From contig CBDEFV010000004.1 in assembly GCA_965237735.1 (NCBI GenBank), positions 1,006-65,005 of the forward strand: a stretch of DNA of 64,000 nucleotides, read 5' to 3'. Made by a program: the position numbers and the translations under genes. The stretch's first letter is position 1. Each line of letters starts with the position of its first letter. The notes beneath the pieces were generated by a model. The model had not been told where the DNA came from. It saw only the letters and a list, made by a program, of their open reading frames with translations, and ran no database searches. This DNA comes from Candidatus Porifericomitales bacterium. GTDB taxonomy: Bacteria > Pseudomonadota > Gammaproteobacteria > CBDEFV01. Below, in pieces: positions 1 to 64,000 of this stretch.

Positions 1-2784
1 AGGTGAGAGGGGCAGGAAGCTGAACGTCGTCGTGATTGAACCGGGAGCGCCCGGGGCAAAGCCATCGGCCACGGCGCTGAGGGCAACCACAAGCTCGCGC
101 TCGTCGGGCTCAGGGTAGATCTCACGTCTGAGAACTACAGTGATCTCGCCCCTGCCGCTGCTCTCATCGACAACGATGGCCGGGGTGATCGCGGCGCCAT
201 CGACCGCAGCCGTCACCTCCATGCCGCCCGCCAGGGGGCGGCCGCGCAGGTCGTCGGCACTGCAGTCGTAGACCAGGCGGAGTTCGTCGCCGACGATGTC
301 CGTCGCGTCCGCCGGCAGCAGGCCATGCACGGGGTCCGACAGGGTCATGACCGTGTCGGGAACCGCAAAGCGAACCATCACTCTGTCGGTGCCGATGTTG
401 AGACCGCCGCCGCGGCCGGTAACGGTGAATTTAAATTCAAGCTCGGTTGCGTCGGCGGGCATGACAAAGCTGGCGCGGGCGCTGCCGGCACCCGTCAGGT
501 CTACAATGTTGCCGCTGTTGTCGCTCTGTACCCAGGCATAAGTGACATTGTCTCCCCAAGGGTCGGTGCCGCTGGTAGTGGCCCTGAGGGTGACGGTCTG
601 ACCAGCCTCGGCAGTCTGGTCGGCGCCCGCATTAGCGACAGGCAGGAAGTCTGCGCTGCCAGGGTTGTTTTCCAGAAACAGGGACCGCAGTGCTCTGAAC
701 TCGGAGAATACGCCTGTGGGCAATTCTGTCAAGCCGTTGTTGTATAAAAACAGGTCCTCCAACTCCCTGAGGCCGTCGAATACGCCTACGGACAGCATTG
801 CCAGACGGTTGTTGGGCAACCACAGCTCCTGCAGCGCAGTGAGGCTGTCAAATACGCCCACTGGTAATGCCGTCAGGCGATTGTTGGGCAGCCACAACTC
901 CTTCAGCGCAGTGAGATCGTCAAATACGTCCACGGGCAATGCCGTCAGGCGGTTGTTGAGCAACCACAACTGCTGCAACTCGGCGAGACCGTCAAATACA
1001 CCCACGGGCAATGTCGTCAATTCGTTGCCGCTCAGCCACAGATACCCTAGAGCGGTGAGGTCGTTGAATACGCTTGCGGGCAATGCCGCCAGACGGTTGT
1101 CGGACAGCCCCAGTTGCTGTAGTGCAGTAAGGTCCGAAAAGATCCCCTCAGGCAGTTCCGTCAAACTGTTGCTGTATAGATGCAGGATCTCCAGTGCCCC
1201 GAGACCGCCGAATACGCCCAGAGGCAGTTCTGTCAGACGGTTGGCTTCCAGGTACAGAGCCTCCAACGTAGTGAGGCCGAAGAATACACCCGCTGGCAAT
1301 GTCACCAGGCCGTTGTCGGACAGCTGCAGCTGCTGCACCTCAACTAGATCCGCAAAATCTCCCGGCTTCAGGGTTGCAATATTCCTGCCACGCAGAGACA
1401 GGGTGCCGGTGAGACTCTCCAGCTGGACGGCTGTGACCTCCGAACAGTTGGCAGCGGCAGGAATGAGCGCCACCAGTGCATCGCGCACCGCTTCGGTGCG
1501 GCTGCAGACGCCGTCGCTCGATTCGGCCAGGGCACCCTCTACCTTGTGGCTGCCCTGATGATCAGCATGCCCCGGATAGTTCAGGTCGACAGCAAAGCCT
1601 TCCAGGTTTTCAACGGTGCCGGTGCAGCCGGGAAGCTGATCGGGGCCACAGATGCGGATGCCGTCCTCATCGCGATCGCCCGACTGGACGGTATAGGCAA
1701 ATACCAACTGCCTTGTGCCGCTACCGCGGACATAATCGGCCCGGCGCCGCATGCCGCCGATGTCAATCTCTATCGAGGGCGTGCCGCCGGAGCTGCCCAC
1801 CGCCACGGCGTAATTGAACCTCAGGGTCAGTTCGATGACCTCGCCGCAAAAATAGGTGTCGCCGGCAACCGGGGCCGAGGTCACCGCCAAGTCGGTGACC
1901 GAAATGCCGGTGACGGCGACCCTGTCCGTGTCGGCGTAGCTTTCCCCGACGCTGTAGCCAGGGCCCCTGACGGTGAGCTCAAATTCAAGTTCAATGGCAC
2001 CGGCGGGCATGACAAAACTGGGGCGGGCACCGTTGGCATCCATCAGAGTCACAGCCGGGCTGCTGCCATGAGTCTGCGCCCAGGCGTAGATGACATTGTC
2101 TCCCCAGGGGTCGGCGTCGCTGACGATGGCGGTGAGAGTGACGGCCTGGCCAACTCCGGCTTGCTGATCGGCGCCGGCATTGGCAATGGGAACAAAGTTC
2201 GCGCTGCCGAGATTCCCGCCCAGTTCCAGGAACGACAGCGCCCTGAGGTCCCTGAACAGGCCCGCAGGCAGGACCGCCAGGCTGTTGTCTTCCAGAGACA
2301 AATATTCCAGGGCAGGGAGGTCGGCGAAGGCGTCTGCGGACAGGATCGTCAACATGTTTTCATTCAGTTGCAGGAATCTCAGCGCGCCGAGGCCGTCAAA
2401 CAAGTCCGGGGGCAAGGCCGCAAGTCTGTTTTTGTGGAGCAACAGACGAAGCAGGGAGAGTTCGTCAAAGATATCAGCGGGCAGGGCCATTAAATGGTTA
2501 TCATTCAATTGCAGATCAGCCAGACTGCGGGAGTCGGTGAATATGTTCGAAGGCAGCGTCTTCAGGCGGTTGCTGGACAGTTCCAGGAATTCCATCGAGG
2601 TGAGATCAGTGAATATATTCGCCGGCAATTCCGTCAGGGAGTTGTAGTCCAGAAGCAGAGACATCAGCGCAGTCAGGCCGGTGAAGGCGCCCGGGGAAAG
2701 TGCCGTCAACTGGTTGGAATTCAGGTTCAGGAGTAGCAAGGCACTGAGACCCTCGAATACGCCCGCCGGCAAAGTCACCTGATT
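1..2784 (-). CDS. C-terminal open segment of the LRR protein (LRR modules 2 and 3 with PKD-like domains); no stop seen before the window edge
   Basis: Hand-translated blocks stay in one frame from VFEGLSALLLLNLNSNQL (2760) to SFLPLSP (1). Absent from the ORF track because it has no stop in the window. Confidence 0.8.
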
Positions 2785-3363
2785 TCAGTGTCTGTATGCC
2801 TTTGTTCCCCAGAGACAGCTGGCCGGTGATACTCCGGAGCTGGGCAGCCGTGACTTGGGAACAGTTGACAGCTCCGGAAATGCGCCTCAGCAGTTCATCG
2901 CGCACCGCCTTGGTGCGGCTGCAGATTGCCGCCGCTCAGCCCTGCCCTGGCACCCTCCACCCTATGGTGGCCCTGATCCTCATGCCTCGGGTGACGCAGC
3001 ATTGGTGCCCTGCCTTCACGGCTCTCAATGGTACCTCCGCCCAGGCTGATGACGCCTGTGCAGCCGGGAAGCTGATCGAGGCCGCAGATGCGGAGGCCGT
3101 CCTCATCGAGATCGCCCGACTCTACGGCGTAGGCGAACACCAGCTGAGTCGTGTCGCTGCCGCGAACATAGCGGGCCCGGCGCCTCGCACCGCCAATGTC
3201 AAGCTCTATTGAGGGTGTGCCCCCGGCGGTGTCAACCACCAGGGCGCGGTTGAATGTCAAGGTCAGCTCAATGACCTCGCCGCGAAAGTAGGTGTCGCCC
3301 TCAACCGGATCGGAAGTGACCGCCACGCCGGTAACAAGGATGCCGGCAACAATGGCCCTGGCC

Positions 3364-4683
3364 TTACTGCTGTAATAGTGACTGGCAACGCCGCCGCGGC
3401 CGGCCGCGGCCGGTGGCGGTGAGCTCAAATTCAAGCCCGGTGATGCCGGCCGGCATGGCAAAGCTGGGACGGGCACTGTCGGCCCCCATCAGATCGATGG
3501 TGTTGCTGCTGTCGCCAATCTGCGCCCAGGCATAGCCGACATTGTCCCCCCAAGGGTCGGTGTCGCTGGCTGTAGCCGTGAGGGTGACGACTTCGCCGGC
3601 CATGGCTTGCCGATAAGGGCCTGCATGGGCGACAGGCAGGAAGTCCGCGCTACCGGGGTTGTTCCACAGCATCAGAATCTCCAGCGCCCTGAGACCGGAG
3701 AAGATGCCCGGGGGCAATGCCGTCAGGCGGTTGCCGCTCAGAAACAGAACCTCCAGTTTGCTGAGGCCTGAGAATGCATCCGCTGGCAATTCCGCCAAGT
3801 TATTGTTGTCCAGAAACAGAGCCTCCAGTTTGCTGAGGCCTGAGAATGCATCCGCTGGCAATTCCGCCAAGTTATTTTTGTCCAGAGACAGAGTCTCCAG
3901 TGCCCTGAGGCCTGAGAATGCATCCGCTGGCAATTCCGCCAAGTTATTGTTGTACAGAGACAGAGTCTCCAGTGCCCTGAGGTCTGAGAATGCACCCCCG
4001 GGCAATTCCGCCAAGTTGTTGTTGCCCAGAGACAGAGTCTCCAGTGCCCTGAGGTCTGGTAATGCACCCTCGGGCAATTCCGCCAGACGGTTGTCAAACA
4101 AAGACAGAATTCTCAGAACGACGAGGCCCGTGAATGCACCCTCGGGCAATTCCGTCAGACGGTTGCCGAACAGGAACAGTTCTTTCAGTTTATTAAGGCC
4201 AGGGAAGACGCCCGCGGTCAGTGTCCCCAAGTTGTTGCCTCCCAGATGCAGAGTCTCCAGCGCACCGAGGTCGGAGAATGCACCCAAGGACAATTCTGTC
4301 AGGACGTTGTTGCGCAAATTCAGAGTCCTGAGCGCAGTGAGGCCGGAAAAATCGCCTGCCCGCAGCGTCATGATGCCATTCCCTGCCAAATCGAGAGAGG
4401 TGATCCCCGCAAGGTGGATGTCCGTGACTTCCGCGCAACTGCGGGCAGTCCTCACCGCTCTGACAATACCTGCGCGAACCTCCACAGTGCGGTCGCAGAC
4501 GGGAGTTGGGGCCATGTCGGAGTTGGACGGCTGAGCCTGGGCAGCAGAGGCCGCTACCGCCAGCCCGAACGCCAGCAGGGCCAAGGATCCCCGCCTCAAG
4601 GGGTGTGAAAAAGCGCAACAAACTCCCGAGGGCAAAGACCGAGGTCTGTTGCCGGGTAATGATGGAACGGGTCTCTTCTTCAC
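3364..4683 (-). CDS. N-terminal segment of the LRR protein (signal peptide, LRR module 1, PKD-like domain)
   Basis: ORF track 439 aa; signal-like LALLAFGLAVAASAAQA; about 11 LRRs of 24 aa. Confidence 0.85.
   Translation of the reverse strand: MKKRPVPSLPGNRPRSLPSGVCCAFSHPLRRGSLALLAFGLAVAASAAQAQPSNSDMAPTPVCDRTVEVRAGIVRAVRTARSCAEVTDIHLAGITSLDLAGNGIMTLRAGDFSGLTALRTLNLRNNVLTELSLGAFSDLGALETLHLGGNNLGTLTAGVFPGLNKLKELFLFGNRLTELPEGAFTGLVVLRILSLFDNRLAELPEGALPDLRALETLSLGNNNLAELPGGAFSDLRALETLSLYNNNLAELPADAFSGLRALETLSLDKNNLAELPADAFSGLSKLEALFLDNNNLAELPADAFSGLSKLEVLFLSGNRLTALPPGIFSGLRALEILMLWNNPGSADFLPVAHAGPYRQAMAGEVVTLTATASDTDPWGDNVGYAWAQIGDSSNTIDLMGADSARPSFAMPAGITGLEFELTATGRGRPRRRCQSLLQQ
3751..4090. repeat. 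Near-identical 72-bp tandem repeats encoding LRR units
   Basis: ctccag...gaatgca...ggcaattccgccaagtt recurs at 3751, 3823, 3895, 3967 and 4039. Confidence 0.9.
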
Positions 4684-4978
4684 AGGAAGCTCCCCAGCCG
4701 CTCGGGCTGGCGTTAGAACAAGCGTCCAAGAAGATTCTTAATTCCTTGGGGTGCTGGCGCCTCTTCTGCATTTCAGCAAGCAGGTCCTGCGCCACTTCCC
4801 TTCTGGGAAATTTCGAAAGTCCTTGCTTATGCAAGCTAGCACAAAGGGGGTTAAAATAGCAATAGCATGAAATAGCAATTTTAACAAAACTGTAATATAT
4901 AAAATAAAAAGCTTTATATCAGGGCTTTACTGAACTGGATGTCTCCGCGGATGACCACCTTCTCGCAGAACAAAAGCC

Positions 4979-5002
4979 GGGGGGGGGGGGGGGGGGGGGG
5001 GG
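4979..5002. repeat. G24 homopolymer tract between secG and the LRR gene
   Basis: 24 consecutive G counted. Confidence 0.9.
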
Positions 5003-5083
5003 CAAAGGTCTCTCCCGGTCTCTTTTAACTTCTCTTTGGTCGAGGGCCGCAAGCGTATCACCGCCCCGGAGACTCAAGGCTTT

Positions 5084-5443
5084 CTAGTTATCTTTGTCGA
5101 TGGCCGGAGGTGCATCGCCGGTCTCAGCCGCCGCCGGCATATGCTCGGGGGCGGGGGCCTCGGCGGCGCCACGGGCGCTGGATTCGGTTGCCAGTATCTC
5201 CTCGAGACTGCTGCCGCCGCGATGGGCCGCCAGGTAGACCAGGGCGAGGTTGGCAAAGAAGAACAGAATTGCCAGGGCTGTGGTCGCTTTGACCAGCAAC
5301 GGCGCCGGGCCGCCGGCGCCGAAGACGTTGGAACCGCCGCCGAAAGAGGCGCCGGCATCGGCGCCTTTGCCCTGCTGCAACAGGACGAGCACAATGATGG
5401 CAACGGCGAAGAGCACATGGAAAATCAGCAGGATAGTGGCCAT
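5084..5443 (-). CDS. secG: Preprotein translocase subunit SecG
   Basis: VLLQQGKGADAGASFGGGS motif, two TM segments, downstream of tpiA. Confidence 0.95.
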   Translation of the reverse strand: MATILLIFHVLFAVAIIVLVLLQQGKGADAGASFGGGSNVFGAGGPAPLLVKATTALAILFFFANLALVYLAAHRGGSSLEEILATESSARGAAEAPAPEHMPAAAETGDAPPAIDKDN

Positions 5444-5488
5444 AAAAAATGATTCCTCGGCTAAAGGTGCAATCGGGGGAGTGAAACT

Positions 5489-6229
5489 CTAAAGGCGGCG
5501 GGCGGCCGAAGTCACCAGGGCGGCCAAGGCGTCGGCTCTGAGCGAGGCGCCGCCGACGAGGCCGCCATCGACATCGGCAAGGGACAACAGTTCATCGGCG
5601 TTGTCCGGCGACAGGCTGCCGCCGTAGAGGATGGGAACAGCCGTCAGCGACAGCTCCCTGAGACGCCGGCGAAGGGCGCCGTGCATGAGGCTGACATCCT
5701 CGACGGAGGCGCTGCCGCCGCCGCCGATGGCCCAGACAGGCTCGTAGGCGACAAGGGCGCTGTCGAGCCCGGCCAAATCCTCGCCGCTGGCGAAAACAGC
5801 ATCGAGTTGGCACAGCACCACCTGCTCGGCCTGGCCGCGATCGCGCTCGGCAAGGGTTTCGCCGACGCAGAGGAGCGGGCGCAGCCCCTGCTCCAGAGCC
5901 TGACGACAGCGTTCGAGGACGCGGGCATCGGTGTCATTGTAATGGGTGCGGCGCTCGGAGTGGCCGACAATGACATAAGTACAGCCGCAGGCGCGGAGCA
6001 TGGCCGCCGAAACTTCTCCGGTACGGGCGCCGGCAGCGACATCGCCGACATTCTGGGCGCCGAGGGCGATGCCCTTGCCGGCAAAGACGCGGGCGGCCTC
6101 GGCAAGCCAGATAAAGGGCGGGCAGATAACCGTCTCGACTCCGTCGGCCGACAGCATGGCCTCGGCCATAGCGGCCAGAGTGGCGGCATCGCCATTCATC
6201 TTCCAGTTGCCGACGATGTACTTCGTCAT
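5489..6229 (-). CDS. tpiA: Triosephosphate isomerase
   Basis: GNWKMN, GHSERR, AYEPVW, YGGS, LVGGASL motifs; start taken as MTKYIVGNWK. Confidence 0.97.
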   Translation of the reverse strand: MTKYIVGNWKMNGDAATLAAMAEAMLSADGVETVICPPFIWLAEAARVFAGKGIALGAQNVGDVAAGARTGEVSAAMLRACGCTYVIVGHSERRTHYNDTDARVLERCRQALEQGLRPLLCVGETLAERDRGQAEQVVLCQLDAVFASGEDLAGLDSALVAYEPVWAIGGGGSASVEDVSLMHGALRRRLRELSLTAVPILYGGSLSPDNADELLSLADVDGGLVGGASLRADALAALVTSAARRL

Positions 6230-6239
6230 CTTCCCGGTC

Positions 6240-7230
6240 TCAACCGCCGACCAGTGCCTGGGCCTGGACATCGGCGTGGTAGGACGAGCGCACCATGGGG
6301 CCGCTCGCCACTTGCCGGAAGCCGAGTCTGCGGGCGGTCTCCCCGAGCTCATCGAACTCCTCGGGAGAGGCGTAGCGGCGCACCGGCAGATGGCCGGGGC
6401 CAGGCCTCAGATACTGGCCAAGGGTGAGCATGGCGACGCCGTACCGGCGCAGGTCGCCGCATGACCTCTTCGACTTCGGCACCCTCCTCGCCGAGACCCA
6501 GCATAAGGCCCGACTTGGTAGGCACGGCGGGGAAGCGCCGACGGTGCTGCTGCAACAGTTTCAGCGAATGGAAGTAATCGGCCCCCGGGCGCACAGCCCG
6601 GTAGAGGCGCGGCACGGTTTCGAGATTGTGGTTGAAAACATCGGCCGGGGCCTGAGCCAAAGATTCGAGCGCGGACTCCATACGACCACGGAAGTCCGGC
6701 GTCAGAATCTCGATTTTCAGCTCCGGCGAGGCCGCCCGCATCTGTTGTACACAAGCGGCAAAATGGGAGGCGCCGCCGTCTTCAAGATCATCGCGGTCAA
6801 CCGAGGTGACGACCACATAGCGCAGGCCGAGCTCGGCGACGGCCTCGGCCAGCTGCCGCGGCTCTTCGGCGTCGAGCGGCTGGGGACGGCCGTGGGCTAC
6901 ATCGCAGAAGGGGCAACGGCGGGTGCAGATGTCGCCCATGATCATAAAAGTGGCGACTCCGTGCGAAAAGCACTCCCCGAGGTTGGGGCAGGCGGCCTCT
7001 TCACAGACGGAGCTGAGCCCCCGTTGGCGCAGCAGCTGTTTGACCCGCATGACCTCGGGCCCCGCCGGCAGTGGAGCGCGGATCCACCTGGGCTTGGCCG
7101 GGGACTCGACGCTGAAATCGACGGTCACGGGGATGCGCGCAAGCTTGGCGGCACCGCGCAGGTGGCCAAGGGGGTCGCGGCGGGAAGGCGCGACCAGGGC
7201 TGACTGCGGTGTTGCGGTAAAGGAATTCAT
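6240..7230 (-). CDS. lipA: Lipoyl synthase (one apparent +1 frameshift near 6459)
   Basis: [12 protein letters not shown] and CTRRCPFC motifs; the C-terminus LTLGQYLRP...VRSSYHA continues in another frame (6240..6482). Confidence 0.93.
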
Positions 7231-7237
7231 GCAGGTT

Positions 7238-7921
7238 TCAGGAAGAGAGACGAAGGCCGAGCTGACGACTGAGGTGCTGCATCAGGGCATTTTCAATCTC
7301 GCCCCATGAGGGAGGCGGGATCCAGTCGCTGAGGCGGGTAACCCTGAGACCGGGAAAACCGCAGGGATCGATGGCGGCAAAGGGTGCGAGATCGACGTCG
7401 ACATTGAGGGCCAGGCCGTGAAAGGAGCGGCCGCGGGAGATGCGGAGACCGAGGGAGGCCATTTTGGCCCCCTCGACGTAAATGCCCGGACCGGGGCTAC
7501 CGGCCGAAGCTGTCAGAGAAAAATCGGCCAGCAGATCGACGACGGCCTGCTCCAGTGTCCCGACCAAGCGGCGCGGACCGAGGCCGAGGCGCGCCAGATC
7601 GACAAGGACATAGAGAATCATCTGCCCCGGACCATGATAGGTGATTTGGCCGCCGCGGTCGCTGCGAATGACGGGAATGCCCTCTATTGTCGAAGGCATC
7701 GGCGAATGCCGCCGCCGGCTTGCCACCGCCAGGCCCAAGGTATAAACCGGCTCGTGCTGCAGCAGCCAGAACTCATCGCAGCCGCCCTCAAGGGTTTTCT
7801 GCTGCATGCCGCGCCACACCCGCTCGTAGGGGCGGATCCCGAAGCGGCGCACGGCCACGGGTCCGGGGCGCTCCTCCGGCGACGGTAGCGGCAAGGGGAC
7901 GGCCTCAGGCGACAAAGCCAT
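7238..7921 (-). CDS. lipB: Octanoyltransferase LipB
   Basis: [39 protein letters not shown] motifs. Confidence 0.95.
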
Positions 7922-7931
7922 CAGAAAGAGG

Positions 7932-8291
7932 TCATCTCGAGTTTCCGCTGAATTCTTCCAAGCCCTGACGGCCGAGGCGGCGGAAAAAGCAGCTGCGCCG
8001 ATTTCTGTGGCAGGCATGGCCGTGCTGACGCACCTGCAGCAGCAGCGAGGCGTTGTCGTCGGCGACGCCCAGCTGCAGAAGCTGCTGGCGGTTGCCGGAC
8101 TGCTCGCCCTTGACCCAGAGTTGCCGGCGCGAGCGCGACCAATAGCAGACAGAGCTGGTCTCGCCCTGTTGTTCAAGGGATTCACGGCTCATCCATGCCT
8201 GCATGAGGACATCGCCATTTTCCCTGTCCTGGGCAACGGCCGGCAGCAGGCCGTTGCGATCGAAGCGCAGCTGCCCGAGCAGATGGTGCAT
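7932..8291 (-). CDS. hisI: Phosphoribosyl-AMP cyclohydrolase domain B: keeps SRSR/KGEQSG and ACH...SCF, lacks DCDxD. The frame is open upstream to 8519
   Basis: GLLPAVAQD, YWSRSRRQLWVKGEQSGN, ACHRNRRSCFF. Confidence 0.88.
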   Translation of the reverse strand: MHHLLGQLRFDRNGLLPAVAQDRENGDVLMQAWMSRESLEQQGETSSVCYWSRSRRQLWVKGEQSGNRQQLLQLGVADDNASLLLQVRQHGHACHRNRRSCFFRRLGRQGLEEFSGNSR

Positions 8292-8464
8292 CAGCGCCCG
8301 CGACCGGGAAGCCGGAGCTTTGTCCCGGACTGCAGTTTTTGCGGGCAGGGTCTTGGGAAGGGCGCTGTCGGCGGTGGCGAACTCGACCGGGTGCCGCTGG
8401 TAAGAGCTCGGCAAAACCGCCCTGTCCCGATCGGGCTCCACACTCCGCTCCCGGCCCTCCTGCC

Positions 8465-8821
8465 TCAGCTGTTCCCCATCCCGTCCGGCAAGGGGGGGAG
8501 CAGTGTCAGAATCAGGCAATCGCCGTCGCAGTCGAGGCGTACATCGACGATTCTGACTCCGCTGCCAAAGGACACAGGCGCGGAATCGCCCAGGCCGAAG
8601 CCGACAAAACCACCGCCTTCGAGCTGTCTGCGCAGCATGGGAAGATCGAGCCAGCAGAGAGTCAGCACCCTGGTCGTAAGGGCATCCTGGGCAATGGCGA
8701 GGATCTGGCCTCTGTCATTGAGCTTCAGCTGTCCCTCGAGCGCGTCCAAGGCGGCTTTCGGCGGCAGCTCGCAGGAGGGGCGGCTTTCTCGCTCCAGGGA
8801 ATCAGGGGAAAGGATAGGCAT
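8465..8821 (-). CDS. Degenerate HisI-like domain A: keeps DCDGD, lacks SRSR/KGE and ACH...SCF. May be fused to domain B across the G7 run at 8492-8498
   Basis: LKLNDRGQILAIAQD...VL and IVDVRLDCDGDCLILTL align with the HisI fold. Confidence 0.75.
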   Translation of the reverse strand: MPILSPDSLERESRPSCELPPKAALDALEGQLKLNDRGQILAIAQDALTTRVLTLCWLDLPMLRRQLEGGGFVGFGLGDSAPVSFGSGVRIVDVRLDCDGDCLILTLLPPLPDGMGNS

Positions 8822-8988
8822 GACTGGGATCCGGGGTTCGGGGGCAGGCCAGAGGGCTGCAGGCCGAGTCTGACCGCACAGTCATGCGGGCATGACTGAA
8901 GCAATTGTCGACAGACTCTTATTCTAGCAAAGCCGCGGCGACTTTGCCACCGTGCCCAGGTCAGTTGGCGGCGGAGGCCGGGGGAGTT

Positions 8989-10454
8989 TCAGTCGGGTTC
9001 GCCGGGGGCCGCCAGGGCCTGGCGCAGGGCATCGCCGAGAGCGCGGGCATCGGCTCCTCTGCCGGCCTCGGCCAGGGCGCGGCCGACGAGAAAACCAAAA
9101 ACTTTCGTCTTGCCTGAGCGGTACTCCCCGACTTGCCGGGGGTTGCCGGCCAGGACGCGCTGCGCCAGTTCGGCGAGATCGCCGGCATCGGCCCTGTCGG
9201 CAAAGCCTGAGGCGGCGATGAGAGCGTCTATGTCCTTGTCGCTGCCGCCCTCCCCCCACAACTGCTCAAGCAACTGCTTGCCCTGGGCGTGGGACAGGGC
9301 GCCGCCGGCCACCCGCGCCACCAGCTGACCCAAGGCTTCCGGGGCCAGGGGCGCGTCTTTCAGCTCGAGGCCATGGCGGCGGACCCTCCCCATGACTTCG
9401 GTCAGCAGCCAGTTGGCGACAAGGCGGCCGCGGCCGTCGGCAGCCTCGGTGGCGCGATCAAAAAATCGGCGCGGGCCGGATCCGACAGCAGGGCATCGCA
9501 CTCCTCGGCCCTCAGGCCGAAATCGCTGCCGTAACGGCGGCGGCGGGCGGCGGGAAGCTCAGGCAGGGAGGCGCGCTCCTCTTCGATCATGCCGGCATCG
9601 AGAATCAGGGGTGGCAGGTCGGGGTCGGGAAAGTAGCGGTAGTCCTCGGCATCCTCCTTGGCCCGCATGGGACGGGTCTCGCCGGTTTTCTCGGCAAAGA
9701 GCCGCGTCTCCTGCACGACTCTGCCGCCTCCTGAGAGAATCTCCTGCTGGCGCCTGATCTCAAAGTCGAGGGCGCGCTCGAGGAAGCGGAAGGAGTTGAG
9801 GTTCTTGATCTCGGCGCGGATGCCGAGCTCCTCAGAACCCCTGGGCCGCAGCGAGATGTTGGCGTCAAAGCGCAGGTTGCCCTTTTCCATGTCGCCGTCG
9901 CAGATGGCCAGATGGATGGCGAGGGTGTGGATTTCGCGGGCGCAGGCCACGGCTTCTGACGGGCTGCGCAGATCGGGCTCGGACACCACCTCCAGCAGAG
10001 GGACGCCGGCGCGGTTCAGGTCGATGCGGCTGTCGGCGCCCACATGCACGGATTTGCCGGCATCCTCCTCGAGGTGGGCCCGCGTCAGGCGGATACGGCG
10101 CTCCTCAGCGTCTGCCGCGGCCGGCAGATCGATGCCGCCGCCGACAAGGATGGGATCCCTGTGCTGCGAGATCTGGTAACCCTTGGGCAGGTCGGGGTAA
10201 AAGTAGTTCTTGCGGGCGAAGATCGACCGCGGCCGAATCTCGGCGCCGACGGCGAGGCCGAAGCGCACCGCCATGGCCAGGGCCCGGGCGTTGACCACCG
10301 GCAGGGCGCCGGGCATGGCCAGATCGACGGGGTTTGCCTGGCAGTTGGCGTCGGAGCCAAAGGCCGTCGGGGAGGTGGAAAACATCTTGCTGTCGGTGGC
10401 GAGTTGGACGTGCACCTCCAGACCGATCACCGCCTCGTAGCCGCGGGCGCTCAT
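8989..10454 (-). CDS. gatB: Asp/Glu-tRNA amidotransferase subunit B (apparent frameshift in the A6 run near 9462)
   Basis: IGLEVHVQL, RKNYFYPDLPKGYQISQ, DYRYFPDPDL; Yqey-like tail in 8989..9501. Confidence 0.95.
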
Positions 10455-11944
10455 GCGACGGCGGCCGGCGGCGGCGAGGGCTTCCAGCCGCTGTGGCGCT
10501 GGTAGCGGTGGGCGGCCGCAAGCAGACGGGCCTCGCTGAAGGCCGGGGCCAGCAGCTGCATGGAGACCGGCAGGCCGGAGGCGAAGCCGCAGGGAATGGC
10601 CATGGCCGGCAGGCCTGCGAGGTTGGCGGCAGTGGTGTATAGATCGACGAGATACATGGCGACGGGGTCCTGTTCATGGCTGCCGCGGGCAAAAGCCGTC
10701 GACGGAGCCGTCGGCAGAAACAGCAGGTCGGCGGTTGCAAAGAGATCGTCGAAGCGGTTGGCGACGGCGCGCCGGACGCGGCAGGCGCGGTCGTAATAAG
10801 CGTCGTAATAGCCGCTGGAGAGCACATGGGAACCGATGAGAATGCGCCGCTCGACCTCCAGGCCAAAGCCCTCGGCGCGAGAGAGCTCATAGAGGTCCTC
10901 GATCGAATTGGCCCGGCAGGAGCGATGGCCGTAGCGGACGCCGTCGTAGCGCGCCAAGTTGGAGGAGGCCTCGGCCGAGGAGATGATGTAATAGGCCGGT
11001 ACCGCCTGGCGCAGGGCAGATGCCAGCTCGACCTCGACGAGATCGGCGCCGAGCAGGCGCCGGCAGCTCTCCAGGGCCTCGCGCAGCAGCGGGGCGACCC
11101 GGCCCTCAACTTCGTCGAAGAGATGGGGATCAAAGGCCAGGCGCAGCCCCTCCAGAGGGGCGTCCAAGTGCCTGGCGAAGTCCTCTGCGGGCCGCAGGAG
11201 GCTGGTGGCGTCAGAGGCATCAAAACCAGCCAGGGCGTTGAGCATGAGGGCGCAGTCCTGCGCCGTCCAGGCCAGGGGTCCGGCCTGGTCCAGGCTCGAG
11301 GCGAAAGCCACCATGCCAAAGCGCGAAATTCGCCCGTAAGTGGGTTTGAGGCCGGTGATGCCATTGAAGCCGGCCGGCAGGCGAATCGAGCCGCCGGTGT
11401 CGCTGGCCGTCGCCGCCGGCACAAGGCCGGCGGCAACGGCCACAGCCGAGCCGCCAGAGGAGCCGCCGGCGACGCGACCCGCATCCCAGGGGTTGACCGC
11501 AGGGCCAAAATAGCTGTTCTCGTTGGCCGATCCCATGGCGAACTCATCCATGTTGGTCTTGCCGATGAAAACGGCGCCGGCATCGAACAGGCGGGCAACC
11601 ACGGTGGCGTCGTATTCGGGCACGAAGTCAGCCAGCATGCGCGAGGCGCAGGTCGTCCTGAGGCCGCGGGTGCAGAACAGGTCCTTGTGGGCGATGGGGA
11701 TTCCCGTAAGCGGCGTCGCGTGGCCGCGGGCCCGGCGCTCATCGGCAGCCAGCGCCCGCTGCCGCGCCCCCTCGGGATCGAGGGTGATGAAGGCGTTGAG
11801 TTTGGGGTTGGCCTTTTCGGCGCGGTCGAGGGCGGCTTCGGTCAACTCGAGACTGCTGCAGCGGCCGGCGGCAAGGTCTGCCGTCAGGCTGGCGACGGTC
11901 TCGCGGCCCCAGTCGACCGCCGTCCTCGAGGCAGGGGCGCTCAA
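10451..11944 (-). CDS. gatA: Asp/Glu-tRNA amidotransferase subunit A
   Basis: Amidase signature GGSSGGS, SDTGGSIR, SSNLARYDG. Confidence 0.97.
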   Translation of the reverse strand: MSAPASRTAVDWGRETVASLTADLAAGRCSSLELTEAALDRAEKANPKLNAFITLDPEGARQRALAADERRARGHATPLTGIPIAHKDLFCTRGLRTTCASRMLADFVPEYDATVVARLFDAGAVFIGKTNMDEFAMGSANENSYFGPAVNPWDAGRVAGGSSGGSAVAVAAGLVPAATASDTGGSIRLPAGFNGITGLKPTYGRISRFGMVAFASSLDQAGPLAWTAQDCALMLNALAGFDASDATSLLRPAEDFARHLDAPLEGLRLAFDPHLFDEVEGRVAPLLREALESCRRLLGADLVEVELASALRQAVPAYYIISSAEASSNLARYDGVRYGHRSCRANSIEDLYELSRAEGFGLEVERRILIGSHVLSSGYYDAYYDRACRVRRAVANRFDDLFATADLLFLPTAPSTAFARGSHEQDPVAMYLVDLYTTAANLAGLPAMAIPCGFASGLPVSMQLLAPAFSEARLLAAAHRYQRHSGWKPSPPPAAVA

Positions 11945-11959
11945 CTGGGCAGTCGAAGT

Positions 11960-12244
11960 TCAGTCAATGACGGGCGGCACCAGATAGTAGCCCGCTTCGG
12001 CGCTCGGCGCCGAGCGCTGCAACTCTTCGCGCGGGGCCCCCCCGTCGGCGAGATCCACGCGCAGGGGCATACGGTCGGCGTGGGGGTGCACCATGGGCTC
12101 GATTCCAGAGACGTCGATCTCGCCGAGCCGGCCCATCCATTCAAGCACCTGAGCGAGGTCGCGTCCGAGGCTCTGCAACCGGGCAGGCTCGAGCCGCAGG
12201 CGGGCGAGACGGGCGAGTCGCCTGACTTCGCGCTCGTCAACCAA
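11960..12244 (-). CDS. gatC: Asp/Glu-tRNA amidotransferase subunit C (start approximate)
   Basis: VRRLARLARL...YYLVPPVID, directly upstream of gatA. Confidence 0.9.
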   Translation of the reverse strand: MVDEREVRRLARLARLRLEPARLQSLGRDLAQVLEWMGRLGEIDVSGIEPMVHPHADRMPLRVDLADGGAPREELQRSAPSAEAGYYLVPPVID

Positions 12245-12288
12245 GGCCAGGACGGGCTGTGCCCAGAGAGAACACCGCGGCCGGGGAC

Positions 12289-13137
12289 TCAGAGCCCGCC
12301 GACGCCGGCGTCGAGGTGCTGGGTAAAGTGCAGCTGAGTGCTGCCGCGATCGCGCAGGGAGGAGGGCCGCCAATGAATGACCCCGTGTTTGCTGGGCGCG
12401 GCCATGAACTTGTAGAGATTCTTGATCTCGGGAGTCTGCTCAAATTGAGAGAGCTTGTGCAGCGCCTCCTTGCGGCTGTGCCCTTCCATGAAGAGGACGC
12501 GGAAAGCCTGGTCGAGCTGGCGCCGGGTGGCGGCCGGCACCTGGCCGCGCCTGAGGCCGACGGCATTGACCCCGTGCAGCCAGGAACGCTCCTGGCCGGA
12601 AGCAGCCATGTAGGGGGGCAGATCCATGTTGATCCAGGCCCGGGCCCCCGTGAAGGCGTAGGCGCCGATGCGGACGAATTGATAGACGTAAGTGCCGCCG
12701 CCGAGGGTGGCGTGGTCGGCTACCTCGACATGGCCGGCAAGGGTGCTGGTCACAAGGATGCAGCTGTCGCCGATGACGCAGTCGTGGGCGATGTGGCTGG
12801 TGATCATGATCATGTTGTTCGAGCCGAGGCGGGTGCCGCCTCCGCCTTCGGTGCCGCGGTTAATGGTGACGAACTCCCGAATCTGGTTGCCGTCACCGAT
12901 TTCGAGCCTGGTCGGGCTGCCCTTGTACTTCAGATCCTGGGGCGCCGTGCCGAGGGCGACATGGGGCGAGATCGAGTTGTTTTTGCCGATTCGCGTCTGC
13001 CCCTCTATGACGGTGTGAGAGCCGACGCCGGTGCCGGAGTCGATGGAGACACCCTCGCCGATTACGGCGTAGGGGCCAATTTCGCAGTCGTCGGCAATCT
13101 CGGCCCGGGGGTGGACGATGGCCGTGGCGTGAATCAT
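12289..13137 (-). CDS. lpxA: UDP-N-acetylglucosamine acyltransferase
   Basis: IHATAIV hexapeptide repeats, PQDLKY, IREFVTINRGT, HIAHDC. Confidence 0.95.
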   Translation of the reverse strand: MIHATAIVHPRAEIADDCEIGPYAVIGEGVSIDSGTGVGSHTVIEGQTRIGKNNSISPHVALGTAPQDLKYKGSPTRLEIGDGNQIREFVTINRGTEGGGGTRLGSNNMIMITSHIAHDCVIGDSCILVTSTLAGHVEVADHATLGGGTYVYQFVRIGAYAFTGARAWINMDLPPYMAASGQERSWLHGVNAVGLRRGQVPAATRRQLDQAFRVLFMEGHSRKEALHKLSQFEQTPEIKNLYKFMAAPSKHGVIHWRPSSLRDRGSTQLHFTQHLDAGVGGL

Positions 13138-13574
13138 TTTTTATTCTCCGTTTCGAGGTCCAGGGACACGAGCGAAAACTCGGCCGAGGAGACCTCGTTG
13201 CCCTCGACAGAAGCGACTCCGGCGCAACGGGCGTAGAGGCCCCGGTGGCGCAGGAGGGTGACTTCAAGGTCGAGGCGGTCGCCGGGAACCACGGGGCGAC
13301 GGAACCTGACGTTGTCGATGGAGGTCACCACCAGGGGCGTGCCCTCGACCAGGCCGTCGCGGAAGAGGACGGCGGAGGTCTGCATCATGGCCTCGACGAT
13401 GAGCACCCCCGGCATGATCGGGTGGCCGGGGTAGTGTCCCTGAAAAAAGGACTCATTGAAGCTGACGCTCTTGTGGGCGAGGACTTTTCCATCCTCGCAT
13501 CGATTGATTCGATCGACCAGCAGCATGGGGTAGCGATGCGGCAGGATCGTCATGATTTCCTTGATGTCCAGCAC
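13134..13574 (-). CDS. fabZ: 3-hydroxyacyl-ACP dehydratase
   Basis: LPHRYPMLLVD, FFQGHYP..PIMPGVLIVEAM; GTG start inferred. Confidence 0.95.
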   Translation of the reverse strand: MLDIKEIMTILPHRYPMLLVDRINRCEDGKVLAHKSVSFNESFFQGHYPGHPIMPGVLIVEAMMQTSAVLFRDGLVEGTPLVVTSIDNVRFRRPVVPGDRLDLEVTLLRHRGLYARCAGVASVEGNEVSSAEFSLVSLDLETENKK

Positions 13575-13614
13575 TGGGTCTTCGGGGAGAGGCGGGGACT
13601 GGGGGGACCGGGGG

Positions 13615-14616
13615 TCAGGAGTCGAGCGGGCGCAGCAACCGCTGCAGAAAGAGATACCAGCGGCGCGCGGGCCGCACCTGAATCGCCGACGACCAGGCCC
13701 CGGGTCGATCGATGTCGCGCAGCACCGTGCTGGTGGCGTGGATCTCGACGCCGTCACAGACCGAAAGGCCGCTGACGACGCCGACCTGGCCTCCCAGGCG
13801 GCAGTTGCCGCCGATGGAAGTGCCGCCGGCAACGCCGACCTGAGCGGCCATGGCAGTGTTCTCGCCGATGGAAACGCCATGGGCGATCTGCACCTGATTG
13901 TCAATGATAACACCATTGCCGATGCGGGTATCCTCGAGGGCGCCGCGGTCGATGGCGACGCAGGAACCGATTTCGACGCCGTCGCCGATGACCACCCCCG
14001 CCACCTGGGGAAAGGGCTGCCAGCGCCTGCCCTCTTCATCCCACTCGTAACCGAAGCCGTCGCTGCCGATGACGCTGTTGGCGCGGATGACGCAGTTCTC
14101 GCCGACAGAGCACCCGGGGGCCACGACCACTCCCGCTTCGAGGCGGGTTGCGGCGCCGATGGAGACGTCAGGGCCGATGCGCCCCGGGCCCTCGATAACG
14201 ACCTGGGGACCGATGCGGGTGCGCGAGCCGATGATTGCGCCGGGGCCGATCTCGGCGCTGGGATCAATGCTGGCGTCTGCAGCCACCTGGGCCTTCGGCG
14301 AGATGCCGGGACGAGGCGGCGGCGGCGGGTAGAGAAGCACCAGCGCCCTGGCCATGCTGAGGCGCGGATTGGGCGAACTGAGGCTCGCCACAGGGCAGTG
14401 CGGCACCCGCCGCTCCTCGACGATGACGGCGCCGGCGCGGGTCGCCTTGAGGGCGGCGAGCGGCTGACCGGGGGAAAAGAAGCTGAGGCTGTCGGCTTCG
14501 GCCGCCAGCAGGGGGGCGCCGCGGTTGAGCATCAGGCCGCCATCACCGCTGTAGGGCAGGCCGAGCCGCTCTGCCAGTTCGGCGAGCAAACAGGCGCCGG
14601 CGGCCGTCTTCATCAT
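13615..14616 (-). CDS. lpxD: UDP-3-O-acylglucosamine N-acyltransferase
   Basis: IGSDGFGY, IDRGALEDT, DNQVQIAH. Confidence 0.95.
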   Translation of the reverse strand: MMKTAAGACLLAELAERLGLPYSGDGGLMLNRGAPLLAAEADSLSFFSPGQPLAALKATRAGAVIVEERRVPHCPVASLSSPNPRLSMARALVLLYPPPPPRPGISPKAQVAADASIDPSAEIGPGAIIGSRTRIGPQVVIEGPGRIGPDVSIGAATRLEAGVVVAPGCSVGENCVIRANSVIGSDGFGYEWDEEGRRWQPFPQVAGVVIGDGVEIGSCVAIDRGALEDTRIGNGVIIDNQVQIAHGVSIGENTAMAAQVGVAGGTSIGGNCRLGGQVGVVSGLSVCDGVEIHATSTVLRDIDRPGAWSSAIQVRPARRWYLFLQRLLRPLDS

Positions 14617-14637
14617 CCGGGACGGGCCGCGCGCCGG

Positions 14638-15153
14638 TCAGCGGCGATTGCCCTTGCTGTCACGTTCAAACTCCTGCAGCAGCTCCCCGGTGATGTCGAC
14701 GCTGTCGGCGGCGAACATGACGCCTTCACTGATCACCAGATCATAGCCGCGCGTCCTGGCAAGGGCGGAGACCTTCTGCAGCATGAGCTTCTGCAAGGCG
14801 TCTTTTTCCTCTTTGCGCTTCCTGTTGATGTCGGCGCCCAGGTCTTCGCGCAACTGGCGCAGACGCGCCGTCTGGTCGCCCAGCTGCCGCTCCTTCTGCT
14901 CGATCTTTTCGCTCGTCATGATCAGGCGATCGCGGTCGAAGGCGGCGCTTTCCTGCTGAAAGCGCGCAAAAAGCCGGTCGTATTCGTCGGCGCGCTGTTT
15001 GAATTCACTCTCCAGCCGCTTTTCGATCTCCTGAACCTGGGGCAACTGCTGAATCAGCAGGGGAACATTGACGAAGGCGACGCGGCCGTCCTGGGCCGTG
15101 GCGTCAGCCGAGAGCAGCAGAAGGGCCAGCAGAATGGGGGCGAAAAAATACAC
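14638..15153 (-). CDS. skp: Periplasmic chaperone Skp/OmpH
   Basis: Signal peptide, RVAFVN, coiled coil, GYDLVI, VDIT; located between bamA and lpxD. Confidence 0.9.
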   Translation of the reverse strand: MYFFAPILLALLLLSADATAQDGRVAFVNVPLLIQQLPQVQEIEKRLESEFKQRADEYDRLFARFQQESAAFDRDRLIMTSEKIEQKERQLGDQTARLRQLREDLGADINRKRKEEKDALQKLMLQKVSALARTRGYDLVISEGVMFAADSVDITGELLQEFERDSKGNRR

Positions 15154-15273
15154 AGGCGCAGTCCTGGAGGGAAAGGGAGGAGCGGAAGCCAGGCGACAGA
15201 CAGAAGTCATCATATTAACACAAAAAACAGGGGGCAGAAAGGCGCGGCCGTGGCGGGGAGGCCGCCACTGCTG

Positions 15274-17554
15274 TCAGAAGGCGGTGCCCAGAGTGAAAAC
15301 GAAGCGATCGACAAGGTCGCCGCCGCGCTGGTCAAACGGCAGGCCGTAACTGAACAGCAGGGGGGCGATGGGGGTAATCCAGGTGAAGGAGATGCCGTAA
15401 GAGGCCCGCAGCTCGGAGAAATCGACATCGTCGGCTTCTGCGAAAACATTGCCGTTGTCGATGAAAACACTGAGCCGCTGCGATTCGCTGCCGCTCCAGG
15501 GCGGCTTGAAGAAATATTCGAGGCGCGAAACCACCCGGGCCTTGCCGCCAAAAGCATTGCCGAGAGAATCGCGCGGCCCCAGGGAGCCGTAGCTGAAACC
15601 GCGGACGGTGCTCAGGCCTCCGGCGAGGTAGTTCTCAAAGAAGGGCAGGTCTTCGCCGCCCAGGCCGTCGGCGTAATTGAACTGCACCTGGAATGCCAGG
15701 CTCCTGAGGTCGCCGAAGGGGAAATAGTGGGTCAGGCCATAGCCCAGCCTGAAGTACTGCAGATCCCCCGGAGCCAGGGCGACCTCCGAGCTCCAGACGT
15801 TTTCCGTTCCCAGATTGGGAAAGAGGATGTTGTCGCGGGTGTCGCGCACCAGGGACGCCGTCAGGTTGAGGGAGTTGAGACTGTCGGCGTGGCTGTCGAT
15901 GAAATCCCTGATCTCCTGTGAAGGATTGCCTCCCCCCTGAATGTCGAGGACGGTGAAGCCGGCGCCGAGGTTGGCGTAGACATTTTCCGCCAGGGGCAGG
16001 CCGTAACGCAGGGTGGCGCCGGCCTCGTCGAGCACATAGTCGGCCGCGGCGGCGATAGCCGAGGCGCTGGTCTCGCGGAATATCACGCTGATGAAGCGGG
16101 AGATGCCCTTTTCGCTGTAGAAGGGGTCGTTGATGCGGAAGTTCAACTCCTTGATGAGCTCGTTGGAACTCAGCTGGATGCCGACGTCCTTGCCCGTGCC
16201 GAAGAAGTTGCGCTGGGAGATGCCGCCGGAGATGTTGAAGCCGCCGGGCTCGGCGTAGCCAAACTGCAGGGAGATGGAACCGGAGCGGCTCTCCTCGATG
16301 CGGAAGACGATATCCACCTGATTGGGCGTACCGGGCACCGGCACCAGTTCGTATTCGACGCTGGCGATGTAGGGCAGGCGGCGCAGCCGCCGCAACGACA
16401 GCTCCAGCAGGGCCGAATCGAAGGGCGCGCCCTCATATACCAGCAGGTGGCGGCGAAAAACCGGGTCACCGGTCTCGTTGCCGACAAAGGACAGGCGCCG
16501 CACCAGAGTGCTGAAACCCGGATCAAACACCAGAGTCACCGCCACCTCGCCCTCCTCTTCGCGCAGTTCAATCAGGGGATCGACCCGGGCAAAGGCGTAG
16601 CCCTCGCCACTCAGGCGCCTCTTCTCGCCCTCGACGAACTCGGTCAGGCGGCGGCGTGAAAAGGGCTCGCCTCTCAGGGTTTCCAGTTCCCCGCGCAGTT
16701 CGGCCTGGGGGCGCAGGGTCTCGCCGGCGAGATCGATGTCGCCGTAGCGGAACTCCTGGCCTTCTTCGATGTGAAAAACGATGTAGAGGTTTTTGCGGTC
16801 GCGCGAGATCGACAGTTCGGTGTCGAGGATGCGGGCGTTGATGAAGCCCTGATCGAGGTAGTGGCTGAGCAGGGCCTCCTGGGCCGACTGCAGCTCGAGG
16901 GCGCGGTACTTGCTGCCGACCTTCAGCCCCGTCACCCGCCGCAGCGCCTCCTGGTCAAAGGACTTGTTGCCGACGAAATCGAGGTTGCGGATGCGGGCGC
17001 GGATGCCTTCGACCACCCTCAGCTCGACCTTGACGCGGTTGTTGTCGAGCGGGGTCGTCTCCATTTTGGCCGAGGCGCCGTAGAGGCCGGAGGCGCGGAG
17101 GGCGGCGCGAATCTCCTTTTCGAGGCGCCCGGCGATGAAAGGGGTCGAGAATGCCGCCCCTGTAGATACCGAAATCGCCGGCGATCCTCGTGATGATCTC
17201 GGGCTTGATCAGTTGGGAGCCGAAGACCTCGAAAGAGGAGATGGCCGGCCGCTCCCTGATGTCGATAATCAGGCGATCGCCGTCGCGGCTCAGCCTGACG
17301 GTGGAAAAGAAGCCGGTGTCGAAGAGCCCGCGCACCACCCGCGACGGGTCCCCTTCGGTATCGAACAGATCGCCACGGACAAAGGGAATGTAGCTGAGGA
17401 TGCTGTCCTCAGGCAGGTTTTGCCGGCCCCGCACCTCTATGTCCCCGAGGATGAACTGCTCCGCCCCGGCCATGCCTGGCGCGCCCGCTGCGGCGAGGGC
17501 GGCGAGGGCGAAAACGACTGAGCGCAGCGCTGGCGGCAACGGACACCACTTCAC
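15274..17554 (-). CDS. bamA: Outer membrane protein assembly factor BamA (apparent frameshift near 17138)
   Basis: POTRA repeats, VRGF motif, C-terminal FTLGTAF; N-terminal part in ORF 16955..17554. Confidence 0.95.
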
Positions 17555-18996
17555 GAGAACAGGCGTCCGATGTCAATAAATAGAGTTAGACCCAGAAGGG
17601 CGAAGAGAAGCGACAGTCCGCCGACATGAACCCAGTGCAACGCCCGCGCCGACAGGCGCCGACCGCGTACGGCCTCGACTCCCAGAAGCAGCAGGTGACC
17701 GCCGTCGAGCACCGGCACCGGCAGCAGGTTGAAAATGCCGAGGCTGATGCTGATGAGCGCGAGAAAGCCGACAAAGGACTCGAAACCGGCCGCCAGGGAG
17801 ATGCCCGCCATGCGCGCGATGCCGACAGGGCCGCTGAGGTTGTCGATATCCGCCCGACCGATAAGCAGCCGCTGCAGGATGCTGAAGGTCAGGCCGATGA
17901 AGAAACCGGTGCGCTCGGTGGCGGCGACCAGGGCGTCGACGGGGCCGAGCGCCTCGCGCCTGAACCACTGGGGATGGTCGGCCGGGTCGAGCGGCGCCGC
18001 GACGACGCCGAGGCGTCCGATGACTTCGCCGTTCTCGCCGACAGCTTCATCGGCGACGACCGCCAGACTGAGCTCGCGGCCGGCGCGTTCGACTCTGACC
18101 CTGAGGGACTCGCCCGGGGCGGCCGCGACTCTTTGCTGCAGTTGTCGCCAGTTCACCAGGGGCCTGCCGTCGATGGCGACAATGCGGTCCCCGGAGCGCA
18201 GGCCGGCGCGGTCGGCCGCGCTGGCATCGAGGACGCGGTCGATGGTGGTGTTCGGCGGCTGTGCCTCGCGCAGGCCGAGGGAAACCAGCCCTCCGCCCTC
18301 GGCGGCGAGGAAGGCTTCGGGGTCGAAGTGGAGCCGGCCGCGGACCCCGGAACTGCCGCGCAGCACCCGGTAGGAGACGGAAGAGCCGTCTTCGACCGCC
18401 CTCTCCACCAAGGCGAGGCGGACAGCGCGCCAGCTGTTGACCGGGTCTCCGCCGAGCTCTGTCAGCTGATCGCCCGGGCGCAGCCCCGCCGCTGCCGCCG
18501 ACGAATCGGCGGCGACTTCGCCGACGATGGGCGCGAGGCCCGTAATGCCGATGAGATAGAGCAGCCAGAGGGCGAAGACGGCAAAGAGAAAGTTGGCCGC
18601 GGGACCGGCGACGGCGACAAGGGCGCGGCGCCAGACGGATTTTTCCTCGAAGGCCCGGCCCATGTCTTGCGGGGCGCGGCCCTGGGCTCGTTCCCCGGCA
18701 GCGCTGCCGCCCCTGCCCGGAGCCCGCCCCTGGCCCCGGTCCTCCCCTGCCCCGTCGGATTCAGCCTCGTCCTCGACGCTGAGCATGCGCACATAGCCGC
18801 CGAGCGGCACGGCCCGCACCACGTAGTTGACGCCGGCGCGCGAGCGCCAGCTGAACAGGGCCTTGCCGAAGCCGATGGAAAAGGACAGCACGCGGATATC
18901 CAGACGCTGCGCCACCCAGAGGTGGCCGTATTCGTGGACGCCGACGAGCAGGCCGACCGTTACGATGAAGGCGAAGAGGCTGAGTATTAAATCCAT
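17551..18996 (-). CDS. rseP: RIP metalloprotease RseP
   Basis: HEYGH, two PDZ domains, NLLPVPVLDGG. Confidence 0.96.
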   Translation of the reverse strand: MDLILSLFAFIVTVGLLVGVHEYGHLWVAQRLDIRVLSFSIGFGKALFSWRSRAGVNYVVRAVPLGGYVRMLSVEDEAESDGAGEDRGQGRAPGRGGSAAGERAQGRAPQDMGRAFEEKSVWRRALVAVAGPAANFLFAVFALWLLYLIGITGLAPIVGEVAADSSAAAAGLRPGDQLTELGGDPVNSWRAVRLALVERAVEDGSSVSYRVLRGSSGVRGRLHFDPEAFLAAEGGGLVSLGLREAQPPNTTIDRVLDASAADRAGLRSGDRIVAIDGRPLVNWRQLQQRVAAAPGESLRVRVERAGRELSLAVVADEAVGENGEVIGRLGVVAAPLDPADHPQWFRREALGPVDALVAATERTGFFIGLTFSILQRLLIGRADIDNLSGPVGIARMAGISLAAGFESFVGFLALISISLGIFNLLPVPVLDGGHLLLLGVEAVRGRRLSARALHWVHVGGLSLLFALLGLTLFIDIGRLFS

Positions 18997-19038
18997 GGTC
19001 GGACAGGGCTTTGTGCCTGCATGCGATCGCGGAAAATC

Positions 19039-20283
19039 CTAGCCATGGACTGCAACTCCCGAACTGCGCGATTGGAGCCAGGCGATGGCCTGCCGCCGCC
19101 CCTCGCCGTGGACTTCATCGATATCATCGAGGCTGTCGAGGCGGATGCCGGCCGTGTGCTCAAGAGCGTATTCGACCGCGGCGGCGATGTCGCCGAAGGC
19201 GATGCGCCCGGCGAGAAAGCGGGACACGGCCTCCTCGTTGGCGGCGCTGAGGACGGCGGGAGCGCCGCCGCCGGCGCGGAGCGCAGCATAGGCCATGTCG
19301 AGGCAGGGAAATCTGCGACCATCGACCTGCTCAAAGTCAAGCCGGGCAATCTCGGCCAAATCGAGTTTTTTCAGCCCGCAGTCGAGCCGTTGCGGCCAGG
19401 CCAGGGCCACGGCGATGGGAATGCGCATATCGGCAGCGGAAAGCTGCGCCAGAGTGGAGCCATCGACATAGGACACCAGAGAGTGGACGACGCTCTGCGG
19501 ATGAATCAGCACCGAGATGTGCTCGGCTTCGAGGCCAAAGAGCCAATGAGCTTCGATGACCTCGAGGCCCTTGTTCATGAGGGTGGCCGAGTCGACCGAA
19601 ATCTTGGGTCCCATGCTCCAGGTCGGGTGGCGGCAGGCCTGCTGCGGCGAAACCCTGTCCAGGCGACTGAGGGGAGTGCGCAGGAAAGGCCCGCCCGAAG
19701 CCGTCAGGGTGATGTCGGCGACGCCGGCCAGATTGCCGTCAAAGACAGCGTCGGTCGGGTCTCCGGCTACAACGTCGCCGGCGGGGAGACACTGCATGAC
19801 GGCGTTGTGCTCGCTGTCAAGCGGCAGCAGCCGGGCGCCGTGCGCGCGACTCTGCTGGCGCATGAAGGCGCCGCTGGAGACCAGAGCCTCCTTGTTGGCC
19901 AGCAGCACCCGCAGGCCGCGGCGAACAGCGGCCAGCACCGAGGGCAGGCCCGCCGTGCCGCTGATGCCGGCGACGACGGTGTCGAGGCCGTCAAATTCGG
20001 CGGCGGCGACGACGGCCCCGGAGCCGCCCTCGACCACCGTCTCGAGACCGCTGCCGCGGATGCGCGCCGCCAGGCGTTCGGCGGCGGCCTCGTCGGCCAG
20101 GGCGGCAAAACGGGGGCGAAAACGCTGGCACAGCTCAAAGAGGGCGGCGTCGCTGTGGTTGGCTGCCAGCGTTTGCACACGCCAGCGCCCGCCCTGGGCG
20201 GCGATGACTTCCAGGGCCTGGCGGCCGACCGAACCGGTGGCTCCGAGCACTGCCACGGACGAAGGGTTCAGGGACTGCGTCAT
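19039..20283 (-). CDS. dxr: 1-deoxy-D-xylulose 5-phosphate reductoisomerase
   Basis: LGATGSVG, LANKE, DSEH, WSMGPKISVDSAT. Confidence 0.97.
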   Translation of the reverse strand: MTQSLNPSSVAVLGATGSVGRQALEVIAAQGGRWRVQTLAANHSDAALFELCQRFRPRFAALADEAAAERLAARIRGSGLETVVEGGSGAVVAAAEFDGLDTVVAGISGTAGLPSVLAAVRRGLRVLLANKEALVSSGAFMRQQSRAHGARLLPLDSEHNAVMQCLPAGDVVAGDPTDAVFDGNLAGVADITLTASGGPFLRTPLSRLDRVSPQQACRHPTWSMGPKISVDSATLMNKGLEVIEAHWLFGLEAEHISVLIHPQSVVHSLVSYVDGSTLAQLSAADMRIPIAVALAWPQRLDCGLKKLDLAEIARLDFEQVDGRRFPCLDMAYAALRAGGGAPAVLSAANEEAVSRFLAGRIAFGDIAAAVEYALEHTAGIRLDSLDDIDEVHGEGRRQAIAWLQSRSSGVAVHG

Positions 20284-21083
20284 AAAAACCAGAAAAAACC
20301 GCAGGCGAAAATGGTCAGGCCCGCCGCATGGCTGGCGAAGCGGTCGAGCATGCCGCCGTGGCCCGGGAAGATGTTGCCGCTGTCCTTGATGCCGCCGAGG
20401 CGTTTGTAGCGGCTCAGGGTCAGGTCGCCGATGACGGAGAGGAGCACGACTGTGGCGCCGACGAACATCCAGCGCCACTCGAGGATGCCGAAGATGGTGA
20501 GAAAGGGAACCGCCAGACCCATGGTGATGAGGAAGGAGCCGACCAGACCTTCGATGGTCTTGTTCGGGCTCGACAGCGGCGCCAGCTTGCGCCGGCCCCA
20601 GCGCTTGCCGACGAGGTAGGCGAAGCTGTCGGCTCCGACGACGAGGGCGAAGGCGTAGAGTACGAACACGAGGCGGCCGCCCTCGATAGTCAGGCCACCC
20701 GAGATGTAGAAAAACGAGCACAGCGACAGGTTCAGCAACAGGGGCCCGAGCCAGTGGGCCATGGAGAAAAACAGCGGGGCCGAGGAGGCCTGGGGAGAGG
20801 AAAAGGCGATCCAGCCCGACAGCAGGCACCAGAGAAACAGGCCGATCCAGCTGGGCAGGGAGGCACTGGGAGCGTAGAAGGCGACGACCAGAGCCGGCAC
20901 CATCGACATCAGGCAGAAGCCGAGGCGCAGAGAGGGCCGTTCAATGCCGGTCAGGGCTCCGAGCTCCCAGGCGCAGACGGCGACCACCGCCAGGGCGATG
21001 ACCGTCAGCAGGGGCGTGAAGAAATAGAGCACTGCCAGGAAGAAGCCAATCAGGGCAAAGGCGACGATGAGGCGGGTTTTCAC
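20280..21083 (-). CDS. cdsA: Phosphatidate cytidylyltransferase
   Basis: SPNKTIEG, KDSGNIFPGHGGMLDR; multiple TM segments. Confidence 0.93.
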   Translation of the reverse strand: MKTRLIVAFALIGFFLAVLYFFTPLLTVIALAVVAVCAWELGALTGIERPSLRLGFCLMSMVPALVVAFYAPSASLPSWIGLFLWCLLSGWIAFSSPQASSAPLFFSMAHWLGPLLLNLSLCSFFYISGGLTIEGGRLVFVLYAFALVVGADSFAYLVGKRWGRRKLAPLSSPNKTIEGLVGSFLITMGLAVPFLTIFGILEWRWMFVGATVVLLSVIGDLTLSRYKRLGGIKDSGNIFPGHGGMLDRFASHAAGLTIFACGFFWFL

Positions 21084-21868
21084 GATTCCTGCCGGCCCTG
21101 GCCGCCAAAGGAGTCCCAGTTTCGCCAGGACGGCGGGGCGGGGCTTTCGCTGGAGTTCGTGCGACCGAAACGGCGGTCGCGCCGACCGTAAAAATCCAGG
21201 GCCGCCGCGAATTCGTCGACGCGGAAGTCGGGCCACAGGGTGTCGGTGAAGTAGAGCTCGCTGTAGGCCAGATTCCACAACATGAAATTGCTCAGGCGCA
21301 ACTCGCCGCCCGTGCGAATCAAAAGATCGATGTCCTCCCCGACGGAGAGGTGGCGGGCAAAGGCATGCTCGTCGAACTCGTCCGGATCAAGGCCCTTCTG
21401 TCCGGCTTCTCTGGCGAGGGAGCGGGCCGCCTGCAGCAGGTCCCAGCGGCCGCCGTAACCAAAGGCCAGAGTCAGCGACAGCCGATCGTTGCCGGCCGTG
21501 GCGGCTTCGGCCCGCTCAATGCGCCTGCGCAGTTGCGGCGAGAAGCGCGCCAGGTCGCCGACAAAGCGCAGGTTGATGCCGTTTTCGATGAGCTTCGCCA
21601 GCTCGCTGTCGAGGGACTGACGAAACAGCGACATCAGGGAGCGCACTTCGGACTGGGGGCGCATCCAGTTCTCGCTGCTGAAAACGAAGAGGGTCAGGCG
21701 GGCGACCTGCCGCTGGCAGCAGAATTCGATGCTGCTGTGAATCGATTCGATGCCGGCGCGGTGTCCCGCCTGGCGCGACAGGCCCCGGTTCCCGGCCCAG
21801 CGACCGTTGCCGTCCATGATGATGCCCACATGGCCCGGGACTTGCTGGCGGGGGGCCGGGTCGGCCAT
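21080..21868 (-). CDS. uppS: Undecaprenyl diphosphate synthase
   Basis: IIMDGNGRWA, FSSENW, IRTGGELRLSNF. Confidence 0.96.
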   Translation of the reverse strand: MADPAPRQQVPGHVGIIMDGNGRWAGNRGLSRQAGHRAGIESIHSSIEFCCQRQVARLTLFVFSSENWMRPQSEVRSLMSLFRQSLDSELAKLIENGINLRFVGDLARFSPQLRRRIERAEAATAGNDRLSLTLAFGYGGRWDLLQAARSLAREAGQKGLDPDEFDEHAFARHLSVGEDIDLLIRTGGELRLSNFMLWNLAYSELYFTDTLWPDFRVDEFAAALDFYGRRDRRFGRTNSSESPAPPSWRNWDSFGGQGRQES

Positions 21869-21884
21869 GCCAAGGGGGGAGAGA

Positions 21885-22460
21885 TCAGAACTCGAGGAGC
21901 TCAACTTCTTTGTCGGCTAGGATTTTGTCGATTGAGGCGACGGAACTGTCGGTCCATTTCTGCGTCTCTTCCTGGGCCGAGCGCTCGGTGTCCTCATCGA
22001 TGCTTTTGCCGCGCGCAAGTTTCTTGAGATCGGCCATGAGGGCGCGGCGTACATTGCGCACGGCCACCCTCGCCGCTTCGGCCTCCTGGCGCGCCTGGCG
22101 GATGAATTCGCGCCGCCGCTCCTCCGTCAGCGGCGGGAGCTGCAGGCGCAGCCTGTCGTCAGAGGCCGAAGGCGAGAGGCCGAGGTCGGAGTTGTGGATG
22201 GCCTTTTCGATGACCGGGATCACGGATCTCTCCCACGGCTGGATCAGGAGGGTGCGGGCGTCCTCGACAGAGATGGCGGCGACCTGATTGAGCGGGGTCG
22301 GGTTGCCGTAGTACTCGACCTCCAGATGCTCGATCAGGGCCGTGTTGGCCCGGCCAGAGCGGATTTGCGACAGATTCTGCTGCAGTGCCTTGACGCCAAG
22401 GCCCATGCGGCGGCGGGCGTCGTCGAGCAGGGCCTGGTGATCGATGGTTTCCGCTGCCAT
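21885..22460 (-). CDS. frr: Ribosome recycling factor
   Basis: IRSGRA, YYGNPTPL, PPLTEERR. Confidence 0.97.
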   Translation of the reverse strand: MAAETIDHQALLDDARRRMGLGVKALQQNLSQIRSGRANTALIEHLEVEYYGNPTPLNQVAAISVEDARTLLIQPWERSVIPVIEKAIHNSDLGLSPSASDDRLRLQLPPLTEERRREFIRQARQEAEAARVAVRNVRRALMADLKKLARGKSIDEDTERSAQEETQKWTDSSVASIDKILADKEVELLEF

Positions 22461-22463
22461 TTT

Positions 22464-23237
22464 CTAATCCATAAGAGTGCCGACAGAGGAGTCGAAGACC
22501 GCCCGCGACAACTCGTGTGGACGGTTGATATCGAACACCCGCACCGGCATTTTGTTCTCCCGGCACAGGGCGATAGCGGCCATGTCCATGACTCCGAGTC
22601 TCTTGCTGATGACCTCGTCGTAGCCCACCGACCTGTAGCGGCGGGCCGTGGAAGAAAGCTTGGGGTCGCTGTCGTAAACTCCATCGACATTGGTCGCCTT
22701 GAACAGCACATCGGCGCCGATTTCGATCGATCTCAGGCTGGCCGCGGTATCCGTGCTGACCAGAGGGTTGCCGGTGCCGCCGGCGAAGATGACGATGCGC
22801 CCCTTTTCCAGATGGCGCACGGCGCGTCCGCGGATGTAGTCCTCGCAGAAAGAGCGCACGCTGACGGCCGACTGCACCCGGCTCTGCACCTGGGTGCGGT
22901 GGAATTCGTCCTTCAGGGCCAGGGCGTTGATCATGGTGGCCAGCATACCGATGTGGTCGGCCGTGACCCTGTCCATGCCCTGCTCGGCGAGGCCGATGCC
23001 GCGAAAGAAGTTGCCGCCGCCAATGACGATGGCGATGGAAACGCCGGCTTTACTGATGCGGCTGACTTCCTCGGCGACCCGCTTGAGCCTGGCCGGGTCA
23101 ATGCTCAGGCCGGGCTCGCCGACCAGGGCTTCGCCGCTGAGTTTCAGCAGGATGCGCCTGTAAAGCGGCCGCTGGCCGGCTTCAATGCCGGCCGCAGCAG
23201 CACCGCTTTCGCTGTCGGCCGCCGCGGTTTCGTTCAC
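22464..23237 (-). CDS. pyrH: UMP kinase
   Basis: LLKLSGEAL, GGGNFFRG, GMLAT. Confidence 0.97.
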   Translation of the reverse strand: MNETAAADSESGAAAAGIEAGQRPLYRRILLKLSGEALVGEPGLSIDPARLKRVAEEVSRISKAGVSIAIVIGGGNFFRGIGLAEQGMDRVTADHIGMLATMINALALKDEFHRTQVQSRVQSAVSVRSFCEDYIRGRAVRHLEKGRIVIFAGGTGNPLVSTDTAASLRSIEIGADVLFKATNVDGVYDSDPKLSSTARRYRSVGYDEVISKRLGVMDMAAIALCRENKMPVRVFDINRPHELSRAVFDSSVGTLMD

Positions 23238-24109
23238 AGGCCCGCCTGCCGCTGGACTTCAGCGACAAAATCATCTTCCTCCACCTCTATGCCCTCGCCC
23301 ACTTCGAGGCGGGCGAAGTCAACGGCCTCGGCGCCCGCTTGCCGCAGCAGGTCGGCGACGGTCTTCTTCGGCTCGCGGATAAAGGGCTGGCCCGTCAGGG
23401 TGATGCCGGCCAGGTGTTTCTTCAGACGCCCCTCGACCATGTTGGCGATGACCGCCTCCGGTTTGCCGCTCCGGGCGGCCTCGGCGACGAGCAGCCGGCG
23501 CTCCTCCCCGACCGCCCCGGCGGGGACCGCCTCCATATTGAGGTAGAGAGGCCGCGAAGCGCTGATGTGCAGAGCCAGGTCGTGCGCCAGAGAGGCGTCG
23601 CCGCCGGCGAGGACCACCAGGGCGCCGATGCGGCCCCCGTGGACATAGCCGCCGAGAATTTTGCCGCCTTCGACGATTCTGCGCTCGACGCGGCGCAACT
23701 GGACGTTCTCGCCGATGAGGGAGATGAGGCCGCGGCGCTTGTCCTCGACGGACTCGCCCGAACTGTCCCTCTGCTGCAGCAGGCCGGCGCTGTCGGTTGC
23801 GTCCGAGACAAGGGCGATGCGGGCGATTTCGTCGGCAAAGGCGCGGAAATCGTCGCCGCGGGCGACAAAATCGGTCTCGCAGTTGACTTCGATCAGGACT
23901 GCCGAGGAGTCGCCGCGGGCTAGGGCGACAAGGCCCTCGGCAGCGACGCGTCCGGCCTTTTGGGCGTGGCCGATCAGGCCTGAAACTCTCATCTGCTCAA
24001 GGGCGCTGTCAATGTCGCCGCCGCTCTCCGAGAGGGCTCGCTTGCAGTCCATCATTCCGGCTCCGGTGCGCTCGCGCAATTCTTTGACCAGGGTGGCAGT
24101 TACATTCAT
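23234..24109 (-). CDS. tsf: Elongation factor Ts
   Basis: VKELRERTGAGMMDCK, EVNCETDFVA. Confidence 0.97.
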   Translation of the reverse strand: MNVTATLVKELRERTGAGMMDCKRALSESGGDIDSALEQMRVSGLIGHAQKAGRVAAEGLVALARGDSSAVLIEVNCETDFVARGDDFRAFADEIARIALVSDATDSAGLLQQRDSSGESVEDKRRGLISLIGENVQLRRVERRIVEGGKILGGYVHGGRIGALVVLAGGDASLAHDLALHISASRPLYLNMEAVPAGAVGEERRLLVAEAARSGKPEAVIANMVEGRLKKHLAGITLTGQPFIREPKKTVADLLRQAGAEAVDFARLEVGEGIEVEEDDFVAEVQRQAGL

Positions 24110-24201
24110 GGATTTTTTATAAAGAGTTTGAAGAGGGATGAGACAGGAGCGGCGCCGAGCCGCCCGGCTGAGGCCGGAGGCCAACTGAACAGATTCTTTA
24201 T

Positions 24202-24207
24202 ATTATA
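24202..24207 (-). promoter_or_regulatory. Probable sigma70 -10 box for the tsf operon
   Basis: Perfect TATAAT on the minus strand in an AT-rich patch about 95 bp upstream of tsf. Confidence 0.5.
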
Positions 24208-24456
24208 CTGTCATCACTGGATTTAGAGGCCAGCGAAAAGCGGAAGCCGAAGGCAGAGGGCAGCCTCGGAACCAGGGTGATCCAGAGTGCGGCCCCTCGA
24301 CGACTGAAGCCGACGGCGGCAGGGCTCAGTCGCTGCGAAAGGGACTCCCCCTGGCCGGGAGCGGCCGCACCCCGGCCCTGCGCCGGCAGAACTTATTACA
24401 CTTTGCAATGCTTCAGGGCAAGGCGACGCCAACAAGCTCCCCGCCGAGGCCGCTTT

Positions 24457-27400
24457 TCAGTCTTTGAGCGCTCCCCAGGAGGCGCCGGCGCCGACATCGA
24501 CCTGCAGCGGCACTTCGAGCTCGACGACGCCGCTCATGCTGGGAGGCAGCATTTCGAGCAGCTGATCGACCGCATTTTCAGCGACCTCAAACACCAGTTC
24601 GTCGTGCACCTGCAGCAGCAGGTGCGCCGGCATGCCTTCCGCGTCCAGCCGGCGATCGACAGCGATCATGGCCATCTTGATGACATCGGCCGCAGTTCCC
24701 TGCACCGGGGCATTGACCGAGACGCGCTCGGCATGGCGGCGGCGCGGCGTCTGTCTGGCGTTGATCTCGGGCAGGTAGATGCGGCGACCGTAGAGGGTCT
24801 CGGCGTAACCGTGCTCGCGGGCCCTGTCGATGGCGCCGTCGCGGTAGGCGCGGACGCCAGGATAGCGGTCGAAATAGGTGCTGATGTAGTGTTCTGCCTC
24901 GCCGCGGCCGATTTTCAGGCGGCGCGACAGGCCGAACGCCGACATGCCGTAGATGATGGCGAAGTTGATCTCCTTGCCGATGCGGCGCTGCTCGGTGGTG
25001 ACCTCGGCCAGGGGCACTCCCATGATCTCGGCGGCCGTGCGGCTGTGCACGTCCTGCCCCTCGGCGAAGGCCTGAAGCAGGGTGGCGTCGGCCGACATGT
25101 GGGCGACGATGCGCAACTCGATCTGGGAGTAGTCGGCGGCGACCAGCATCTGGCCTTCAGGAGCGATGAAGGCCGAGCGGATGCGTTTGCCGCGCTCGCC
25201 GCGGATGGGGATGTTCTGCAGGTTGGGATCGGTCGATGACAGGCGACCGGTGGAGGCGACCGCCTGCTGAAAGGAGCTGTGAACGCGGCCGGTGCGCGCG
25301 TCGATTTCGCGCGGCAGTTTTTCGGTGTAGGTGCCGCGCAGCTTCTCGACCGAGCGGTGGCGCAGAACAAGGCCCGGCAACTCGTGCTCATCGGCCAGCT
25401 CCTCGAGCACTTCCTCTGAGGTCGAAGGCTGGCCCTTGGGGGTCTTGCGCAATACAGGCAGGCCGAGTTTTCCGTAGAGCAGCTCCCCCACCTGACCCGG
25501 GGAGGCCAGATTGAACTCCATGCCGGCGATCTCATGGGCGCGCTGCTGCACCTGGGCGGCTTCTTCCGCCATCTCGCGGCTGAGCCCGTCGAGAAGCCCG
25601 ACATCGATCAGGATGCCGTTGCGCTCCATGCGGGCCAGAACCCGTATTAGCGGCAACTCAATGTCGCCGTAGATGCGCCTGAGGCCCTCCAGGCCCTGAA
25701 CGCGCGGGGCGAGATGGGCCCGCATCGCCAGGGCGGCCGCGGCCCTCCCGGCGGCGAAGGCGGCGGCCTTGTCGATCCCGGTTTCGGCTAGGGGAATGGC
25801 TTTTTTGCCACTGCCGACAAGGTCTTCGAGATTCGACAGTTCGCGCCCGAGATGGCGGCGGGCAATGCTGGCAAAATCGTGGCGGCCCCCCTCGAAGACA
25901 TAGGACAACAGCATGAGATCGTCGGCGACGGCGTTCAGATCGATGCCGACTTCGGCCAGCAGGCCCCACTGCTGCTTGAGATCGTGGCCGACAACGAGGT
26001 GGGCGCCCGATTCGAGCAGTGGCCTGAGGTCGGCGAAGATTCTGGCGGCACTCAACGGCTTCTTCGCCCCCTCGGCCCGGTGCCCCAGAGGCAGGTAGGC
26101 GGTCTTGCCGGCGATGGCCCAGGCGAGGCCGACGGCGCGGCGGGCACCCGATTCGAGCAGCGACTTGAGGCCGGCGAAAATTCTGTTGGCACTCAACTGC
26201 TTCTTCTTCGCCCCCTCGCTCCCGTGCCTCAGAGGCAGGTAGGCGGCCTTGCCGGCGATGGCCCAGGCGAGGCCGACGAGCACGGCGCTGCGCGGATTGG
26301 CGACGTCCGCCAGAATCCACAAAGCAAAGGATTCGGCTGCCTTGAGTTCGGCGTTCCAGCTCTGCCAGTCGGCCTCGGTGAGAATGACGGAGACGGGTTC
26401 GGCCCCGCTGGAGGCTAGGGGCGCAGCGGCGCCGCCGACCTCCTCCGGCAACGAATGCTGCCTGCCCGTCATGGCAAGATAGACCCGGGCCAGCAACTGG
26501 GCGTCGACGAGAGCGCTGTGTCGCTTTTCGCGGCCACTGCTGTCAATGCCGTATCGCTTGCACAGGGCGTCGAGCGAGTTCTGCATCCGCACATGCCTGG
26601 AGCGCGCCATATCCAGAGTATCGCGGATGTCGTCGCACAGCTCAGCCAGCCGGGGCTTGCCGATGCGCTGAAGTTCGCCGTCGAGAAAGCCGGTGTCAAA
26701 CCTGGCGTTGTGGATCAGAAGAATCGAGCCGGAGATAAAATCGCTGAAATCGTCATAGCGATCGGCAAAGTCCGGCTTGTCGGCGAGAAATTCCCGGCTC
26801 AGGCCATGGACGCGGTAGGCCCCCCGCTCAATGTCGCAGTTCGGGTTGAAATAGGAGTGGAACTCCCGGCCGCCAAGGGAGCGACCGACGATTTCGACGC
26901 AGCCGATCTCGATGACCCTGTGACCCTTGGCCATGGAGGAGCCGCTGGTCTCGGTGTCAAGACAGACATATCTGTCGCCTGATCGGGAGGGCATAGGCGC
27001 AGGGGCGCCGACGCCCTCCTGCGGCAGCGTCAGCAGGCTGGCGCCGCCGCGGGTCTGGGCCAGCCAGGTGCGAAATTCGTAGTGTGCCAGCAGCTCTTCC
27101 AGGCGCCCTCGATCCGACGGGCGCAGCCTCAGGTCGGCGGGCGCCTGCTCGAACTCGACATCTTCGCGCAGGGCCACGAGTTCGCGGGTGGCGGGGAGCT
27201 GCTCCACAGTGGCGCGCAGGTTCTCGCCGACGACGCCGCCGATCTCGTCGGCATGTTCGATCAGGGCGCTCAGGGAGCCGTACTGCCCGAGCCAGCGGAC
27301 GGCGGTCTTGGGGCCGCATTTGGCGACTCCGCGAATGTTGTCGGCCTGATCGCCGACCAGAGCCAGATAATCGCCGACGAGCTCCGGCGGCACGCCCATC

Positions 27401-27909
27401 TTGGCGATGACGCCGGCAGAATCGAGGCGCACATTTTTGTTGGGATCGATCATGCTGATGCCGCCGCCGACCAGCTGCATGAGGTCCTTGTCGTTGGAGA
27501 CGACGACGGCCTCGCCGCCGTCGGCTACAGCGCGGCGGGCGAGAGAGGCGATGACATCGTCGGCCTCCAGGCCGGAGTGGGCGACGATCAGCGGTACGCC
27601 GGCGGCGACCAGGACCTCCTTGACGCCGTCTATCTGGCTGCGCAGATCGGGCGGGGCCGGCGGCCGGTTCGCCTTGTAGTCGGGGGCGAGGCGGTGGCGG
27701 AAGGTCGGGCCGGGGGCGTCGAGGATGAAGACGAGGTGGGACGGACGATAGTTTTTGCTGAAGGAGCGCAGCATGTTGACCACGCCGTAAATGGCCGCCG
27801 TCGGCTCGCCTGCGGAATTGCTCATGGGCGGCAGGGCATGGTAGCTGCGGAAGATGGCGGCGGTGCCGTCCACCAGGTAGAGGCTGTGGTCGGAAAAGTC
27901 CTTTTTCAT
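24457..27909 (-). CDS. polA: DNA polymerase I with an inserted DnaQ/epsilon exonuclease domain and a degenerate native 3'-5' exonuclease
   Basis: 5' nuclease (LVDG, YKANR, EADD, DKD), then a DEDDh domain, then family A motifs (GRLSSTDPNLQNIP, DYSQIELR, QVHDE); 1150 aa. Confidence 0.97.
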   Translation of the reverse strand: MKKDFSDHSLYLVDGTAAIFRSYHALPPMSNSAGEPTAAIYGVVNMLRSFSKNYRPSHLVFILDAPGPTFRHRLAPDYKANRPPAPPDLRSQIDGVKEVLVAAGVPLIVAHSGLEADDVIASLARRAVADGGEAVVVSNDKDLMQLVGGGISMIDPNKNVRLDSAGVIAKMGVPPELVGDYLALVGDQADNIRGVAKCGPKTAVRWLGQYGSLSALIEHADEIGGVVGENLRATVEQLPATRELVALREDVEFEQAPADLRLRPSDRGRLEELLAHYEFRTWLAQTRGGASLLTLPQEGVGAPAPMPSRSGDRYVCLDTETSGSSMAKGHRVIEIGCVEIVGRSLGGREFHSYFNPNCDIERGAYRVHGLSREFLADKPDFADRYDDFSDFISGSILLIHNARFDTGFLDGELQRIGKPRLAELCDDIRDTLDMARSRHVRMQNSLDALCKRYGIDSSGREKRHSALVDAQLLARVYLAMTGRQHSLPEEVGGAAAPLASSGAEPVSVILTEADWQSWNAELKAAESFALWILADVANPRSAVLVGLAWAIAGKAAYLPLRHGSEGAKKKQLSANRIFAGLKSLLESGARRAVGLAWAIAGKTAYLPLGHRAEGAKKPLSAARIFADLRPLLESGAHLVVGHDLKQQWGLLAEVGIDLNAVADDLMLLSYVFEGGRHDFASIARRHLGRELSNLEDLVGSGKKAIPLAETGIDKAAAFAAGRAAAALAMRAHLAPRVQGLEGLRRIYGDIELPLIRVLARMERNGILIDVGLLDGLSREMAEEAAQVQQRAHEIAGMEFNLASPGQVGELLYGKLGLPVLRKTPKGQPSTSEEVLEELADEHELPGLVLRHRSVEKLRGTYTEKLPREIDARTGRVHSSFQQAVASTGRLSSTDPNLQNIPIRGERGKRIRSAFIAPEGQMLVAADYSQIELRIVAHMSADATLLQAFAEGQDVHSRTAAEIMGVPLAEVTTEQRRIGKEINFAIIYGMSAFGLSRRLKIGRGEAEHYISTYFDRYPGVRAYRDGAIDRAREHGYAETLYGRRIYLPEINARQTPRRRHAERVSVNAPVQGTAADVIKMAMIAVDRRLDAEGMPAHLLLQVHDELVFEVAENAVDQLLEMLPPSMSGVVELEVPLQVDVGAGASWGALKD
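25994..26278. repeat. In-frame 144-bp diverged tandem duplication within the polA vestigial exonuclease domain
   Basis: VGLAWAIAGK.AYLPL.H..EGAKK..LSA.RIFA.L..LLESGA appears twice; DNA anchors at 26107 and 26251. Confidence 0.92.
26452..26994 (-). other. dnaQ-derived exonuclease domain embedded in polA
   Basis: About 84% aa identity (hand count) to the N-terminal ~180 aa of dnaQ at 33181..33882, starting from the same Met. Confidence 0.93.
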
Positions 27910-28136
27910 CGTACTTCAGGGTAGTGAGAGAGCGCCGCTATCTGCGGGACAGGGCCTCGAGCGCCGGCAGGCTGCGGCCAGCGATGTACTCGAGAGAGGC
28001 GGTGCCGTCAACCAGGTAGAGGCTGTGGTCGGAAAAGTCCTTTTTCATCGTGCTTCAGGGTGGTGAGAGAGCGCCGCTATCTGCGAGACAGGGCTTCGAG
28101 AGCCGGCAGGCTGTGGCCGGCGATGTACTCGAGAAA
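27859..28136. repeat. 139-bp tandem duplication covering the pgk 3' end, the intergenic region and the polA start
   Basis: ggcggtgccgtc...aggctgtggtcggaaaagtcctttttcatc occurs at 27859 and 27998. Confidence 0.93.
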
Positions 28137-29254
28137 GGCGCTGCCGCCCGTGGAGATGTAGGAGATGGAGCCGGTGTCGGCAAAGCGCTCAATGGCGGCC
28201 ACGGTGTCGCCGCCGCCGGCGACCGAAAAAGCCGGGGAGGCGGCGACGGCCTCGGCGAGGGTGCGCGTGCCCCCGCTGAAGCCCTCGTATTCAAAGGCGC
28301 CCAGGGGGCCGCTCCACACCAGGGTGCGGGCGTTCTCGACAAGGCCGACCAGACGCTTGAGCGATTTCGGCCCCAGATCGAAGATGGCCTCGCCGGGGGC
28401 GATGTCATGGACCGACTTGAGGCGGGCCTCGGAGCCCGCCTCAAGGGCCGGGGCCACCACCGCCTCGAGCGGCATTTCAACGGCTGCGGAGCGGCCGAGG
28501 GCGCGGGCGCGGTCGAGCCAGTCGGGCTCGTGCAGCGACGAGCCGATGGCCGTGCCGGCGGCGGCGAGAAAGGTGTTGGCGATGCCGCCGCCGAGAATCA
28601 GGGAATCGACCGGGGGGTCGCCAGCAGGTTTTCCAGCACGGCCGCCTTGGCCGACACCTTGGCGCCGCCGACGATGGCGACCAGCGGCCTCTCGGGGTTG
28701 TGCAGCACCCTTGAGAGGGCCGTCAGTTCGCGTTCCATCAGGGGACCTGCGCAGGCCGCGGGCGCGTGGCGGGCGACGGCCGAGGTCGAGGCCTGGGCGC
28801 GGTGGGCTACGGCAAAGGCGTCCATGACAAAAAGGTCACAGAGCCCTGCCATGCGCCGGCCGAGCTCGTCGTCATCGGCCTTTTCGCCGGCAAGGAAGCG
28901 GCTGTTTTCCAGCAGCACGCAGGAGCCGGGGGCACAGTCAACGCCGGCGAGCCAATCCTGCGCCAGGGCGACCGGCTGCTGCAGATGCTCCTCGAGCCAG
29001 GCGCGTACCGGCGCCAGCGAGAACTGCGGCTCAGCGGCCGGCGAGGCCCCTTCGGTCGGGCGGCCGAGGTGCGACATGAGGAGCACGGCGGCGCCGCGCC
29101 CGAGGCAGTCGCGGACGGTCGGCAGAGCGGCGCGCAGGCGGGCGTCGCTGGCGATGGCGCCGCTGTCGCCGAGGGGCACATTCAGGTCCTCGCGCAGCAG
29201 CACGCGGAGGCCGTGCAGAGAAAAATCGGAGAGGGTTTTCACCGGCAGGGGCAA
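28077..29254 (-). CDS. pgk: Phosphoglycerate kinase (apparent frameshift in the G6 run near 28612)
   Basis: REDLNVP, SHLGRP, GGAKVS; after the shift, ILGGGIANTF, AGGGDT, STGGSAFLE. Confidence 0.93.
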
Positions 29255-29260
29255 GCGTCC

Positions 29261-30262
29261 TCAGGGTCGAGGAAAAAGGCCGGGGACCACGCCCAGGGCC
29301 AGGGCTTCGTAGAGGGCGAAGGCGGCGAAGAGGACGATTGCCTGGAGCCAGCCGCTGCTGCGTTTCGGCGGCAGGCGCAGCAGGGCGAGCAGCAGCAGCA
29401 GGACGAGAAACTGGGCCGGCAGGTCGCGCAGCCAGACCTCATCGGCCAGAGTCAGGGGGGCGATCGATACGGCGGCGCCGATGACCAGCAGGGTGTTGAA
29501 GATATTGGAGCCGAGGACGCCGCCGAAGACGAGATCGCGCTGGCCCTTGAAGGCGGACAGGGTAACGGCGGCGAGCTCCGGTATGCTGGTGCCGACTGCG
29601 ACCAGGGTGAGCCCGATGACGAGTTCGCTGATGCCTGCATAGCGCGCAACCTCGGTGGCGCCGCCGAGGAGCAGCTCCGAAGCGAGGGCGAGAAGAAGCG
29701 GCGAGATCAGGGCCAGAATCAGGTTCACCCTCAGGGAGCGCTGCGGTCGCTGCGGTCGCTGCGGTCGCTGCGGTCGCTGCGGCTCCTGCGGCGGCGGCGC
29801 AATCCCGCCGCGCTTTAGCATCAGGGGGCCGAAGGCGGCGGCAAAGAGAGCCAGGAGCAGGATTCCATCGAGCACAGACAGCCGTCCATCCCAACAGAGC
29901 GCCGACAGCAGTATCAGGGCGCCGAACAGAAGCCAGGCCTGAACCCGGCCGTCCCGGGGCAGTGCCAGGGGCGCGAAGAGCGCGGCCGAACCGGCGATCA
30001 GCATGAAATTGGCGAGGTTGGAGCCGAGGGCGTTGCCGAGAGCAAGTTCGGGCTGATCCCTGAAGGCGGCGACGACCGAGACAAAGAGCTCGGGCAAAGA
30101 GGTGCCGAAACCGATGAAGAGGGCTCCGACGATGGCCGGCGACCAGCCGAGGCCGCGGGCGATGGCGGCGGAGCTGTCGACCAGGATATTGGCCGCCAGC
30201 GCCAACAGCACGAAGCCGCCGGCGAGGGAGGCCAGTACGCCCCAGAAGTTCAAGGGGAGCAC
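29261..30262 (-). CDS. Calcium/sodium antiporter (YrbG/CaCA family)
   Basis: Two alpha repeats GTSLPE...GSN and GTSIPE...GSN. Confidence 0.92.
   Translation of the reverse strand: MLPLNFWGVLASLAGGFVLLALAANILVDSSAAIARGLGWSPAIVGALFIGFGTSLPELFVSVVAAFRDQPELALGNALGSNLANFMLIAGSAALFAPLALPRDGRVQAWLLFGALILLSALCWDGRLSVLDGILLLALFAAAFGPLMLKRGGIAPPPQEPQRPQRPQRPQRPQRSLRVNLILALISPLLLALASELLLGGATEVARYAGISELVIGLTLVAVGTSIPELAAVTLSAFKGQRDLVFGGVLGSNIFNTLLVIGAAVSIAPLTLADEVWLRDLPAQFLVLLLLLALLRLPPKRSSGWLQAIVLFAAFALYEALALGVVPGLFPRP
29739..29782. repeat. 9-bp in-frame VNTR (cgctgcggt, ~4.9 copies) encoding QRP repeats in the antiporter loop
   Basis: Read directly; translates as PQRPQRPQRPQRPQR. Confidence 0.9.
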
Positions 30263-30266
30263 CCCG

Positions 30267-32267
30267 TCACAGGCGCTGCAAATGCTGGGCGAAGCGCTCG
30301 GCATCGACGTAGCCGACAACGCGCATGGCTCCGATCTCCTGGCCGGCACCGTCAAAAAACATCAGGGCCGGAGGCCCAAAGAGCGAGTAGCGCCGCAGGA
30401 ATTGCTGGTCGCTGCGGCTGTTGGCGGTGACGTCGAGTTCGATCAGGGCCCTGTCGGCCAGCAGTCGCTGGACTTCGGGGTCGCGAAAGGTGAAGGCCTT
30501 GAGCTCTTCGCAGCTGATGCACCAATCGGCCGTAACCATGACCAGGGCGCCCCGGGGGCGCGTCTGGAGGGCACGGTCGAGCTCGGCGACAAAGTTGGCG
30601 GCTCCCTTGAGCGGCTGAAAAGCGAGGGCTCGGCCGCTGGTGTTGGTCGGGGAGGCGCCGCCGGAGGACTCGAGATGCGCCAGGGGGGCGAAGAAATCCC
30701 GGCCACCGGAGGCGACGCCGACAAGCAGCAGGGCGCCCCAGAGCAGCAGCGTCAGGCCGGCGGCGCGGCCCCAACTGGCGCCTGCGCCCGGGAACCGCTG
30801 GGAAAAGAGAGCGAGGCCGCTGACCATCAGCAGGAAGGCGGCCACGGCCATGATGACGGCCAGCGGCAGCAGCGGGACCAGCACCCACAGGGACAGGGCG
30901 AGCAACAGCATGCCGAGGATGGCGTTGCTGCGGGCGCGCCAGCGGTCGGTCCGCGGCAGCAGTCGGCCGACACCGAGACCAAAGGCCAACAGCGGCAGAC
31001 CCATGCCGAGGCCGAGCGCGAAAAGGGCGGCGCCGCCGAGCCAGGGATCGCCGCTGCGGGCGATAAACAGCAGGGCGCCGATCAGGGGCGGCGTGACGCA
31101 TGGGCTCACCACCAGAGCGCCGATGGCGCCGAGGCCGGCCGAGGACAGAAGACTGCCGGAGCTGTTGCCGGATACAGGTTGCAGCACCGGTAAGCGCAAC
31201 TCAAAGAGGCCGAAGGACGACAGGGCCATGGCGACGAGGAGCAGGGCCATGAGAATCAGCACCCAGGGCTGAAGGATGTATGCCTGCAGGGAGGCGCCGA
31301 TGAGGCCCGCGGCAACGCCGGCGAGGCTGTAGGTCGAAGCCATGGCCAGCACATAGGCGCAGACGCGGGCAAAGGAGTGGCCGGAGAAACCCTTTTTCGG
31401 CTGCTGATCACCCTGGCTGCCGCTTCCGCCTCTGTCGGCGGCGACGCGGTAGACCAGCGGAATCATGGGGAGCACACAGGGAGTAAAGGCCAGCAACAGG
31501 CCGAAGCCGATGAAAGCCGGCAGCACCAGCCACAGAGAGGCGGCGGCGAGGAAGTGGGCGATGCGCTCCTGCTCCGACAGCTGGCCCCTGAGGCCCGGCC
31601 CCCCTGCCGGCCCCGGCTGCCCAACCCCGCCTGTTCGGGCTGCCGGCGCCGGGCCGCCGGCGCTGAGGTTGAGGCTCGCCGCTGTCAGATAGACCGGGAT
31701 TTCAGTTGTCTGCGGTGGATAGCAGACGCCGAGGGGCTCCTCGCAACCCTGATAGCGAACCCTCAGCAATAGATCGCGCGAGGCCGCCGCGACAACCGCC
31801 ACCCGCAGCAGGGCCTCGCGGTAATAGACCTCGACCGAACCGAAGAAGGGATCACGCTTTTCGACGCCCTCGGGGAAACTGATCGCGGCGAACTCGGCAC
31901 CGGCGGCCTCGACTCCGAACTTGTGGCGGTAGAGGTAGTAGCCTTCGGCGATCTGCCAGTGAAGGTCGAGGGCGGCCGAGCCGTCTTCGGCTGGCCGGGC
32001 GCTGAGGACAAAAGCTTTTTCGGCCGGCAGCAGCCCGGTGTCGCCCAGCTGCAACTGGGCCCGGGCCGGAGAGGCCGCAGACAGCAGGAGAGCGGCCAGC
32101 AACAGGGCGAGAGAGGCGATCTGGAGCGCCGTCCATTCACTGATCCTGCGGCGGACGGGAGCCACTGGCCTCGGAACCTTCGGGCCCCGAACCTCGACCG
32201 GGGCATGTTCAGGGGTCTGTTCAGCAAAGCCGTGAACTGGCTTCAGGAGGGCGGAAAAAAAGTGCAT
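30267..32267 (-). CDS. dsbD: Thiol:disulfide interchange protein DsbD (start uncertain)
   Basis: QGC...CYPP, FTPCVLPM, SPC, WCISC thioredoxin motif. Confidence 0.94.
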   Translation of the reverse strand: MHFFSALLKPVHGFAEQTPEHAPVEVRGPKVPRPVAPVRRRISEWTALQIASLALLLAALLLSAASPARAQLQLGDTGLLPAEKAFVLSARPAEDGSAALDLHWQIAEGYYLYRHKFGVEAAGAEFAAISFPEGVEKRDPFFGSVEVYYREALLRVAVVAAASRDLLLRVRYQGCEEPLGVCYPPQTTEIPVYLTAASLNLSAGGPAPAARTGGVGQPGPAGGPGLRGQLSEQERIAHFLAAASLWLVLPAFIGFGLLLAFTPCVLPMIPLVYRVAADRGGSGSQGDQQPKKGFSGHSFARVCAYVLAMASTYSLAGVAAGLIGASLQAYILQPWVLILMALLLVAMALSSFGLFELRLPVLQPVSGNSSGSLLSSAGLGAIGALVVSPCVTPPLIGALLFIARSGDPWLGGAALFALGLGMGLPLLAFGLGVGRLLPRTDRWRARSNAILGMLLLALSLWVLVPLLPLAVIMAVAAFLLMVSGLALFSQRFPGAGASWGRAAGLTLLLWGALLLVGVASGGRDFFAPLAHLESSGGASPTNTSGRALAFQPLKGAANFVAELDRALQTRPRGALVMVTADWCISCEELKAFTFRDPEVQRLLADRALIELDVTANSRSDQQFLRRYSLFGPPALMFFDGAGQEIGAMRVVGYVDAERFAQHLQRL

Positions 32268-32416
32268 TGCAGTTGCAATTATAGCGGCTGGGACCCGACA
32301 GGCCGGGGACATCAGAGGCGGCAGCAAAAATGCCCCGGAGGGCGGCAGGCACTGCCGCCTCCCGTGAGACAGCGACGACTGGTGCGGATGCGGGCTTCAG
32401 GCAGACGGCGGCAAAT

Positions 32417-33169
32417 TTAACTGCGGAGAGCCAGAAACTGCTGAACCACAGGGAAGGCCCGCTCCATGCCGCTGCCGAGTACCTGCCTCATGTCGTTGTG
32501 GTTCAGGGGTCCGTCGCCGAGGCCGGCACCGCGGTTGGCTACCACTGCCAGACAGACGTAGGACAGTGCCCGCTCACGGGCAAGAGCGGCCTCCGGCATG
32601 CCCGTCATGCCGATAATGGCGCCGCCGTCCCCGGCAATCCGCCGCACCTCGGCGGCACTCTCCAGCCGCGGCCCCTGAGTGGCGGCGTAGGCGCCGCCGT
32701 CAACCACAGCCTGCCTGATGGTGGCGGCGGCCTGTAGCAGCGTCGCCCTGAGGCCGGCATCGTAAGGGTGGGTGAAATCGATGAAGGCCTCCCCGCCGCC
32801 GATGTTGTCAAAGAAGCTGTTGTCGCGCCCTCCGGTGTAATCGATGATCTGATCGGGCACGACCAGGGCGCCGGGAACTGCCCGGTCGTCGATACCGCCG
32901 ACCGAACAGAGGGAGAGGATGGCGTCGCAACCGGCATCGGCCAAGGCCTGGATGTTGGCGCGATAGTTGATGCGGTGGGGCAGTATCTGATAGTCCGGGC
33001 CGTGGCGGAAGAGCAGCAGGCTGTCGCTGTCGATCCCCTCGAAACGGCCGCACACCACTTCGCTGGAGGGCTCGCCGTAGGGCGTGGAGTGGGCCCGGCA
33101 ACTGAGGACAGCAAAGTCGGGCGGTAGCCGGGCGCCGCTGCCGAGAATCAGGGCCACTCTCTGTTTCAT
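32417..33169 (-). CDS. S-methyl-5'-thioinosine/thioadenosine phosphorylase (MTAP family)
   Basis: TPYGEPS, RHG..PHRINYRANI, QGPRLES.AE, GMTGMPEA. Confidence 0.9.
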   Translation of the reverse strand: MKQRVALILGSGARLPPDFAVLSCRAHSTPYGEPSSEVVCGRFEGIDSDSLLLFRHGPDYQILPHRINYRANIQALADAGCDAILSLCSVGGIDDRAVPGALVVPDQIIDYTGGRDNSFFDNIGGGEAFIDFTHPYDAGLRATLLQAAATIRQAVVDGGAYAATQGPRLESAAEVRRIAGDGGAIIGMTGMPEAALARERALSYVCLAVVANRGAGLGDGPLNHNDMRQVLGSGMERAFPVVQQFLALRS

Positions 33170-33180
33170 GTCTCTGCCGC

Positions 33181-33882
33181 TCAGGAAAGCTCCCGCAATC
33201 GCCGGGCCTCGTCAAAATAGGCGGCATCAGCCTGCTTCTCGACTTCCCCGGCCCGCCGCACCGGCAAGTCCTGCCCCAGCTTCCCCAACCCCTGCACCCA
33301 CCGACCCCTGGATGCGGAACTGCCGGCGGCGATATCCATGCCCTGCTGTCTGCGCGTCATGGCAAGATAGACCCGGGCCAGCAACCAAGCGTCGACGAGG
33401 GCGCTGTGCCGCTCCTCGCGGCCGCTTCTGTCGATGTTGTATCGCTCACAGAGGGCGTCGAGCGAGTTCCGCATCCCCGCATGCCGGGAGCGCGCCATAT
33501 CCAGGGTGTCGACGATATGACCGCACAGCTCGGCCAGCGGCGACTTGCCGATGCGCCCGAGTTCGCCGTCGAGAAAGCCGGCGTCGAACTCGGCGTTGTG
33601 AATCAGGAGAGTCGAGCCGGAGATAAAATCGCTGAAATCGTCAAAGCGATCGGCAAATTCCGGCTGGTCGGCGAGGAATTCCCGACTCAGGCCGTGGACG
33701 CGGTAGGCCCCCGGCTCAATGTCGCAGTTCGGGTTGAAATAAGAGTGGAACTCCCGGCTGCTGGGGGAGCGACCGACGATTTCGACGCAGCCGATCTCGA
33801 TGACCCTGTGACCCTCGGCCATGGCGAAGCCGCTGGTCTCGGTGTCGAGACAGACATATCTGTCGCCTGGTCGGGAGGGCAT
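33181..33882 (-). CDS. dnaQ: DNA polymerase III epsilon subunit
   Basis: LDTETSG, GHRVIEIG, HNAEFD, HSALVDA, LAMT, plus a C-terminal tail. Confidence 0.95.
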   Translation of the reverse strand: MPSRPGDRYVCLDTETSGFAMAEGHRVIEIGCVEIVGRSPSSREFHSYFNPNCDIEPGAYRVHGLSREFLADQPEFADRFDDFSDFISGSTLLIHNAEFDAGFLDGELGRIGKSPLAELCGHIVDTLDMARSRHAGMRNSLDALCERYNIDRSGREERHSALVDAWLLARVYLAMTRRQQGMDIAAGSSASRGRWVQGLGKLGQDLPVRRAGEVEKQADAAYFDEARRLRELS

Positions 33883-33900
33883 GGGGGAAGAAGTTGAGGA

Positions 33901-34839
33901 CTAGGCGCCGGGGGCCTTGTCTCTGCCAACCCCTCTGCCGTCTCCGTCATCATCATTGTCGCCGCCGCGTCCCCGATCAGGGAGGCGGGCGATGAGGCTC
34001 GAAGAGTCCCAGCGACCGCCGCCCAGGGCCTGAACCTCGGCGTAAAATTGATCGACGAGAGCCGTCACCGGCAGAGAGGAGCCGTTGCGCCCAGCCTCTT
34101 CCAGCGCCAGGCCGAGATCTTTACGCATGAGATCGACGGCAAAACCGAAATCGAATTCGCCCTCGACCATGCTCGTCCAGCGGTTGCTGAGCTGCCAGGA
34201 ACCGGCGGCCCCGGTGGCGATCACGCTCATGGCGGCCTCGATGTCGAGGCCGCTGCTGCGGGCAAATTGAAGGGCCTCAGCCAGGCCCTGAATCACTCCG
34301 GCAATGCAAATCTGATTGACCATCTTCGCCCGCTGGCCGCTGCCTGTCCCGCCGATGCGGACAACAGTTCGTCCATAGCATTGAAGCAGTGGCTGCAGCC
34401 GCTCACAGCAGTCTTTGTCGCCGCCGAGCATGATGGCAAGCCGCGCCTCTTCGGCGCCGGCCTGACCGCCGGATATGGGAGCATCGACATAGTCCAGCCC
34501 GCGTTCGGCGGCGGCGGCGGCGAGTTCGGTCGAGATGCGGGCGCTGACCGTGCTGTGATCGATGAAAACGGAGCCCTTCTTCATGGCGGCAAAGGCGCCC
34601 TCGGGGCCGGTGGCAACAGCTCTGAGGGCGGCGTCATCGGCGACGCAACAGCAGACAAAATCGGCCCCGTGCACGGCTTCGGCCGGCGTGGCCGCCCAGC
34701 TGCCGCCGTACTGGCCGACCCAAGCTTCGGCCCTGGCGCCGGTGCGGTTGTAGACTCGCACAGCCCAGCCGGCGCTCGCCAGATGTCCAGCCATGGGGGG
34801 GCCCATGACGCCGAGGCCGAGGAAAGCGACCGAACTCAT
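33901..34839 (-). CDS. NAD(P)-dependent oxidoreductase, 3-hydroxyisobutyrate dehydrogenase family
   Basis: FLGLGVMG, DAPISGG, KMVNQ, KDL. Confidence 0.92.
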   Translation of the reverse strand: MSSVAFLGLGVMGPPMAGHLASAGWAVRVYNRTGARAEAWVGQYGGSWAATPAEAVHGADFVCCCVADDAALRAVATGPEGAFAAMKKGSVFIDHSTVSARISTELAAAAAERGLDYVDAPISGGQAGAEEARLAIMLGGDKDCCERLQPLLQCYGRTVVRIGGTGSGQRAKMVNQICIAGVIQGLAEALQFARSSGLDIEAAMSVIATGAAGSWQLSNRWTSMVEGEFDFGFAVDLMRKDLGLALEEAGRNGSSLPVTALVDQFYAEVQALGGGRWDSSSLIARLPDRGRGGDNDDDGDGRGVGRDKAPGA

Positions 34840-34930
34840 CGGGTCAGGCTCCTCAGGCGGGCCTTGGGGCCTGGGGTGTGGCGGGGCAAGGGGACAGGGG
34901 CGGCGGGTGGGAGGCTGTGGAAGCGGGCGA

Positions 34931-35007
34931 TGGCGTCCCCTAGGGGATTCGAACCCCTGTTGCCGCCTTGAAAGGGCGATGTCCTGGACCGACTAGACGA
35001 AGGGGAC
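34931..35007 (-). tRNA. tRNA-Glu (TTC)
   Basis: Reverse complement reads GTCCCCTTCGTCTAG...CTTTCAA...GGTTCGAATCCCCTAGGGGACGCCA, with encoded CCA. Confidence 0.97.
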
Positions 35008-35408
35008 GCACGGGATCGGCAGTCAGGCCTTAATGATAACGCCAGCGCCGTTTCCCGACCTTGGGGAAGGAGTGCAGCAGGCGGGGAAAATTGGCGGTTC
35101 TGCAAACTTTTTGCCGCCGGTTCCGCGGTCAGGGCAGTGAAAAGAATCAGCATTGAGTGCCCGCTCTTTTTCTTCTTTTTCGCCGTTTTCGACAACCTTT
35201 GTGCTATATTCTTTACAGTCTTTACGAAAATGTATCATCTTTCCCGGCTGGTGTTCCGATAGCCGTTTATTCTAGGAAGGGAACATCGGCTTCACCGTTG
35301 CTTGCTGCGCCACCTACAGCACCCTTTAAAATTATTCATGCCCATGTTTTTAACAATACCCTCGCAGCAACCGGCGATCGCCCTCTAGGACAGGGCAGTT
35401 CAGGAGCC

Positions 35409-36326
35409 ATGCTTCAGCGCACTCTTCACAATTCGATCAAAGCCTCGGGAGCGGGTCTGCACACAGGGAGAAAGGTCACCATCTGCCTGCGGCCGGCGGA
35501 ACCTGACACGGGCATCGTCTTTCAATGCACGGACCAACCGGGGGCTGAGCCCATGCGCGCCCTCAGCGACGCCGTCAGCGACACCAACCTCGCCACCACC
35601 ATAGGCCCTCCCGGCCAGTCGGTGGCGACAATTGAGCATCTCATGGCAACCTTCTACGCCTTTGGCGTCGACAACTGCCTCGTCGAAGTCACCGGCAATG
35701 AGGTGCCGATCATGGACGGCAGCGCCGGACCTTTTGTCTTTCTCCTTAAAAGCACCGGCATCGTCGAGCAGTCGGTGCCCAAGAAGTTCATCCGCATTCG
35801 CAGGAAAGTGCGGGTTCAGGACGGCGAGAAATGGGCCGAACTGCGACCCGAACAGGGCTTTTCCCTCGACTATCAAATCGATTTCAACCACCCGGTAATC
35901 CAAGCCAGCACCAGTAGATATCACTTCGATTTTTCCTCCCTGGCCTTCATCAAGGAGATCAGCCGCTCCCGCACCTTCGGCTTCCTCGACGACATCGAGA
36001 CCATGAGAGGAAAGGGGCGGGCCCTCGGCGGCAGCATCGACAACGCCATCGTCCTTGATCCCTACCGCCTGCTGAACCCTCACGGCCTCAGGGACCGCGA
36101 CGAGTTCGTCAAGCACAAGATTCTCGACGCCATCGGCGATCTCTATCTCATCGGCCATCCCCTGATCGGCCACTACTCCGGCTACAAGTCGGGGCACAGT
36201 CTCAACCACAAGCTGTTACAGAAACTGCTGCAGAAAGAAAAAGCCTGGGAATACGTGGTCTTCGAGGAGAAGACGGGCGCCAGGGAAATCCAGTTCTTTC
36301 CGATCGACGGCATTCCCGTCTACTAG
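35409..36326 (+). CDS. lpxC: UDP-3-O-acyl-N-acetylglucosamine deacetylase
   Basis: QRTL, GLHTG, TIEHL, PIMDGS, RTFGF, HKILD; ATG at 35409 after a GGAG RBS. Confidence 0.97.
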   Translation: MLQRTLHNSIKASGAGLHTGRKVTICLRPAEPDTGIVFQCTDQPGAEPMRALSDAVSDTNLATTIGPPGQSVATIEHLMATFYAFGVDNCLVEVTGNEVPIMDGSAGPFVFLLKSTGIVEQSVPKKFIRIRRKVRVQDGEKWAELRPEQGFSLDYQIDFNHPVIQASTSRYHFDFSSLAFIKEISRSRTFGFLDDIETMRGKGRALGGSIDNAIVLDPYRLLNPHGLRDRDEFVKHKILDAIGDLYLIGHPLIGHYSGYKSGHSLNHKLLQKLLQKEKAWEYVVFEEKTGAREIQFFPIDGIPVY

Positions 36327-37566
36327 GCAACCATCTGGTTGCGATTCCATACCGGAGGTCGCGGAGCGGATTCTTCCCTCAGAGGCAAACGGCTCCGGCA
36401 ATCGAGCCGGCAATACCCCTGCAGGAAGAAAGGGCTGGGGAATACGTGGTCTTCGAGGAGAAGGCGGGCGCCGGGGAAATCCAGTTCTTTCCGATCGACG
36501 GCATTCCCGTCTACCAAGCAACCATCTGGTTGCGATTCCATACCGGAGGTCGCGGAGCGGATTCTTCCCTCAGAGGCAAACGGCTCCGCCAATCGAGCCG
36601 GCAATACCCCTGCAGGAAGAAAGGGCTGGGGAATACGTGGTCTTCGAGGAGAAGGCGGGCGCCGGGGAAATCCAGTTCTTTCCGATCGACGGCATTCCCG
36701 TCTACCAGGCAACCATCTGGTTGCGATTCCATACCGGAGATCGCGGAGCGGATTCTTCCCTCAGAGGCAAACGGCTCCGCCAATCGAGCCGGCAATACCC
36801 CTGCAGGAAGAAAGGGCTGGGGAATACGTGGTCTTCGAGGAGAAGGCGGGCGCCGGGGAAATCCAGTTCTTTCCGATCGACGGCATTCCCGTCTACCAGG
36901 CAACCATCTGGTTGCGATTCCATACCGGAGATCGCGGAGCGGATTCTTCCCTCAGAGGCAAACGGCTCCGCCAATCGAGCCGGCAATACCCCTGCAGGAA
37001 GAAAGGGCTGGGGAATACGTGGTCTTCGAGGAGAAGGCGGGCGCCGGGGAAATCCAGTTCTTTCCGATCGACGGCATTCCCGTCTACCAGGCAACCATCT
37101 GGTTGCGATTCCATACCGGAGATCGCGGAGCGGATTCTGCCCTCAGAGGCAAACGGCTCCGCCAATCGAGCCGGCAATACCCCTGCAGGAAGAAAGGGCT
37201 GGGGAATACGTGGTCTTCGAGGAGAAGGCGGGCGCCGGGGAAATCCAGTTCTTTCCGATCGACGGCATTCCCGTCTACCAGGCAACCATCTGGTTGCGAT
37301 TCCATACCGGAGATCGCGGAGCGGATTCTTCCCTCAGAGGCAAACGGCTCCGCCAATCGAGCCGGCAATACCCCTGCAGGAAGAAAGGGCTGGGGAATAC
37401 GTGGTCTTCGAGGAGAAGGCGGGCGCCGGGGAAATCCAGTTCTTTCCGATCGACGGCATTCCCGTCTACCAGGCAACCATCTGGTTGCGATTCCATACCG
37501 GAGATCGCGGAGCGGATTCTGCCCTCAGAGGCAAACGGCTCCGCCAATCGAGCTGGCAATACCCCC
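36228..37566. repeat. Tandem array of 7 x 191 bp (last ~33 codons of lpxC plus ~92 bp of downstream DNA)
   Basis: aatacgtggtcttcgagg occurs at 36250, 36441, 36632, 36823, 37014, 37205 and 37396. Confidence 0.96.
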
Positions 37567-37611
37567 TGTGAAGTGTCTGCGCAGTCAGTCGGCGGCGCCG
37601 GTTGGCGCCCG

Positions 37612-38295
37612 TTATTTTTTTGCCGGCGGATTTCTGTCGGGCGCGGCTGAGTCGTCGCTCTCGTCATCGACCAGGGTGACGGCATGGGCAAAAGACTGAG
37701 CCAGGGTGCCGTTGTCGGAAAATTCGATGTCGCCTCCCAGGGGCAGGCCGACGGCCAGACGCCGCACGCTCAGGCCGCGTTCACGCGCCAGTTCGCTGAC
37801 GAGCAGGGCCGTGGCCTCGCTCTCGGCGCTGGGGCTCAGGGCCAGCATCAATCGACTGCCGGTGCCGCCGTCGAGAAGCTCGGCCAGCTTCGGCAGGCCG
37901 ATGTCTTCGGGGCTGCGGTTGTCGATCGGCGACACCAGACCGCGCAGGACAAAATAGCGGCCGCGCCAGAAGCCGGCCCGCTCGATGGCAATGAGATCGG
38001 CCGGCTTGGCCAGCACACAGAGCTGGTCGCCATCGCGATTGGGATCAAGGCAGACCGAGCAGCGTTCGCACTCGCTGAAATTGCCGCACAGATCGCAGAA
38101 GCCGATCTCTTTCATGGCCCGCTGCAGGAGTTCGCCGAGGTGCTCGCCATCGGCCCGGCGGCGGGTCAGCAGATGGAGGGCGATGCGCTGGGCGGAACTG
38201 GGTCCGAGCCCCGGCAGGCGGCGCAGACTTTCCTGCAGCTCGCTGAGCAGATTCGACTCGGAAGGAGCTCTCCGAGCCTCAGGCGGCAGAGTCAA
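37612..38295 (-). CDS. recR: Recombination protein RecR
   Basis: LPGLGPSSAQR HhH, C4 zinc finger, Toprim domain. Confidence 0.93.
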   Translation of the reverse strand: MTLPPEARRAPSESNLLSELQESLRRLPGLGPSSAQRIALHLLTRRRADGEHLGELLQRAMKEIGFCDLCGNFSECERCSVCLDPNRDGDQLCVLAKPADLIAIERAGFWRGRYFVLRGLVSPIDNRSPEDIGLPKLAELLDGGTGSRLMLALSPSAESEATALLVSELARERGLSVRRLAVGLPLGGDIEFSDNGTLAQSFAHAVTLVDDESDDSAAPDRNPPAKK

Positions 38296-38322
38296 GTCGG
38301 GCCGCCCTCAGTTGAGGCGCAC

Positions 38323-39033
38323 TCAACCGCACTTTGAATCGCCGCAGTTGAGGCAGGTCAGGCAGTTGTCGAGCATGACCCTGGCCTTGCGCTGGCACTG
38401 ATCGCACAGGCGGGCGTGGGCCGGGAAGGCCGAATCGGCATCCTGGGCCGCTTCTTCCGGACGGGGAGCCGGGCTTTTGCCGGCGCGCTTCTCGGCCTGA
38501 TCGAGCAGGCCGATGTCATGCAGGTGCATGGCGAGGATGTCGCCGATCTCGGCGACGATGGAGTCCTGATACTGGCGGCTGCGCCTGCTCCAGTAGCCAC
38601 CCTTGGGATCGAATACCGAGCGCAGCTCCTCGACCATGAAGGTCACATCGCCGCCTTTGCGGAAGACGGCCGACATGATGCGCGTCAGGGCGACAATCCA
38701 CTGAAAATGCCTCATGTCCTTGGAGTTGATGAAAATCTCGAAGGGCCGCCGCAACTCGTTGGCCGTGCCCTCATTGAGCACCACATCGTTGATGGTGATG
38801 TACATGGCGTGGCTCGAGACATCGTCGGGAGTTTTCAGCTTCCAGGTCGTGCCGCGCAGAGTCTCGGGGCGATCGAGCCCCTCGTGCATCTCTTCCTGGT
38901 CCTCCCGCGCCGATGCCGCAGCAATCTCATCGCGCATGAGGGCGAGGTCATGATCGGACGCAGCCGACGCCTCGGCTTCGCTCGCCGGCATGACGCGCCA
39001 AGAGGCGATCTTCCGTTCGATGCGGATACTCAC
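38323..39033 (-). CDS. nrdJb: Class II ribonucleotide reductase subunit NrdJb (TSCPD domain)
   Basis: RPFEIFINSK, SAVFRKGGD, C-terminal CLTCLNCGDSKCG. Confidence 0.92.
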   Translation of the reverse strand: MSIRIERKIASWRVMPASEAEASAASDHDLALMRDEIAAASAREDQEEMHEGLDRPETLRGTTWKLKTPDDVSSHAMYITINDVVLNEGTANELRRPFEIFINSKDMRHFQWIVALTRIMSAVFRKGGDVTFMVEELRSVFDPKGGYWSRRSRQYQDSIVAEIGDILAMHLHDIGLLDQAEKRAGKSPAPRPEEAAQDADSAFPAHARLCDQCQRKARVMLDNCLTCLNCGDSKCG

Positions 39034-39072
39034 CCGGGTCAGCCCCGCCAGCCCGGTCCAGGGAAAGATCGA

Positions 39073-41355
39073 CTAGAAGCGGCCATAGTAGCCCTCCTTC
39101 AGGGCGTCGAACAGATTGGCCGCCGAGTGTTTCTCGCCGTCGTACTCGATCTCGTCCGAACCGCGGGCGCAGACCCTGGTGCCGTCTTCGAGGGTGAACT
39201 CATAGATGGTCTTGAGCAGATCGTCCTCCTTGACCAGCACACCCTGGAAGACCTCGGGGTTGGGCCTGAAGGTGGTGCAGCCCTTGAGCCCCTCTTCGCA
39301 GGCGAGCAGGTAGACCTGCTTGAACTCTTCGTAGGAGGCGTCGACGGGAAAATTGACCGTCTTGGAAATCGAAGAGTCAACCCATCTCTGGGCCGCTGCC
39401 TGCACCCGCACATGCTGAATCGGCGTGACGTCGTCGGCGATGACAAAGTCCGGCGGCAGATCGTCGACCGCGTCCAGGCGGCCGCCGTTAAGATGGCGGA
39501 AGACCAGGGACTCGTAAGACAGCACCTGGGTCCTGCGCTTGCTCTTCCTGCCCTGCTCGATGACATTGCGCACATAGGAGTGGGAAAAACTCGGCTCGAT
39601 ACCATTGCTGACGTTGTTGCCGAGAGACAGCGAGATGGTGCCGGTCGGCGCGATCGAGCTGTGATGGGTGTAGCGCGCACCGGAGGCGGCCAGCTGCTCG
39701 ACCAGTTCCGGCTCGCTCTCGGCGAGGAAGTTCATGTAGCGGCTGTAGCGCGCGTGCAACTCGCGCCCTTTGAGCACATCGCCCACCTTGTAGCCGTCGC
39801 CCCTGAGACTGGAGTTCTTCAGCAGCATGGCTTCGGTGATGACAAAGTCCTCGTCCATGATCGGCGCCGACCCCTTCTCCTTTGCCAGTTCCAACGCCTG
39901 GCGCCAACCGGTTACAGCGAGTTCGCGGCTGACCTGTTCCGTGAATTCAAAGGATTCCTCAGAGCCGTAGCGGATGCCGAGCAGGGCCAGGGTCGAGCCC
40001 AGGCCGAGAAAACCCATGCCGTGGCGGCGCTTGCGCGCCAGTTCGCTGCGCTGTTCCTCGAGCGGCAGGCCGCTGACCTCGACGACATTGTCGAGCATGC
40101 GCGAGAACACCGCCACCACTTTGCGGTAGCGCTCCCAGTCGAACCAGACATCGGGCGCAAGCGGGTTTTCGACGAACCTGGTCAGGTTGACCGAGCCCAG
40201 CAGGCAGGCGCCGTAGGGCGGCAGCGGCTGCTCGCCACAGGGGTTGGTGGCGCGGATGTCCTCGCAGAACCAATTGTTGTTCATCTCGTTGACGCGGTCG
40301 ATGAGGATAAAGCCGGGCTCGGAAAATTCAAAGCTCGACTGCATGATCGTCTCCCACAGATCGGTGGCGCGGACAGTGCGGTAGATCTTGCAGGCCGTGA
40401 GGCCGCCGCGCTTGAAGTAGCTCTCGTCGTCGGTTCCGGGCCAGCGGCTCCAACAGACCTTGGCGGGATCGGCAAAGTCAGCGGAATCTTCGGCCGCCTC
40501 GCCGCGGCGCAGCGGGAAAATCAGGTGCCAGTCGGCATCCGCACGGACGGCGCTGATGAAGTCGGCCGTGATCAGCAGGGACAGATTGAATTGACGCAGG
40601 CGTCCGTCCTCGCGCTTGGCGCGGATGAAGTCAAAGACATCCGGGTGGCGTACGTCCAGGACCCCCATCTGGGCGCCGCGACGGCCGCCGGCTGAAGAGA
40701 TGGTGAAGCACATCCTGTCGTAGATGTCCATGAACGACAGGGGGCCAGAGGTGTAAGAGCCGGAGCCACGGACATAGGCGCCTCTGGGGCGCAGGGTCGA
40801 AAAATCGTAGCCGATGCCGCAGCCGGCCTTGAGCGTCATGCCGGCCTCGTGCACCTTGCCAAGGATTTCGTTCATGCTGTCGTCGATCGTCGCCGACACA
40901 GTGCAGTTGATGGTTGAGGTCGCCGGCTTGTGCTCAAGGGAACCGACGTTGGAGAGAATGCGGCCGGCCGGCAGGGCCCCGTTGTCGAGGGCCCATTTGA
41001 ACTGCCTGCGCCAATGGGCGCGCTTTTTCGGCTTCTCGACCCCGGCCAAGGTGGAGGCGACCCGCATGCGCATGTCTTCGATGTCTTTGTCGACCGGCTC
41101 TCCGTCTTTGGTTCTCAGTTGGTACTTGCTCTGCCACATCTCGTACGAGGATTCCTGCAACGGCAGGCTGTCGAGGGCTGGAGCCGGAGTCGATGCCCCG
41201 GGCGCGGGCCTGGGGGAACCCTGCACCGACATGGAGGGCACGGGCGCCGGAGACGCCTTTGACCGCGTCCCGGCAGATGTCTTGCGAGCGTTCTTGGCAG
41301 GCGATCGAACCGGGGCGGGTTCAAGCTGAACGAGACTGAGATGTCCTTGGTTCAT
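39073..41355 (-). CDS. nrdJa: Adenosylcobalamin-dependent ribonucleotide reductase NrdJa
   Basis: TINC, ATNPCGEQ, IAPTGTIS, KGCTTFR, C-terminal EGYYGRF. Confidence 0.95.
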   Translation of the reverse strand: MNQGHLSLVQLEPAPVRSPAKNARKTSAGTRSKASPAPVPSMSVQGSPRPAPGASTPAPALDSLPLQESSYEMWQSKYQLRTKDGEPVDKDIEDMRMRVASTLAGVEKPKKRAHWRRQFKWALDNGALPAGRILSNVGSLEHKPATSTINCTVSATIDDSMNEILGKVHEAGMTLKAGCGIGYDFSTLRPRGAYVRGSGSYTSGPLSFMDIYDRMCFTISSAGGRRGAQMGVLDVRHPDVFDFIRAKREDGRLRQFNLSLLITADFISAVRADADWHLIFPLRRGEAAEDSADFADPAKVCWSRWPGTDDESYFKRGGLTACKIYRTVRATDLWETIMQSSFEFSEPGFILIDRVNEMNNNWFCEDIRATNPCGEQPLPPYGACLLGSVNLTRFVENPLAPDVWFDWERYRKVVAVFSRMLDNVVEVSGLPLEEQRSELARKRRHGMGFLGLGSTLALLGIRYGSEESFEFTEQVSRELAVTGWRQALELAKEKGSAPIMDEDFVITEAMLLKNSSLRGDGYKVGDVLKGRELHARYSRYMNFLAESEPELVEQLAASGARYTHHSSIAPTGTISLSLGNNVSNGIEPSFSHSYVRNVIEQGRKSKRRTQVLSYESLVFRHLNGGRLDAVDDLPPDFVIADDVTPIQHVRVQAAAQRWVDSSISKTVNFPVDASYEEFKQVYLLACEEGLKGCTTFRPNPEVFQGVLVKEDDLLKTIYEFTLEDGTRVCARGSDEIEYDGEKHSAANLFDALKEGYYGRF

Positions 41356-41433
41356 CGTGCGTCTCGATTATAGTATGCGCTTGAAGTTGACCCTGAGAAA
41401 ACGAAACAGACAAAAAGCTAAACTCATCTTCAC

Positions 41434-41638
41434 CTCAATTTCGCCTTTATTCTGGGGGGCTTTTGCACAAAAAACAGGCAAAACGCGACCCTGAAAGGAA
41501 CACCTTTAAGAGTCAACTCCATCAAATACCTCCGTAGAAATGATTGAATCTCAAATTCGCTGTTATTTTGGGGGGCTTTTGCGCAAAAAATGGGCATAAC
41601 GCAACCCCAAAAAGAACACCTTTAGAGTTGACTCCATG
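41434..41638. repeat. Diverged ~90-bp direct repeat (period 116 bp) in the AT-rich nrdJ-tldD intergenic region
   Basis: ttatt.tggggggcttttgc.caaaaaa...gaacacctt..agagt..actccat occurs at 41447 and 41563. Confidence 0.85.
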
Positions 41639-41943
41639 TTAGCACCATTAGACGGGAAAAGTGTGAATTTTTTCCAGTTACAGGGCCCTTGACACTCTCT
41701 GCTCCAACGGCACCAAGGCAGCTGAAAAAAGGACTTCGAGGACTTACCCACAGGATAGGGAAGATTCGTTCAAAATCTGGGGGTGCCGCCATAAAATGTC
41801 GAGCATCGGACACTCGAGGCCCCAGTCGGTATAATTGAACAAGAGGCGGCGGAGCCCTGCTTTTCGGGCGGCCAGAACCCCTGCACCGCCGCCGCGGCAG
41901 CAAAAACGCGCCTCCCGCCTCATCCCCAGCAATCCATTAATCC

Positions 41944-43377
41944 ATGACCGATCAAATCTACAAATCTCTCGTTGAAGGCGCCGAACTGACCGACGCTCAG
42001 GTCGAGAAAACGCTGGCACTCATCGGCGGTCAGGGGATAGATGGGGGCGATCTTTACTTTCAGCAGAGCGAGAGCGAGGCCTGGTCGCTCGAAGAGGAGC
42101 GCGTCGACGAAGGCGCCCGCTCCTTTGTCCGCGGTGTGGGCGTGAGAGCCTGGAGCGGCGAGAAAACCGGCTTTGCCTACTCCCAGCAACTGGCCAGCGG
42201 CCCCCTGCTGGAGGCGGCCCAGGCGGCCCGCGCCATCGCCAGGGGCACGGCCTCCGATTCAGTGTGCATCGAAGCCCGGTCGCCGCTTCCGCGGCTCTAC
42301 GGCGATGTAAATCCAATGCTTGAGTTGACGCCGACAGAAAAGGCCGACCTCTTGAAGCACGCCGACAGGACTGCCCGCGCCTTCGACCCGCGCATCCAGA
42401 GAGTGGCGGCTTCGCTGTCGTGCTCGCGCAACACCGTCGCCATTATCCAGAGTTCGGGCCAGTTGGCCACCGATATCCGCCCGCTGGTGTCGTTCTCGAT
42501 CGACGTCGTCGCCGTTGACGGCAAAAGGCGTGAGTACGGGCGCAGCGGCTTCGGCGGCCGCCGCGGACTGAAGGGAGAAGTCTCCTTTGAGGCGGTTGCC
42601 GAAGCCGCCGAAGAGGCGGCCCGTCTCGCACTCAACCGCCTGGCGGCGGCGCCGCCGCCGGCCGGAGACATGACGGTCGTGCTCGGCCCCGGCTGGCCCG
42701 GAATTCTGCTGCACGAAGCCGTCGGCCACGGTCTGGAGTCAGATTTCAACCGCAAGGGCGTCTCCGCCTTCAGCAACCGTCTCGGCGAGCGGGTCGCGGC
42801 CCCGGGCTGCACCCTCGTCGACGACGGCACCCTCGTGGGCCGCCGCGGTTCCTTGACCGTCGATGACGAAGGCACCGCCAGCCAGCAGACTGTCCTCATC
42901 GAAGACGGCTACCTGCGCGGCTACATGCAGGACCGCTTCAACGCCAGTCTGACCGGAGCCGCCCTGACCGGCAACGGCCGCCGCGAATCCTACGCCCATA
43001 CGCCCATGCCGCGCATGACCAATACCTATATGCTGGCCGGTGCGCAGGATCCGGGCGAGATCGTCGAATCAGTCAAATACGGCCTCTACGCCACTCATTT
43101 CAATGGCGGCCAGGTAGACATTGTCTCGGGGAAGTTCGTATTTTCCATGTCGGAGTGCCGTCTGATCGAGAATGGCCGCCTGACCCGGCCGCTGCGCGGC
43201 GCCACCCTGATCGGCAACGGCCCGGAGGCGCTGAAGCGGGTCTCCATGATCGGCAGCGACCTCGAACTCGACAGGGGCGTCGGCACCTGTGGCAAGGACG
43301 GTCAGTCGGTGCCTGTCGGCGTCGGCCAGCCGACCCTGAAGCTCGAGGGCATCACCGTCGGCGGCGAGGTCGACTGA
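41944..43377 (+). CDS. tldD: Metalloprotease TldD
   Basis: LLHEAVGHGLE, PRMTNT, GTCGKDGQSVPVGVGQP. Confidence 0.96.
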   Translation: MTDQIYKSLVEGAELTDAQVEKTLALIGGQGIDGGDLYFQQSESEAWSLEEERVDEGARSFVRGVGVRAWSGEKTGFAYSQQLASGPLLEAAQAARAIARGTASDSVCIEARSPLPRLYGDVNPMLELTPTEKADLLKHADRTARAFDPRIQRVAASLSCSRNTVAIIQSSGQLATDIRPLVSFSIDVVAVDGKRREYGRSGFGGRRGLKGEVSFEAVAEAAEEAARLALNRLAAAPPPAGDMTVVLGPGWPGILLHEAVGHGLESDFNRKGVSAFSNRLGERVAAPGCTLVDDGTLVGRRGSLTVDDEGTASQQTVLIEDGYLRGYMQDRFNASLTGAALTGNGRRESYAHTPMPRMTNTYMLAGAQDPGEIVESVKYGLYATHFNGGQVDIVSGKFVFSMSECRLIENGRLTRPLRGATLIGNGPEALKRVSMIGSDLELDRGVGTCGKDGQSVPVGVGQPTLKLEGITVGGEVD

Positions 43378-43383
43378 AATCCC

Positions 43384-44754
43384 GTGAACTCCGCTCCGGC
43401 AATCGCACCGAGGACGGAACTGGCCGCCGCCGGGGAGAACGCCCAGGCTCTGCTCGGGGAGATCTCCGAGGCCGCCCTGGCAACTGCGAGGCGGCTCGGA
43501 GCGACCCAGGCAGAGTGCGATGCCTCGGTGTCCTCCGGCCTGTCGGTGCAGACCCGCCTCGCCGAAATCGAGTCGGTGCAACGCCATCGCTCTCAGGGCA
43601 TCGAAGTCAGCGTCTACATCGATCACTGCAAGGGCTCGGCCAGTACCAGCGAGCTGAGCCTGGAGGCCGCCAGGCGGACGGCTGAGGATGCCTTTGCCAT
43701 CGCCCGCGAGACGGCGGGTGATCCCTGTGCCGGCCTCGCCGATACCGAGACGCTGGCGCGCGAGTTTCCCGATCTCTCGCTGCTGCATCCGTGGCCGCTG
43801 GACGCCGAGGCCGCCGCCGACATCGCCCGCGCCATTGAGACCGCGGGCCTGGCAGTCGACGAGCGCATCGACAACTCTGAAGGGGCCGAGGTGTCGAGCC
43901 ATCGCAGCCAGTCTCTTTACAGCACCAGCCACGGCTTCAGCGGTTTCAAGGAGTCAACGGCCCACTCGCTTTCCTGCGTACTCGTGGCGAGCGAAGACGG
44001 TAACCGGGAGCGCGACTGCTGGTTCAGTTGCTCGCGTCGGCCGGACCTGCTCGAGGACCCCCGCGAGATCGGCGACAAGGCCGCGCGCCGGGTGTTGCGC
44101 CGCCTGCGTCCGCGACGGCCCGGAAGCGGCCGCCTGCCGGTTCTCTTCGCACCCGAGACCGCCAAGGGACTCATCGGCCACCTCCTGTCCGCCGCCAGAG
44201 GCGGCGCACTCTACAGAGGCACCAGCTTTCTCGTCGATCGCCTGGGAGAAGCCGTGACCGCCCCCGGTATCCGCATCCGCGAGGAACCGCTGCGGCCCGG
44301 GGGCTGGGGCAGCTCGGCCTGGGACTACGAGGGCGTGGCCCGCCGCAATCGCACCCTGGTCGAGGATGGCCGCCTGGAAAGCTACATACTGTCGAGCTTC
44401 AGCGCCCGCAAACTCGGCATGACCACCACCGGCAACAGCGGCGGCGTGCGCAACATCGTCGTCGAGCCGACGACGACGGAGCGCGACCTCGCGAGGACGG
44501 TCGACAAAGGCATTGTCGTCACCGAGCTCATGGGCCAGGGAGTCGACCTCACCACCGGCCACTACTCGCGCGGGGCCGCCGGCTTCTGGATCGAGGGGGG
44601 GGAGGTGCGGCATGCGCTCAATGAATTCACCATCGCCGGCAATCTCAAGGACATGTACAAAGCCATCGTCGCCATCGGAGCCGACAGCGACAGGCGCGGC
44701 AACATGCACTGCGGCTCGCTTCTGATCGAACGCATGTCCATCGGCGGGACCTGA
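43384..44754 (+). CDS. pmbA: TldE/PmbA
   Basis: ELMGQG, TG.YSRGA.GFW, TIAGNL; paired with tldD. Confidence 0.95.
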   Translation: MNSAPAIAPRTELAAAGENAQALLGEISEAALATARRLGATQAECDASVSSGLSVQTRLAEIESVQRHRSQGIEVSVYIDHCKGSASTSELSLEAARRTAEDAFAIARETAGDPCAGLADTETLAREFPDLSLLHPWPLDAEAAADIARAIETAGLAVDERIDNSEGAEVSSHRSQSLYSTSHGFSGFKESTAHSLSCVLVASEDGNRERDCWFSCSRRPDLLEDPREIGDKAARRVLRRLRPRRPGSGRLPVLFAPETAKGLIGHLLSAARGGALYRGTSFLVDRLGEAVTAPGIRIREEPLRPGGWGSSAWDYEGVARRNRTLVEDGRLESYILSSFSARKLGMTTTGNSGGVRNIVVEPTTTERDLARTVDKGIVVTELMGQGVDLTTGHYSRGAAGFWIEGGEVRHALNEFTIAGNLKDMYKAIVAIGADSDRRGNMHCGSLLIERMSIGGT

Positions 44755-44759
44755 ATTTC

Positions 44760-45917
44760 ATGGCTTTTCCACAGCGGCTTTCGACATCCATCCGACACTG
44801 GGCCTCGCTGGCCGCTCTCGCCCTGCTGCTGACACTGGCGGATTTTCAGGCCCAGGCGGTCTTTGTCGAGGATCTCTACCGCGCCGAGGTCGCCGTTCCC
44901 GACCGCAGCCGGGCCGAGCGCGAAAGGGCCTTCGCCCTGGCCCTGCAACAGGTGTTCATCCGCCTCGGGGGCAATGACCTGGTGTTGAGGGAGCCGAGAA
45001 TCAGGCGCATCATCGCCAACGCCAGGACCCGGGTGCGCACGTACCGCTACCGCCAGCCGACAGAGGAGGAAGCCAAAGGCGGCCACTGGTTGTCGGTGGA
45101 GTTTTTCGGCAAGCAGTTGACGGATCTCTTCACCGAGCTCGGCCTGCCCCTCTGGGGTCAGGAGCGCGCCGAAACCCTGCTGTGGTTGACCGTTGTCGAT
45201 GAAAACGGCACGCGCCAGATACGCGTCGGCGACAGCGGCCCCATTGTCGACCTGCTGCTGCAGCAGAGCAGGGAAAAGGGCACGCCCCTGCTGTTCCCGC
45301 TCCTCGATATCGACGACATCGCCGCTCTGAGGGTGCTCTCCGGTTTCGAGGGCGGCGTTCATGCCGACATCGCCCCCTTCATCCGCGCCTCCCAGAGATA
45401 CGAGGCCCCCGCCGTCCTTGTCGGCGCCCTGCGCAAGGTCGGCGGAGGCCAAGATTCGTGGGAGGCCGAGTGGGCCCTGCTGCTCGGCGGCGACGTCATC
45501 CGCCGCTGGGTCAGCGACCGCCTGCCGCTCGAGGACCTGCTGTCGGTCTCCTGGCGGCAGATCTCGCGCCTGCTGGTGCGCCGTTTTGCCTTCAGGGGCA
45601 AAGCCGAAGAGGGCTCGGTGGAACTGCAGGTCGACGGCGTTGCATCGATCGAGGATTTCAAGGCTGTGCTGGATCGTCTCGACAGCCTGTTGATCGTCAT
45701 GAAAGTCCTGCCCCAAGAAGTCCACGCCGAGCATGCCCTGTTTCAGGTCACACTCAAGGACGATGTGCTGTCGTTTCACCGCGCCCTCGAAATCGAGGCT
45801 CCCGAACTTGTCTGGCCGGCCGGCCAGGCCGACCCCGCCACCGACGCCGCTTCACTGCGCTACCGCTATTACGGCCCCGACAACTCGGGCAACCGAACCG
45901 GCCAGCGGAGACAATGA
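44760..45917 (+). CDS. DUF2066-like periplasmic protein
   Basis: Signal peptide, LYRAEV, LPLWG..R, FPLLD; upstream of hda as in many gammaproteobacteria. Confidence 0.75.
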   Translation: MAFPQRLSTSIRHWASLAALALLLTLADFQAQAVFVEDLYRAEVAVPDRSRAERERAFALALQQVFIRLGGNDLVLREPRIRRIIANARTRVRTYRYRQPTEEEAKGGHWLSVEFFGKQLTDLFTELGLPLWGQERAETLLWLTVVDENGTRQIRVGDSGPIVDLLLQQSREKGTPLLFPLLDIDDIAALRVLSGFEGGVHADIAPFIRASQRYEAPAVLVGALRKVGGGQDSWEAEWALLLGGDVIRRWVSDRLPLEDLLSVSWRQISRLLVRRFAFRGKAEEGSVELQVDGVASIEDFKAVLDRLDSLLIVMKVLPQEVHAEHALFQVTLKDDVLSFHRALEIEAPELVWPAGQADPATDAASLRYRYYGPDNSGNRTGQRRQ

Positions 45918-46651
45918 GCGAGAGCGGCCCGCCGAAGCTCCGCCGCGGCCAGCAACCCCTGCCACTCGGCCTGCACCCGCGCTCCACCTTTGCCACCTTC
46001 GTCGGCGCCGACAGCCGCCTCATCGGCCGGCTGCTGAAAGGGCTCGCCGAGGGCCGAACAGCGGGCGGAACCCTGCCCCAGGCGCTCCTCTGGGGGCCGC
46101 CGCAGTGCGGCAAGACCCACCTGTTGCAGGCCTCGTGCCGCCACGCCGCCGGGCTCGGCCGCCCTGCATCCTTTGTCAACGCCGGCGACAGCTGCCTGGT
46201 CAGGGCCATCGCCGCCAGCGAATACCCCCCTGAATTTCTCGCCATCGATGCCATGGACCTCGCCGACGGCAACAGCAAAAAGGCCCTGTTCTCCATTCTG
46301 GAGCAGCGCCGCCGCCTCGGTCTGGCCACTCTGGTCGCCGCCCGCTCGGCGCCGGCGCATCTCCATCTGGGGCGCGAAGACTTGCGCACCCGCCTCGGCT
46401 GGGGCGCGGTCGTGCGGGTCAACCCGCCCGACGAACCCGAGCTCCGCCGCCTGCTTGCGGCGAGGGCCCAGGATTACGGCCTGGTGCTCGACGACCAGGT
46501 GCTCGATTACTTGACGGCACGCATCGACCGCGCCCCCGGGACCGCTCTGGCCTATATAGAATCCCTGTCGCGCCTGGCCCTCGCCCAAAAGCGAACCCTG
46601 ACCGTGCCCTTTATCCGCCAATCGACCCCCCTGCTCAGCGAGAGCGCATGA
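45914..46651 (+). CDS. hda: DnaA regulatory inactivator Hda
   Basis: QQPL clamp-motif-like N-terminus, GKTHLLQA, DLRTRLGWG, LTVPF. Confidence 0.88.
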   Translation: MSESGPPKLRRGQQPLPLGLHPRSTFATFVGADSRLIGRLLKGLAEGRTAGGTLPQALLWGPPQCGKTHLLQASCRHAAGLGRPASFVNAGDSCLVRAIAASEYPPEFLAIDAMDLADGNSKKALFSILEQRRRLGLATLVAARSAPAHLHLGREDLRTRLGWGAVVRVNPPDEPELRRLLAARAQDYGLVLDDQVLDYLTARIDRAPGTALAYIESLSRLALAQKRTLTVPFIRQSTPLLSESA

Positions 46652-47145
46652 AACGCAGAAAAAACAACTATTGGCTTCTTAAGTCGGAGCCCTCGACCTA
46701 CGGCATCGACCACCTGGAGGCACAGGAGAATCAAACCGACTACTGGGACGGGGTGCGCAACTACCAGGCGCGCAATATGATCCGCGACCAGATGCAGCCC
46801 GGAGACCAGGCCTTCTTCTACCACTCGGCCTGCGAGACGCCGGGCATCGTCGGTCTTGTCGAGATCGCCTCGGCAGGCTACCCCGACCTCACGGCCCTCG
46901 ATCGCAAGAGCCAGTATTTCGATTCCAGGGCGACCGGGGACAACCCGCGCTGGTACCGCATGGACATCAAACTGCTGCGGCGCAGCCGGCGCCTGATCAG
47001 CCTCGGCGAGTTGCGCCGGCAGCCGGAGCTCGACGGCTGGGCCCTGGTGCGGAGGGGCAACCGCCTGTCGGTCATGCCGGTGTCGCCCGAGCACTGGGAC
47101 TTTGTCCTCCAGCTGGAGAAAACCGGGCCCGCCGCCGCGCCCTGA
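46648..47145 (+). CDS. EVE domain protein
   Basis: YWLLKSEP, WDGVRNYQARN, FFYHS, RLSVMPV. Confidence 0.93.
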   Translation: MKRRKNNYWLLKSEPSTYGIDHLEAQENQTDYWDGVRNYQARNMIRDQMQPGDQAFFYHSACETPGIVGLVEIASAGYPDLTALDRKSQYFDSRATGDNPRWYRMDIKLLRRSRRLISLGELRRQPELDGWALVRRGNRLSVMPVSPEHWDFVLQLEKTGPAAAP

Positions 47146-47147
47146 CC

Positions 47148-48128
47148 ATGACAGCCGTCCAGCCGTCAGCGCCGAACAGGCGGCTCGCCGTCGTCATGGA
47201 CGACATCGCCGCCATCAAGCCGGCCAAGGACAGTACTCTCGCCCTGATGCTCTGCGCCCAGGAGCGCGGCTGGGAGCTGTTCTGCGCAGCCAAGGAGGAT
47301 CTCGACATCGAAAATGGCCGCGCCCACATGCGCGCCCGTCCAGTGAAGGTGCGCGATCAGACAGAGGACTGGTACAGCTGCGGCAAGCCCCTGCGCCAGC
47401 CCATGGCGGATTTCGCGGCCGCGCTCATGCGCTCGGATCCACCCTTCGACAGCGGCTACCTCTACGCCACCCATATCCTGCAGCGGGCCGAAGAGGAGGG
47501 CACGCTGGTGCTGAACCGCCCCCGGGCGCTGCGCGATCACAACGAAAAGATCGCCGCCACCGAATTTCCCGGGCTCTGCCCCGAGACCCTGGTCAGCAGC
47601 AACATCGTGCAGGTGCTTGAGTTCGCCCGGGGACTCGGCGAAGTGGTGTTGAAACCGCTCGACGCCATGGGCGGATTTTCGATTTTTCGCCTCAGCGCCG
47701 GAGACCCCAACCTCAAAGTGGCAGCCGAGGTCATGACGGATGGCGGCCGGACGCCGATCATGGCGCAGCGTTTTCTCGAAGAGATCCGCGACGGCGACCG
47801 GCGGGTGCTGCTGGTCAACGGCGAGACCGTCGATGACTGGGCCCTCGCCCGCTATGCAGACCAGGGCGAGAGCCGGGCAAATCTGGCGGCCGGCGGTTCG
47901 GGACGAGCCGAGCGGCTCAACGGGCGCGAGCGGGCAGCCGTCGCTGTCATCGGCCCGAAGCTGCGCGAGCGCGGCCTGTGGTTTGTCGGCCTTGACTTCA
48001 TCGGCGGCCTCGTCAGTGAAATCAATGTCACCAGCCCCACCTGCATCCGCGAGATCAAGCGCGATACCGGAGTCGATGCGGCCGCCAGCCTGCTCGACTT
48101 TATCGAAACCCGGCTCGCCCGCCGCTGA
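47148..48128 (+). CDS. gshB: Glutathione synthetase
   Basis: KDST, MRSDPPFD, NEK, RANLAAGG, EINVTSPT. Confidence 0.96.
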   Translation: MTAVQPSAPNRRLAVVMDDIAAIKPAKDSTLALMLCAQERGWELFCAAKEDLDIENGRAHMRARPVKVRDQTEDWYSCGKPLRQPMADFAAALMRSDPPFDSGYLYATHILQRAEEEGTLVLNRPRALRDHNEKIAATEFPGLCPETLVSSNIVQVLEFARGLGEVVLKPLDAMGGFSIFRLSAGDPNLKVAAEVMTDGGRTPIMAQRFLEEIRDGDRRVLLVNGETVDDWALARYADQGESRANLAAGGSGRAERLNGRERAAVAVIGPKLRERGLWFVGLDFIGGLVSEINVTSPTCIREIKRDTGVDAAASLLDFIETRLARR

Positions 48129-48162
48129 GCCCCCTCTCTTCCCACGCCCCAAGGAGCGCCAC

Positions 48163-48816
48163 ATGGCCCAGTTATGGAAAATCCACCCAACTCACCCGCA
48201 GGCGCGCCTGGTGCGTCAGGTGGCGGAAATCCTGGGCAGCGGCGGGCTCATCGTCTATCCCACCGACTCCAGCTATGCCTTCGGCTGGCTCGCTCCCTTC
48301 AAGGATGCCCAGGAGAAGGTGCGACGGCTGCGGCAGCTCGACAAGCACCACAACTTCACGATCATGTGCCGCGACCTCAGCGATTTTTCGCAGTACTGCC
48401 ACCTCGACACCTGGGCCTTTCGCCTGTGCAAGGAGTTGACGCCGGGTCCCTACACCTTCATTCTCAGGGCTTCAAAAGGCGTGCCGCAGCGGCTGCAGAA
48501 CCTGAAAAGCCGAACCATCGGCCTGCGCATTCCCGACCACACCTTCGTCCGCGAGCTCCTGGCCGAGCTCGAGGCGCCGTTGCTCAGCAGTACCCTTTTT
48601 CTGCCCGACGAGCAGACGCCGACCGATCCCGACCGGATTCACCAGCGATTGCAGAAGGTCGTCGATGCCGTCATCGACTGCGGCCACTGCCCGGAGCAGC
48701 CGACGACCGTGCTGTCCCTGAGCGGCGACAGCCCCGAGGTAGCTCGACAGGGGCGCGGCTCCACGGCCTTTCTGTCCCGCGGTCTCCCGATCGGGCATGA
48801 AACGGGCACAGCATGA
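48163..48816 (+). CDS. Sua5/YciO/YrdC family protein
   Basis: IHPTHPQARL, YPTDSSY, TPGPYTFIL, IGLRIP. Confidence 0.92.
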   Translation: MAQLWKIHPTHPQARLVRQVAEILGSGGLIVYPTDSSYAFGWLAPFKDAQEKVRRLRQLDKHHNFTIMCRDLSDFSQYCHLDTWAFRLCKELTPGPYTFILRASKGVPQRLQNLKSRTIGLRIPDHTFVRELLAELEAPLLSSTLFLPDEQTPTDPDRIHQRLQKVVDAVIDCGHCPEQPTTVLSLSGDSPEVARQGRGSTAFLSRGLPIGHETGTA

Positions 48817-49574
48817 ATGAGCCTTCGACGGCGATCGCCACGGTTGCGGGCCAGCCCTGGGAGCGGGCCCCCGACGGCCTCTATCTGCCGATCGGAGCCT
48901 TTCGCGTCTCGCTCAACGTCTTCGACGGTCCCCTTGATCTGCTGCTCTATCTGATCCGGCGCAGAAACATCGAGATTTCTGACATCCCCGTGGCTGCCAT
49001 CAGCGATCAGTTCCTCGACTACATCGGCGACCTGTCCGGGCTCAGGATCGAGCAGGCCGCAGATTATCTGGCCATGGCCGCGACCCTGACCGAGATCAAA
49101 TCGCGCCTGTTGCTGCCTGCGGCCGATGTCGGCGAAGACGGGCGGGAAGAGGACCCGCGGGCGCAACTGGTCGCCCGGCTACAGGCCTTTGCCACTGCCC
49201 GTGAAGCCGCGGCCGCATTGAGGCGGCGACCGCTCCTCGGCCGCGATTTCTTCGCCGCCAACGCGCCTTCGGAGACGCCGCTCACAGCCGGGGATCTGCA
49301 ACAGGCTCTCAGGCAGATGATCACGCGTCTTCACCAGTCCCTGCCCGAACGCCTGCGGCCGCGCCGCCCTCTCTCGATGCACCGCCGCATCCAGAGTCTG
49401 CTGACAAAGCTGCAGGGGGGCAAAAATCGGCGTTTCCACGAGCTCCTGGCCCCGGCGGAAGGCCCCCTCGGCCTGTCCCTGACGCTGTGCGCCCTGCTCC
49501 ACCTCGCCCAGCACGCCCGGGTAAAGCTGACGCAGAAGGCCCCCTTCGCACCCCTGCATGTCCGCGCCGACTGA
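48813..49574 (+). CDS. scpA: Segregation and condensation protein A
   Basis: FDGPLDLLLYLI, YLAMAATL.EIKSRLLLP, EDPR. Confidence 0.92.
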   Translation: MNEPSTAIATVAGQPWERAPDGLYLPIGAFRVSLNVFDGPLDLLLYLIRRRNIEISDIPVAAISDQFLDYIGDLSGLRIEQAADYLAMAATLTEIKSRLLLPAADVGEDGREEDPRAQLVARLQAFATAREAAAALRRRPLLGRDFFAANAPSETPLTAGDLQQALRQMITRLHQSLPERLRPRRPLSMHRRIQSLLTKLQGGKNRRFHELLAPAEGPLGLSLTLCALLHLAQHARVKLTQKAPFAPLHVRAD

Positions 49575-50169
49575 GGCCGCATCGGAAGGCGAGGCACCGC
49601 AGCGCAACGAACTCGAGTTGGCTGTGGAAGCCCTGCTGCTTGCCGCTCAAAGACCGCTGTCGCTGACCGAACTGCAGCGGCTGGCGGGCGACGGCAGGGA
49701 CGGGATCGACGAAAAAGCCGTGAGGGCGGTCCTTGAACGCCTCGAGCGTTTCTGGCAGGGGCGCTCCTGTCGCCTGCGACAGGGAAGGGGCGGCTATCGC
49801 CTGCTGGTCGATGGCAAATTCTCGCCTCTGGTCGCCAGGCTCCAGGGCAACAGAGCAGCGAGCCTGCCGCGGGCGCAGCTGGAAGTCCTGGCGCTGGTCG
49901 CCTGGCAGCAGCCGATCAGCAGCGACGAGTGCGACCGCATCCGCCGCACCACCTCGAGCGCGGCCCTGCTCAACGCCCTCAGCAGGCGCGGTTGGGTGCA
50001 GCCGACAGGCCGCACAGAGGGCCGGGAGCGTCTGCCGCTTTACGCCACCACCGCCCGGTTTCTCGATGATTTTCAACTGGATTCACTGTCGCAGTTGCCG
50101 GCCCTGCCCGAAGAGGGCCAGGGGGGCGCTGACAGCTTGCCAAGCCTCTTTTGCCCCTGCCCGTGTTAA
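49558..50169 (+). CDS. scpB: Segregation and condensation protein B
   Basis: VEALL, LEVLALVAWQQPI, LYATT..FL..F. Confidence 0.9.
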   Translation: MSAPTEAASEGEAPQRNELELAVEALLLAAQRPLSLTELQRLAGDGRDGIDEKAVRAVLERLERFWQGRSCRLRQGRGGYRLLVDGKFSPLVARLQGNRAASLPRAQLEVLALVAWQQPISSDECDRIRRTTSSAALLNALSRRGWVQPTGRTEGRERLPLYATTARFLDDFQLDSLSQLPALPEEGQGGADSLPSLFCPCPC

Positions 50170-50256
50170 AATTAAGCTGCTCAGGACTCATCGACCATTT
50201 TCGCGAGCGCTCTTCCCCAAGCCCCCCCTGCCGATCTCAACCGAGAAGGAATCCCG

Positions 50257-51549
50257 ATGAACGAAAAAGCTCTCCGCGTCGAAGACCCGCAATCCGGCTC
50301 TTCGGCCTCCCTGCCCATCCACAGCCCCTCCATCGGTATGGATGCTGTCGATGTCCGCAGCTTGCCAGCGGATCTGGGCTATTTCACCTACGATCCGGGC
50401 TACGCCAGCACGGCCAGCTGCCGCAGTTCCATCACCTACATCGACGGCGAAAAGGGCGAGCTGTTGTACCGCGGCTACCCGATTGAGCAACTGGCGGAGC
50501 ACAGCAGCTTTCTCGAGGTGACCTACCTGCTCATGCACGGCGAGTTGCCCTCGGCCGATCAGTTCGGCGAGTTCAGGGAAATCATCCGCTACCACACCAT
50601 GGTGCACGAGAATGTGCGCTCCTTTTTCAGCAACTTCAACTACGACGCCCACCCCATGGCCATGATGGGGGCGACGGTGGCGGCGCTGTCCTCCTTCTAC
50701 CACGAGCACCTCGACATCCAGGACCCGAAACAGCGGGAGATCACGGCCCACCGCCTCATCGCCAAGATGCCGACGATTGCCTCCTACTGTTACAAGCACC
50801 TCATGGGTCAGCCGTTCATGTATCCGCGCAACGAGCTCGACTACAGCGAGAACTTCCTCCACATGCTGTTCTCCCTGCCGGCCGAGGAGTTCAGGCCGTC
50901 CAGGACCTTCATCAAGGCCCTTGAGTTGATTCTGATTCTACACGCCGACCACGAGCAGAACGCCAGCACTTCGACGGTGCGCCTGTGCGGCAGCAGCGGC
51001 ACCAATCCCTATGCCGCCATCGCCGCCGGCATCGCCTCTCTTTGGGGGCCGGCCCATGGAGGGGCCAATGAGGCCGTCATCAACATGCTCAACGAACTCA
51101 TCCATTCGGGGCAGGACATCGACACCATCATCGCCCGCGCCAAAGACCGCGACGACAACTTCCGCCTCATGGGCTTCGGCCATCGCGTCTACAAGAACTA
51201 CGACCCGCGGGCCCGCATCATCCGCCAACTGTGCAACGAGCTGCTCGAAGAGCTCGGCGGCGACCAGCCGCTGTTTCGCCTGGCCCGTCAACTCGAGGCG
51301 CGGGTGCTGAAGGACGAGTACTTTATCGAGCGCAACCTCTACCCCAACGTCGATTTCTACTCGGGCATCATCCTCAGCGCCATGAAGCTGCCGCTGTCCA
51401 TGTTCACGGTCATCTTCGCCCTCGCCCGCACCGTCGGCTGGATCTCCCACTGGATGGAGATGCGCGAAGACCCCGAGACCCGTATCGGTCGGCCGCGCCA
51501 GCTGTACATGGGCAAGCCGCACCGCGACTACCCCGTCGGGAAAAAGTAG
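50257..51549 (+). CDS. gltA: Citrate synthase (type II)
   Basis: [35 protein letters not shown]. Confidence 0.97.
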
Positions 51550-51589
51550 CCCCTCTTCAGTCGCCCTGCCGGTCGAGCCAGGCCCTTAT

Positions 51590-51777
51590 TACCGGCTCGT
51601 CAGGCGCCAGCCGTCCGGGAAGGGGCAGCGATAGACCTTCAAGGCTGACGCCCATCTCCCGGCGCGAGATCTGCCCCCTCTTCCCGGCGATTTCCCTCGA
51701 CGGGTAGAGTTCCCTGCTGCCGCCCCGGCCATCGACGCAGACCGCGCATCTGGCGCTCGGCCTGTGCCTGTCTTCAG
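51590..51777 (-). pseudogene. Degenerate tandem duplicate of the 3' half of the 51778..52128 gene
   Basis: Matches 51779..51965 with a 188-189 bp period and a 1-bp indel. Confidence 0.8.
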
Positions 51778-52128
51778 CTACCGGCTCGTCAGGTGCCAGC
51801 CGTCCGAGAAGGGGCAGCGATAGACCTTCAGGCTGACGCCCTTCTCCCGGCGCGAGATCTGCGCCCTCTTCCCGGCGATTTCCCTCGACCGGTAGAGTTC
51901 CTTGCTGCCGCCCCGGCCATCGATGCAGACCGCGCATCTGGCGCTCGGCGTGTGCCTGTCTTCAGGGGCCAGGTGCCAGCGGCGACAACTGCCGCACTGG
52001 TAGGGAAGCAGGCGCTTTCCATAGAGGAGCCTGACATGATCAGCGCCGCGCTGCGCCTCAACCCGGGAGTGATACTCAGTCAGGGGCTCGCCTGTTCTGC
52101 TGAGGCAGCTCCTGCTTTTATTTGCCAC
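51778..52128 (-). CDS. Small hypothetical protein with two putative Zn-binding modules (YxC...WHL)
   Basis: PYQCGSCRRWHL and VYRCPFSDGWHLT; AGGAG RBS upstream of a GTG start. Confidence 0.7.
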   Translation of the reverse strand: MANKSRSCLSRTGEPLTEYHSRVEAQRGADHVRLLYGKRLLPYQCGSCRRWHLAPEDRHTPSARCAVCIDGRGGSKELYRSREIAGKRAQISRREKGVSLKVYRCPFSDGWHLTSR

Positions 52129-52265
52129 CTGACTTCTCCTCAGGGGGCCGGCGGGCGCGACAGTTCCCAGGGGGGCGGGCCGGATGCGGCCGAGGCCTCG
52201 CCGGCAAAATCACCGCTCCGCTGATTTCTTGCGCCCGGGCCGCCATCGGACTGGCTTCCCTGAGC

Positions 52266-52967
52266 CTAGGCTTTTTTCAGGCTTGAACCGCGCGCCGGAC
52301 TCAGATGCCTGTCGAGGCGGTCCAGGGAATAAAAGATGGCGTAGCTCATGCACATGTAGATGAGGGCCGCGAAGATGAAGGCCTCAAAAGGAATGAAGAA
52401 GCGGGAATTGACGATCCGCGCCGCCTGCGTCAGCTCGAGCAGGGTGATGGTGCTGGCGAGGGCCGTGGCCTGCATCAGGAAAACCACCTCGTTGGCGTAG
52501 ATGGGAATGACCCGCCGAACGACGCTGGGGGAAATAATGTAGCCCAAGGCCTGGATGCGGCTGTAGCCAAAGGCGTAGGCCGCCTCGACCTCGCCTCTGG
52601 GGGTGGCCTTGATGGCGCCGAAGAGAATCTCGGTGGTGTAGGCCGCTGTGTTGAGCGTCAGGGCGAACAGGGCGCAGAACAGCGGTTCGCTGAAGGCAAT
52701 CCAGAGGAAGCTGTCGCGGATGAAGGCAAACTGGGCGAGGCCGTAGTAGACCAGATAAATCTGAATCAGGCAGGGCGTGCCGCGAAAGTACAGCACAAAC
52801 AGGTCGATCGCGCCGATCAGGGCTCTCTGTCTGCCTGCCTTGACCACCGAGAACAGCACGGCCAGAACCAGGCCGACGCCGAGCGAGACCAGAGTCAGCA
52901 ACAGCGTCATCGACAGCCCCGACAAGTAGAGCTCGAAATTGTCGAAGATGGGCTCCAGCGAGATCAT
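52266..52967 (-). CDS. Polar amino-acid ABC permease (HisM/OccM-like)
   Basis: FRGTP, AYTTE..GAI, EAA loop. Confidence 0.92.
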   Translation of the reverse strand: MISLEPIFDNFELYLSGLSMTLLLTLVSLGVGLVLAVLFSVVKAGRQRALIGAIDLFVLYFRGTPCLIQIYLVYYGLAQFAFIRDSFLWIAFSEPLFCALFALTLNTAAYTTEILFGAIKATPRGEVEAAYAFGYSRIQALGYIISPSVVRRVIPIYANEVVFLMQATALASTITLLELTQAARIVNSRFFIPFEAFIFAALIYMCMSYAIFYSLDRLDRHLSPARGSSLKKA

Positions 52968-52976
52968 TGGGGCAGC

Positions 52977-53657
52977 TCAGACCTGAACCTCGACGTGGTA
53001 GTAGTCGCCGAGCTTGCGGAGCAACACCATCGACACCCAGGTGACTGCGAGATAGGCCAGGGAGACGGCGAAGTAGAAGACGAAGGGCTCATGGGTGGAG
53101 CGGCTGGCGACATTGGCGACGAAAACAATGTCGTGCAGCCCTATGACCGACAGGATGGCGGTGGCCTTGACCAGCACCAGCCAGTTATTGGTGAGGCCGG
53201 GCAGGGCGTGGAGCGTCATCTGCGGAATCAGGATGCGCCAGAGGATATGCCCGCGGCTCATGCCGAAGGCCTGGGCGGTCTCAATCTGCCGGATATCGAC
53301 GGCGAGGATGGCGGCGCGGAAAGTCTCGGCCATAAAGGCGCCGAAGATCAGGGAGAGAGTGACCACGCCGGCGGTGAAGGCGTCGATGTCGATATACTCC
53401 CAGTCAAAGTAGAAAGTGGCGCTGTTGACCAGCAGCTGTCCGCCGTAAAAGATCAGGAACATCATGATCAGATCCGGCACGCCGCGCATGGTCGCTGTGT
53501 ATATTTGCGCGCAGAAGCTGAGGGGCTGCACCCCCTTGACTTTGCTGAGGGCGACCGCCAGGCCGATCAACAGGGAAAAAACCAGCGACAGCAGGGCCAC
53601 CGACAGACTCAGCAGCAGGCCCTTGAACAGGAGCGGCAGGTATTCGAAGATGACCAA
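52977..53657 (-). CDS. Polar amino-acid ABC permease (HisQ-like)
   Basis: RGVPDL, ETFRAA, ALPGLTNNWLVLVKAT. Confidence 0.92.
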   Translation of the reverse strand: MVIFEYLPLLFKGLLLSLSVALLSLVFSLLIGLAVALSKVKGVQPLSFCAQIYTATMRGVPDLIMMFLIFYGGQLLVNSATFYFDWEYIDIDAFTAGVVTLSLIFGAFMAETFRAAILAVDIRQIETAQAFGMSRGHILWRILIPQMTLHALPGLTNNWLVLVKATAILSVIGLHDIVFVANVASRSTHEPFVFYFAVSLAYLAVTWVSMVLLRKLGDYYHVEVQV

Positions 53658-53769
53658 AGGGAGGCGCCGCTCCGGGGCTCTGGTTTGGTGAGAGAGGCTG
53701 GCAGTTCAGCCTTGTCCGCCGCCTGGCGCCGGAGCAGGCAGATGCCGGCACCAGGCGGGGAGAGGGGAC

Positions 53770-54537
53770 TTACTCGCCGTAGATGTCGTAGGTGAAGTAC
53801 TTGTCCTGAATGCGCTTGTAGGTGCCGTTGGCGCGGATCGTCTTGATGGCGGCGTTCAGCTTCCTTCTCAGGCTCTGGTCGTACTTGCGGATGGCGATGC
53901 CGATGCCGTCGCCGAACCACTTCCTGTCGGTGTAGGAAGGGCCGACAAACTCGTAGCCGGTGCTCTGCGACTTCATGAAGTCTTCTCCAGGACCCAACTC
54001 GGAGAAGAGCAGATCCAGGCGTCCGGTGGCCATGTCGTTGTTGGCGTCTTCTTGGGTGGGGTAGCGTCTGACCTCGACGACGTCACCGAAGTTGTCCGTC
54101 ACGAAATAATCCATGGCGGTCTCCTGCTGAACGCCGACCTTGAGGCCGCTCATCCTGCTCTTGTCGATGACGATGTTGTCCGAACTCCTCCTGAGGAAAC
54201 GCGCCGGCGAGGAGTAGTACTTGTTGGTGAAGGCCACCCGCTTCTTGCGTTCGGGGGTGATCGACATGGAGGCGATGATGGCGTCGTACTTCCGCGCCAG
54301 CAGGGCCGGAATCATGCCGTCCCAGTCCTGAGTAATCATGGTGCACTTCGCCCTGATCTCTTCGCACAGCGCATCGGCGATGTCGATATCAAAGCCAACC
54401 ACGCTGCCATCTGGTTTGGTTTCGCTGAACGGAGGATAGGCCCCCTCGACGCCTATGCGAACCCTCTTCCAGTCCTTGGCCACTGCCATGGCCGGCAACA
54501 GGGCCAGGGCCGCTGCAAAAACAATTATTCTTTTCAT
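53770..54537 (-). CDS. Lys/Arg/Orn/His-type ABC substrate-binding protein
   Basis: Signal peptide, EGAYPPF, GFDIDI, WDGMIPAL, SMSITPER. Confidence 0.93.
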   Translation of the reverse strand: MKRIIVFAAALALLPAMAVAKDWKRVRIGVEGAYPPFSETKPDGSVVGFDIDIADALCEEIRAKCTMITQDWDGMIPALLARKYDAIIASMSITPERKKRVAFTNKYYSSPARFLRRSSDNIVIDKSRMSGLKVGVQQETAMDYFVTDNFGDVVEVRRYPTQEDANNDMATGRLDLLFSELGPGEDFMKSQSTGYEFVGPSYTDRKWFGDGIGIAIRKYDQSLRRKLNAAIKTIRANGTYKRIQDKYFTYDIYGE

Positions 54538-54799
54538 AACTTTCACCTCCCAGTGATAAATTGTGGCGTTAACCTCAGCAATCAGAATCGTTGAAGGCAC
54601 TGATCGACAGGGTTGTAGTTATATCGCCCAGACCAGAACCCCGGCAGCTCCTGCCTTGATTCGGGTCGTCCGACGCAGCCGGGCATTCGCTGTAACCAAT
54701 TGCCTTCAGCCGTTTGCGCCATTGTAGCACGACGGCATCAAAAATCCGCCGCAGGGCCCGCCATGCCCGGCCGCAATTCCCGGGCCTGAAAGGGCCGCT

Positions 54800-55573
54800 T
54801 CACTGCTGATGGCTGTGCTGGATGAACTGGCTGAACTCGGCTGTGGGCGCATCGAACAGCCTGGCTGTTTCCTCGTAGGCGCCTACCCTGCCCTGATGCA
54901 GGAACAACACCTTGTGGGCGAGCTTGCGGGCAAAGGCGATCTCGTGGGTGACGACCAGCATGGTGATCTTTCCCACTGCCAGTTTGGCGATGATCTGCAA
55001 CACCTCCTGCACCAGTTCGGGATCGAGCGATGAGGTCGGCTCGTCGAACAGAATCACCTCCGGGTTGACCGCCAGGGCCCGGGCGATGCCGACGCGTTGC
55101 TGCTGGCCGCCCGACAACTGCTGCGGGAATCTCTTCTCAAAACCGCTCATGCCGACCATCTCAAGACAGGAGCGGGCCTTTTCAGTCGCCTCTTCCCTGC
55201 CCTGCCGCAGCACATGAATCGGGACCTCAATGACATTCTGCAACGTTGTCATATGCTGCCACAGATTGAAGTGCTGAAACACCATGGCAATTTTCTTCCG
55301 CAGACGCGTGACCTGGCCTGCATCGACTTCACGCATATTCTTCTTCAGTCTGAAGCTGACCGCCTCACCGAGCAGTTGCAGTTCGCCGCTGTCCGGAATT
55401 TCAAGAAGGTTCAGGCAGCGCAGGAAGGTGCTCTTGCCAGAACCGCTGGCGCCGAGGATGGCGACGACATCCCCGCGATTGGCGGCAAAATCAATCCCCT
55501 GCAGGACTTCATTGTCGGCGAATGATTTCTTCAGCTGGGTGGTGGATATGATCGACATGGATTGGCTGGACAT
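54800..55573 (-). CDS. Polar amino-acid ABC ATPase (HisP-like)
   Basis: GASGSGKST, LSGGQQQR, FDEPTS. Confidence 0.93.
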   Translation of the reverse strand: MSSQSMSIISTTQLKKSFADNEVLQGIDFAANRGDVVAILGASGSGKSTFLRCLNLLEIPDSGELQLLGEAVSFRLKKNMREVDAGQVTRLRKKIAMVFQHFNLWQHMTTLQNVIEVPIHVLRQGREEATEKARSCLEMVGMSGFEKRFPQQLSGGQQQRVGIARALAVNPEVILFDEPTSSLDPELVQEVLQIIAKLAVGKITMLVVTHEIAFARKLAHKVLFLHQGRVGAYEETARLFDAPTAEFSQFIQHSHQQ

Positions 55574-55679
55574 GTCCGGCAGAAATATTTTGCTGTCGGC
55601 CCTTTCTGACAGCCGGCAACTCGAACGAGCCGGCTGCAGCGGGGCCACATCTGCGATTATAAACCTAAACAGGGGCAAC

Positions 55680-55716
55680 CCCGGCCCGGCCCCGGGCCGG
55701 GCCGGAGAGTTTTTCG
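55680..55716. terminator. GC-rich hairpin downstream of argF, possible terminator
   Basis: ccggcccggc...gccgggccgg inverted repeat; the T-run is on the plus side, so orientation is unclear. Confidence 0.3.
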
Positions 55717-55791
55717 TCGGGTCGCTGCCCCCCGGCCAACCGCTGCGATTGGCTCAGCCTCGCCGCCGGCGGCAGGGGCCGCGCCCTGTTT

Positions 55792-56721
55792 TCAGCGATT
55801 GCCGGACAGAGGATCGAGCAGCGACTCGAGCAGCGCCTGCTGGGCATGGAGGCGGTTTTCCGCCTGCTCGAAAACGAGACTCGCCGGGCCGTCGATGACG
55901 TCGGCGGTGACTTCGAGGCCGCGGCGTGCCGGCAGGCAATGCATGAAGCGGGCATTGTCCGCCGCCCCGGCCATGAGGTCCCCGTCGACGGTGTAGCCGG
56001 CGAAAGCCCGATCGCGCTCCTGCTGCTCGGCTTCCTGGCCCATGCTGGCCCAGACGTCGGTGATCACGATCGAAGCCCCCTCACAGGCGGCAGCCGGTGT
56101 CTCCAGCAATTCGACGCGACCGCCCTGGCGGGCGACGAGCCCGGCATCGGGTTCATAGCCGGGGGGACAGGCCAGGCGCAGCTTGAAATCAAACAGGGAA
56201 GAGGCTTCAATCCAGGGATGGCAGACATTGTTGCCGTCGCCGACCCAGGCGGCGGTGAGGCCGCGGATGTCGCCCCCATGCTCACGCCAGGTCTGGATGT
56301 CAGCCAGGATCTGGCAGGGATGGGACAGGTCGGTCAGGGCATTGATCACCGGCACTGTGGCCGCTCCGGCCAGTTCTTCGAGGTCGCTGTGGGCGCTGCC
56401 GCGAAAGGCGATGACATCGACCATGGAAGACAGCACCCGGGCCATGTCGCCCAGCGGCTCTCCCTTGTTGCGCTGGGTCGAAGAGGAGTAAAGCACGACC
56501 GGGTAGCCGCCCAGGCGGGCCATGGCTACCTGGAAGGAGACAAGGGTACGGGTCGACGACTTTTCAAAGACAAGTCCCAGCGCCTTGCCGGCCCCGGCGC
56601 CAAGGATGCGGCCCTTCAGGGCCTTGAGTTCGCCGGCGCGGTCGATGAGGGCCTCGAGCTCGGCCCCGCTTCGGTCGGACAACAGCAGAAAGTGGCGCGG
56701 GTCTGAAGCGGAGCGGGACAT
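55792..56721 (-). CDS. argF: Ornithine carbamoyltransferase
   Basis: SSTRT, HPCQ, DVWASMG, HCLP. Confidence 0.96.
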   Translation of the reverse strand: MSRSASDPRHFLLLSDRSGAELEALIDRAGELKALKGRILGAGAGKALGLVFEKSSTRTLVSFQVAMARLGGYPVVLYSSSTQRNKGEPLGDMARVLSSMVDVIAFRGSAHSDLEELAGAATVPVINALTDLSHPCQILADIQTWREHGGDIRGLTAAWVGDGNNVCHPWIEASSLFDFKLRLACPPGYEPDAGLVARQGGRVELLETPAAACEGASIVITDVWASMGQEAEQQERDRAFAGYTVDGDLMAGAADNARFMHCLPARRGLEVTADVIDGPASLVFEQAENRLHAQQALLESLLDPLSGNR

Positions 56722-56745
56722 GGAGGTCTCTCTTGTCAGGGGACT

Positions 56746-57939
56746 CTAGCCGCAGCCGGCCCCGGCCGGGGCGGCGGCGGCGAAATCCTCGATCGCCAGG
56801 GAAGCGCGCTCAACCAGCTGTCCCGCCTCCTCGTCGCTGAGGATGTAGGGCGGCAACAGTCGCACCGTGCTCTCATCGGTGATGTTGAGCAGCAGGCCCC
56901 GCCCGGCGGCCAGATCCTTGATCCGGGCCGCCGGGCGGTCGATCTCGATGCCGATCATTAAACCGAGGCGGCGAATCTCGCAGACCGAGGGATTGCCGCC
57001 GAGGCGCGTCCTGAAGCCCTCCTCAATCATGGCCCCGAGTTCGGCGACGCGCTCGATCAGGCCCTCCTCCTCCATGATACGCAGCACTTCCAGAGCAGTG
57101 CGGCAGGCCAGGGGGTTGCCGCCAAAAGTGGTGCCGTGGTGCCCCGGGGCGAAGAGCCTGGCGGTCTCGCCGCGGGCCAGGCATGCCCCTATGGGAAAGC
57201 CGTTGCCCAAGGCCTTGGCGATCATGAGGACATCGGCTTTGACGCCGGCATGATCGCAGGCGAACCAGCGTCCGGTGCGCCCCATGCCGGATTGAATCTC
57301 GTCGAGCATCAACAGCCAGTCGCGCTCGCGGCACAGGGCCTCAAGACCGCGCAGGTAGTCGCCGGAGGCGAGCCTGACGCCTCCCTCGCCCTGAACCGGT
57401 TCAAGCAGGACGGCGACGATATTGGCGTCCTCCGCTGCCAGGCGCTCGACGGCTTGAAGGTCATTGAACGGCAGGCGGACAAATCCCGGCACCAGAGGCT
57501 CGAAGGGAGAGCGAAGATCGTCGCGGCCGGCGGCCGAAAGGGCGCCGAAAGAGCGGCCGCTGAAGCCGCGGTGCACGGAGATCACTGTCGGCCTGTCGAG
57601 GCCGAGGCGGCGGGCGTGCAACCGCGACAGCTTGATCGCCGCCTCCACCGCTTCGGTGCCGCTGTTGCACAGGAAGGCGCCGTCCATGCCCGAGATCGCG
57701 CACAGGCGCTCGGCCAGCCGCTGCTGCAGCGGGATCAGAAAGGCATTGGACACATGCATGAGCGTCGCCGCCTGGTCGGCGATGACCCTGGCGATCGCCG
57801 GATGACTGTGGCCGAGAGCGCAGACCCCCAGACCGGAAACGGCATCGAGGTAGGTGTTGCCGCGCTCATCCCAGAGGGTCGCGCCGCGACCGCAGACCAG
57901 GGCGGGGCCGCTGGATTTGTATACCTGCAATAGAGACAT
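56746..57939 (-). CDS. argD: Acetylornithine aminotransferase
   Basis: NSGTEA, EPVQGEGG, DEIQSG, AKALGNG, TTFGGNP; adjacent to argF. Confidence 0.93.
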   Translation of the reverse strand: MSLLQVYKSSGPALVCGRGATLWDERGNTYLDAVSGLGVCALGHSHPAIARVIADQAATLMHVSNAFLIPLQQRLAERLCAISGMDGAFLCNSGTEAVEAAIKLSRLHARRLGLDRPTVISVHRGFSGRSFGALSAAGRDDLRSPFEPLVPGFVRLPFNDLQAVERLAAEDANIVAVLLEPVQGEGGVRLASGDYLRGLEALCRERDWLLMLDEIQSGMGRTGRWFACDHAGVKADVLMIAKALGNGFPIGACLARGETARLFAPGHHGTTFGGNPLACRTALEVLRIMEEEGLIERVAELGAMIEEGFRTRLGGNPSVCEIRRLGLMIGIEIDRPAARIKDLAAGRGLLLNITDESTVRLLPPYILSDEEAGQLVERASLAIEDFAAAAPAGAGCG

Positions 57940-57952
57940 CTGTCGCTTTTCT

Positions 57953-59356
57953 TTAGGTGGTTGGGGGCAGGGTCGGGGTTGAGGCGGACGGCTCCCCGGT
58001 GGGCGCGCCCTCGAGGGTGTGGATCAAGGTCGAACCGCGGCGGCCGCGGATGGCGGTCTCGCCCAGCTCGCGCAGGGCAAAGGAACCGGGCGGCAACTTT
58101 TTCCTGGTCTCCTCAGACAGCAGGATATAAGTGCCGTACTCCTTGTTCAGGGCTTCGAGGCGCGCCGCTGTGTTGACGGCGTCGCCGTAGACAGTGTAGA
58201 GCAGGCGATCGCCGGTGCCGACGAAACCGCCGACCACCATGCCGGTGTTGATGCCGACGCGGGTGCGGAAGAGGTGGCGTGAGCCAAAACGGCGCTCCTG
58301 CGTCAGCTCTATGATTTCCGTCGCCGCCTCCAGGGCCTTGACCGCGTGCCGTCGATTTTCCAGCGGCAGATTGAAGGTAGCCAGGATGGCGTCGCCGATG
58401 AATTGATTGATGACGCCGCCCAGACGCTCGATCGGCTCGGCGACGACGGTGAAATACTCGTTCAGCGCCGTGATCAGTTCGTTCGGATCGAGCGTTTCGC
58501 TGAGGCTTGTGAAGCCTTCGATGTCGGTGAACAGCATGGTCGCCTGCCGCACCTCGCCATTGCCGCTCTGGGCGCCCTCCTCCGAGGCGACGACGCGGCG
58601 GCGCACATCTTCGGGCACGAAGTGGGCCAGGTCGCGGGCCGCGCTTTCGGTGACCACGGCCGACGCCAGCACCGAACCGGCGCGGCGCACGGCGAGGGCG
58701 AGAATCATGGTCAGCGCAAAGATGGCCAGGGCCTTGGTCAACTCGGCGCCGACGAGCACCGAATTGGTCATGAGGTACTCGGCGTAGTCGCGGGTGCGCC
58801 AGACGCCGCCGGCATGGTTGTAGACAATGGCGTAAATCACCAGAAAAAGCCAGCCGGCGAGGGCGGTAAAGCCCGTAGCCAGCACATAGCGCGCCTGAAA
58901 GCGGAGGGAGCGAAGCGAGATCATGAAGCAGACGTAGATCAGCTCCGGGGCTTTCAGGTAGAACGAAGGCGGCTGCCCGTACTGCAGGTGGAAACTCCAG
59001 ATCAGGCCGAGCAGGACCCCCACATCGATGAAGATCGACAGGTAGAGCATGCCGGGGCCGAGGCGGCTGTACCAGGCGAGGCCGAGGCGGACAAAGGAAA
59101 ACAACACATAGGGAATCAGCACCCAGGGCACGGGCTCAAAGGGCACCTCGCCGACAAAGCCCCGGGGCGAAGCGAAGTAGAGCACGAGCAGGCCGAGGCC
59201 AAAAACGACCTGAGCCAGGCTGATGGGGATTTCGATGTCGTCCTGACGCCGCTGCAGGTCGCTGAGGATGCGCGCCGGCACCCCTTCATAGCTGGGGGGC
59301 CAGAATACATCCAGAAGACGGGCGATCGGCGAGGCCGATGTGCCTTCTACAACCAC
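57953..59356 (-). CDS. Membrane-anchored class III adenylate/guanylate cyclase
   Basis: About 6 TM segments, then FTDIEGFT, FIGDA, GDAVNTAARLE. Confidence 0.92.
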   Translation of the reverse strand: MVVEGTSASPIARLLDVFWPPSYEGVPARILSDLQRRQDDIEIPISLAQVVFGLGLLVLYFASPRGFVGEVPFEPVPWVLIPYVLFSFVRLGLAWYSRLGPGMLYLSIFIDVGVLLGLIWSFHLQYGQPPSFYLKAPELIYVCFMISLRSLRFQARYVLATGFTALAGWLFLVIYAIVYNHAGGVWRTRDYAEYLMTNSVLVGAELTKALAIFALTMILALAVRRAGSVLASAVVTESAARDLAHFVPEDVRRRVVASEEGAQSGNGEVRQATMLFTDIEGFTSLSETLDPNELITALNEYFTVVAEPIERLGGVINQFIGDAILATFNLPLENRRHAVKALEAATEIIELTQERRFGSRHLFRTRVGINTGMVVGGFVGTGDRLLYTVYGDAVNTAARLEALNKEYGTYILLSEETRKKLPPGSFALRELGETAIRGRRGSTLIHTLEGAPTGEPSASTPTLPPTT

Positions 59357-59411
59357 AGCCTGGGATTCTCCTCAGCCGACATTGCCGGGGTCGCTTCGGC
59401 GCCGGTCCGGT

Positions 59412-59777
59412 TCAATCCCGGCGCGCGCGCGCATGGTGGCCGAGCTGACAGCCGCCGACCAGATGCAGGTGCAGGTGGTAGACTTCCTGACCCGCGTGGG
59501 GGCCGCAGTTGAGCGACAGCCGGTAACCGCTCTGGTCTATGCCCTCTTGTTTGGCGAGGTCGCGGGCAACGAACAGCATGTGGGCCAGAACCTCGGCGTC
59601 TTTGGCGGAGATTTCATTGGTCGAGGGGATGATGTAGTTCGGCACAATCAGCACATGGGTCGGGGCGGCCGGATTGATGTCGCGGAAGGCCGTGACCCTG
59701 TTGTCCTGAAAGACGATGTCGGCCGGGATTTCGCGCCTGACTATTTTGAGGAAAAGATTCTGTTGCTCCACTGTCAC
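59412..59777 (-). CDS. Histidine triad nucleotide-binding protein
   Basis: AFRDINP.AP.H, HLHLHL triad. Confidence 0.94.
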   Translation of the reverse strand: MTVEQQNLFLKIVRREIPADIVFQDNRVTAFRDINPAAPTHVLIVPNYIIPSTNEISAKDAEVLAHMLFVARDLAKQEGIDQSGYRLSLNCGPHAGQEVYHLHLHLVGGCQLGHHARARRD

Positions 59778-59840
59778 CTCCGGGGAAAGGAATTTAGGGG
59801 GACCTCTGGCTGAGCCCGCCCGGGCGCCGAGGCAATCAGA

Positions 59841-60191
59841 TTAAACAAGGGCCAGTACCAGGGCTGCCAGCACCAGGGCCAGTGAGAAATGGATGGCGCT
59901 GCTCCACAAAAGCACGGTGCGCGAAAAGGCGGCCCGCCCCCAGCGCCACTGCCAGCCGGCGATCACCAGAGCGTAGCCGGCAACCGAAGCCGTCATCCAA
60001 CCGGCAACCTCGGCGGCCTCGTGGGCCCAGAAATCGAAAAACTCCCCCGAGAGGGTCAGGCCGGAGACGACGTAAAAGACATAAAAGCCGTTGCAGACAA
60101 CCGGAACCCAGAGCAGCAGCAGGGCCAGCAGCGTCAACTGGGGCCTGGGTCCGGCGACAACGGCGGCTTCGGTGTGGGGGGGCGAACTCAA
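59841..60191 (-). CDS. Hypothetical membrane protein (about 3 TM segments)
   Basis: Hydrophobic segments; GAGGT RBS 6 nt before the TTG start. Confidence 0.6.
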   Translation of the reverse strand: MSSPPHTEAAVVAGPRPQLTLLALLLLWVPVVCNGFYVFYVVSGLTLSGEFFDFWAHEAAEVAGWMTASVAGYALVIAGWQWRWGRAAFSRTVLLWSSAIHFSLALVLAALVLALV

Positions 60192-60275
60192 AAGCTTACC
60201 TCAACAGACAGCGGCGCTTGGTAAAAAGACGCTTGACGAGTGGGGGGGCGAACTCAAAAGCTTACCTCAACAGAC
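60174..60275. repeat. Two exact 36-bp direct repeats separated by a 30-bp unique spacer
   Basis: gtgggggggcgaactcaaaagcttacctcaacagac at 60174-60209 and 60240-60275. Confidence 0.9.
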
Positions 60276-60462
60276 CCGTAAATGAAAAACTGGCTCGCCC
60301 AAGCCCTGAATCCAAGCCACAGGCGACTCCATTTTAGTGCAAAGGACATTTGAGTTGCAATAAAATCCCGCCCCCTCCTCCCTTATAATAAAGTTTTGTC
60401 GCCGTCTCTGTTGCAATCTTCGGTTGCATCGCCATCGGCCGCTGGATTCGTTTTTGCCCTCG

Positions 60463-61266
60463 ATGCCCCCCTCGTCAATCAATCTGGAGAAACTTGTCCT
60501 GCAGGTGCGCGAGCTCGTCCTGAGGGCGGGCGAAAGCATTTCCAGTATCTACTATTCAGAATACGGCATCCGCGAGAAAGCGGACCACAGCCCCGTAACC
60601 ACAGCGGACACAGCGGCCCACGAGATCATCGAACAGGGCCTGTCACAGATCATGCCCGAAATTACAGTCGTCTCCGAAGAATCCGCCACTGCCCTGACGC
60701 CCGAAGTGCGGCAGCGGGCCGATCCGCTCTGGCTCGTCGACCCGCTCGACGGCACCCGCGAGTTCATCAAGCGCAACGGCGAGTTTACGGTCAACATCGC
60801 CCTTATCCAGCAGGGACTGCCTGTGCTCGGGGTCGTTTACGCCCCCCTGAACGAGTTGTGCTACAGCGCCTGGAGCGGCGGCGGCGCCCATCGCCAGCAG
60901 GGCAGCGGAGAAGTTCAGAGAATCCGGGCGCGCTCGCTGCCGGCCAAGCCGACGGTGGTCCTGAGCCGCTCTCATCCCAATGCCGAAACCCTCGAATTCA
61001 TCGACCGGCTCGGTCCCTACGAGCCCATCCTCATGGGCAGTTCCCTGAAAATCTGCTCCGTCGCCGAGGGCCGGGCAGATTTCTACCCACGGCTGCGGGC
61101 CAGCACCTGCGAGTGGGACACGGCCGCGGCCCACGCCGTTCTGCGCGAGGCCGGCGGCCACATGATCGGCCCCGACAACAGGGAGCTGTCGTACAACCTC
61201 CGCGATTCCCTGCTGAACCCCCCCTTTCTCGCCCACGGGGATTTTCACTACCCATGGCCCGACTGA
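60463..61266 (+). CDS. cysQ: 3'(2'),5'-bisphosphate nucleotidase
   Basis: SPVT.AD, SEE, WLVDPLDGTREF, GSSLK, EWDTAA. Confidence 0.94.
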   Translation: MPPSSINLEKLVLQVRELVLRAGESISSIYYSEYGIREKADHSPVTTADTAAHEIIEQGLSQIMPEITVVSEESATALTPEVRQRADPLWLVDPLDGTREFIKRNGEFTVNIALIQQGLPVLGVVYAPLNELCYSAWSGGGAHRQQGSGEVQRIRARSLPAKPTVVLSRSHPNAETLEFIDRLGPYEPILMGSSLKICSVAEGRADFYPRLRASTCEWDTAAAHAVLREAGGHMIGPDNRELSYNLRDSLLNPPFLAHGDFHYPWPD

Positions 61267-61895
61267 TTCCCCGCCGAACCCCTGGCCGCCAGTTGCTGGC
61301 CGCCGTTTCGCTGTGCTTCCTGTGCCTGTTCGCGGCTGTAAAAGCTGCCGCTTCACAGGGAGAGATCGACTTCGACTACTCCGACAGCGACATGCAGAGA
61401 TTCTACTTCAACTGGCACGACTACAGGGAAATTCCCGAGGGATACGCCCGCTTCGACGCCTCCCTGCGCCTCAGGGGAGAGCTCCACCGCGAATTTGGCT
61501 ACGGCTTTCACCACCAGAACTACCGCTTCCCGCCAGGTTCCGACGAGAGAATCCCGAGAGAGGCTGCCAACCACCGCTTCACCTGGGGAGCCATGTTTTA
61601 TCTGACCGACATCGACGGCGACAGAACCGCCCTCTCCCTTGCACTCGCCGGTGCCCTCCACTTTCGCCTGGGATTCGAAAGCCCCTTCTTCATCGGCGGC
61701 GGATTCGAATACACACCCAATTTCTTCATGCTCAACGGCAAGCAACGCATGGCCTGGAATACCGATATCCTGCTGGAGGCCCTGGAATCCGTTCACCTTT
61801 ACCTGCGCTACCAATACATCAATGTAAACTCGCGGAGGTTCTCGTCGAACCTGCTGGCGGATAATCTGGCTATGGGCCTGCGCATCCTGTTTTGA
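61254..61895 (+). CDS. Putative small outer-membrane beta-barrel (YfaZ-like)
   Basis: Signal peptide, alternating beta-strand pattern, YTP, C-terminal GLRILF. Confidence 0.55.
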   Translation: MARLIPRRTPGRQLLAAVSLCFLCLFAAVKAAASQGEIDFDYSDSDMQRFYFNWHDYREIPEGYARFDASLRLRGELHREFGYGFHHQNYRFPPGSDERIPREAANHRFTWGAMFYLTDIDGDRTALSLALAGALHFRLGFESPFFIGGGFEYTPNFFMLNGKQRMAWNTDILLEALESVHLYLRYQYINVNSRRFSSNLLADNLAMGLRILF

Positions 61896-62539
61896 AAGTT
61901 TCCCCGCTGTCCCCCGGCCCGCTCAGAGCCTCTCTGCCGCGCCCGCTGTTGGGACTCCTCGCCCTGACCCTGGCGGCGATCGCGCCGGGACTGGCTGCGG
62001 CCGACCTGCTTGAAGCCGAACTCTGGGATCAGGGTCTGCAGTTCAGCTGGCGCGACATCCACTACGCCAGGCCCCAGGGTCCGCAACCGGAAATAGCGGC
62101 CATCGTCCAGGGGGACGACTACCGTGAGATCAGCATTGGCTCGGGCACGCGCCAGGATCTGCCGTCCCCGTCCAGTGAGGGCCGGAAACCGCTGGTGCCG
62201 GACCGCTACCGCCTGATCAGTCGGCTGTCACTGTTCGCCGCCGAACTCTCAGGCAAAAAATCGGCCATCGGGCTGGCCATGGGCGGCTCGGCTCAGGTGC
62301 GCCTGGGGCAGGCCCCCCTCTACTTCGGCGGCAACCTCCTCTACTCGCCGGCTTTTCTCATCAGCCGCGGGCGGGAAAAACTCGAGCTGGGGGCAGATCT
62401 GCTGTTTGAAACGCCGGGGCGCAATGTGCATGTCTATCTGGGCTACAGCTACCGCCGTTTTGATGCCGGTTCTGACCGCTCCGATGCCCATGTCATCACC
62501 GACGGCCTGCGACTCGGCGTACGCCTGCTCCTGCCGTGA
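61892..62539 (+). CDS. Putative small outer-membrane beta-barrel (YfaZ-like), paralog
   Basis: Signal peptide, GLAMGG, YSP, VYLGY, GVRL. Confidence 0.55.
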   Translation: MKVSPLSPGPLRASLPRPLLGLLALTLAAIAPGLAAADLLEAELWDQGLQFSWRDIHYARPQGPQPEIAAIVQGDDYREISIGSGTRQDLPSPSSEGRKPLVPDRYRLISRLSLFAAELSGKKSAIGLAMGGSAQVRLGQAPLYFGGNLLYSPAFLISRGREKLELGADLLFETPGRNVHVYLGYSYRRFDAGSDRSDAHVITDGLRLGVRLLLP

Positions 62540-63003
62540 GCACGAACGGGGAGAGCAGATCAGGCGACCGCTCCGCACTCGCCGGCATTGACTCCTCGAT
62601 GCTCTCCGCCGGCGCCTATGCCCATGAACTGCAACGGCGGGCCGCCCTTGTCGGCTTTGACTGGCCTGATGCCGACGGGGCCGCAGCCAAGATCGAGGAG
62701 GAGATCGAAGAGTTGCGCGCCCTGCTGATCGAAGGCGCCGCCCCCTCTGAGCCGGACTCGCGGACAACAGAGGATCTTGAGGAGGAAATCGGTGACCTCA
62801 TGTTTGCCGTCATCAATCTGGCCCGCCACCTGGCGATTGACCCCGAAAGGTCGCTGCGCCGGGCAGGCGGCAAATTTGAAGCGCGCTTCCGCGCCATGGA
62901 ACAAGAGCTCCGGGCGCGGGGTCGGGAGCTGCGCCGGGCAGAGTTCACCGAGCTCGACGCCCTCTGGGAGAGCGTCAAAAAACGGCTGAGGGCGAAACCC
63001 TGA
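62536..63003 (+). CDS. MazG-family NTP pyrophosphohydrolase (single domain, C-terminal type)
   Basis: LQRRAA.VGFDW, KIEEEIEE, EEEIGDLMFAVINLARH, KF..RF. Confidence 0.88.
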   Translation: MSTNGESRSGDRSALAGIDSSMLSAGAYAHELQRRAALVGFDWPDADGAAAKIEEEIEELRALLIEGAAPSEPDSRTTEDLEEEIGDLMFAVINLARHLAIDPERSLRRAGGKFEARFRAMEQELRARGRELRRAEFTELDALWESVKKRLRAKP

Positions 63004-63091
63004 AGCCCCGAAGCCTCAAAACAGCTGCCGCTCCTCTCCGCCGCTGCTGCAAGCACAGGGCCACAGGGGACCGCCGGGAAGTCGCGGCGAC

Positions 63092-64000
63092 TCAGCCGTT
63101 GGCCGCTTTCTCCCCGCCTGAGCCGGGATAGGGATAGAGATCGATCAGGCAGGCGGAGAGGCCGTTGGGCATGACTGTGCGCACATGCTCGCGCTTCAGA
63201 CCGCGGACCGAGGCGACGCCACAGGAATGGGCGATGACCCCGACCTCGTGGTGCAGGTTTTGGGCGTAATTGGCCACGCGCACCGCCTTGTCCCTGGGGT
63301 CCAGACCCAGCTGCAGCCGCTTTTTGTGGGTGGTGACGCCCGTGGGACAGGTGTTCTTGTTGCACTGCAGTGCCTGGATGCACCCGAGGGCAAACATGAA
63401 GCCGCGGGCCGAGACGACGAAGTCCGCCCCCATGCACAGGGCCCAGGCGACTTCATTCGGCGTGATCAGCTTGCCCGAAGAGATAACGCGGATGCGCTCC
63501 TTGAGACCGTGCTGCCACAGAAGGTCGCAGGCTTTCGGCAGGGTTTCATGAATCGGCAGCCCCATATTGTCGATCAGGCTCATGGGCGCGGCCCCGGTGC
63601 CGCCGTCGGCGCTGTCTATGGTGATGAAATCGGGGGCGCTGTCGAGACCACGGCGGTGAATTTCAGCGGCCAGTTGCTCGATCCAGTCGTAGCTGCCGAT
63701 GACCGACTTGAAGCCGACGGGCCTGCCCGTGACCTCGCGGATGCGGGCGATCATGTTCAACAGGTCGGGGATGCTGGAGATGTCGGTGTGGCGGTTGGGG
63801 CTGATCGATGGCTCCCCCTGGCGAATACCGCGGATCCTGGCGATCTCCGGGGTCACCTTGCCGCCCGGGAGGATGCCGCCCTTGCCCGGCTTGGCGCCCT
63901 GACTCAGCTTGATTTCAAACATGCGCACCTGCTCATGGGCCGCGATTTCACGCAATTTGTCGTCGCTGAGCTCGCCCGCTTCGTCGCGCACTCCATATCT
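63092..64000 (-). CDS. FMN-binding glutamate synthase family protein (5' end outside the window)
   Basis: EIKLSQGAKPGKGG, DGGTGAAP, GCIQALQC..NTCPTGV. Confidence 0.93.
   Translation of the reverse strand, partial: RYGVRDEAGELSDDKLREIAAHEQVRMFEIKLSQGAKPGKGGILPGGKVTPEIARIRGIRQGEPSISPNRHTDISSIPDLLNMIARIREVTGRPVGFKSVIGSYDWIEQLAAEIHRRGLDSAPDFITIDSADGGTGAAPMSLIDNMGLPIHETLPKACDLLWQHGLKERIRVISSGKLITPNEVAWALCMGADFVVSARGFMFALGCIQALQCNKNTCPTGVTTHKKRLQLGLDPRDKAVRVANYAQNLHHEVGVIAHSCGVASVRGLKREHVRTVMPNGLSACLIDLYPYPGSGGEKAANG

Follow-up and report, generated by a model that had tools for sequence, protein, structure and literature searches.

The stretch of DNA analysed here (64,000 nucleotides, termed the window) carries on its minus strand, at 7932-8821, two PRA-CH (HisI) domains in tandem, as seen by ORF reading and profile searches. 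The two domains, A and B, are fused in one conserved gene and retain complementary halves of the HisI motif set. The product is probably a single-chain pseudo-dimer with one composite active site that serves as the only PRA-CH of the organism, the division of the gene into two ORFs in the assembly being an assembly error. The enzyme HisI, small and universal, acts in histidine biosynthesis and ordinarily has two active sites, each drawn from both subunits.

Organization of the locus and its orthologs

As assembled, the locus reads as two minus-strand ORFs that lie in different frames and overlap by 55 nt, one of 118 aa that holds domain A (8465-8821) and one of 195 aa that holds the linker and domain B (7932-8519). 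If the homopolymer at 8492-8498 consists of eight G and not seven, a single ORF of ~296 codons spans 7932..8821, from an ATG at 8819-8821, the same aligned Met at which the fused orthologs begin, to a TGA at 7932-7934. From the N-terminus, this gene encodes a short arm (aa 1-24) followed by domain A (aa ~25-108; together 8492..8821), an interdomain linker of ~67 aa that is predicted to be disordered (8292..8491) and domain B (119 aa from its Met; 7935..8291). Upstream on the same strand lie gatA and gatB, and downstream lipB followed by lipA, with the ATG of lipB (7919-7921) placed 10 nt beyond the TGA of the tandem gene.

The position of that TGA is occupied by Leu in three orthologs, and the eight codons that follow it (PLSDGFVA, then a TGA at 7905-7907) still resemble the tail of the orthologs, LPSFDGFFT; the old tail of the gene overlapped the start of lipB. 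The TGA has the appearance of a premature stop of recent origin, by which a low-confidence tail is trimmed, and no contig of the three public sequencing runs compared with the window differs from it across 7905-7934.

A protein search with domain B identified four metagenomic orthologs of 306, 322, 305 and 262 aa at 62-80% identity, which gives a family of five sequences in all. Each of the four is a single ORF that carries both domains with the same complementary pattern of motifs, and two PF01502 stretches are recognized in three of them; for one, P0001, the scores reach 104.9 bits against Pfam and 161.8 bits against NF000768, in two stretches each. Identity among the four fused orthologs is 63-85% for domain A, 73-86% for domain B and 17-66% for the linker, and given that A is nearly as conserved as B, domain A is under a constraint comparable to that on domain B.

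Outside this set the architecture is scarce. A profile of the fused protein, run against 1.84 billion representatives of 50%-identity clusters, returned one full-length member, P0001, at 625 bits; the next match, at 137 bits, is a canonical HisI and the remaining matches score no higher than 137 bits. Among the best 150 of 7226 matches the sole other protein with two stretches was P0122 (298 aa), which was rejected as an instance of the same architecture, being a HisIE in which an internal segment is repeated almost identically, with both copies intact. The repeated segment begins at EGRTVFWSRSR and extends as far as the PRA-CH domain does; it reflects either misassembly or an internal duplication of very recent date. 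In contig scans for the patterns DVRLDCDG and G[DE]VLMQAW, the fused locus was not found in the best 80 of 274 relatives from genome contigs (one genome for each of 185,579 species) nor in the best 80 of 212 relatives from metagenome contigs (241 million records), the retained matches, of 288-510 nt, holding one domain each. In 40 genomes of the same class, likewise, domain A finds single-domain HisI only; none of the genomes compared with that of the window is a nearer relative than class. In one of these genomes, G011, two separate hisI-like matches lie ~200 kb apart on one contig (C61:303906-304169 and C61:101209-101427) and may represent an unfused paralog pair. Among the papers listed by literature searches, none was relevant to tandem or duplicated HisI. 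We rate the family as rare and confined to a small deep lineage.

Complementary motifs in the two domains

Domain B is a near-canonical PRA-CH domain with substrate-binding motifs, general base and two zinc cysteines. It scores 91.2 bits against Pfam PRA-CH PF01502 (cut-off 27) and, when read from its internal Met, 129.8 bits against the NCBIfam HisI equivalog NF000768 (cut-off 126), and it shares 47% identity with 1zps, an archaeal HisI of solved structure. VIA-align of the full model gave Z-scores of 16.6-18.9 to 1zps, 7bgm, 7bgn, 6j2l and 6j22, in alignments that cover domain B only (model residues 176-306). The phosphate- and adenine-binding motifs SRSR (8127-8138) and WvKGEqSG (8094-8117) occupy conserved columns at 8094..8138, as does ACHRNRRSCF at 7986..8015, which contains two zinc ligands, Cys94 and Cys101, and the general base His95. 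In place of DCDxD, domain B has ADDNA at 8049..8063 (Ala77, Asp78, Asp79, Asn80 and Ala81 in P0002 numbering), as identified by direct reading and by alignment to 1zps, and ADDN(A/V) is found here in all five members of the family.

Domain A is a degenerate PRA-CH fold that lacks the substrate-binding motifs and the C-terminal zinc loop, the domain ending directly after the strand that follows DCDGD. The two halves of the protein are only ~34% identical over 44 aa, and domain A falls below the cut-offs of both family models, with 12.6 bits and an E-value of 0.13 against Pfam PRA-CH (cut-off 27) and 29.3 bits against NF000768 (cut-off 126), where the match nevertheless has an E-value of 5e-7 and extends over profile positions 11-94. 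Searched against 40 other genomes of the same class, domain A matched canonical HisI genes in 20, at 27-37% identity and with E-values down to 1.3e-9; counting the genome of the window itself the tally is 21 of 41, one unpublished genome (G039) included, which enters no other result given here. When a profile of the five A sequences was aligned with a profile of 45 canonical HisI sequences, hhalign gave a probability of 98.3% and an E-value of 1.2e-14, with DCDGD placed on DCDGD. A fold predicted for domain A alone is of low confidence (pLDDT 62, pTM 0.49), because of which its top Foldseek matches, all to HisI structures (6j2l, 1zps, 6j22 and 7bgn; E-values of 2e-4 to 1e-3, TM-scores of 0.42-0.49), give weak support. 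The reading of the window from its letters alone (the sequence-only reading) had described two HisI-fold domains in tandem, a description that is upheld for B by Pfam and NF000768 and for A by the alignment of HisI profiles; that alignment, together with the NF000768 match, also means that domain A does match a PRA-CH profile, the failure of which that reading had named as grounds for giving up its proposal.

To examine the complementarity of the domains, five A and five B domains were scored at 40 columns, namely those with a conservation of 90% or more among the 45 canonical HisI sequences. Domain B loses only T83 and the D, the C and the last D of DCDxD, which become A, D and A/V, in all five sequences, and in all five it keeps YWSRSR, W-K-G, S-G, Q and G..ACH..RSCF. 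Domain A keeps ten columns in 5/5 sequences, among them all four of D-C-D-x-D, and in every one YWSRSR, W, K, G, S and Q are missing together with the entire G..ACH..RSCF segment. SRS(R) and WxKGExS are thus present in B and absent from A throughout the five sequences. Three of the four columns lost by B fall within the ten kept by A (hypergeometric P = 0.042), although the functional identity of these three overlapping columns matters more than the P-value. The same pattern had been noted from the window, namely an A domain with DCDGD but stripped of SRSR, WxKGExSG and ACH..SCF, and a B domain with these motifs but with ADDNA for DCDxD, and the column table extends it to the whole family.

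The retained motif of domain A, DCDGDC at 8516..8533 (Asp97, Cys98, Asp99, Gly100, Asp101 and Cys102), is invariant in the five members. The last of these residues, Cys102 (8516-8518), is a departure of its own, as canonical HisI has Ala or Thr at this position. In the model of the A and B complex described below, A:Cys102 is predicted to touch B:Cys101 and B:Phe102, for which packing or service as an extra metal ligand are candidate roles.

A proposed composite active site

According to the passages of PMC8102479 that deal with the metal sites of MtHISN2, the PRA-CH domain of this enzyme has two sites and exists as an obligate dimer. Its catalytic zinc (MBS5) is bound by Cys126 of one chain and by Cys142 and Cys149 of the other, together with His143, which is the general base; section 10 of the same paper assigns the binding of phosphoribosyl groups to SRS100-102 and W107-S113. 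These passages place a second metal, probably Mg2+ (MBS3), at Asp125, Asp127 and Asp129*, and the chain labels they give are Asp125, Asp127 and Asp129* for this site and Cys126*, Cys142 and Cys149 for the zinc site. The sequence-only reading had relied on the premise that the HisI zinc site takes cysteines from both subunits, and this is confirmed for MtHISN2 by that account; PMC10242683 makes no statement on the dimer or on the cysteine geometry.

Transferred to the tandem protein by alignment, the zinc-site set of three cysteines and a general-base histidine is complete only across the two domains, with Cys98 supplied by A and Cys94, His95 and Cys101 by B, and is full in neither. The aspartates of DCDxD are divided otherwise, with all three present in A and one of three in B. 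It is proposed that A:Cys98 is the third zinc ligand and that DCDGDC provides an intact Asp triad.

Structure prediction is consistent with this proposal. In the model of the fused ortholog P0001 (pTM 0.76) both domains have a pLDDT above 90 and the linker (residues 127-165) falls below 50. A two-chain model was also built from domain B of the window and residues 1-110 of A, with Zn and Mg riding along, as the sequence-only reading had suggested with Zn. The predicted complex had an ipSAE of 0.90 in three of three runs against 0.24 for the best control, in a setting where the alignments and the riding ligands depart from the calibration of the tool, and in which that mark was attained for 116 of 157 solved complexes and for 2 of 215 mismatched pairs. 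Contact agreement between runs was at least 86% and the pLDDT of the partner at least 80. The contacts of lowest predicted error include those of B:Cys101 with A:Cys98 and A:Asp97 and of B:Phe102 with A:Leu96 and A:Asp97, and B residues 94-96 and 101-111 lie within the predicted interface with A. Because HisI homodimers have already been solved, the pass is to be read as likeness to the HisI dimer and not as a demonstration of binding.

From these observations the following arrangement is suggested. One gene would produce a protein of ~296 residues in which two HisI domains, joined by a floppy linker, pack within the chain in the manner of the subunits of an ordinary HisI homodimer. Of the two interface sites of that dimer, one would have been erased and the other kept, as the mirror-image site is expected to be gone because the zinc loop of A and the cysteine of B are missing. 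Domain B would contribute substrate binding through SRSR and WxKGExSG, the general base His95 and the zinc ligands Cys94 and Cys101; domain A would contribute the third zinc ligand Cys98 and the intact Asp97/99/101 motif, and would otherwise act as a structural partner. A tandem duplication followed by complementary loss is the likely origin. Catalysis at this composite zinc site, and the count of exactly one active site that had been put forward from the window, would both follow from the motifs and the predicted pairing.

It is possible that domain B is a whole enzyme that homodimerises between chains, with Asp78 in the role of the missing cysteine ligand, and that domain A is a structural or regulatory appendage. 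Aspartate can bind zinc, Asp78 and Asp79 are invariant in the five sequences, and B keeps 35 of the 40 conserved columns and passes the HisI equivalog cut-off unaided. However, this arrangement is unlikely for several reasons: it leaves unexplained why D-C-D-G-D of domain A is invariant when every other catalytic motif of the domain has been lost and why A is as conserved as B, each motif of a B:B dimer would be left with a single Mg-site aspartate out of three, and the A+B model sets A:Cys98 at B:Cys101.

The second metal site fits the pairing of A with B less simply. When the chain labels given in the metal-site passages of PMC8102479 are applied to the tandem protein, the Mg triad of the live site would consist of B:Ala77, B:Asp79 and A:Asp101, that is, of two carboxylates and not three; A:Asp97 and A:Asp99, both invariant, would fall to the erased site, each cross-interface triad being made of two Asp and one Ala. 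There are three possibilities for the missing carboxylate: the chains are mislabelled, two nearby Mg sites share residues, or the metal centre has been remodelled. As to the last, the metal centre may have been remodelled in three respects: Ala has entered the Mg triad, and two residues are newly invariant, Asp78 of B, which stands where the cysteine was, and Cys102 of A.

Probable role in histidine biosynthesis

Within the 2.27-Mb genome, which is 97% complete, PF01502 matches nowhere but at the tandem locus, which makes this gene the sole PRA-CH there; an intact canonical hisI elsewhere, the presence of which would have spoken for neutral decay of the two domains according to the sequence-only reading, was not found in this genome. 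The genome also holds hisG (HisG), hisE (PRA-PH), hisA and hisF (two His_biosynth genes), hisB (IGPD) and hisD (Histidinol_dh), scattered over contigs. Given the sole PF01502 locus and the presence of the other his genes, we infer that the tandem protein is the PRA-CH of the organism and would convert PR-AMP to ProFAR (EC 3.5.4.19).

Alternatively, the protein may make no ProFAR at all, and be instead a diverged member of the PRA-CH fold that acts on another substrate or is non-catalytic, with histidine taken up by the cell or the step carried out by an unrelated enzyme. Neither domain has an ordinary metal motif, one Mg-site carboxylate is missing, and the gene sits beside gatA/gatB and lipB/lipA rather than among his genes. 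This scenario is nonetheless improbable, given that one site retains all of its residues for substrate binding and catalysis and that no other PRA-CH was found in the genome; moreover, the other his genes searched for are all present and scattered, so that a lack of his clustering is the rule in this genome. A role as the PRA-CH of the pathway is the better account of the gene.

The frame break

The split of the gene into two ORFs is a one-base assembly indel in a G run. The run at 8492..8498 is G7 in the window (C7 on the coding strand) and marks the frame break. The contigs of three public runs (X1, X2 and X3) were compared with the window over 6300-10500 (4.2 kb). Run X2 (depth 44.7), which covers the whole 4.2 kb in one contig and which may be the source of the window itself, so that it tests the quality of the assembly and is not an independent strain, has a G added after 8491 to give G8; run X3 (depth 3.6) has the same addition, and run X1 (depth 3.9, from the same sample as X3) keeps G7. 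No base substitutions relative to the window were reported in the contigs of the three runs across 6300-10500. With G8 the frame reads ...DCDGDCLILTLLPP-LAGRDGEQ... over ~296 codons, and the frame upstream of B is conserved as protein, the linker aligning with those of the orthologs (ERGxEPD..AVLPSSY..DKAPAS).

The neighbouring genes tell the same story. Both lipA (6349-7230, minus strand) and gatB (8989-10454, minus strand) are frameshifted in the window as assembled, and both are restored in all three runs, by removal of one base at 6457 in lipA and by addition of an A to an A6 run after 9459 in gatB. Given that the other frameshifts within the 4.2 kb are corrected in all three runs, the assembly is indel-prone here; homopolymers (G7 and A6) account for two of the three positions affected. 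At about one indel per 1.4 kb, other split genes of this genome are equally suspect. Owing to the homopolymer error, an annotation pipeline would split the locus into a pair of genes and label one of these 'hypothetical'.

Were G7 real, domains A and B would be separate polypeptides that form an obligate heterodimer, or would be joined by -1 ribosomal frameshifting or by transcriptional slippage on C7. The window and the low-depth X1 contig both have G7, the ORFs share those 55 nt, and C7 is a slippery sequence. Such an arrangement is very unlikely, however, given the G8 of X2 and X3, the correction of the two other frameshifts of the window in all three runs and the plain fused ORFs of the four orthologs; in addition, domain B would need a TTG or an internal Met as its start, and a conserved linker would be left untranslated. 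The locus was considered as a programmed -1 frameshift gene and rejected as such, G8 being present in two of the three run contigs and all four orthologs reading in one frame. The sequence-only reading had foreseen that one extra C in the C7 run would join the domains and had offered an assembly indel or a -1 frameshift site as the cause, together with a choice between a single-chain pseudo-dimer and an obligate heterodimer. The indel and the single chain are the parts that stand, on the G8 contigs and the fused orthologs, and neither the frameshift site nor a heterodimer of separate subunits is required.

That the locus is a decaying duplicate beside a damaged hisI, in a pathway that is being lost, has next to no probability: three neighbouring genes are indeed frameshifted in the window as assembled, but these frameshifts are assembly errors, five sequences, down to 63% identity, conserve the architecture along with both sets of motifs, and the histidine pathway is otherwise complete.

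Comparison with known systems

The closest relative in structure is the canonical HisI homodimer, as solved for M. thermoautotrophicum (1ZPS), for MtHISN2 (7BGM/7BGN) and within HisIE of S. flexneri (6J22/6J2L), whose fold is common to both tandem domains. In the metal-site passages of PMC8102479 the zinc site likewise lies across a two-domain interface, with one DCD cysteine, two C-terminal cysteines and a histidine. The tandem protein differs in being one chain and not two, in having one of the symmetric sites erased and in the resulting prediction of one site per two domains. Fusions that involve hisI are familiar from the bifunctional HisIE, HISN2 and HIS4 proteins, as treated in the hisI passages of Fani et al. 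2007 (PMC1963479), and to this extent the tandem gene resembles them. Those proteins, however, join hisI to hisE or hisD, whereas here hisI is joined to its own copy and hisE is a separate gene elsewhere in the genome; the word 'tandem' is absent from the text of that review, and no hisI-hisI fusion is listed in the hisI passages compared here.

The principle of duplication and fusion with a redistribution of the motifs of a site is known elsewhere. In the monomeric dUTPase of herpesviruses (EBV; Tarbouriech et al. 2005, as summarized in a passage of PMC8961515), an oligomer has been duplicated and fused and its motifs redistributed, which leaves a single active site per chain. The tandem HisI would be comparable by analogy, in that the parent sites of both are built from motifs of different subunits; the fold and chemistry of the dUTPase are unrelated, its parent is a trimer and not a dimer, and it is a viral and not a core biosynthetic enzyme. 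Zinc deaminases provide a second point of comparison, in a different fold from that of HisI. In the C-terminal domain of E. coli cytidine deaminase and in ADAT2/ADAT3, a duplicated zinc-hydrolase domain has lost catalysis and is kept as an obligate structural partner. We know of no dead deaminase domain that donates a metal ligand to the live site, unlike the role proposed for A:Cys98.

It is fairly likely that this deep-branching lineage has exchanged the symmetric HisI homodimer for an asymmetric single-chain enzyme, through a duplication-fusion after which complementary losses erased one of the interface sites and left domain A as a scaffold that donates a zinc cysteine and, with it, aspartates. 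If this is true, it would be a clean case, legible in the sequence, of duplication, fusion and complementary degeneration, by the same route as has been proposed for the monomeric herpesvirus dUTPase and the pseudo-catalytic domains of deaminases. The protein would also be a ready-made asymmetric construct with which to ask whether each site of HisI depends on the other. It would reveal which subunit gives which metal ligand, an assignment that becomes possible since a single mutation would no longer alter two sites simultaneously, and it would test how much of the Mg triad is dispensable. The tandem protein would, in addition, be the first HisI from nature in which two domains share one site.

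What the first reader, a model, noticed from the sequence alone, without database searches (positions are those of the whole stretch)
24457..27909. DNA polymerase I that has replaced its dead proofreading domain with a captured Pol III epsilon (DnaQ) exonuclease
Seen in sequence: PolA is 1150 aa, and a ~180-aa DEDDh domain (26994-26452) sits in frame between the 5' nuclease and the Klenow part. The domain starts at its own Met (MPSRSGDRYVCLDTETSG) and is about 84% identical by hand count to the standalone dnaQ 6 kb away. All epsilon catalytic residues are kept (DTE, HNARFD, HSALVD). The native Klenow exonuclease has lost all three motifs: ExoI FDTET reads ALWILAD, ExoII NLKYD reads DLKQQ, and ExoIII YAAED reads FAAGR. 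Established: Pol I proofreads with a DEDDy domain, and some lineages have simply lost it. Epsilon-like domains are known fused to PolC, DinG and UvrC-like proteins, but I know of no description inside Pol I. Inference: proofreading was regained by local gene duplication and domain capture. The copies differ at ~29 residues, which argues against a mis-assembly.
Basis: partly seen in the sequence, partly recalled or inferred. Interest (0 to 1): 0.92.

Follow-up and report, generated by a model that had tools for sequence, protein, structure and literature searches.

The report
Pol I carrying a captured epsilon exonuclease
The only DNA polymerase I gene of this bacterium has a dead proofreading domain and carries, in frame, a well-kept copy of the proofreading domain of the main replicase, an arrangement not found in any other bacterial Pol I searched.

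Summary
polA (24457-27909, minus strand, 1150 aa) holds a DEDDh epsilon (DnaQ) catalytic domain in the linker between the 5' nuclease and the Klenow-type exonuclease domain. That native domain has lost all DEDDy catalytic residues. The insert is 80% identical in protein and 87% in DNA to the free dnaQ 6.9 kb away. It passes NCBI's epsilon equivalog cut-offs on its own, but it lacks epsilon's C-terminal alpha-binding tail.

New here:
- A 32-nt target-site duplication (27/32 identical) flanks the insert.
- A sister lineage (PolA 85-86% identical) has the same dead exonuclease motifs, no insert and one copy of the target.
- Contigs from two studies bridge both junctions without a difference.
- The insert fits an epsilon profile as well as the two free copies. 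Simulated random change never does (0 of 600).

No other Pol I with this build turned up in two very large protein searches, 340 same-class genomes or three paper searches. The closest precedent is trypanosome POLIB.

Exonuclease activity and proofreading in cis are inferred, not shown. Whether the capture came before or after the split from the sister lineage is unresolved.

The parts
24457..27909 (-). polA, 1150 aa, the only family A polymerase gene found in the genome
   Evidence: ORF. NCBIfam DNA polymerase I equivalog NF004397 scores 1011.5 bits (cut-off 720). There is a single PF00476 match in the genome.
27109..27882 (-). 5'-3' exonuclease (FEN) domain, aa 10-267
   Evidence: Pfam PF02739 E 2.3e-48 and PF01367 E 4.7e-25. 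The acidic residues invariant across 31 PolAs are kept.
26996..27027 (-). Upstream copy of the 32-nt direct repeat (target-site duplication), aa 295-305
   Evidence: 27/32 identical to the downstream copy. None of 284 random offset grids in the same gene reaches 27 (maximum 21).
26452..26995 (-). Inserted epsilon (DnaQ) catalytic domain, Met306 to about aa 486; DEDDh residues D318, E320, D405, H464, D469
   Evidence: Pfam RNase_T at 315-477. Alone it scores NF004316 234.8 bits (cut-off 196) and TIGR01406 226.1 bits (cut-off 222.7), covering model positions 1-178 of 231. AF2 with a DnaQ alignment gives pLDDT 91.0; the best PDB fold match is E. coli epsilon 2gui (TM 0.93 by target, rmsd 1.3 A).
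26420..26451 (-). Downstream copy of the 32-nt direct repeat, aa 487-497
   Evidence: The sister PolA has a single copy of this stretch.
25600..26403 (-). Klenow-type 3'-5' exonuclease domain with no catalytic residues left (aa about 503-770)
   Evidence: ExoI, ExoII and ExoIII read FALWILAD, DLKQQ and FAAGR, against FDTET, NLKYD and YAAED in 10 relatives. The Pfam match is only partial. In the AF2 model, residues 503-536 and 591-770 fold with block pLDDT of about 61-93.
25986..26287 (-). Tandem duplication of about 144 nt (48 aa; units aa 542-591 and 592-638) inside the dead exonuclease domain
   Evidence: TRF gives period 144, 2.1 copies, 85% matches; see also repeat finder D4/D5. It is absent from the sister PolA. 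The first unit has low confidence in the AF2 model, where it has no alignment depth.
24472..25593 (-). Family A polymerase domain, aa 773-1146, with motifs A, B and C intact
   Evidence: Pfam PF00476 E 8.6e-151. D926-R933, R975/K979/Y987 and H1102-D1103-E1104 lie in columns invariant across 31 PolAs.
33181..33882 (-). Free-standing dnaQ (epsilon), 233 aa, with the C-terminal tail; paralogue of the insert
   Evidence: NF004316 237.3 bits and TIGR01406 227.5 bits, covering model positions 1-222. BLASTP to the insert gives 80% identity.
27859..28136 (-). 139-nt tandem duplication (93-94% alike) spanning the 3' end of the upstream pgk-like gene, the spacer and the first 17 codons of polA
   Evidence: the repeat finder D2, TRF and the sequence itself. 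It creates a 36-aa chimeric ORF at 27938-28048.

Best explanation
This is a real chimeric polA.

Origin (inferred):
- About 544 nt of this lineage's own dnaQ were copied into the flexible linker between the 5' nuclease and the 3'-5' exonuclease domain of Pol I. The copied part runs from the start codon to the end of the catalytic domain.
- The event duplicated 32 nt of the target. Insert plus one repeat is 576 nt, or 192 codons, so the frame is kept.
- This is the footprint expected of a replication template switch or a staggered-break repair, not of a transposon.
- The 3'-5' exonuclease domain had already lost, or was then losing, all its catalytic residues.

What the insert is (shown):
- It has the full DEDDh active site and a confidently predicted epsilon fold.
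- It lacks the alpha-binding tail, and epsilon's clamp-binding motif is cut. It therefore cannot serve Pol III.

Most likely function (inferred): it acts in cis as a 3'-5' exonuclease on a tether, trimming mismatched or frayed primer ends for the Pol I polymerase domain. This resembles the way epsilon works on a flexible tether beside Pol III alpha. Conservation of the domain shows selection for a folded, epsilon-like domain.

Not shown: exonuclease activity, and hand-over of the primer end between the polymerase site and the insert.
For: Real and single-copy:
- Contigs from 2 studies bridge both junctions with no differences at even depth.
- The identical protein is on record on 2 contigs.

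Origin:
- The insert groups with the free dnaQ and the sister's dnaQ at 100/100 support, against 14 same-class epsilons.
- The flanking repeat is 27/32 identical, and 0 of 284 random grids reach that.
- The sister PolA (P0166/P0167, 908 aa) has one copy of the target and no insert.

Dead native domain, shared with the sister: FAMWILAD, DLKQQ and YAVER in the sister, while 10 of 10 same-class relatives keep the motifs.

Insert kept in shape:
- All 5 catalytic residues align with those of solved E. coli epsilon.
- It passes both epsilon equivalog cut-offs on its own.
- On the domain model TIGR00573 it scores 160.1 bits, against 149.8 for the free copy and 144.7 for the sister.
- On an HMM built from 101 outgroup DnaQs the scores are insert 272.2, free 274.1 and sister 272.6 bits. 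After 20 or 26 random non-synonymous changes to the free copy the score falls to 231 +/- 9 or 218 +/- 9, and 0 of 300 simulations in each set reach the insert's score.
- dN/dS between insert and free copy is 0.46, with dS 0.25.
- The AF2 model has pLDDT 91 with low-confidence flanks, and its fold is closest to epsilon186.

The rest of the enzyme is intact: polymerase and 5' nuclease residues are invariant, and this is the only polA in the genome.
Against: - No activity, expression or structural data exist.
- About half of bacterial Pol I orthologues lack an active proofreader (PMC12926913, section 15). Proofreading by Pol I is therefore often dispensable, and the sister lineage does without the insert.
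- An open frame is no argument for function. Any frameshift here would also destroy the essential downstream polymerase domain.
- dN/dS of 0.46 is high for epsilon.
- If the sister's dnaQ is used to polarise changes, 20 of 31 differences fall on the insert and 5 on the free copy. This could mean relaxed constraint. However, 5 of those 20 (G347, K378, K451, G482, S486) return to the outgroup consensus.
- The 101-sequence HMM used 87 proteins that had been picked by likeness to a query containing the insert. This may bias it slightly in the insert's favour.
- The same gene and window hold other tandem duplications with no evident function. This genome is prone to such events.
- The full-length AF2 model says nothing about where the insert sits, because there was no alignment depth in that region.
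Confidence: 0.55

Rival explanations
1. Tolerated passenger. The epsilon domain landed by chance in a flexible linker of an essential gene, in a genome prone to small duplications. It is carried along without any selected function.
For: - Several other local duplications have no evident use: the 139-nt duplication that makes a 36-aa chimeric ORF, the 48-aa duplication in the dead exonuclease domain, and seven 191-nt repeats of the lpxC 3' end.
- The sister lineage lacks the insert.
- Pol I proofreading is often dispensable (PMC12926913, section 15).
- dN/dS is 0.46.
- Keeping 5 of 5 catalytic residues is not improbable by chance at this level of divergence (my estimate, about one in two).
Against: - The insert fits epsilon profiles as well as, or better than, the two free epsilons.
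- 0 of 600 simulated random-change sequences reach its score.
- In the best tree it has the shortest path from the common node: 0.089, against 0.14 for the free copy and 0.31 for the sister.
- No in-frame deletion has eroded it, although dS is 0.25.
Confidence: 0.2
2. The insert is a selected nuclease but not a proofreader. It works with the neighbouring 5' nuclease on repair or Okazaki-fragment intermediates (3' flaps, blocked or damaged 3' ends), or it serves as a docking module. It does not correct the enzyme's own misincorporations.
For: - It sits next to the 5' nuclease, on long low-confidence linkers, not under the palm where family A proofreaders sit.
- Its net charge is -1, against -9 and -10 for the two free copies. 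This would suit DNA binding on its own.
- The stretch after the core, QHSLPE, aligns with the engineered clamp-binding motif QLSLPL in 5fku chain D.
- POLIB's DEDDh insertion gives a dominant, non-processive exonuclease (PMC9731263, passages read).
Against: - The clamp-like motif lacks the last hydrophobic residue, and half of it comes from the duplicated polA target.
- Some of the extra positive charges are ancestral epsilon residues lost in the free copies (K378, K451).
- Nothing here distinguishes proofreading from other 3'-end trimming.
Confidence: 0.2
3. Assembly chimera: a metagenome assembler joined polA and dnaQ reads.
For: The genome is in 7 contigs and may be a metagenome-assembled genome. 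The insert shares long exact words with dnaQ, and Logan unitigs break at those points.
Against: - The insert differs from dnaQ at 74 of 558 bases.
- It is in frame at both ends and flanked by a diverged 32-nt duplication.
- Contigs from two studies bridge both junctions with no differences and even depth.
Confidence: 0.02

Closest known systems
Trypanosoma brucei mitochondrial POLIB (family A polymerase with a DEDDh DnaQ-like insertion)
   Same: It is a family A polymerase whose 3'-5' exonuclease is a DEDDh (DnaQ/RNase T-like) domain inserted on linkers, not the usual DEDDy domain. The recombinant enzyme has exonuclease activity (PMC9731263, abstract and passages read).
   Different: - POLIB is eukaryotic and organellar.
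- Its insertion is 369 aa in the thumb of the polymerase domain, it has no 5' nuclease, and it is conserved across kinetoplastids.
- Here the protein is a bacterial Pol I orthologue, the insertion is in the FEN-exonuclease linker, the dead DEDDy domain is retained, the donor gene is still nearby, and only one lineage has it.
PolC and DnaE1-DnaQ fusions (C-family replicases with a built-in epsilon-like domain)
   Same: An epsilon-type DEDDh proofreader is joined covalently to the polymerase it serves. This compensates for an inactive intrinsic proofreader, the PHP domain (PMC12926913, passages read). PolC chains are among the fold and sequence matches of the insert.
   Different: The polymerase family differs (C, not A). 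The fusions are ancient and widespread, and they serve the replicase, not the repair and maturation polymerase.
Pol III epsilon subunit (DnaQ) of Proteobacteria
   Same: The insert passes both epsilon equivalog models, is 45-48% identical to E. coli epsilon, and has the same five catalytic residues and the same fold.
   Different: It has no C-terminal alpha-binding segment and its clamp-binding motif is cut. It is not a free subunit.
Pol I orthologues with inactivated DEDDy domains (Firmicutes, Actinobacteria; APEX/PolA2)
   Same: The native 3'-5' exonuclease fold is kept without its catalytic residues (PMC12926913, section 15; PMC10201439, passages).
   Different: Those enzymes simply lack proofreading. 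I saw none reported with a second, DEDDh domain: the words DEDDh, DnaQ, epsilon and RNase T do not occur in PMC10201439.

Membership tests
DNA polymerase I (PolA1, E. coli Pol I orthologues) | [quoted passage not shown] | tested here: met
   PF02739 E 2.3e-48 and PF01367 E 4.7e-25.
DNA polymerase I (PolA1, E. coli Pol I orthologues) | Family A polymerase domain with motifs A, B and C | tested here: met
   PF00476 E 8.6e-151. The motif residues lie in invariant columns of 31 PolAs.
DNA polymerase I (PolA1, E. coli Pol I orthologues) | Score above the curated equivalog cut-off | tested here: met
   NF004397 1011.5 bits (cut-off 720) and TIGR00593 837.8 bits (cut-off 600).
DNA polymerase I (PolA1, E. 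coli Pol I orthologues) | DEDDy active site in the 3'-5' exonuclease domain (present in about half of members) | tested here: not met
   The window reads FALWILAD / DLKQQ / FAAGR, against FDTET / NLKYD / YAAED in 10 relatives.
Pol III epsilon subunit (DnaQ, TIGR01406 / NF004316) | DEDDh catalytic residues (D12, E14, D103, H162, D167 of E. coli) | tested here: met
   D318, E320, D405, H464 and D469 align with them in 5fku chain D.
Pol III epsilon subunit (DnaQ, TIGR01406 / NF004316) | Score above the equivalog cut-off | tested here: met
   The insert alone scores NF004316 234.8 bits (cut-off 196) and TIGR01406 226.1 bits (cut-off 222.7).
Pol III epsilon subunit (DnaQ, TIGR01406 / NF004316) | C-terminal segment that binds the PHP domain of alpha | tested here: not met
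   The insert covers model positions 1-178 of 231. The tail present in the free copy, the sister and 14 outgroups is missing.
Pol III epsilon subunit (DnaQ, TIGR01406 / NF004316) | Clamp-binding motif just after the catalytic core | tested here: inconclusive
   QHSLPE aligns with QLSLPL of the engineered epsilon in 5fku, but it lacks the final hydrophobic residue and part of it comes from the duplicated polA target. The motif consensus is recalled, not taken from a call.
Pol III epsilon subunit (DnaQ, TIGR01406 / NF004316) | 3'-5' exonuclease activity on mismatched primer ends | not testable with these tools
   This needs purified protein.
POLIB-type family A polymerases | DEDDh domain inserted in the thumb of the polymerase domain | tested here: not met
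   The insert lies at aa 306-486, upstream of the exonuclease and polymerase domains.

The most novel reading that the evidence does not exclude
This would be the first bacterial Pol I that proofreads with a replicase-type epsilon domain wired in cis. It would show that the epsilon core can serve a family A polymerase without alpha, theta or the clamp. It would also record the birth of a new polymerase architecture with the donor gene, the target-site duplication and an insert-free sister enzyme all still available for comparison. Finally, it would be a natural template for adding proofreading to exonuclease-dead Pol I enzymes.
Probability: 0.4. Interest if true: 0.8.

Novelty: new variant of a known kind. 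Interest (0 to 1): 0.7.

Why it matters
Polymerases and their proofreaders are usually treated as ancient, fixed pairings: DEDDy with families A and B, and epsilon or PHP with family C. Here a pairing has been re-made recently enough that every piece of the event can still be read:
- the donor gene 6.9 kb away;
- the 32-nt duplication left by the insertion;
- the dead native domain;
- a sister enzyme without the insert.

If the insert is active, this gives a direct test of whether a proofreader is a portable module and of what a polymerase needs in order to hand its primer end to a foreign exonuclease. The practical interest is in high-fidelity Pol I-type enzymes.

If the insert is inactive, it is still a clean example of how template switching builds new multidomain genes in bacteria.

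Tried and rejected
- **Docking of the insert on the rest of the enzyme.** Complex prediction with the Klenow-like part (aa 497-1150, alignment A6) against the insert (alignment A7) scored 0.00 against a mark of 0.32, with the verdict 'no answer'. I report it here only; it is no evidence either way.
- **Full-length model.** The AF2 model made with a PolA-only alignment gave pLDDT below 50 over 298-443 and 454-502, because the alignment has no depth there. It says nothing about the insert's fold or position.
- **Misaligned alignments.** In two mixed PolA + DnaQ alignments (A4 and A5) MAFFT misplaced the insert. In A5 it put the relatives' active exonuclease domains on top of it (checked). A4 showed the same kind of fault, with sister identity of 71% instead of 86%. 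I discarded both.
- **Expression.** No RNA holder was listed among 6 runs, so nothing can be said about expression.
- **Close relatives' DNA.** The genome-contig scan (best 48% identity) and the metagenome-contig scan (best 58%) returned no close kin. I therefore had no DNA of the sister lineage, no synonymous rates for it, and no codon model by branch.
- **Protein Atlas**. Only ordinary Pol I clusters came up. The Atlas holds only clusters of 50 or more members, so this is weak evidence.
- **'The insert evolves four times faster than the free copy'**. I dropped this as a conclusion once the tree and the polarised sites showed that it depends on an unresolved topology.
- **An internal start at Met306 giving an epsilon-Klenow protein.** A GGAGG lies about 22 nt upstream (output), which is too far for a usual ribosome-binding site. 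I did not pursue it.
- **Papers.** Supplementary Figs S5-S8 and the data files of PMC12926913 list PolA1 sequences and active-site states, and might hold a similar case that I could not see.


Full report
**What is there.** The minus-strand ORF at 24457-27909 encodes a 1150-aa protein. Pfam finds the following in order:
- the two parts of the Pol I 5' nuclease (aa 10-267);
- an RNase_T/DEDDh exonuclease domain (aa 315-477, E 2.7e-31);
- a partial match to the Klenow-type exonuclease (aa 624-709, E 1.4e-7);
- a full family A polymerase domain (aa 773-1146, E 8.6e-151).

The whole protein passes NCBI's DNA polymerase I equivalog (1011.5 bits, cut-off 720). It is the only family A polymerase match in the 2.27-Mb, 7-contig, 97%-complete genome, which also has one dnaE and one mutS. 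Residues that are invariant across 31 PolAs in the polymerase motifs and the 5' nuclease are all kept.

**The insert is an epsilon domain.**
- From Met306 the sequence is 152/191 (80%) identical to the free-standing 233-aa dnaQ at 33181-33882, on the same strand 6.9 kb away. In DNA, 74 of 558 bases differ.
- Taken alone (aa 296-500) it passes both curated epsilon equivalog models: NF004316 at 234.8 bits (cut-off 196) and TIGR01406 at 226.1 bits (cut-off 222.7). It covers only model positions 1-178 of 231.
- The C-terminal tail present in the free copy, in the sister lineage's DnaQ and in 14 same-class epsilons is missing.
- Against solved structures the best sequence match is E. coli epsilon (5fku chain D, E 6.8e-47). 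D318, E320, D405, H464 and D469 align with D12, E14, D103, H162 and D167.
- An AF2 model made with a 41-row DnaQ alignment has mean pLDDT 91.0, with the core at 96-98 and low-confidence flanks. Its best fold match is epsilon186 (2gui; TM 0.93 by target, rmsd 1.3 A, 48% identity).

**The native proofreader is dead.** Ten same-class Pol I sequences keep ExoI FDTET, ExoII NLKYD and ExoIII YAAED, with minor variants. The window reads FALWILAD, DLKQQ and FAAGR, so all four carboxylates and the tyrosine are gone. One of the ten comes from the unpublished genome G039; the other nine say the same. The domain also holds a tandem duplication of about 48 residues (units aa 542-591 and 592-638; 144-nt period, 85% matches). 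In the full-length AF2 model, residues 503-536 and 591-770 build the exonuclease fold at moderate to high confidence. The first repeat unit is of low confidence, but it has no alignment depth.

**It is not an assembly artefact.** Logan contigs of four runs from two studies tile 25700-28300 with no listed differences. One contig (26249-27618) spans both junctions. In a second study, separate unitigs bridge each junction at depth 46-54, like the flanks. One study may be the assembly's source. The identical protein is on record on two contigs.

**How it got there.**
- Exactly at the two ends of the dnaQ-derived stretch lie two 32-nt direct repeats (27027-26996 and 26451-26420), 27/32 identical. 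In 284 random trials within the same gene, each scanning 31 x 31 offsets, the best match was 21/32.
- Insert plus one repeat is 576 nt, or 192 codons.
- A sister lineage was found through the protein search. Its PolAs, P0166 and P0167 (908 aa, from ENA contigs of 2.29 Mb and 103 kb), are 85-86% identical to the window's PolA. They have one copy of the repeated stretch, no insert and no 48-aa duplication.
- The event was therefore a duplicative insertion with a long target-site duplication. Established knowledge (recalled, not from a call) associates that footprint with replication template switching or fill-in of a staggered break, not with IS elements, whose duplications are short.
- Both partners have a similar C-rich run at the upstream junction, next to the dnaQ start codon (output). 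This is a candidate microhomology and a possible reason why the copy begins at the ATG. It is inference only.
- The repeat divergence (5/32), the insert-to-dnaQ divergence (13%) and the divergence of the exonuclease duplication (15%) are alike. The 139-nt duplication at the polA start is younger (6-7%).

**Order of events.** The sister PolA has the same dead motifs (FAMWILAD, DLKQQ, YAVER), so the exonuclease died before the two lineages split. The timing of the capture is open.
- The sister's free DnaQ (P0017, 78% identical to the window's free copy) allows a three-way comparison over 181 residues: insert-free 150, free-sister 147, insert-sister 132 identical.
- Polarised by the sister, 20 of the 31 insert-free differences are on the insert, 5 on the free copy and 6 are ambiguous.
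- At five of those 20 sites, however, the insert carries the outgroup consensus and the two free copies share a derived residue (G347, K378, K451, G482, S486). Only two sites (N357, S465) unite the insert with the free copy.
- Maximum-likelihood trees place the insert outside a free + sister pair, with support 97/92 on all columns and 97/89 on the core only. The alternative is not rejected (AU p 0.29 and 0.079).
- Two scenarios remain. Either the capture predates the split and the sister later lost the insert; the flanking repeats would allow a clean deletion. Or the capture is younger and the insert drifted back to consensus at several sites. The sister's DNA would settle this.

**Is the insert under selection?**
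- An open frame is not evidence, because frameshifts would also kill the polymerase domain.
- Keeping five of five catalytic residues is weak evidence at this divergence.
- Stronger evidence: on the domain-level model TIGR00573 the insert scores 160.1 bits, against 149.8 for the free copy and 144.7 for the sister.
- On an HMM built from 101 outgroup DnaQs the three score 272.2, 274.1 and 272.6 bits. After 20 or 26 random non-synonymous changes the free copy falls to 231 +/- 9 or 218 +/- 9, and 0 of 300 simulations in each set reach the insert. Caveat: 87 of the 101 profile sequences had been picked by likeness to a query containing the insert.
- dN/dS between the insert and the free copy is 0.46, with dS 0.25. 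This is below 1 but high for epsilon.
- The insert's net charge is -1, against -9 and -10 for the two free copies and -1 to -15 for 14 outgroups.
- I conclude that a folded, epsilon-like domain is being maintained. I cannot say from sequence what it acts on.

**Likely mechanism.** The insert lacks the alpha-binding tail, and epsilon's clamp motif is cut at the junction. What remains, QHSLPE, aligns with the engineered QLSLPL in 5fku but lacks the last hydrophobic residue, and part of it comes from the polA target. So the domain cannot join Pol III. It hangs between two low-confidence, Gly/Ala/Pro-rich linkers of about 45 and 25 residues, next to the 5' nuclease. The best reading is a tethered 3'-5' exonuclease that serves the Pol I polymerase domain in cis. 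This is analogous to epsilon on its tether beside alpha; for that comparison I saw only the listing and the start of the abstract of PMC3664792. A role in other 3'-end processing, or no selected role at all, are the main rivals.

**How rare is it?**
- 37 of 40 same-class relatives have a polymerase-domain match in a frame of 887-1118 aa. None includes the insert, and their epsilon-like matches lie elsewhere in frames of 213-421 aa. The other three gave no polymerase-domain match.
- In a sample of 300 same-class genomes, 286 have an epsilon match. Among the 150 best rows listed, none apart from the window's own two (its 1152-aa polA frame and its free dnaQ) lies in a frame longer than 434 aa. 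A further 140 rows were not shown.
- A word-indexed search of 5.8 billion protein clusters used the insert region and was restricted to proteins of 632-2013 aa. It gave 15 hits among 6076 candidates, and only the window's own protein combines PF00929 with PF00476.
- An exhaustive phmmer search of 1.84 billion cluster representatives used aa 100-500, a query balanced between the 5' nuclease and the insert. It gave 36,451 hits. None of the best 150 matched both halves as a 5' nuclease-epsilon fusion, and Pfam on the 10 oddest showed multi-RNase_T, RNase H-DnaQ or plain forms. Limit: the window's own protein was not in that list. It is presumably represented by an insert-free relative, so other cases could be hidden in the same way.
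- The Atlas showed only ordinary Pol I clusters.

**Literature.**
- Three searches were run.
- The 2026 survey of polymerases in over 3000 bacterial genomes (PMC12926913; passages and section 15 read) reports that about half of PolA1 enzymes have a broken DEDDy site. In what I read, it describes no DEDDh domain in Pol I.
- The 2023 PolA reclassification (PMC10201439; passages read) does not contain the words DEDDh, DnaQ, epsilon or RNase T.
- The closest precedent is T. brucei POLIB, a family A polymerase with an active DEDDh insertion in its thumb (PMC9731263; abstract and passages read).
- Supplements were closed and could hold a case I did not see.

**Verdict.** I rate it a new variant of a known kind (a polymerase with a fused DEDDh proofreader), seen so far in one lineage, with interest 0.7.

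Noticed in passing
window 27859-28136 (minus strand); small ORF 27938-28048: A 139-nt tandem duplication (93-94% alike) repeats the last 19 codons of the upstream pgk-like gene, the spacer and the first 17 codons of polA. It leaves a 36-aa chimeric ORF: the PolA N-terminus fused to the pgk C-terminus.
   Followed up: partly
window 28077-29254 (minus strand): The phosphoglycerate-kinase-like gene upstream of polA is split into two ORFs (218 aa at 28598-29254 and 132 aa at 28077-28475). This is either a frameshifted gene or a sequence error. The region lies outside the stretch on which contigs were laid.
   Followed up: no
window 36228-37565: Seven tandem copies (98% alike) of a 191-nt unit start inside the 3' end of an lpxC-like gene (35157-36326). 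Each copy repeats its last 25 or so codons plus downstream sequence. A further 188-nt x 2 repeat lies at 51590-51965. Together with the polA events, this suggests a genome prone to tandem duplication at gene ends.
   Followed up: partly
window 768-1100 and 3673-4173: Arrays of 72-nt (24-codon) repeats, 3 to 7 copies, 77-87% alike. They look like leucine-rich-repeat-type coding repeats. I did not examine them.
   Followed up: no
window 29739-29791, in ORF 29261-30355 (minus strand): A 9-nt repeat of about 6 copies encodes a PQR repeat run in the middle of a membrane protein of the sodium/calcium-exchanger type. The family name is my reading of the sequence, not a search result.
   Followed up: no
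database proteins P0016 (611 aa) and P0029 (578 aa): P0016 carries four stretches of RNase_T, i.e. several tandem, partly truncated epsilon-like domains. P0029 is a Pol I fragment with a duplicated 5' nuclease domain. Internal duplication of these replication nucleases therefore also occurs elsewhere.
   Followed up: no
free dnaQ 33181-33882 and sister P0017: The free epsilon of this lineage and of its sister share unusual changes at positions that are near-invariant in 14 same-class epsilons: K to Q at aa 73 (14/14 outgroups K) and G to R at aa 177 (13/14 G). They also have a short, divergent C-terminal tail. The insert keeps the consensus at these sites.
   Followed up: partly
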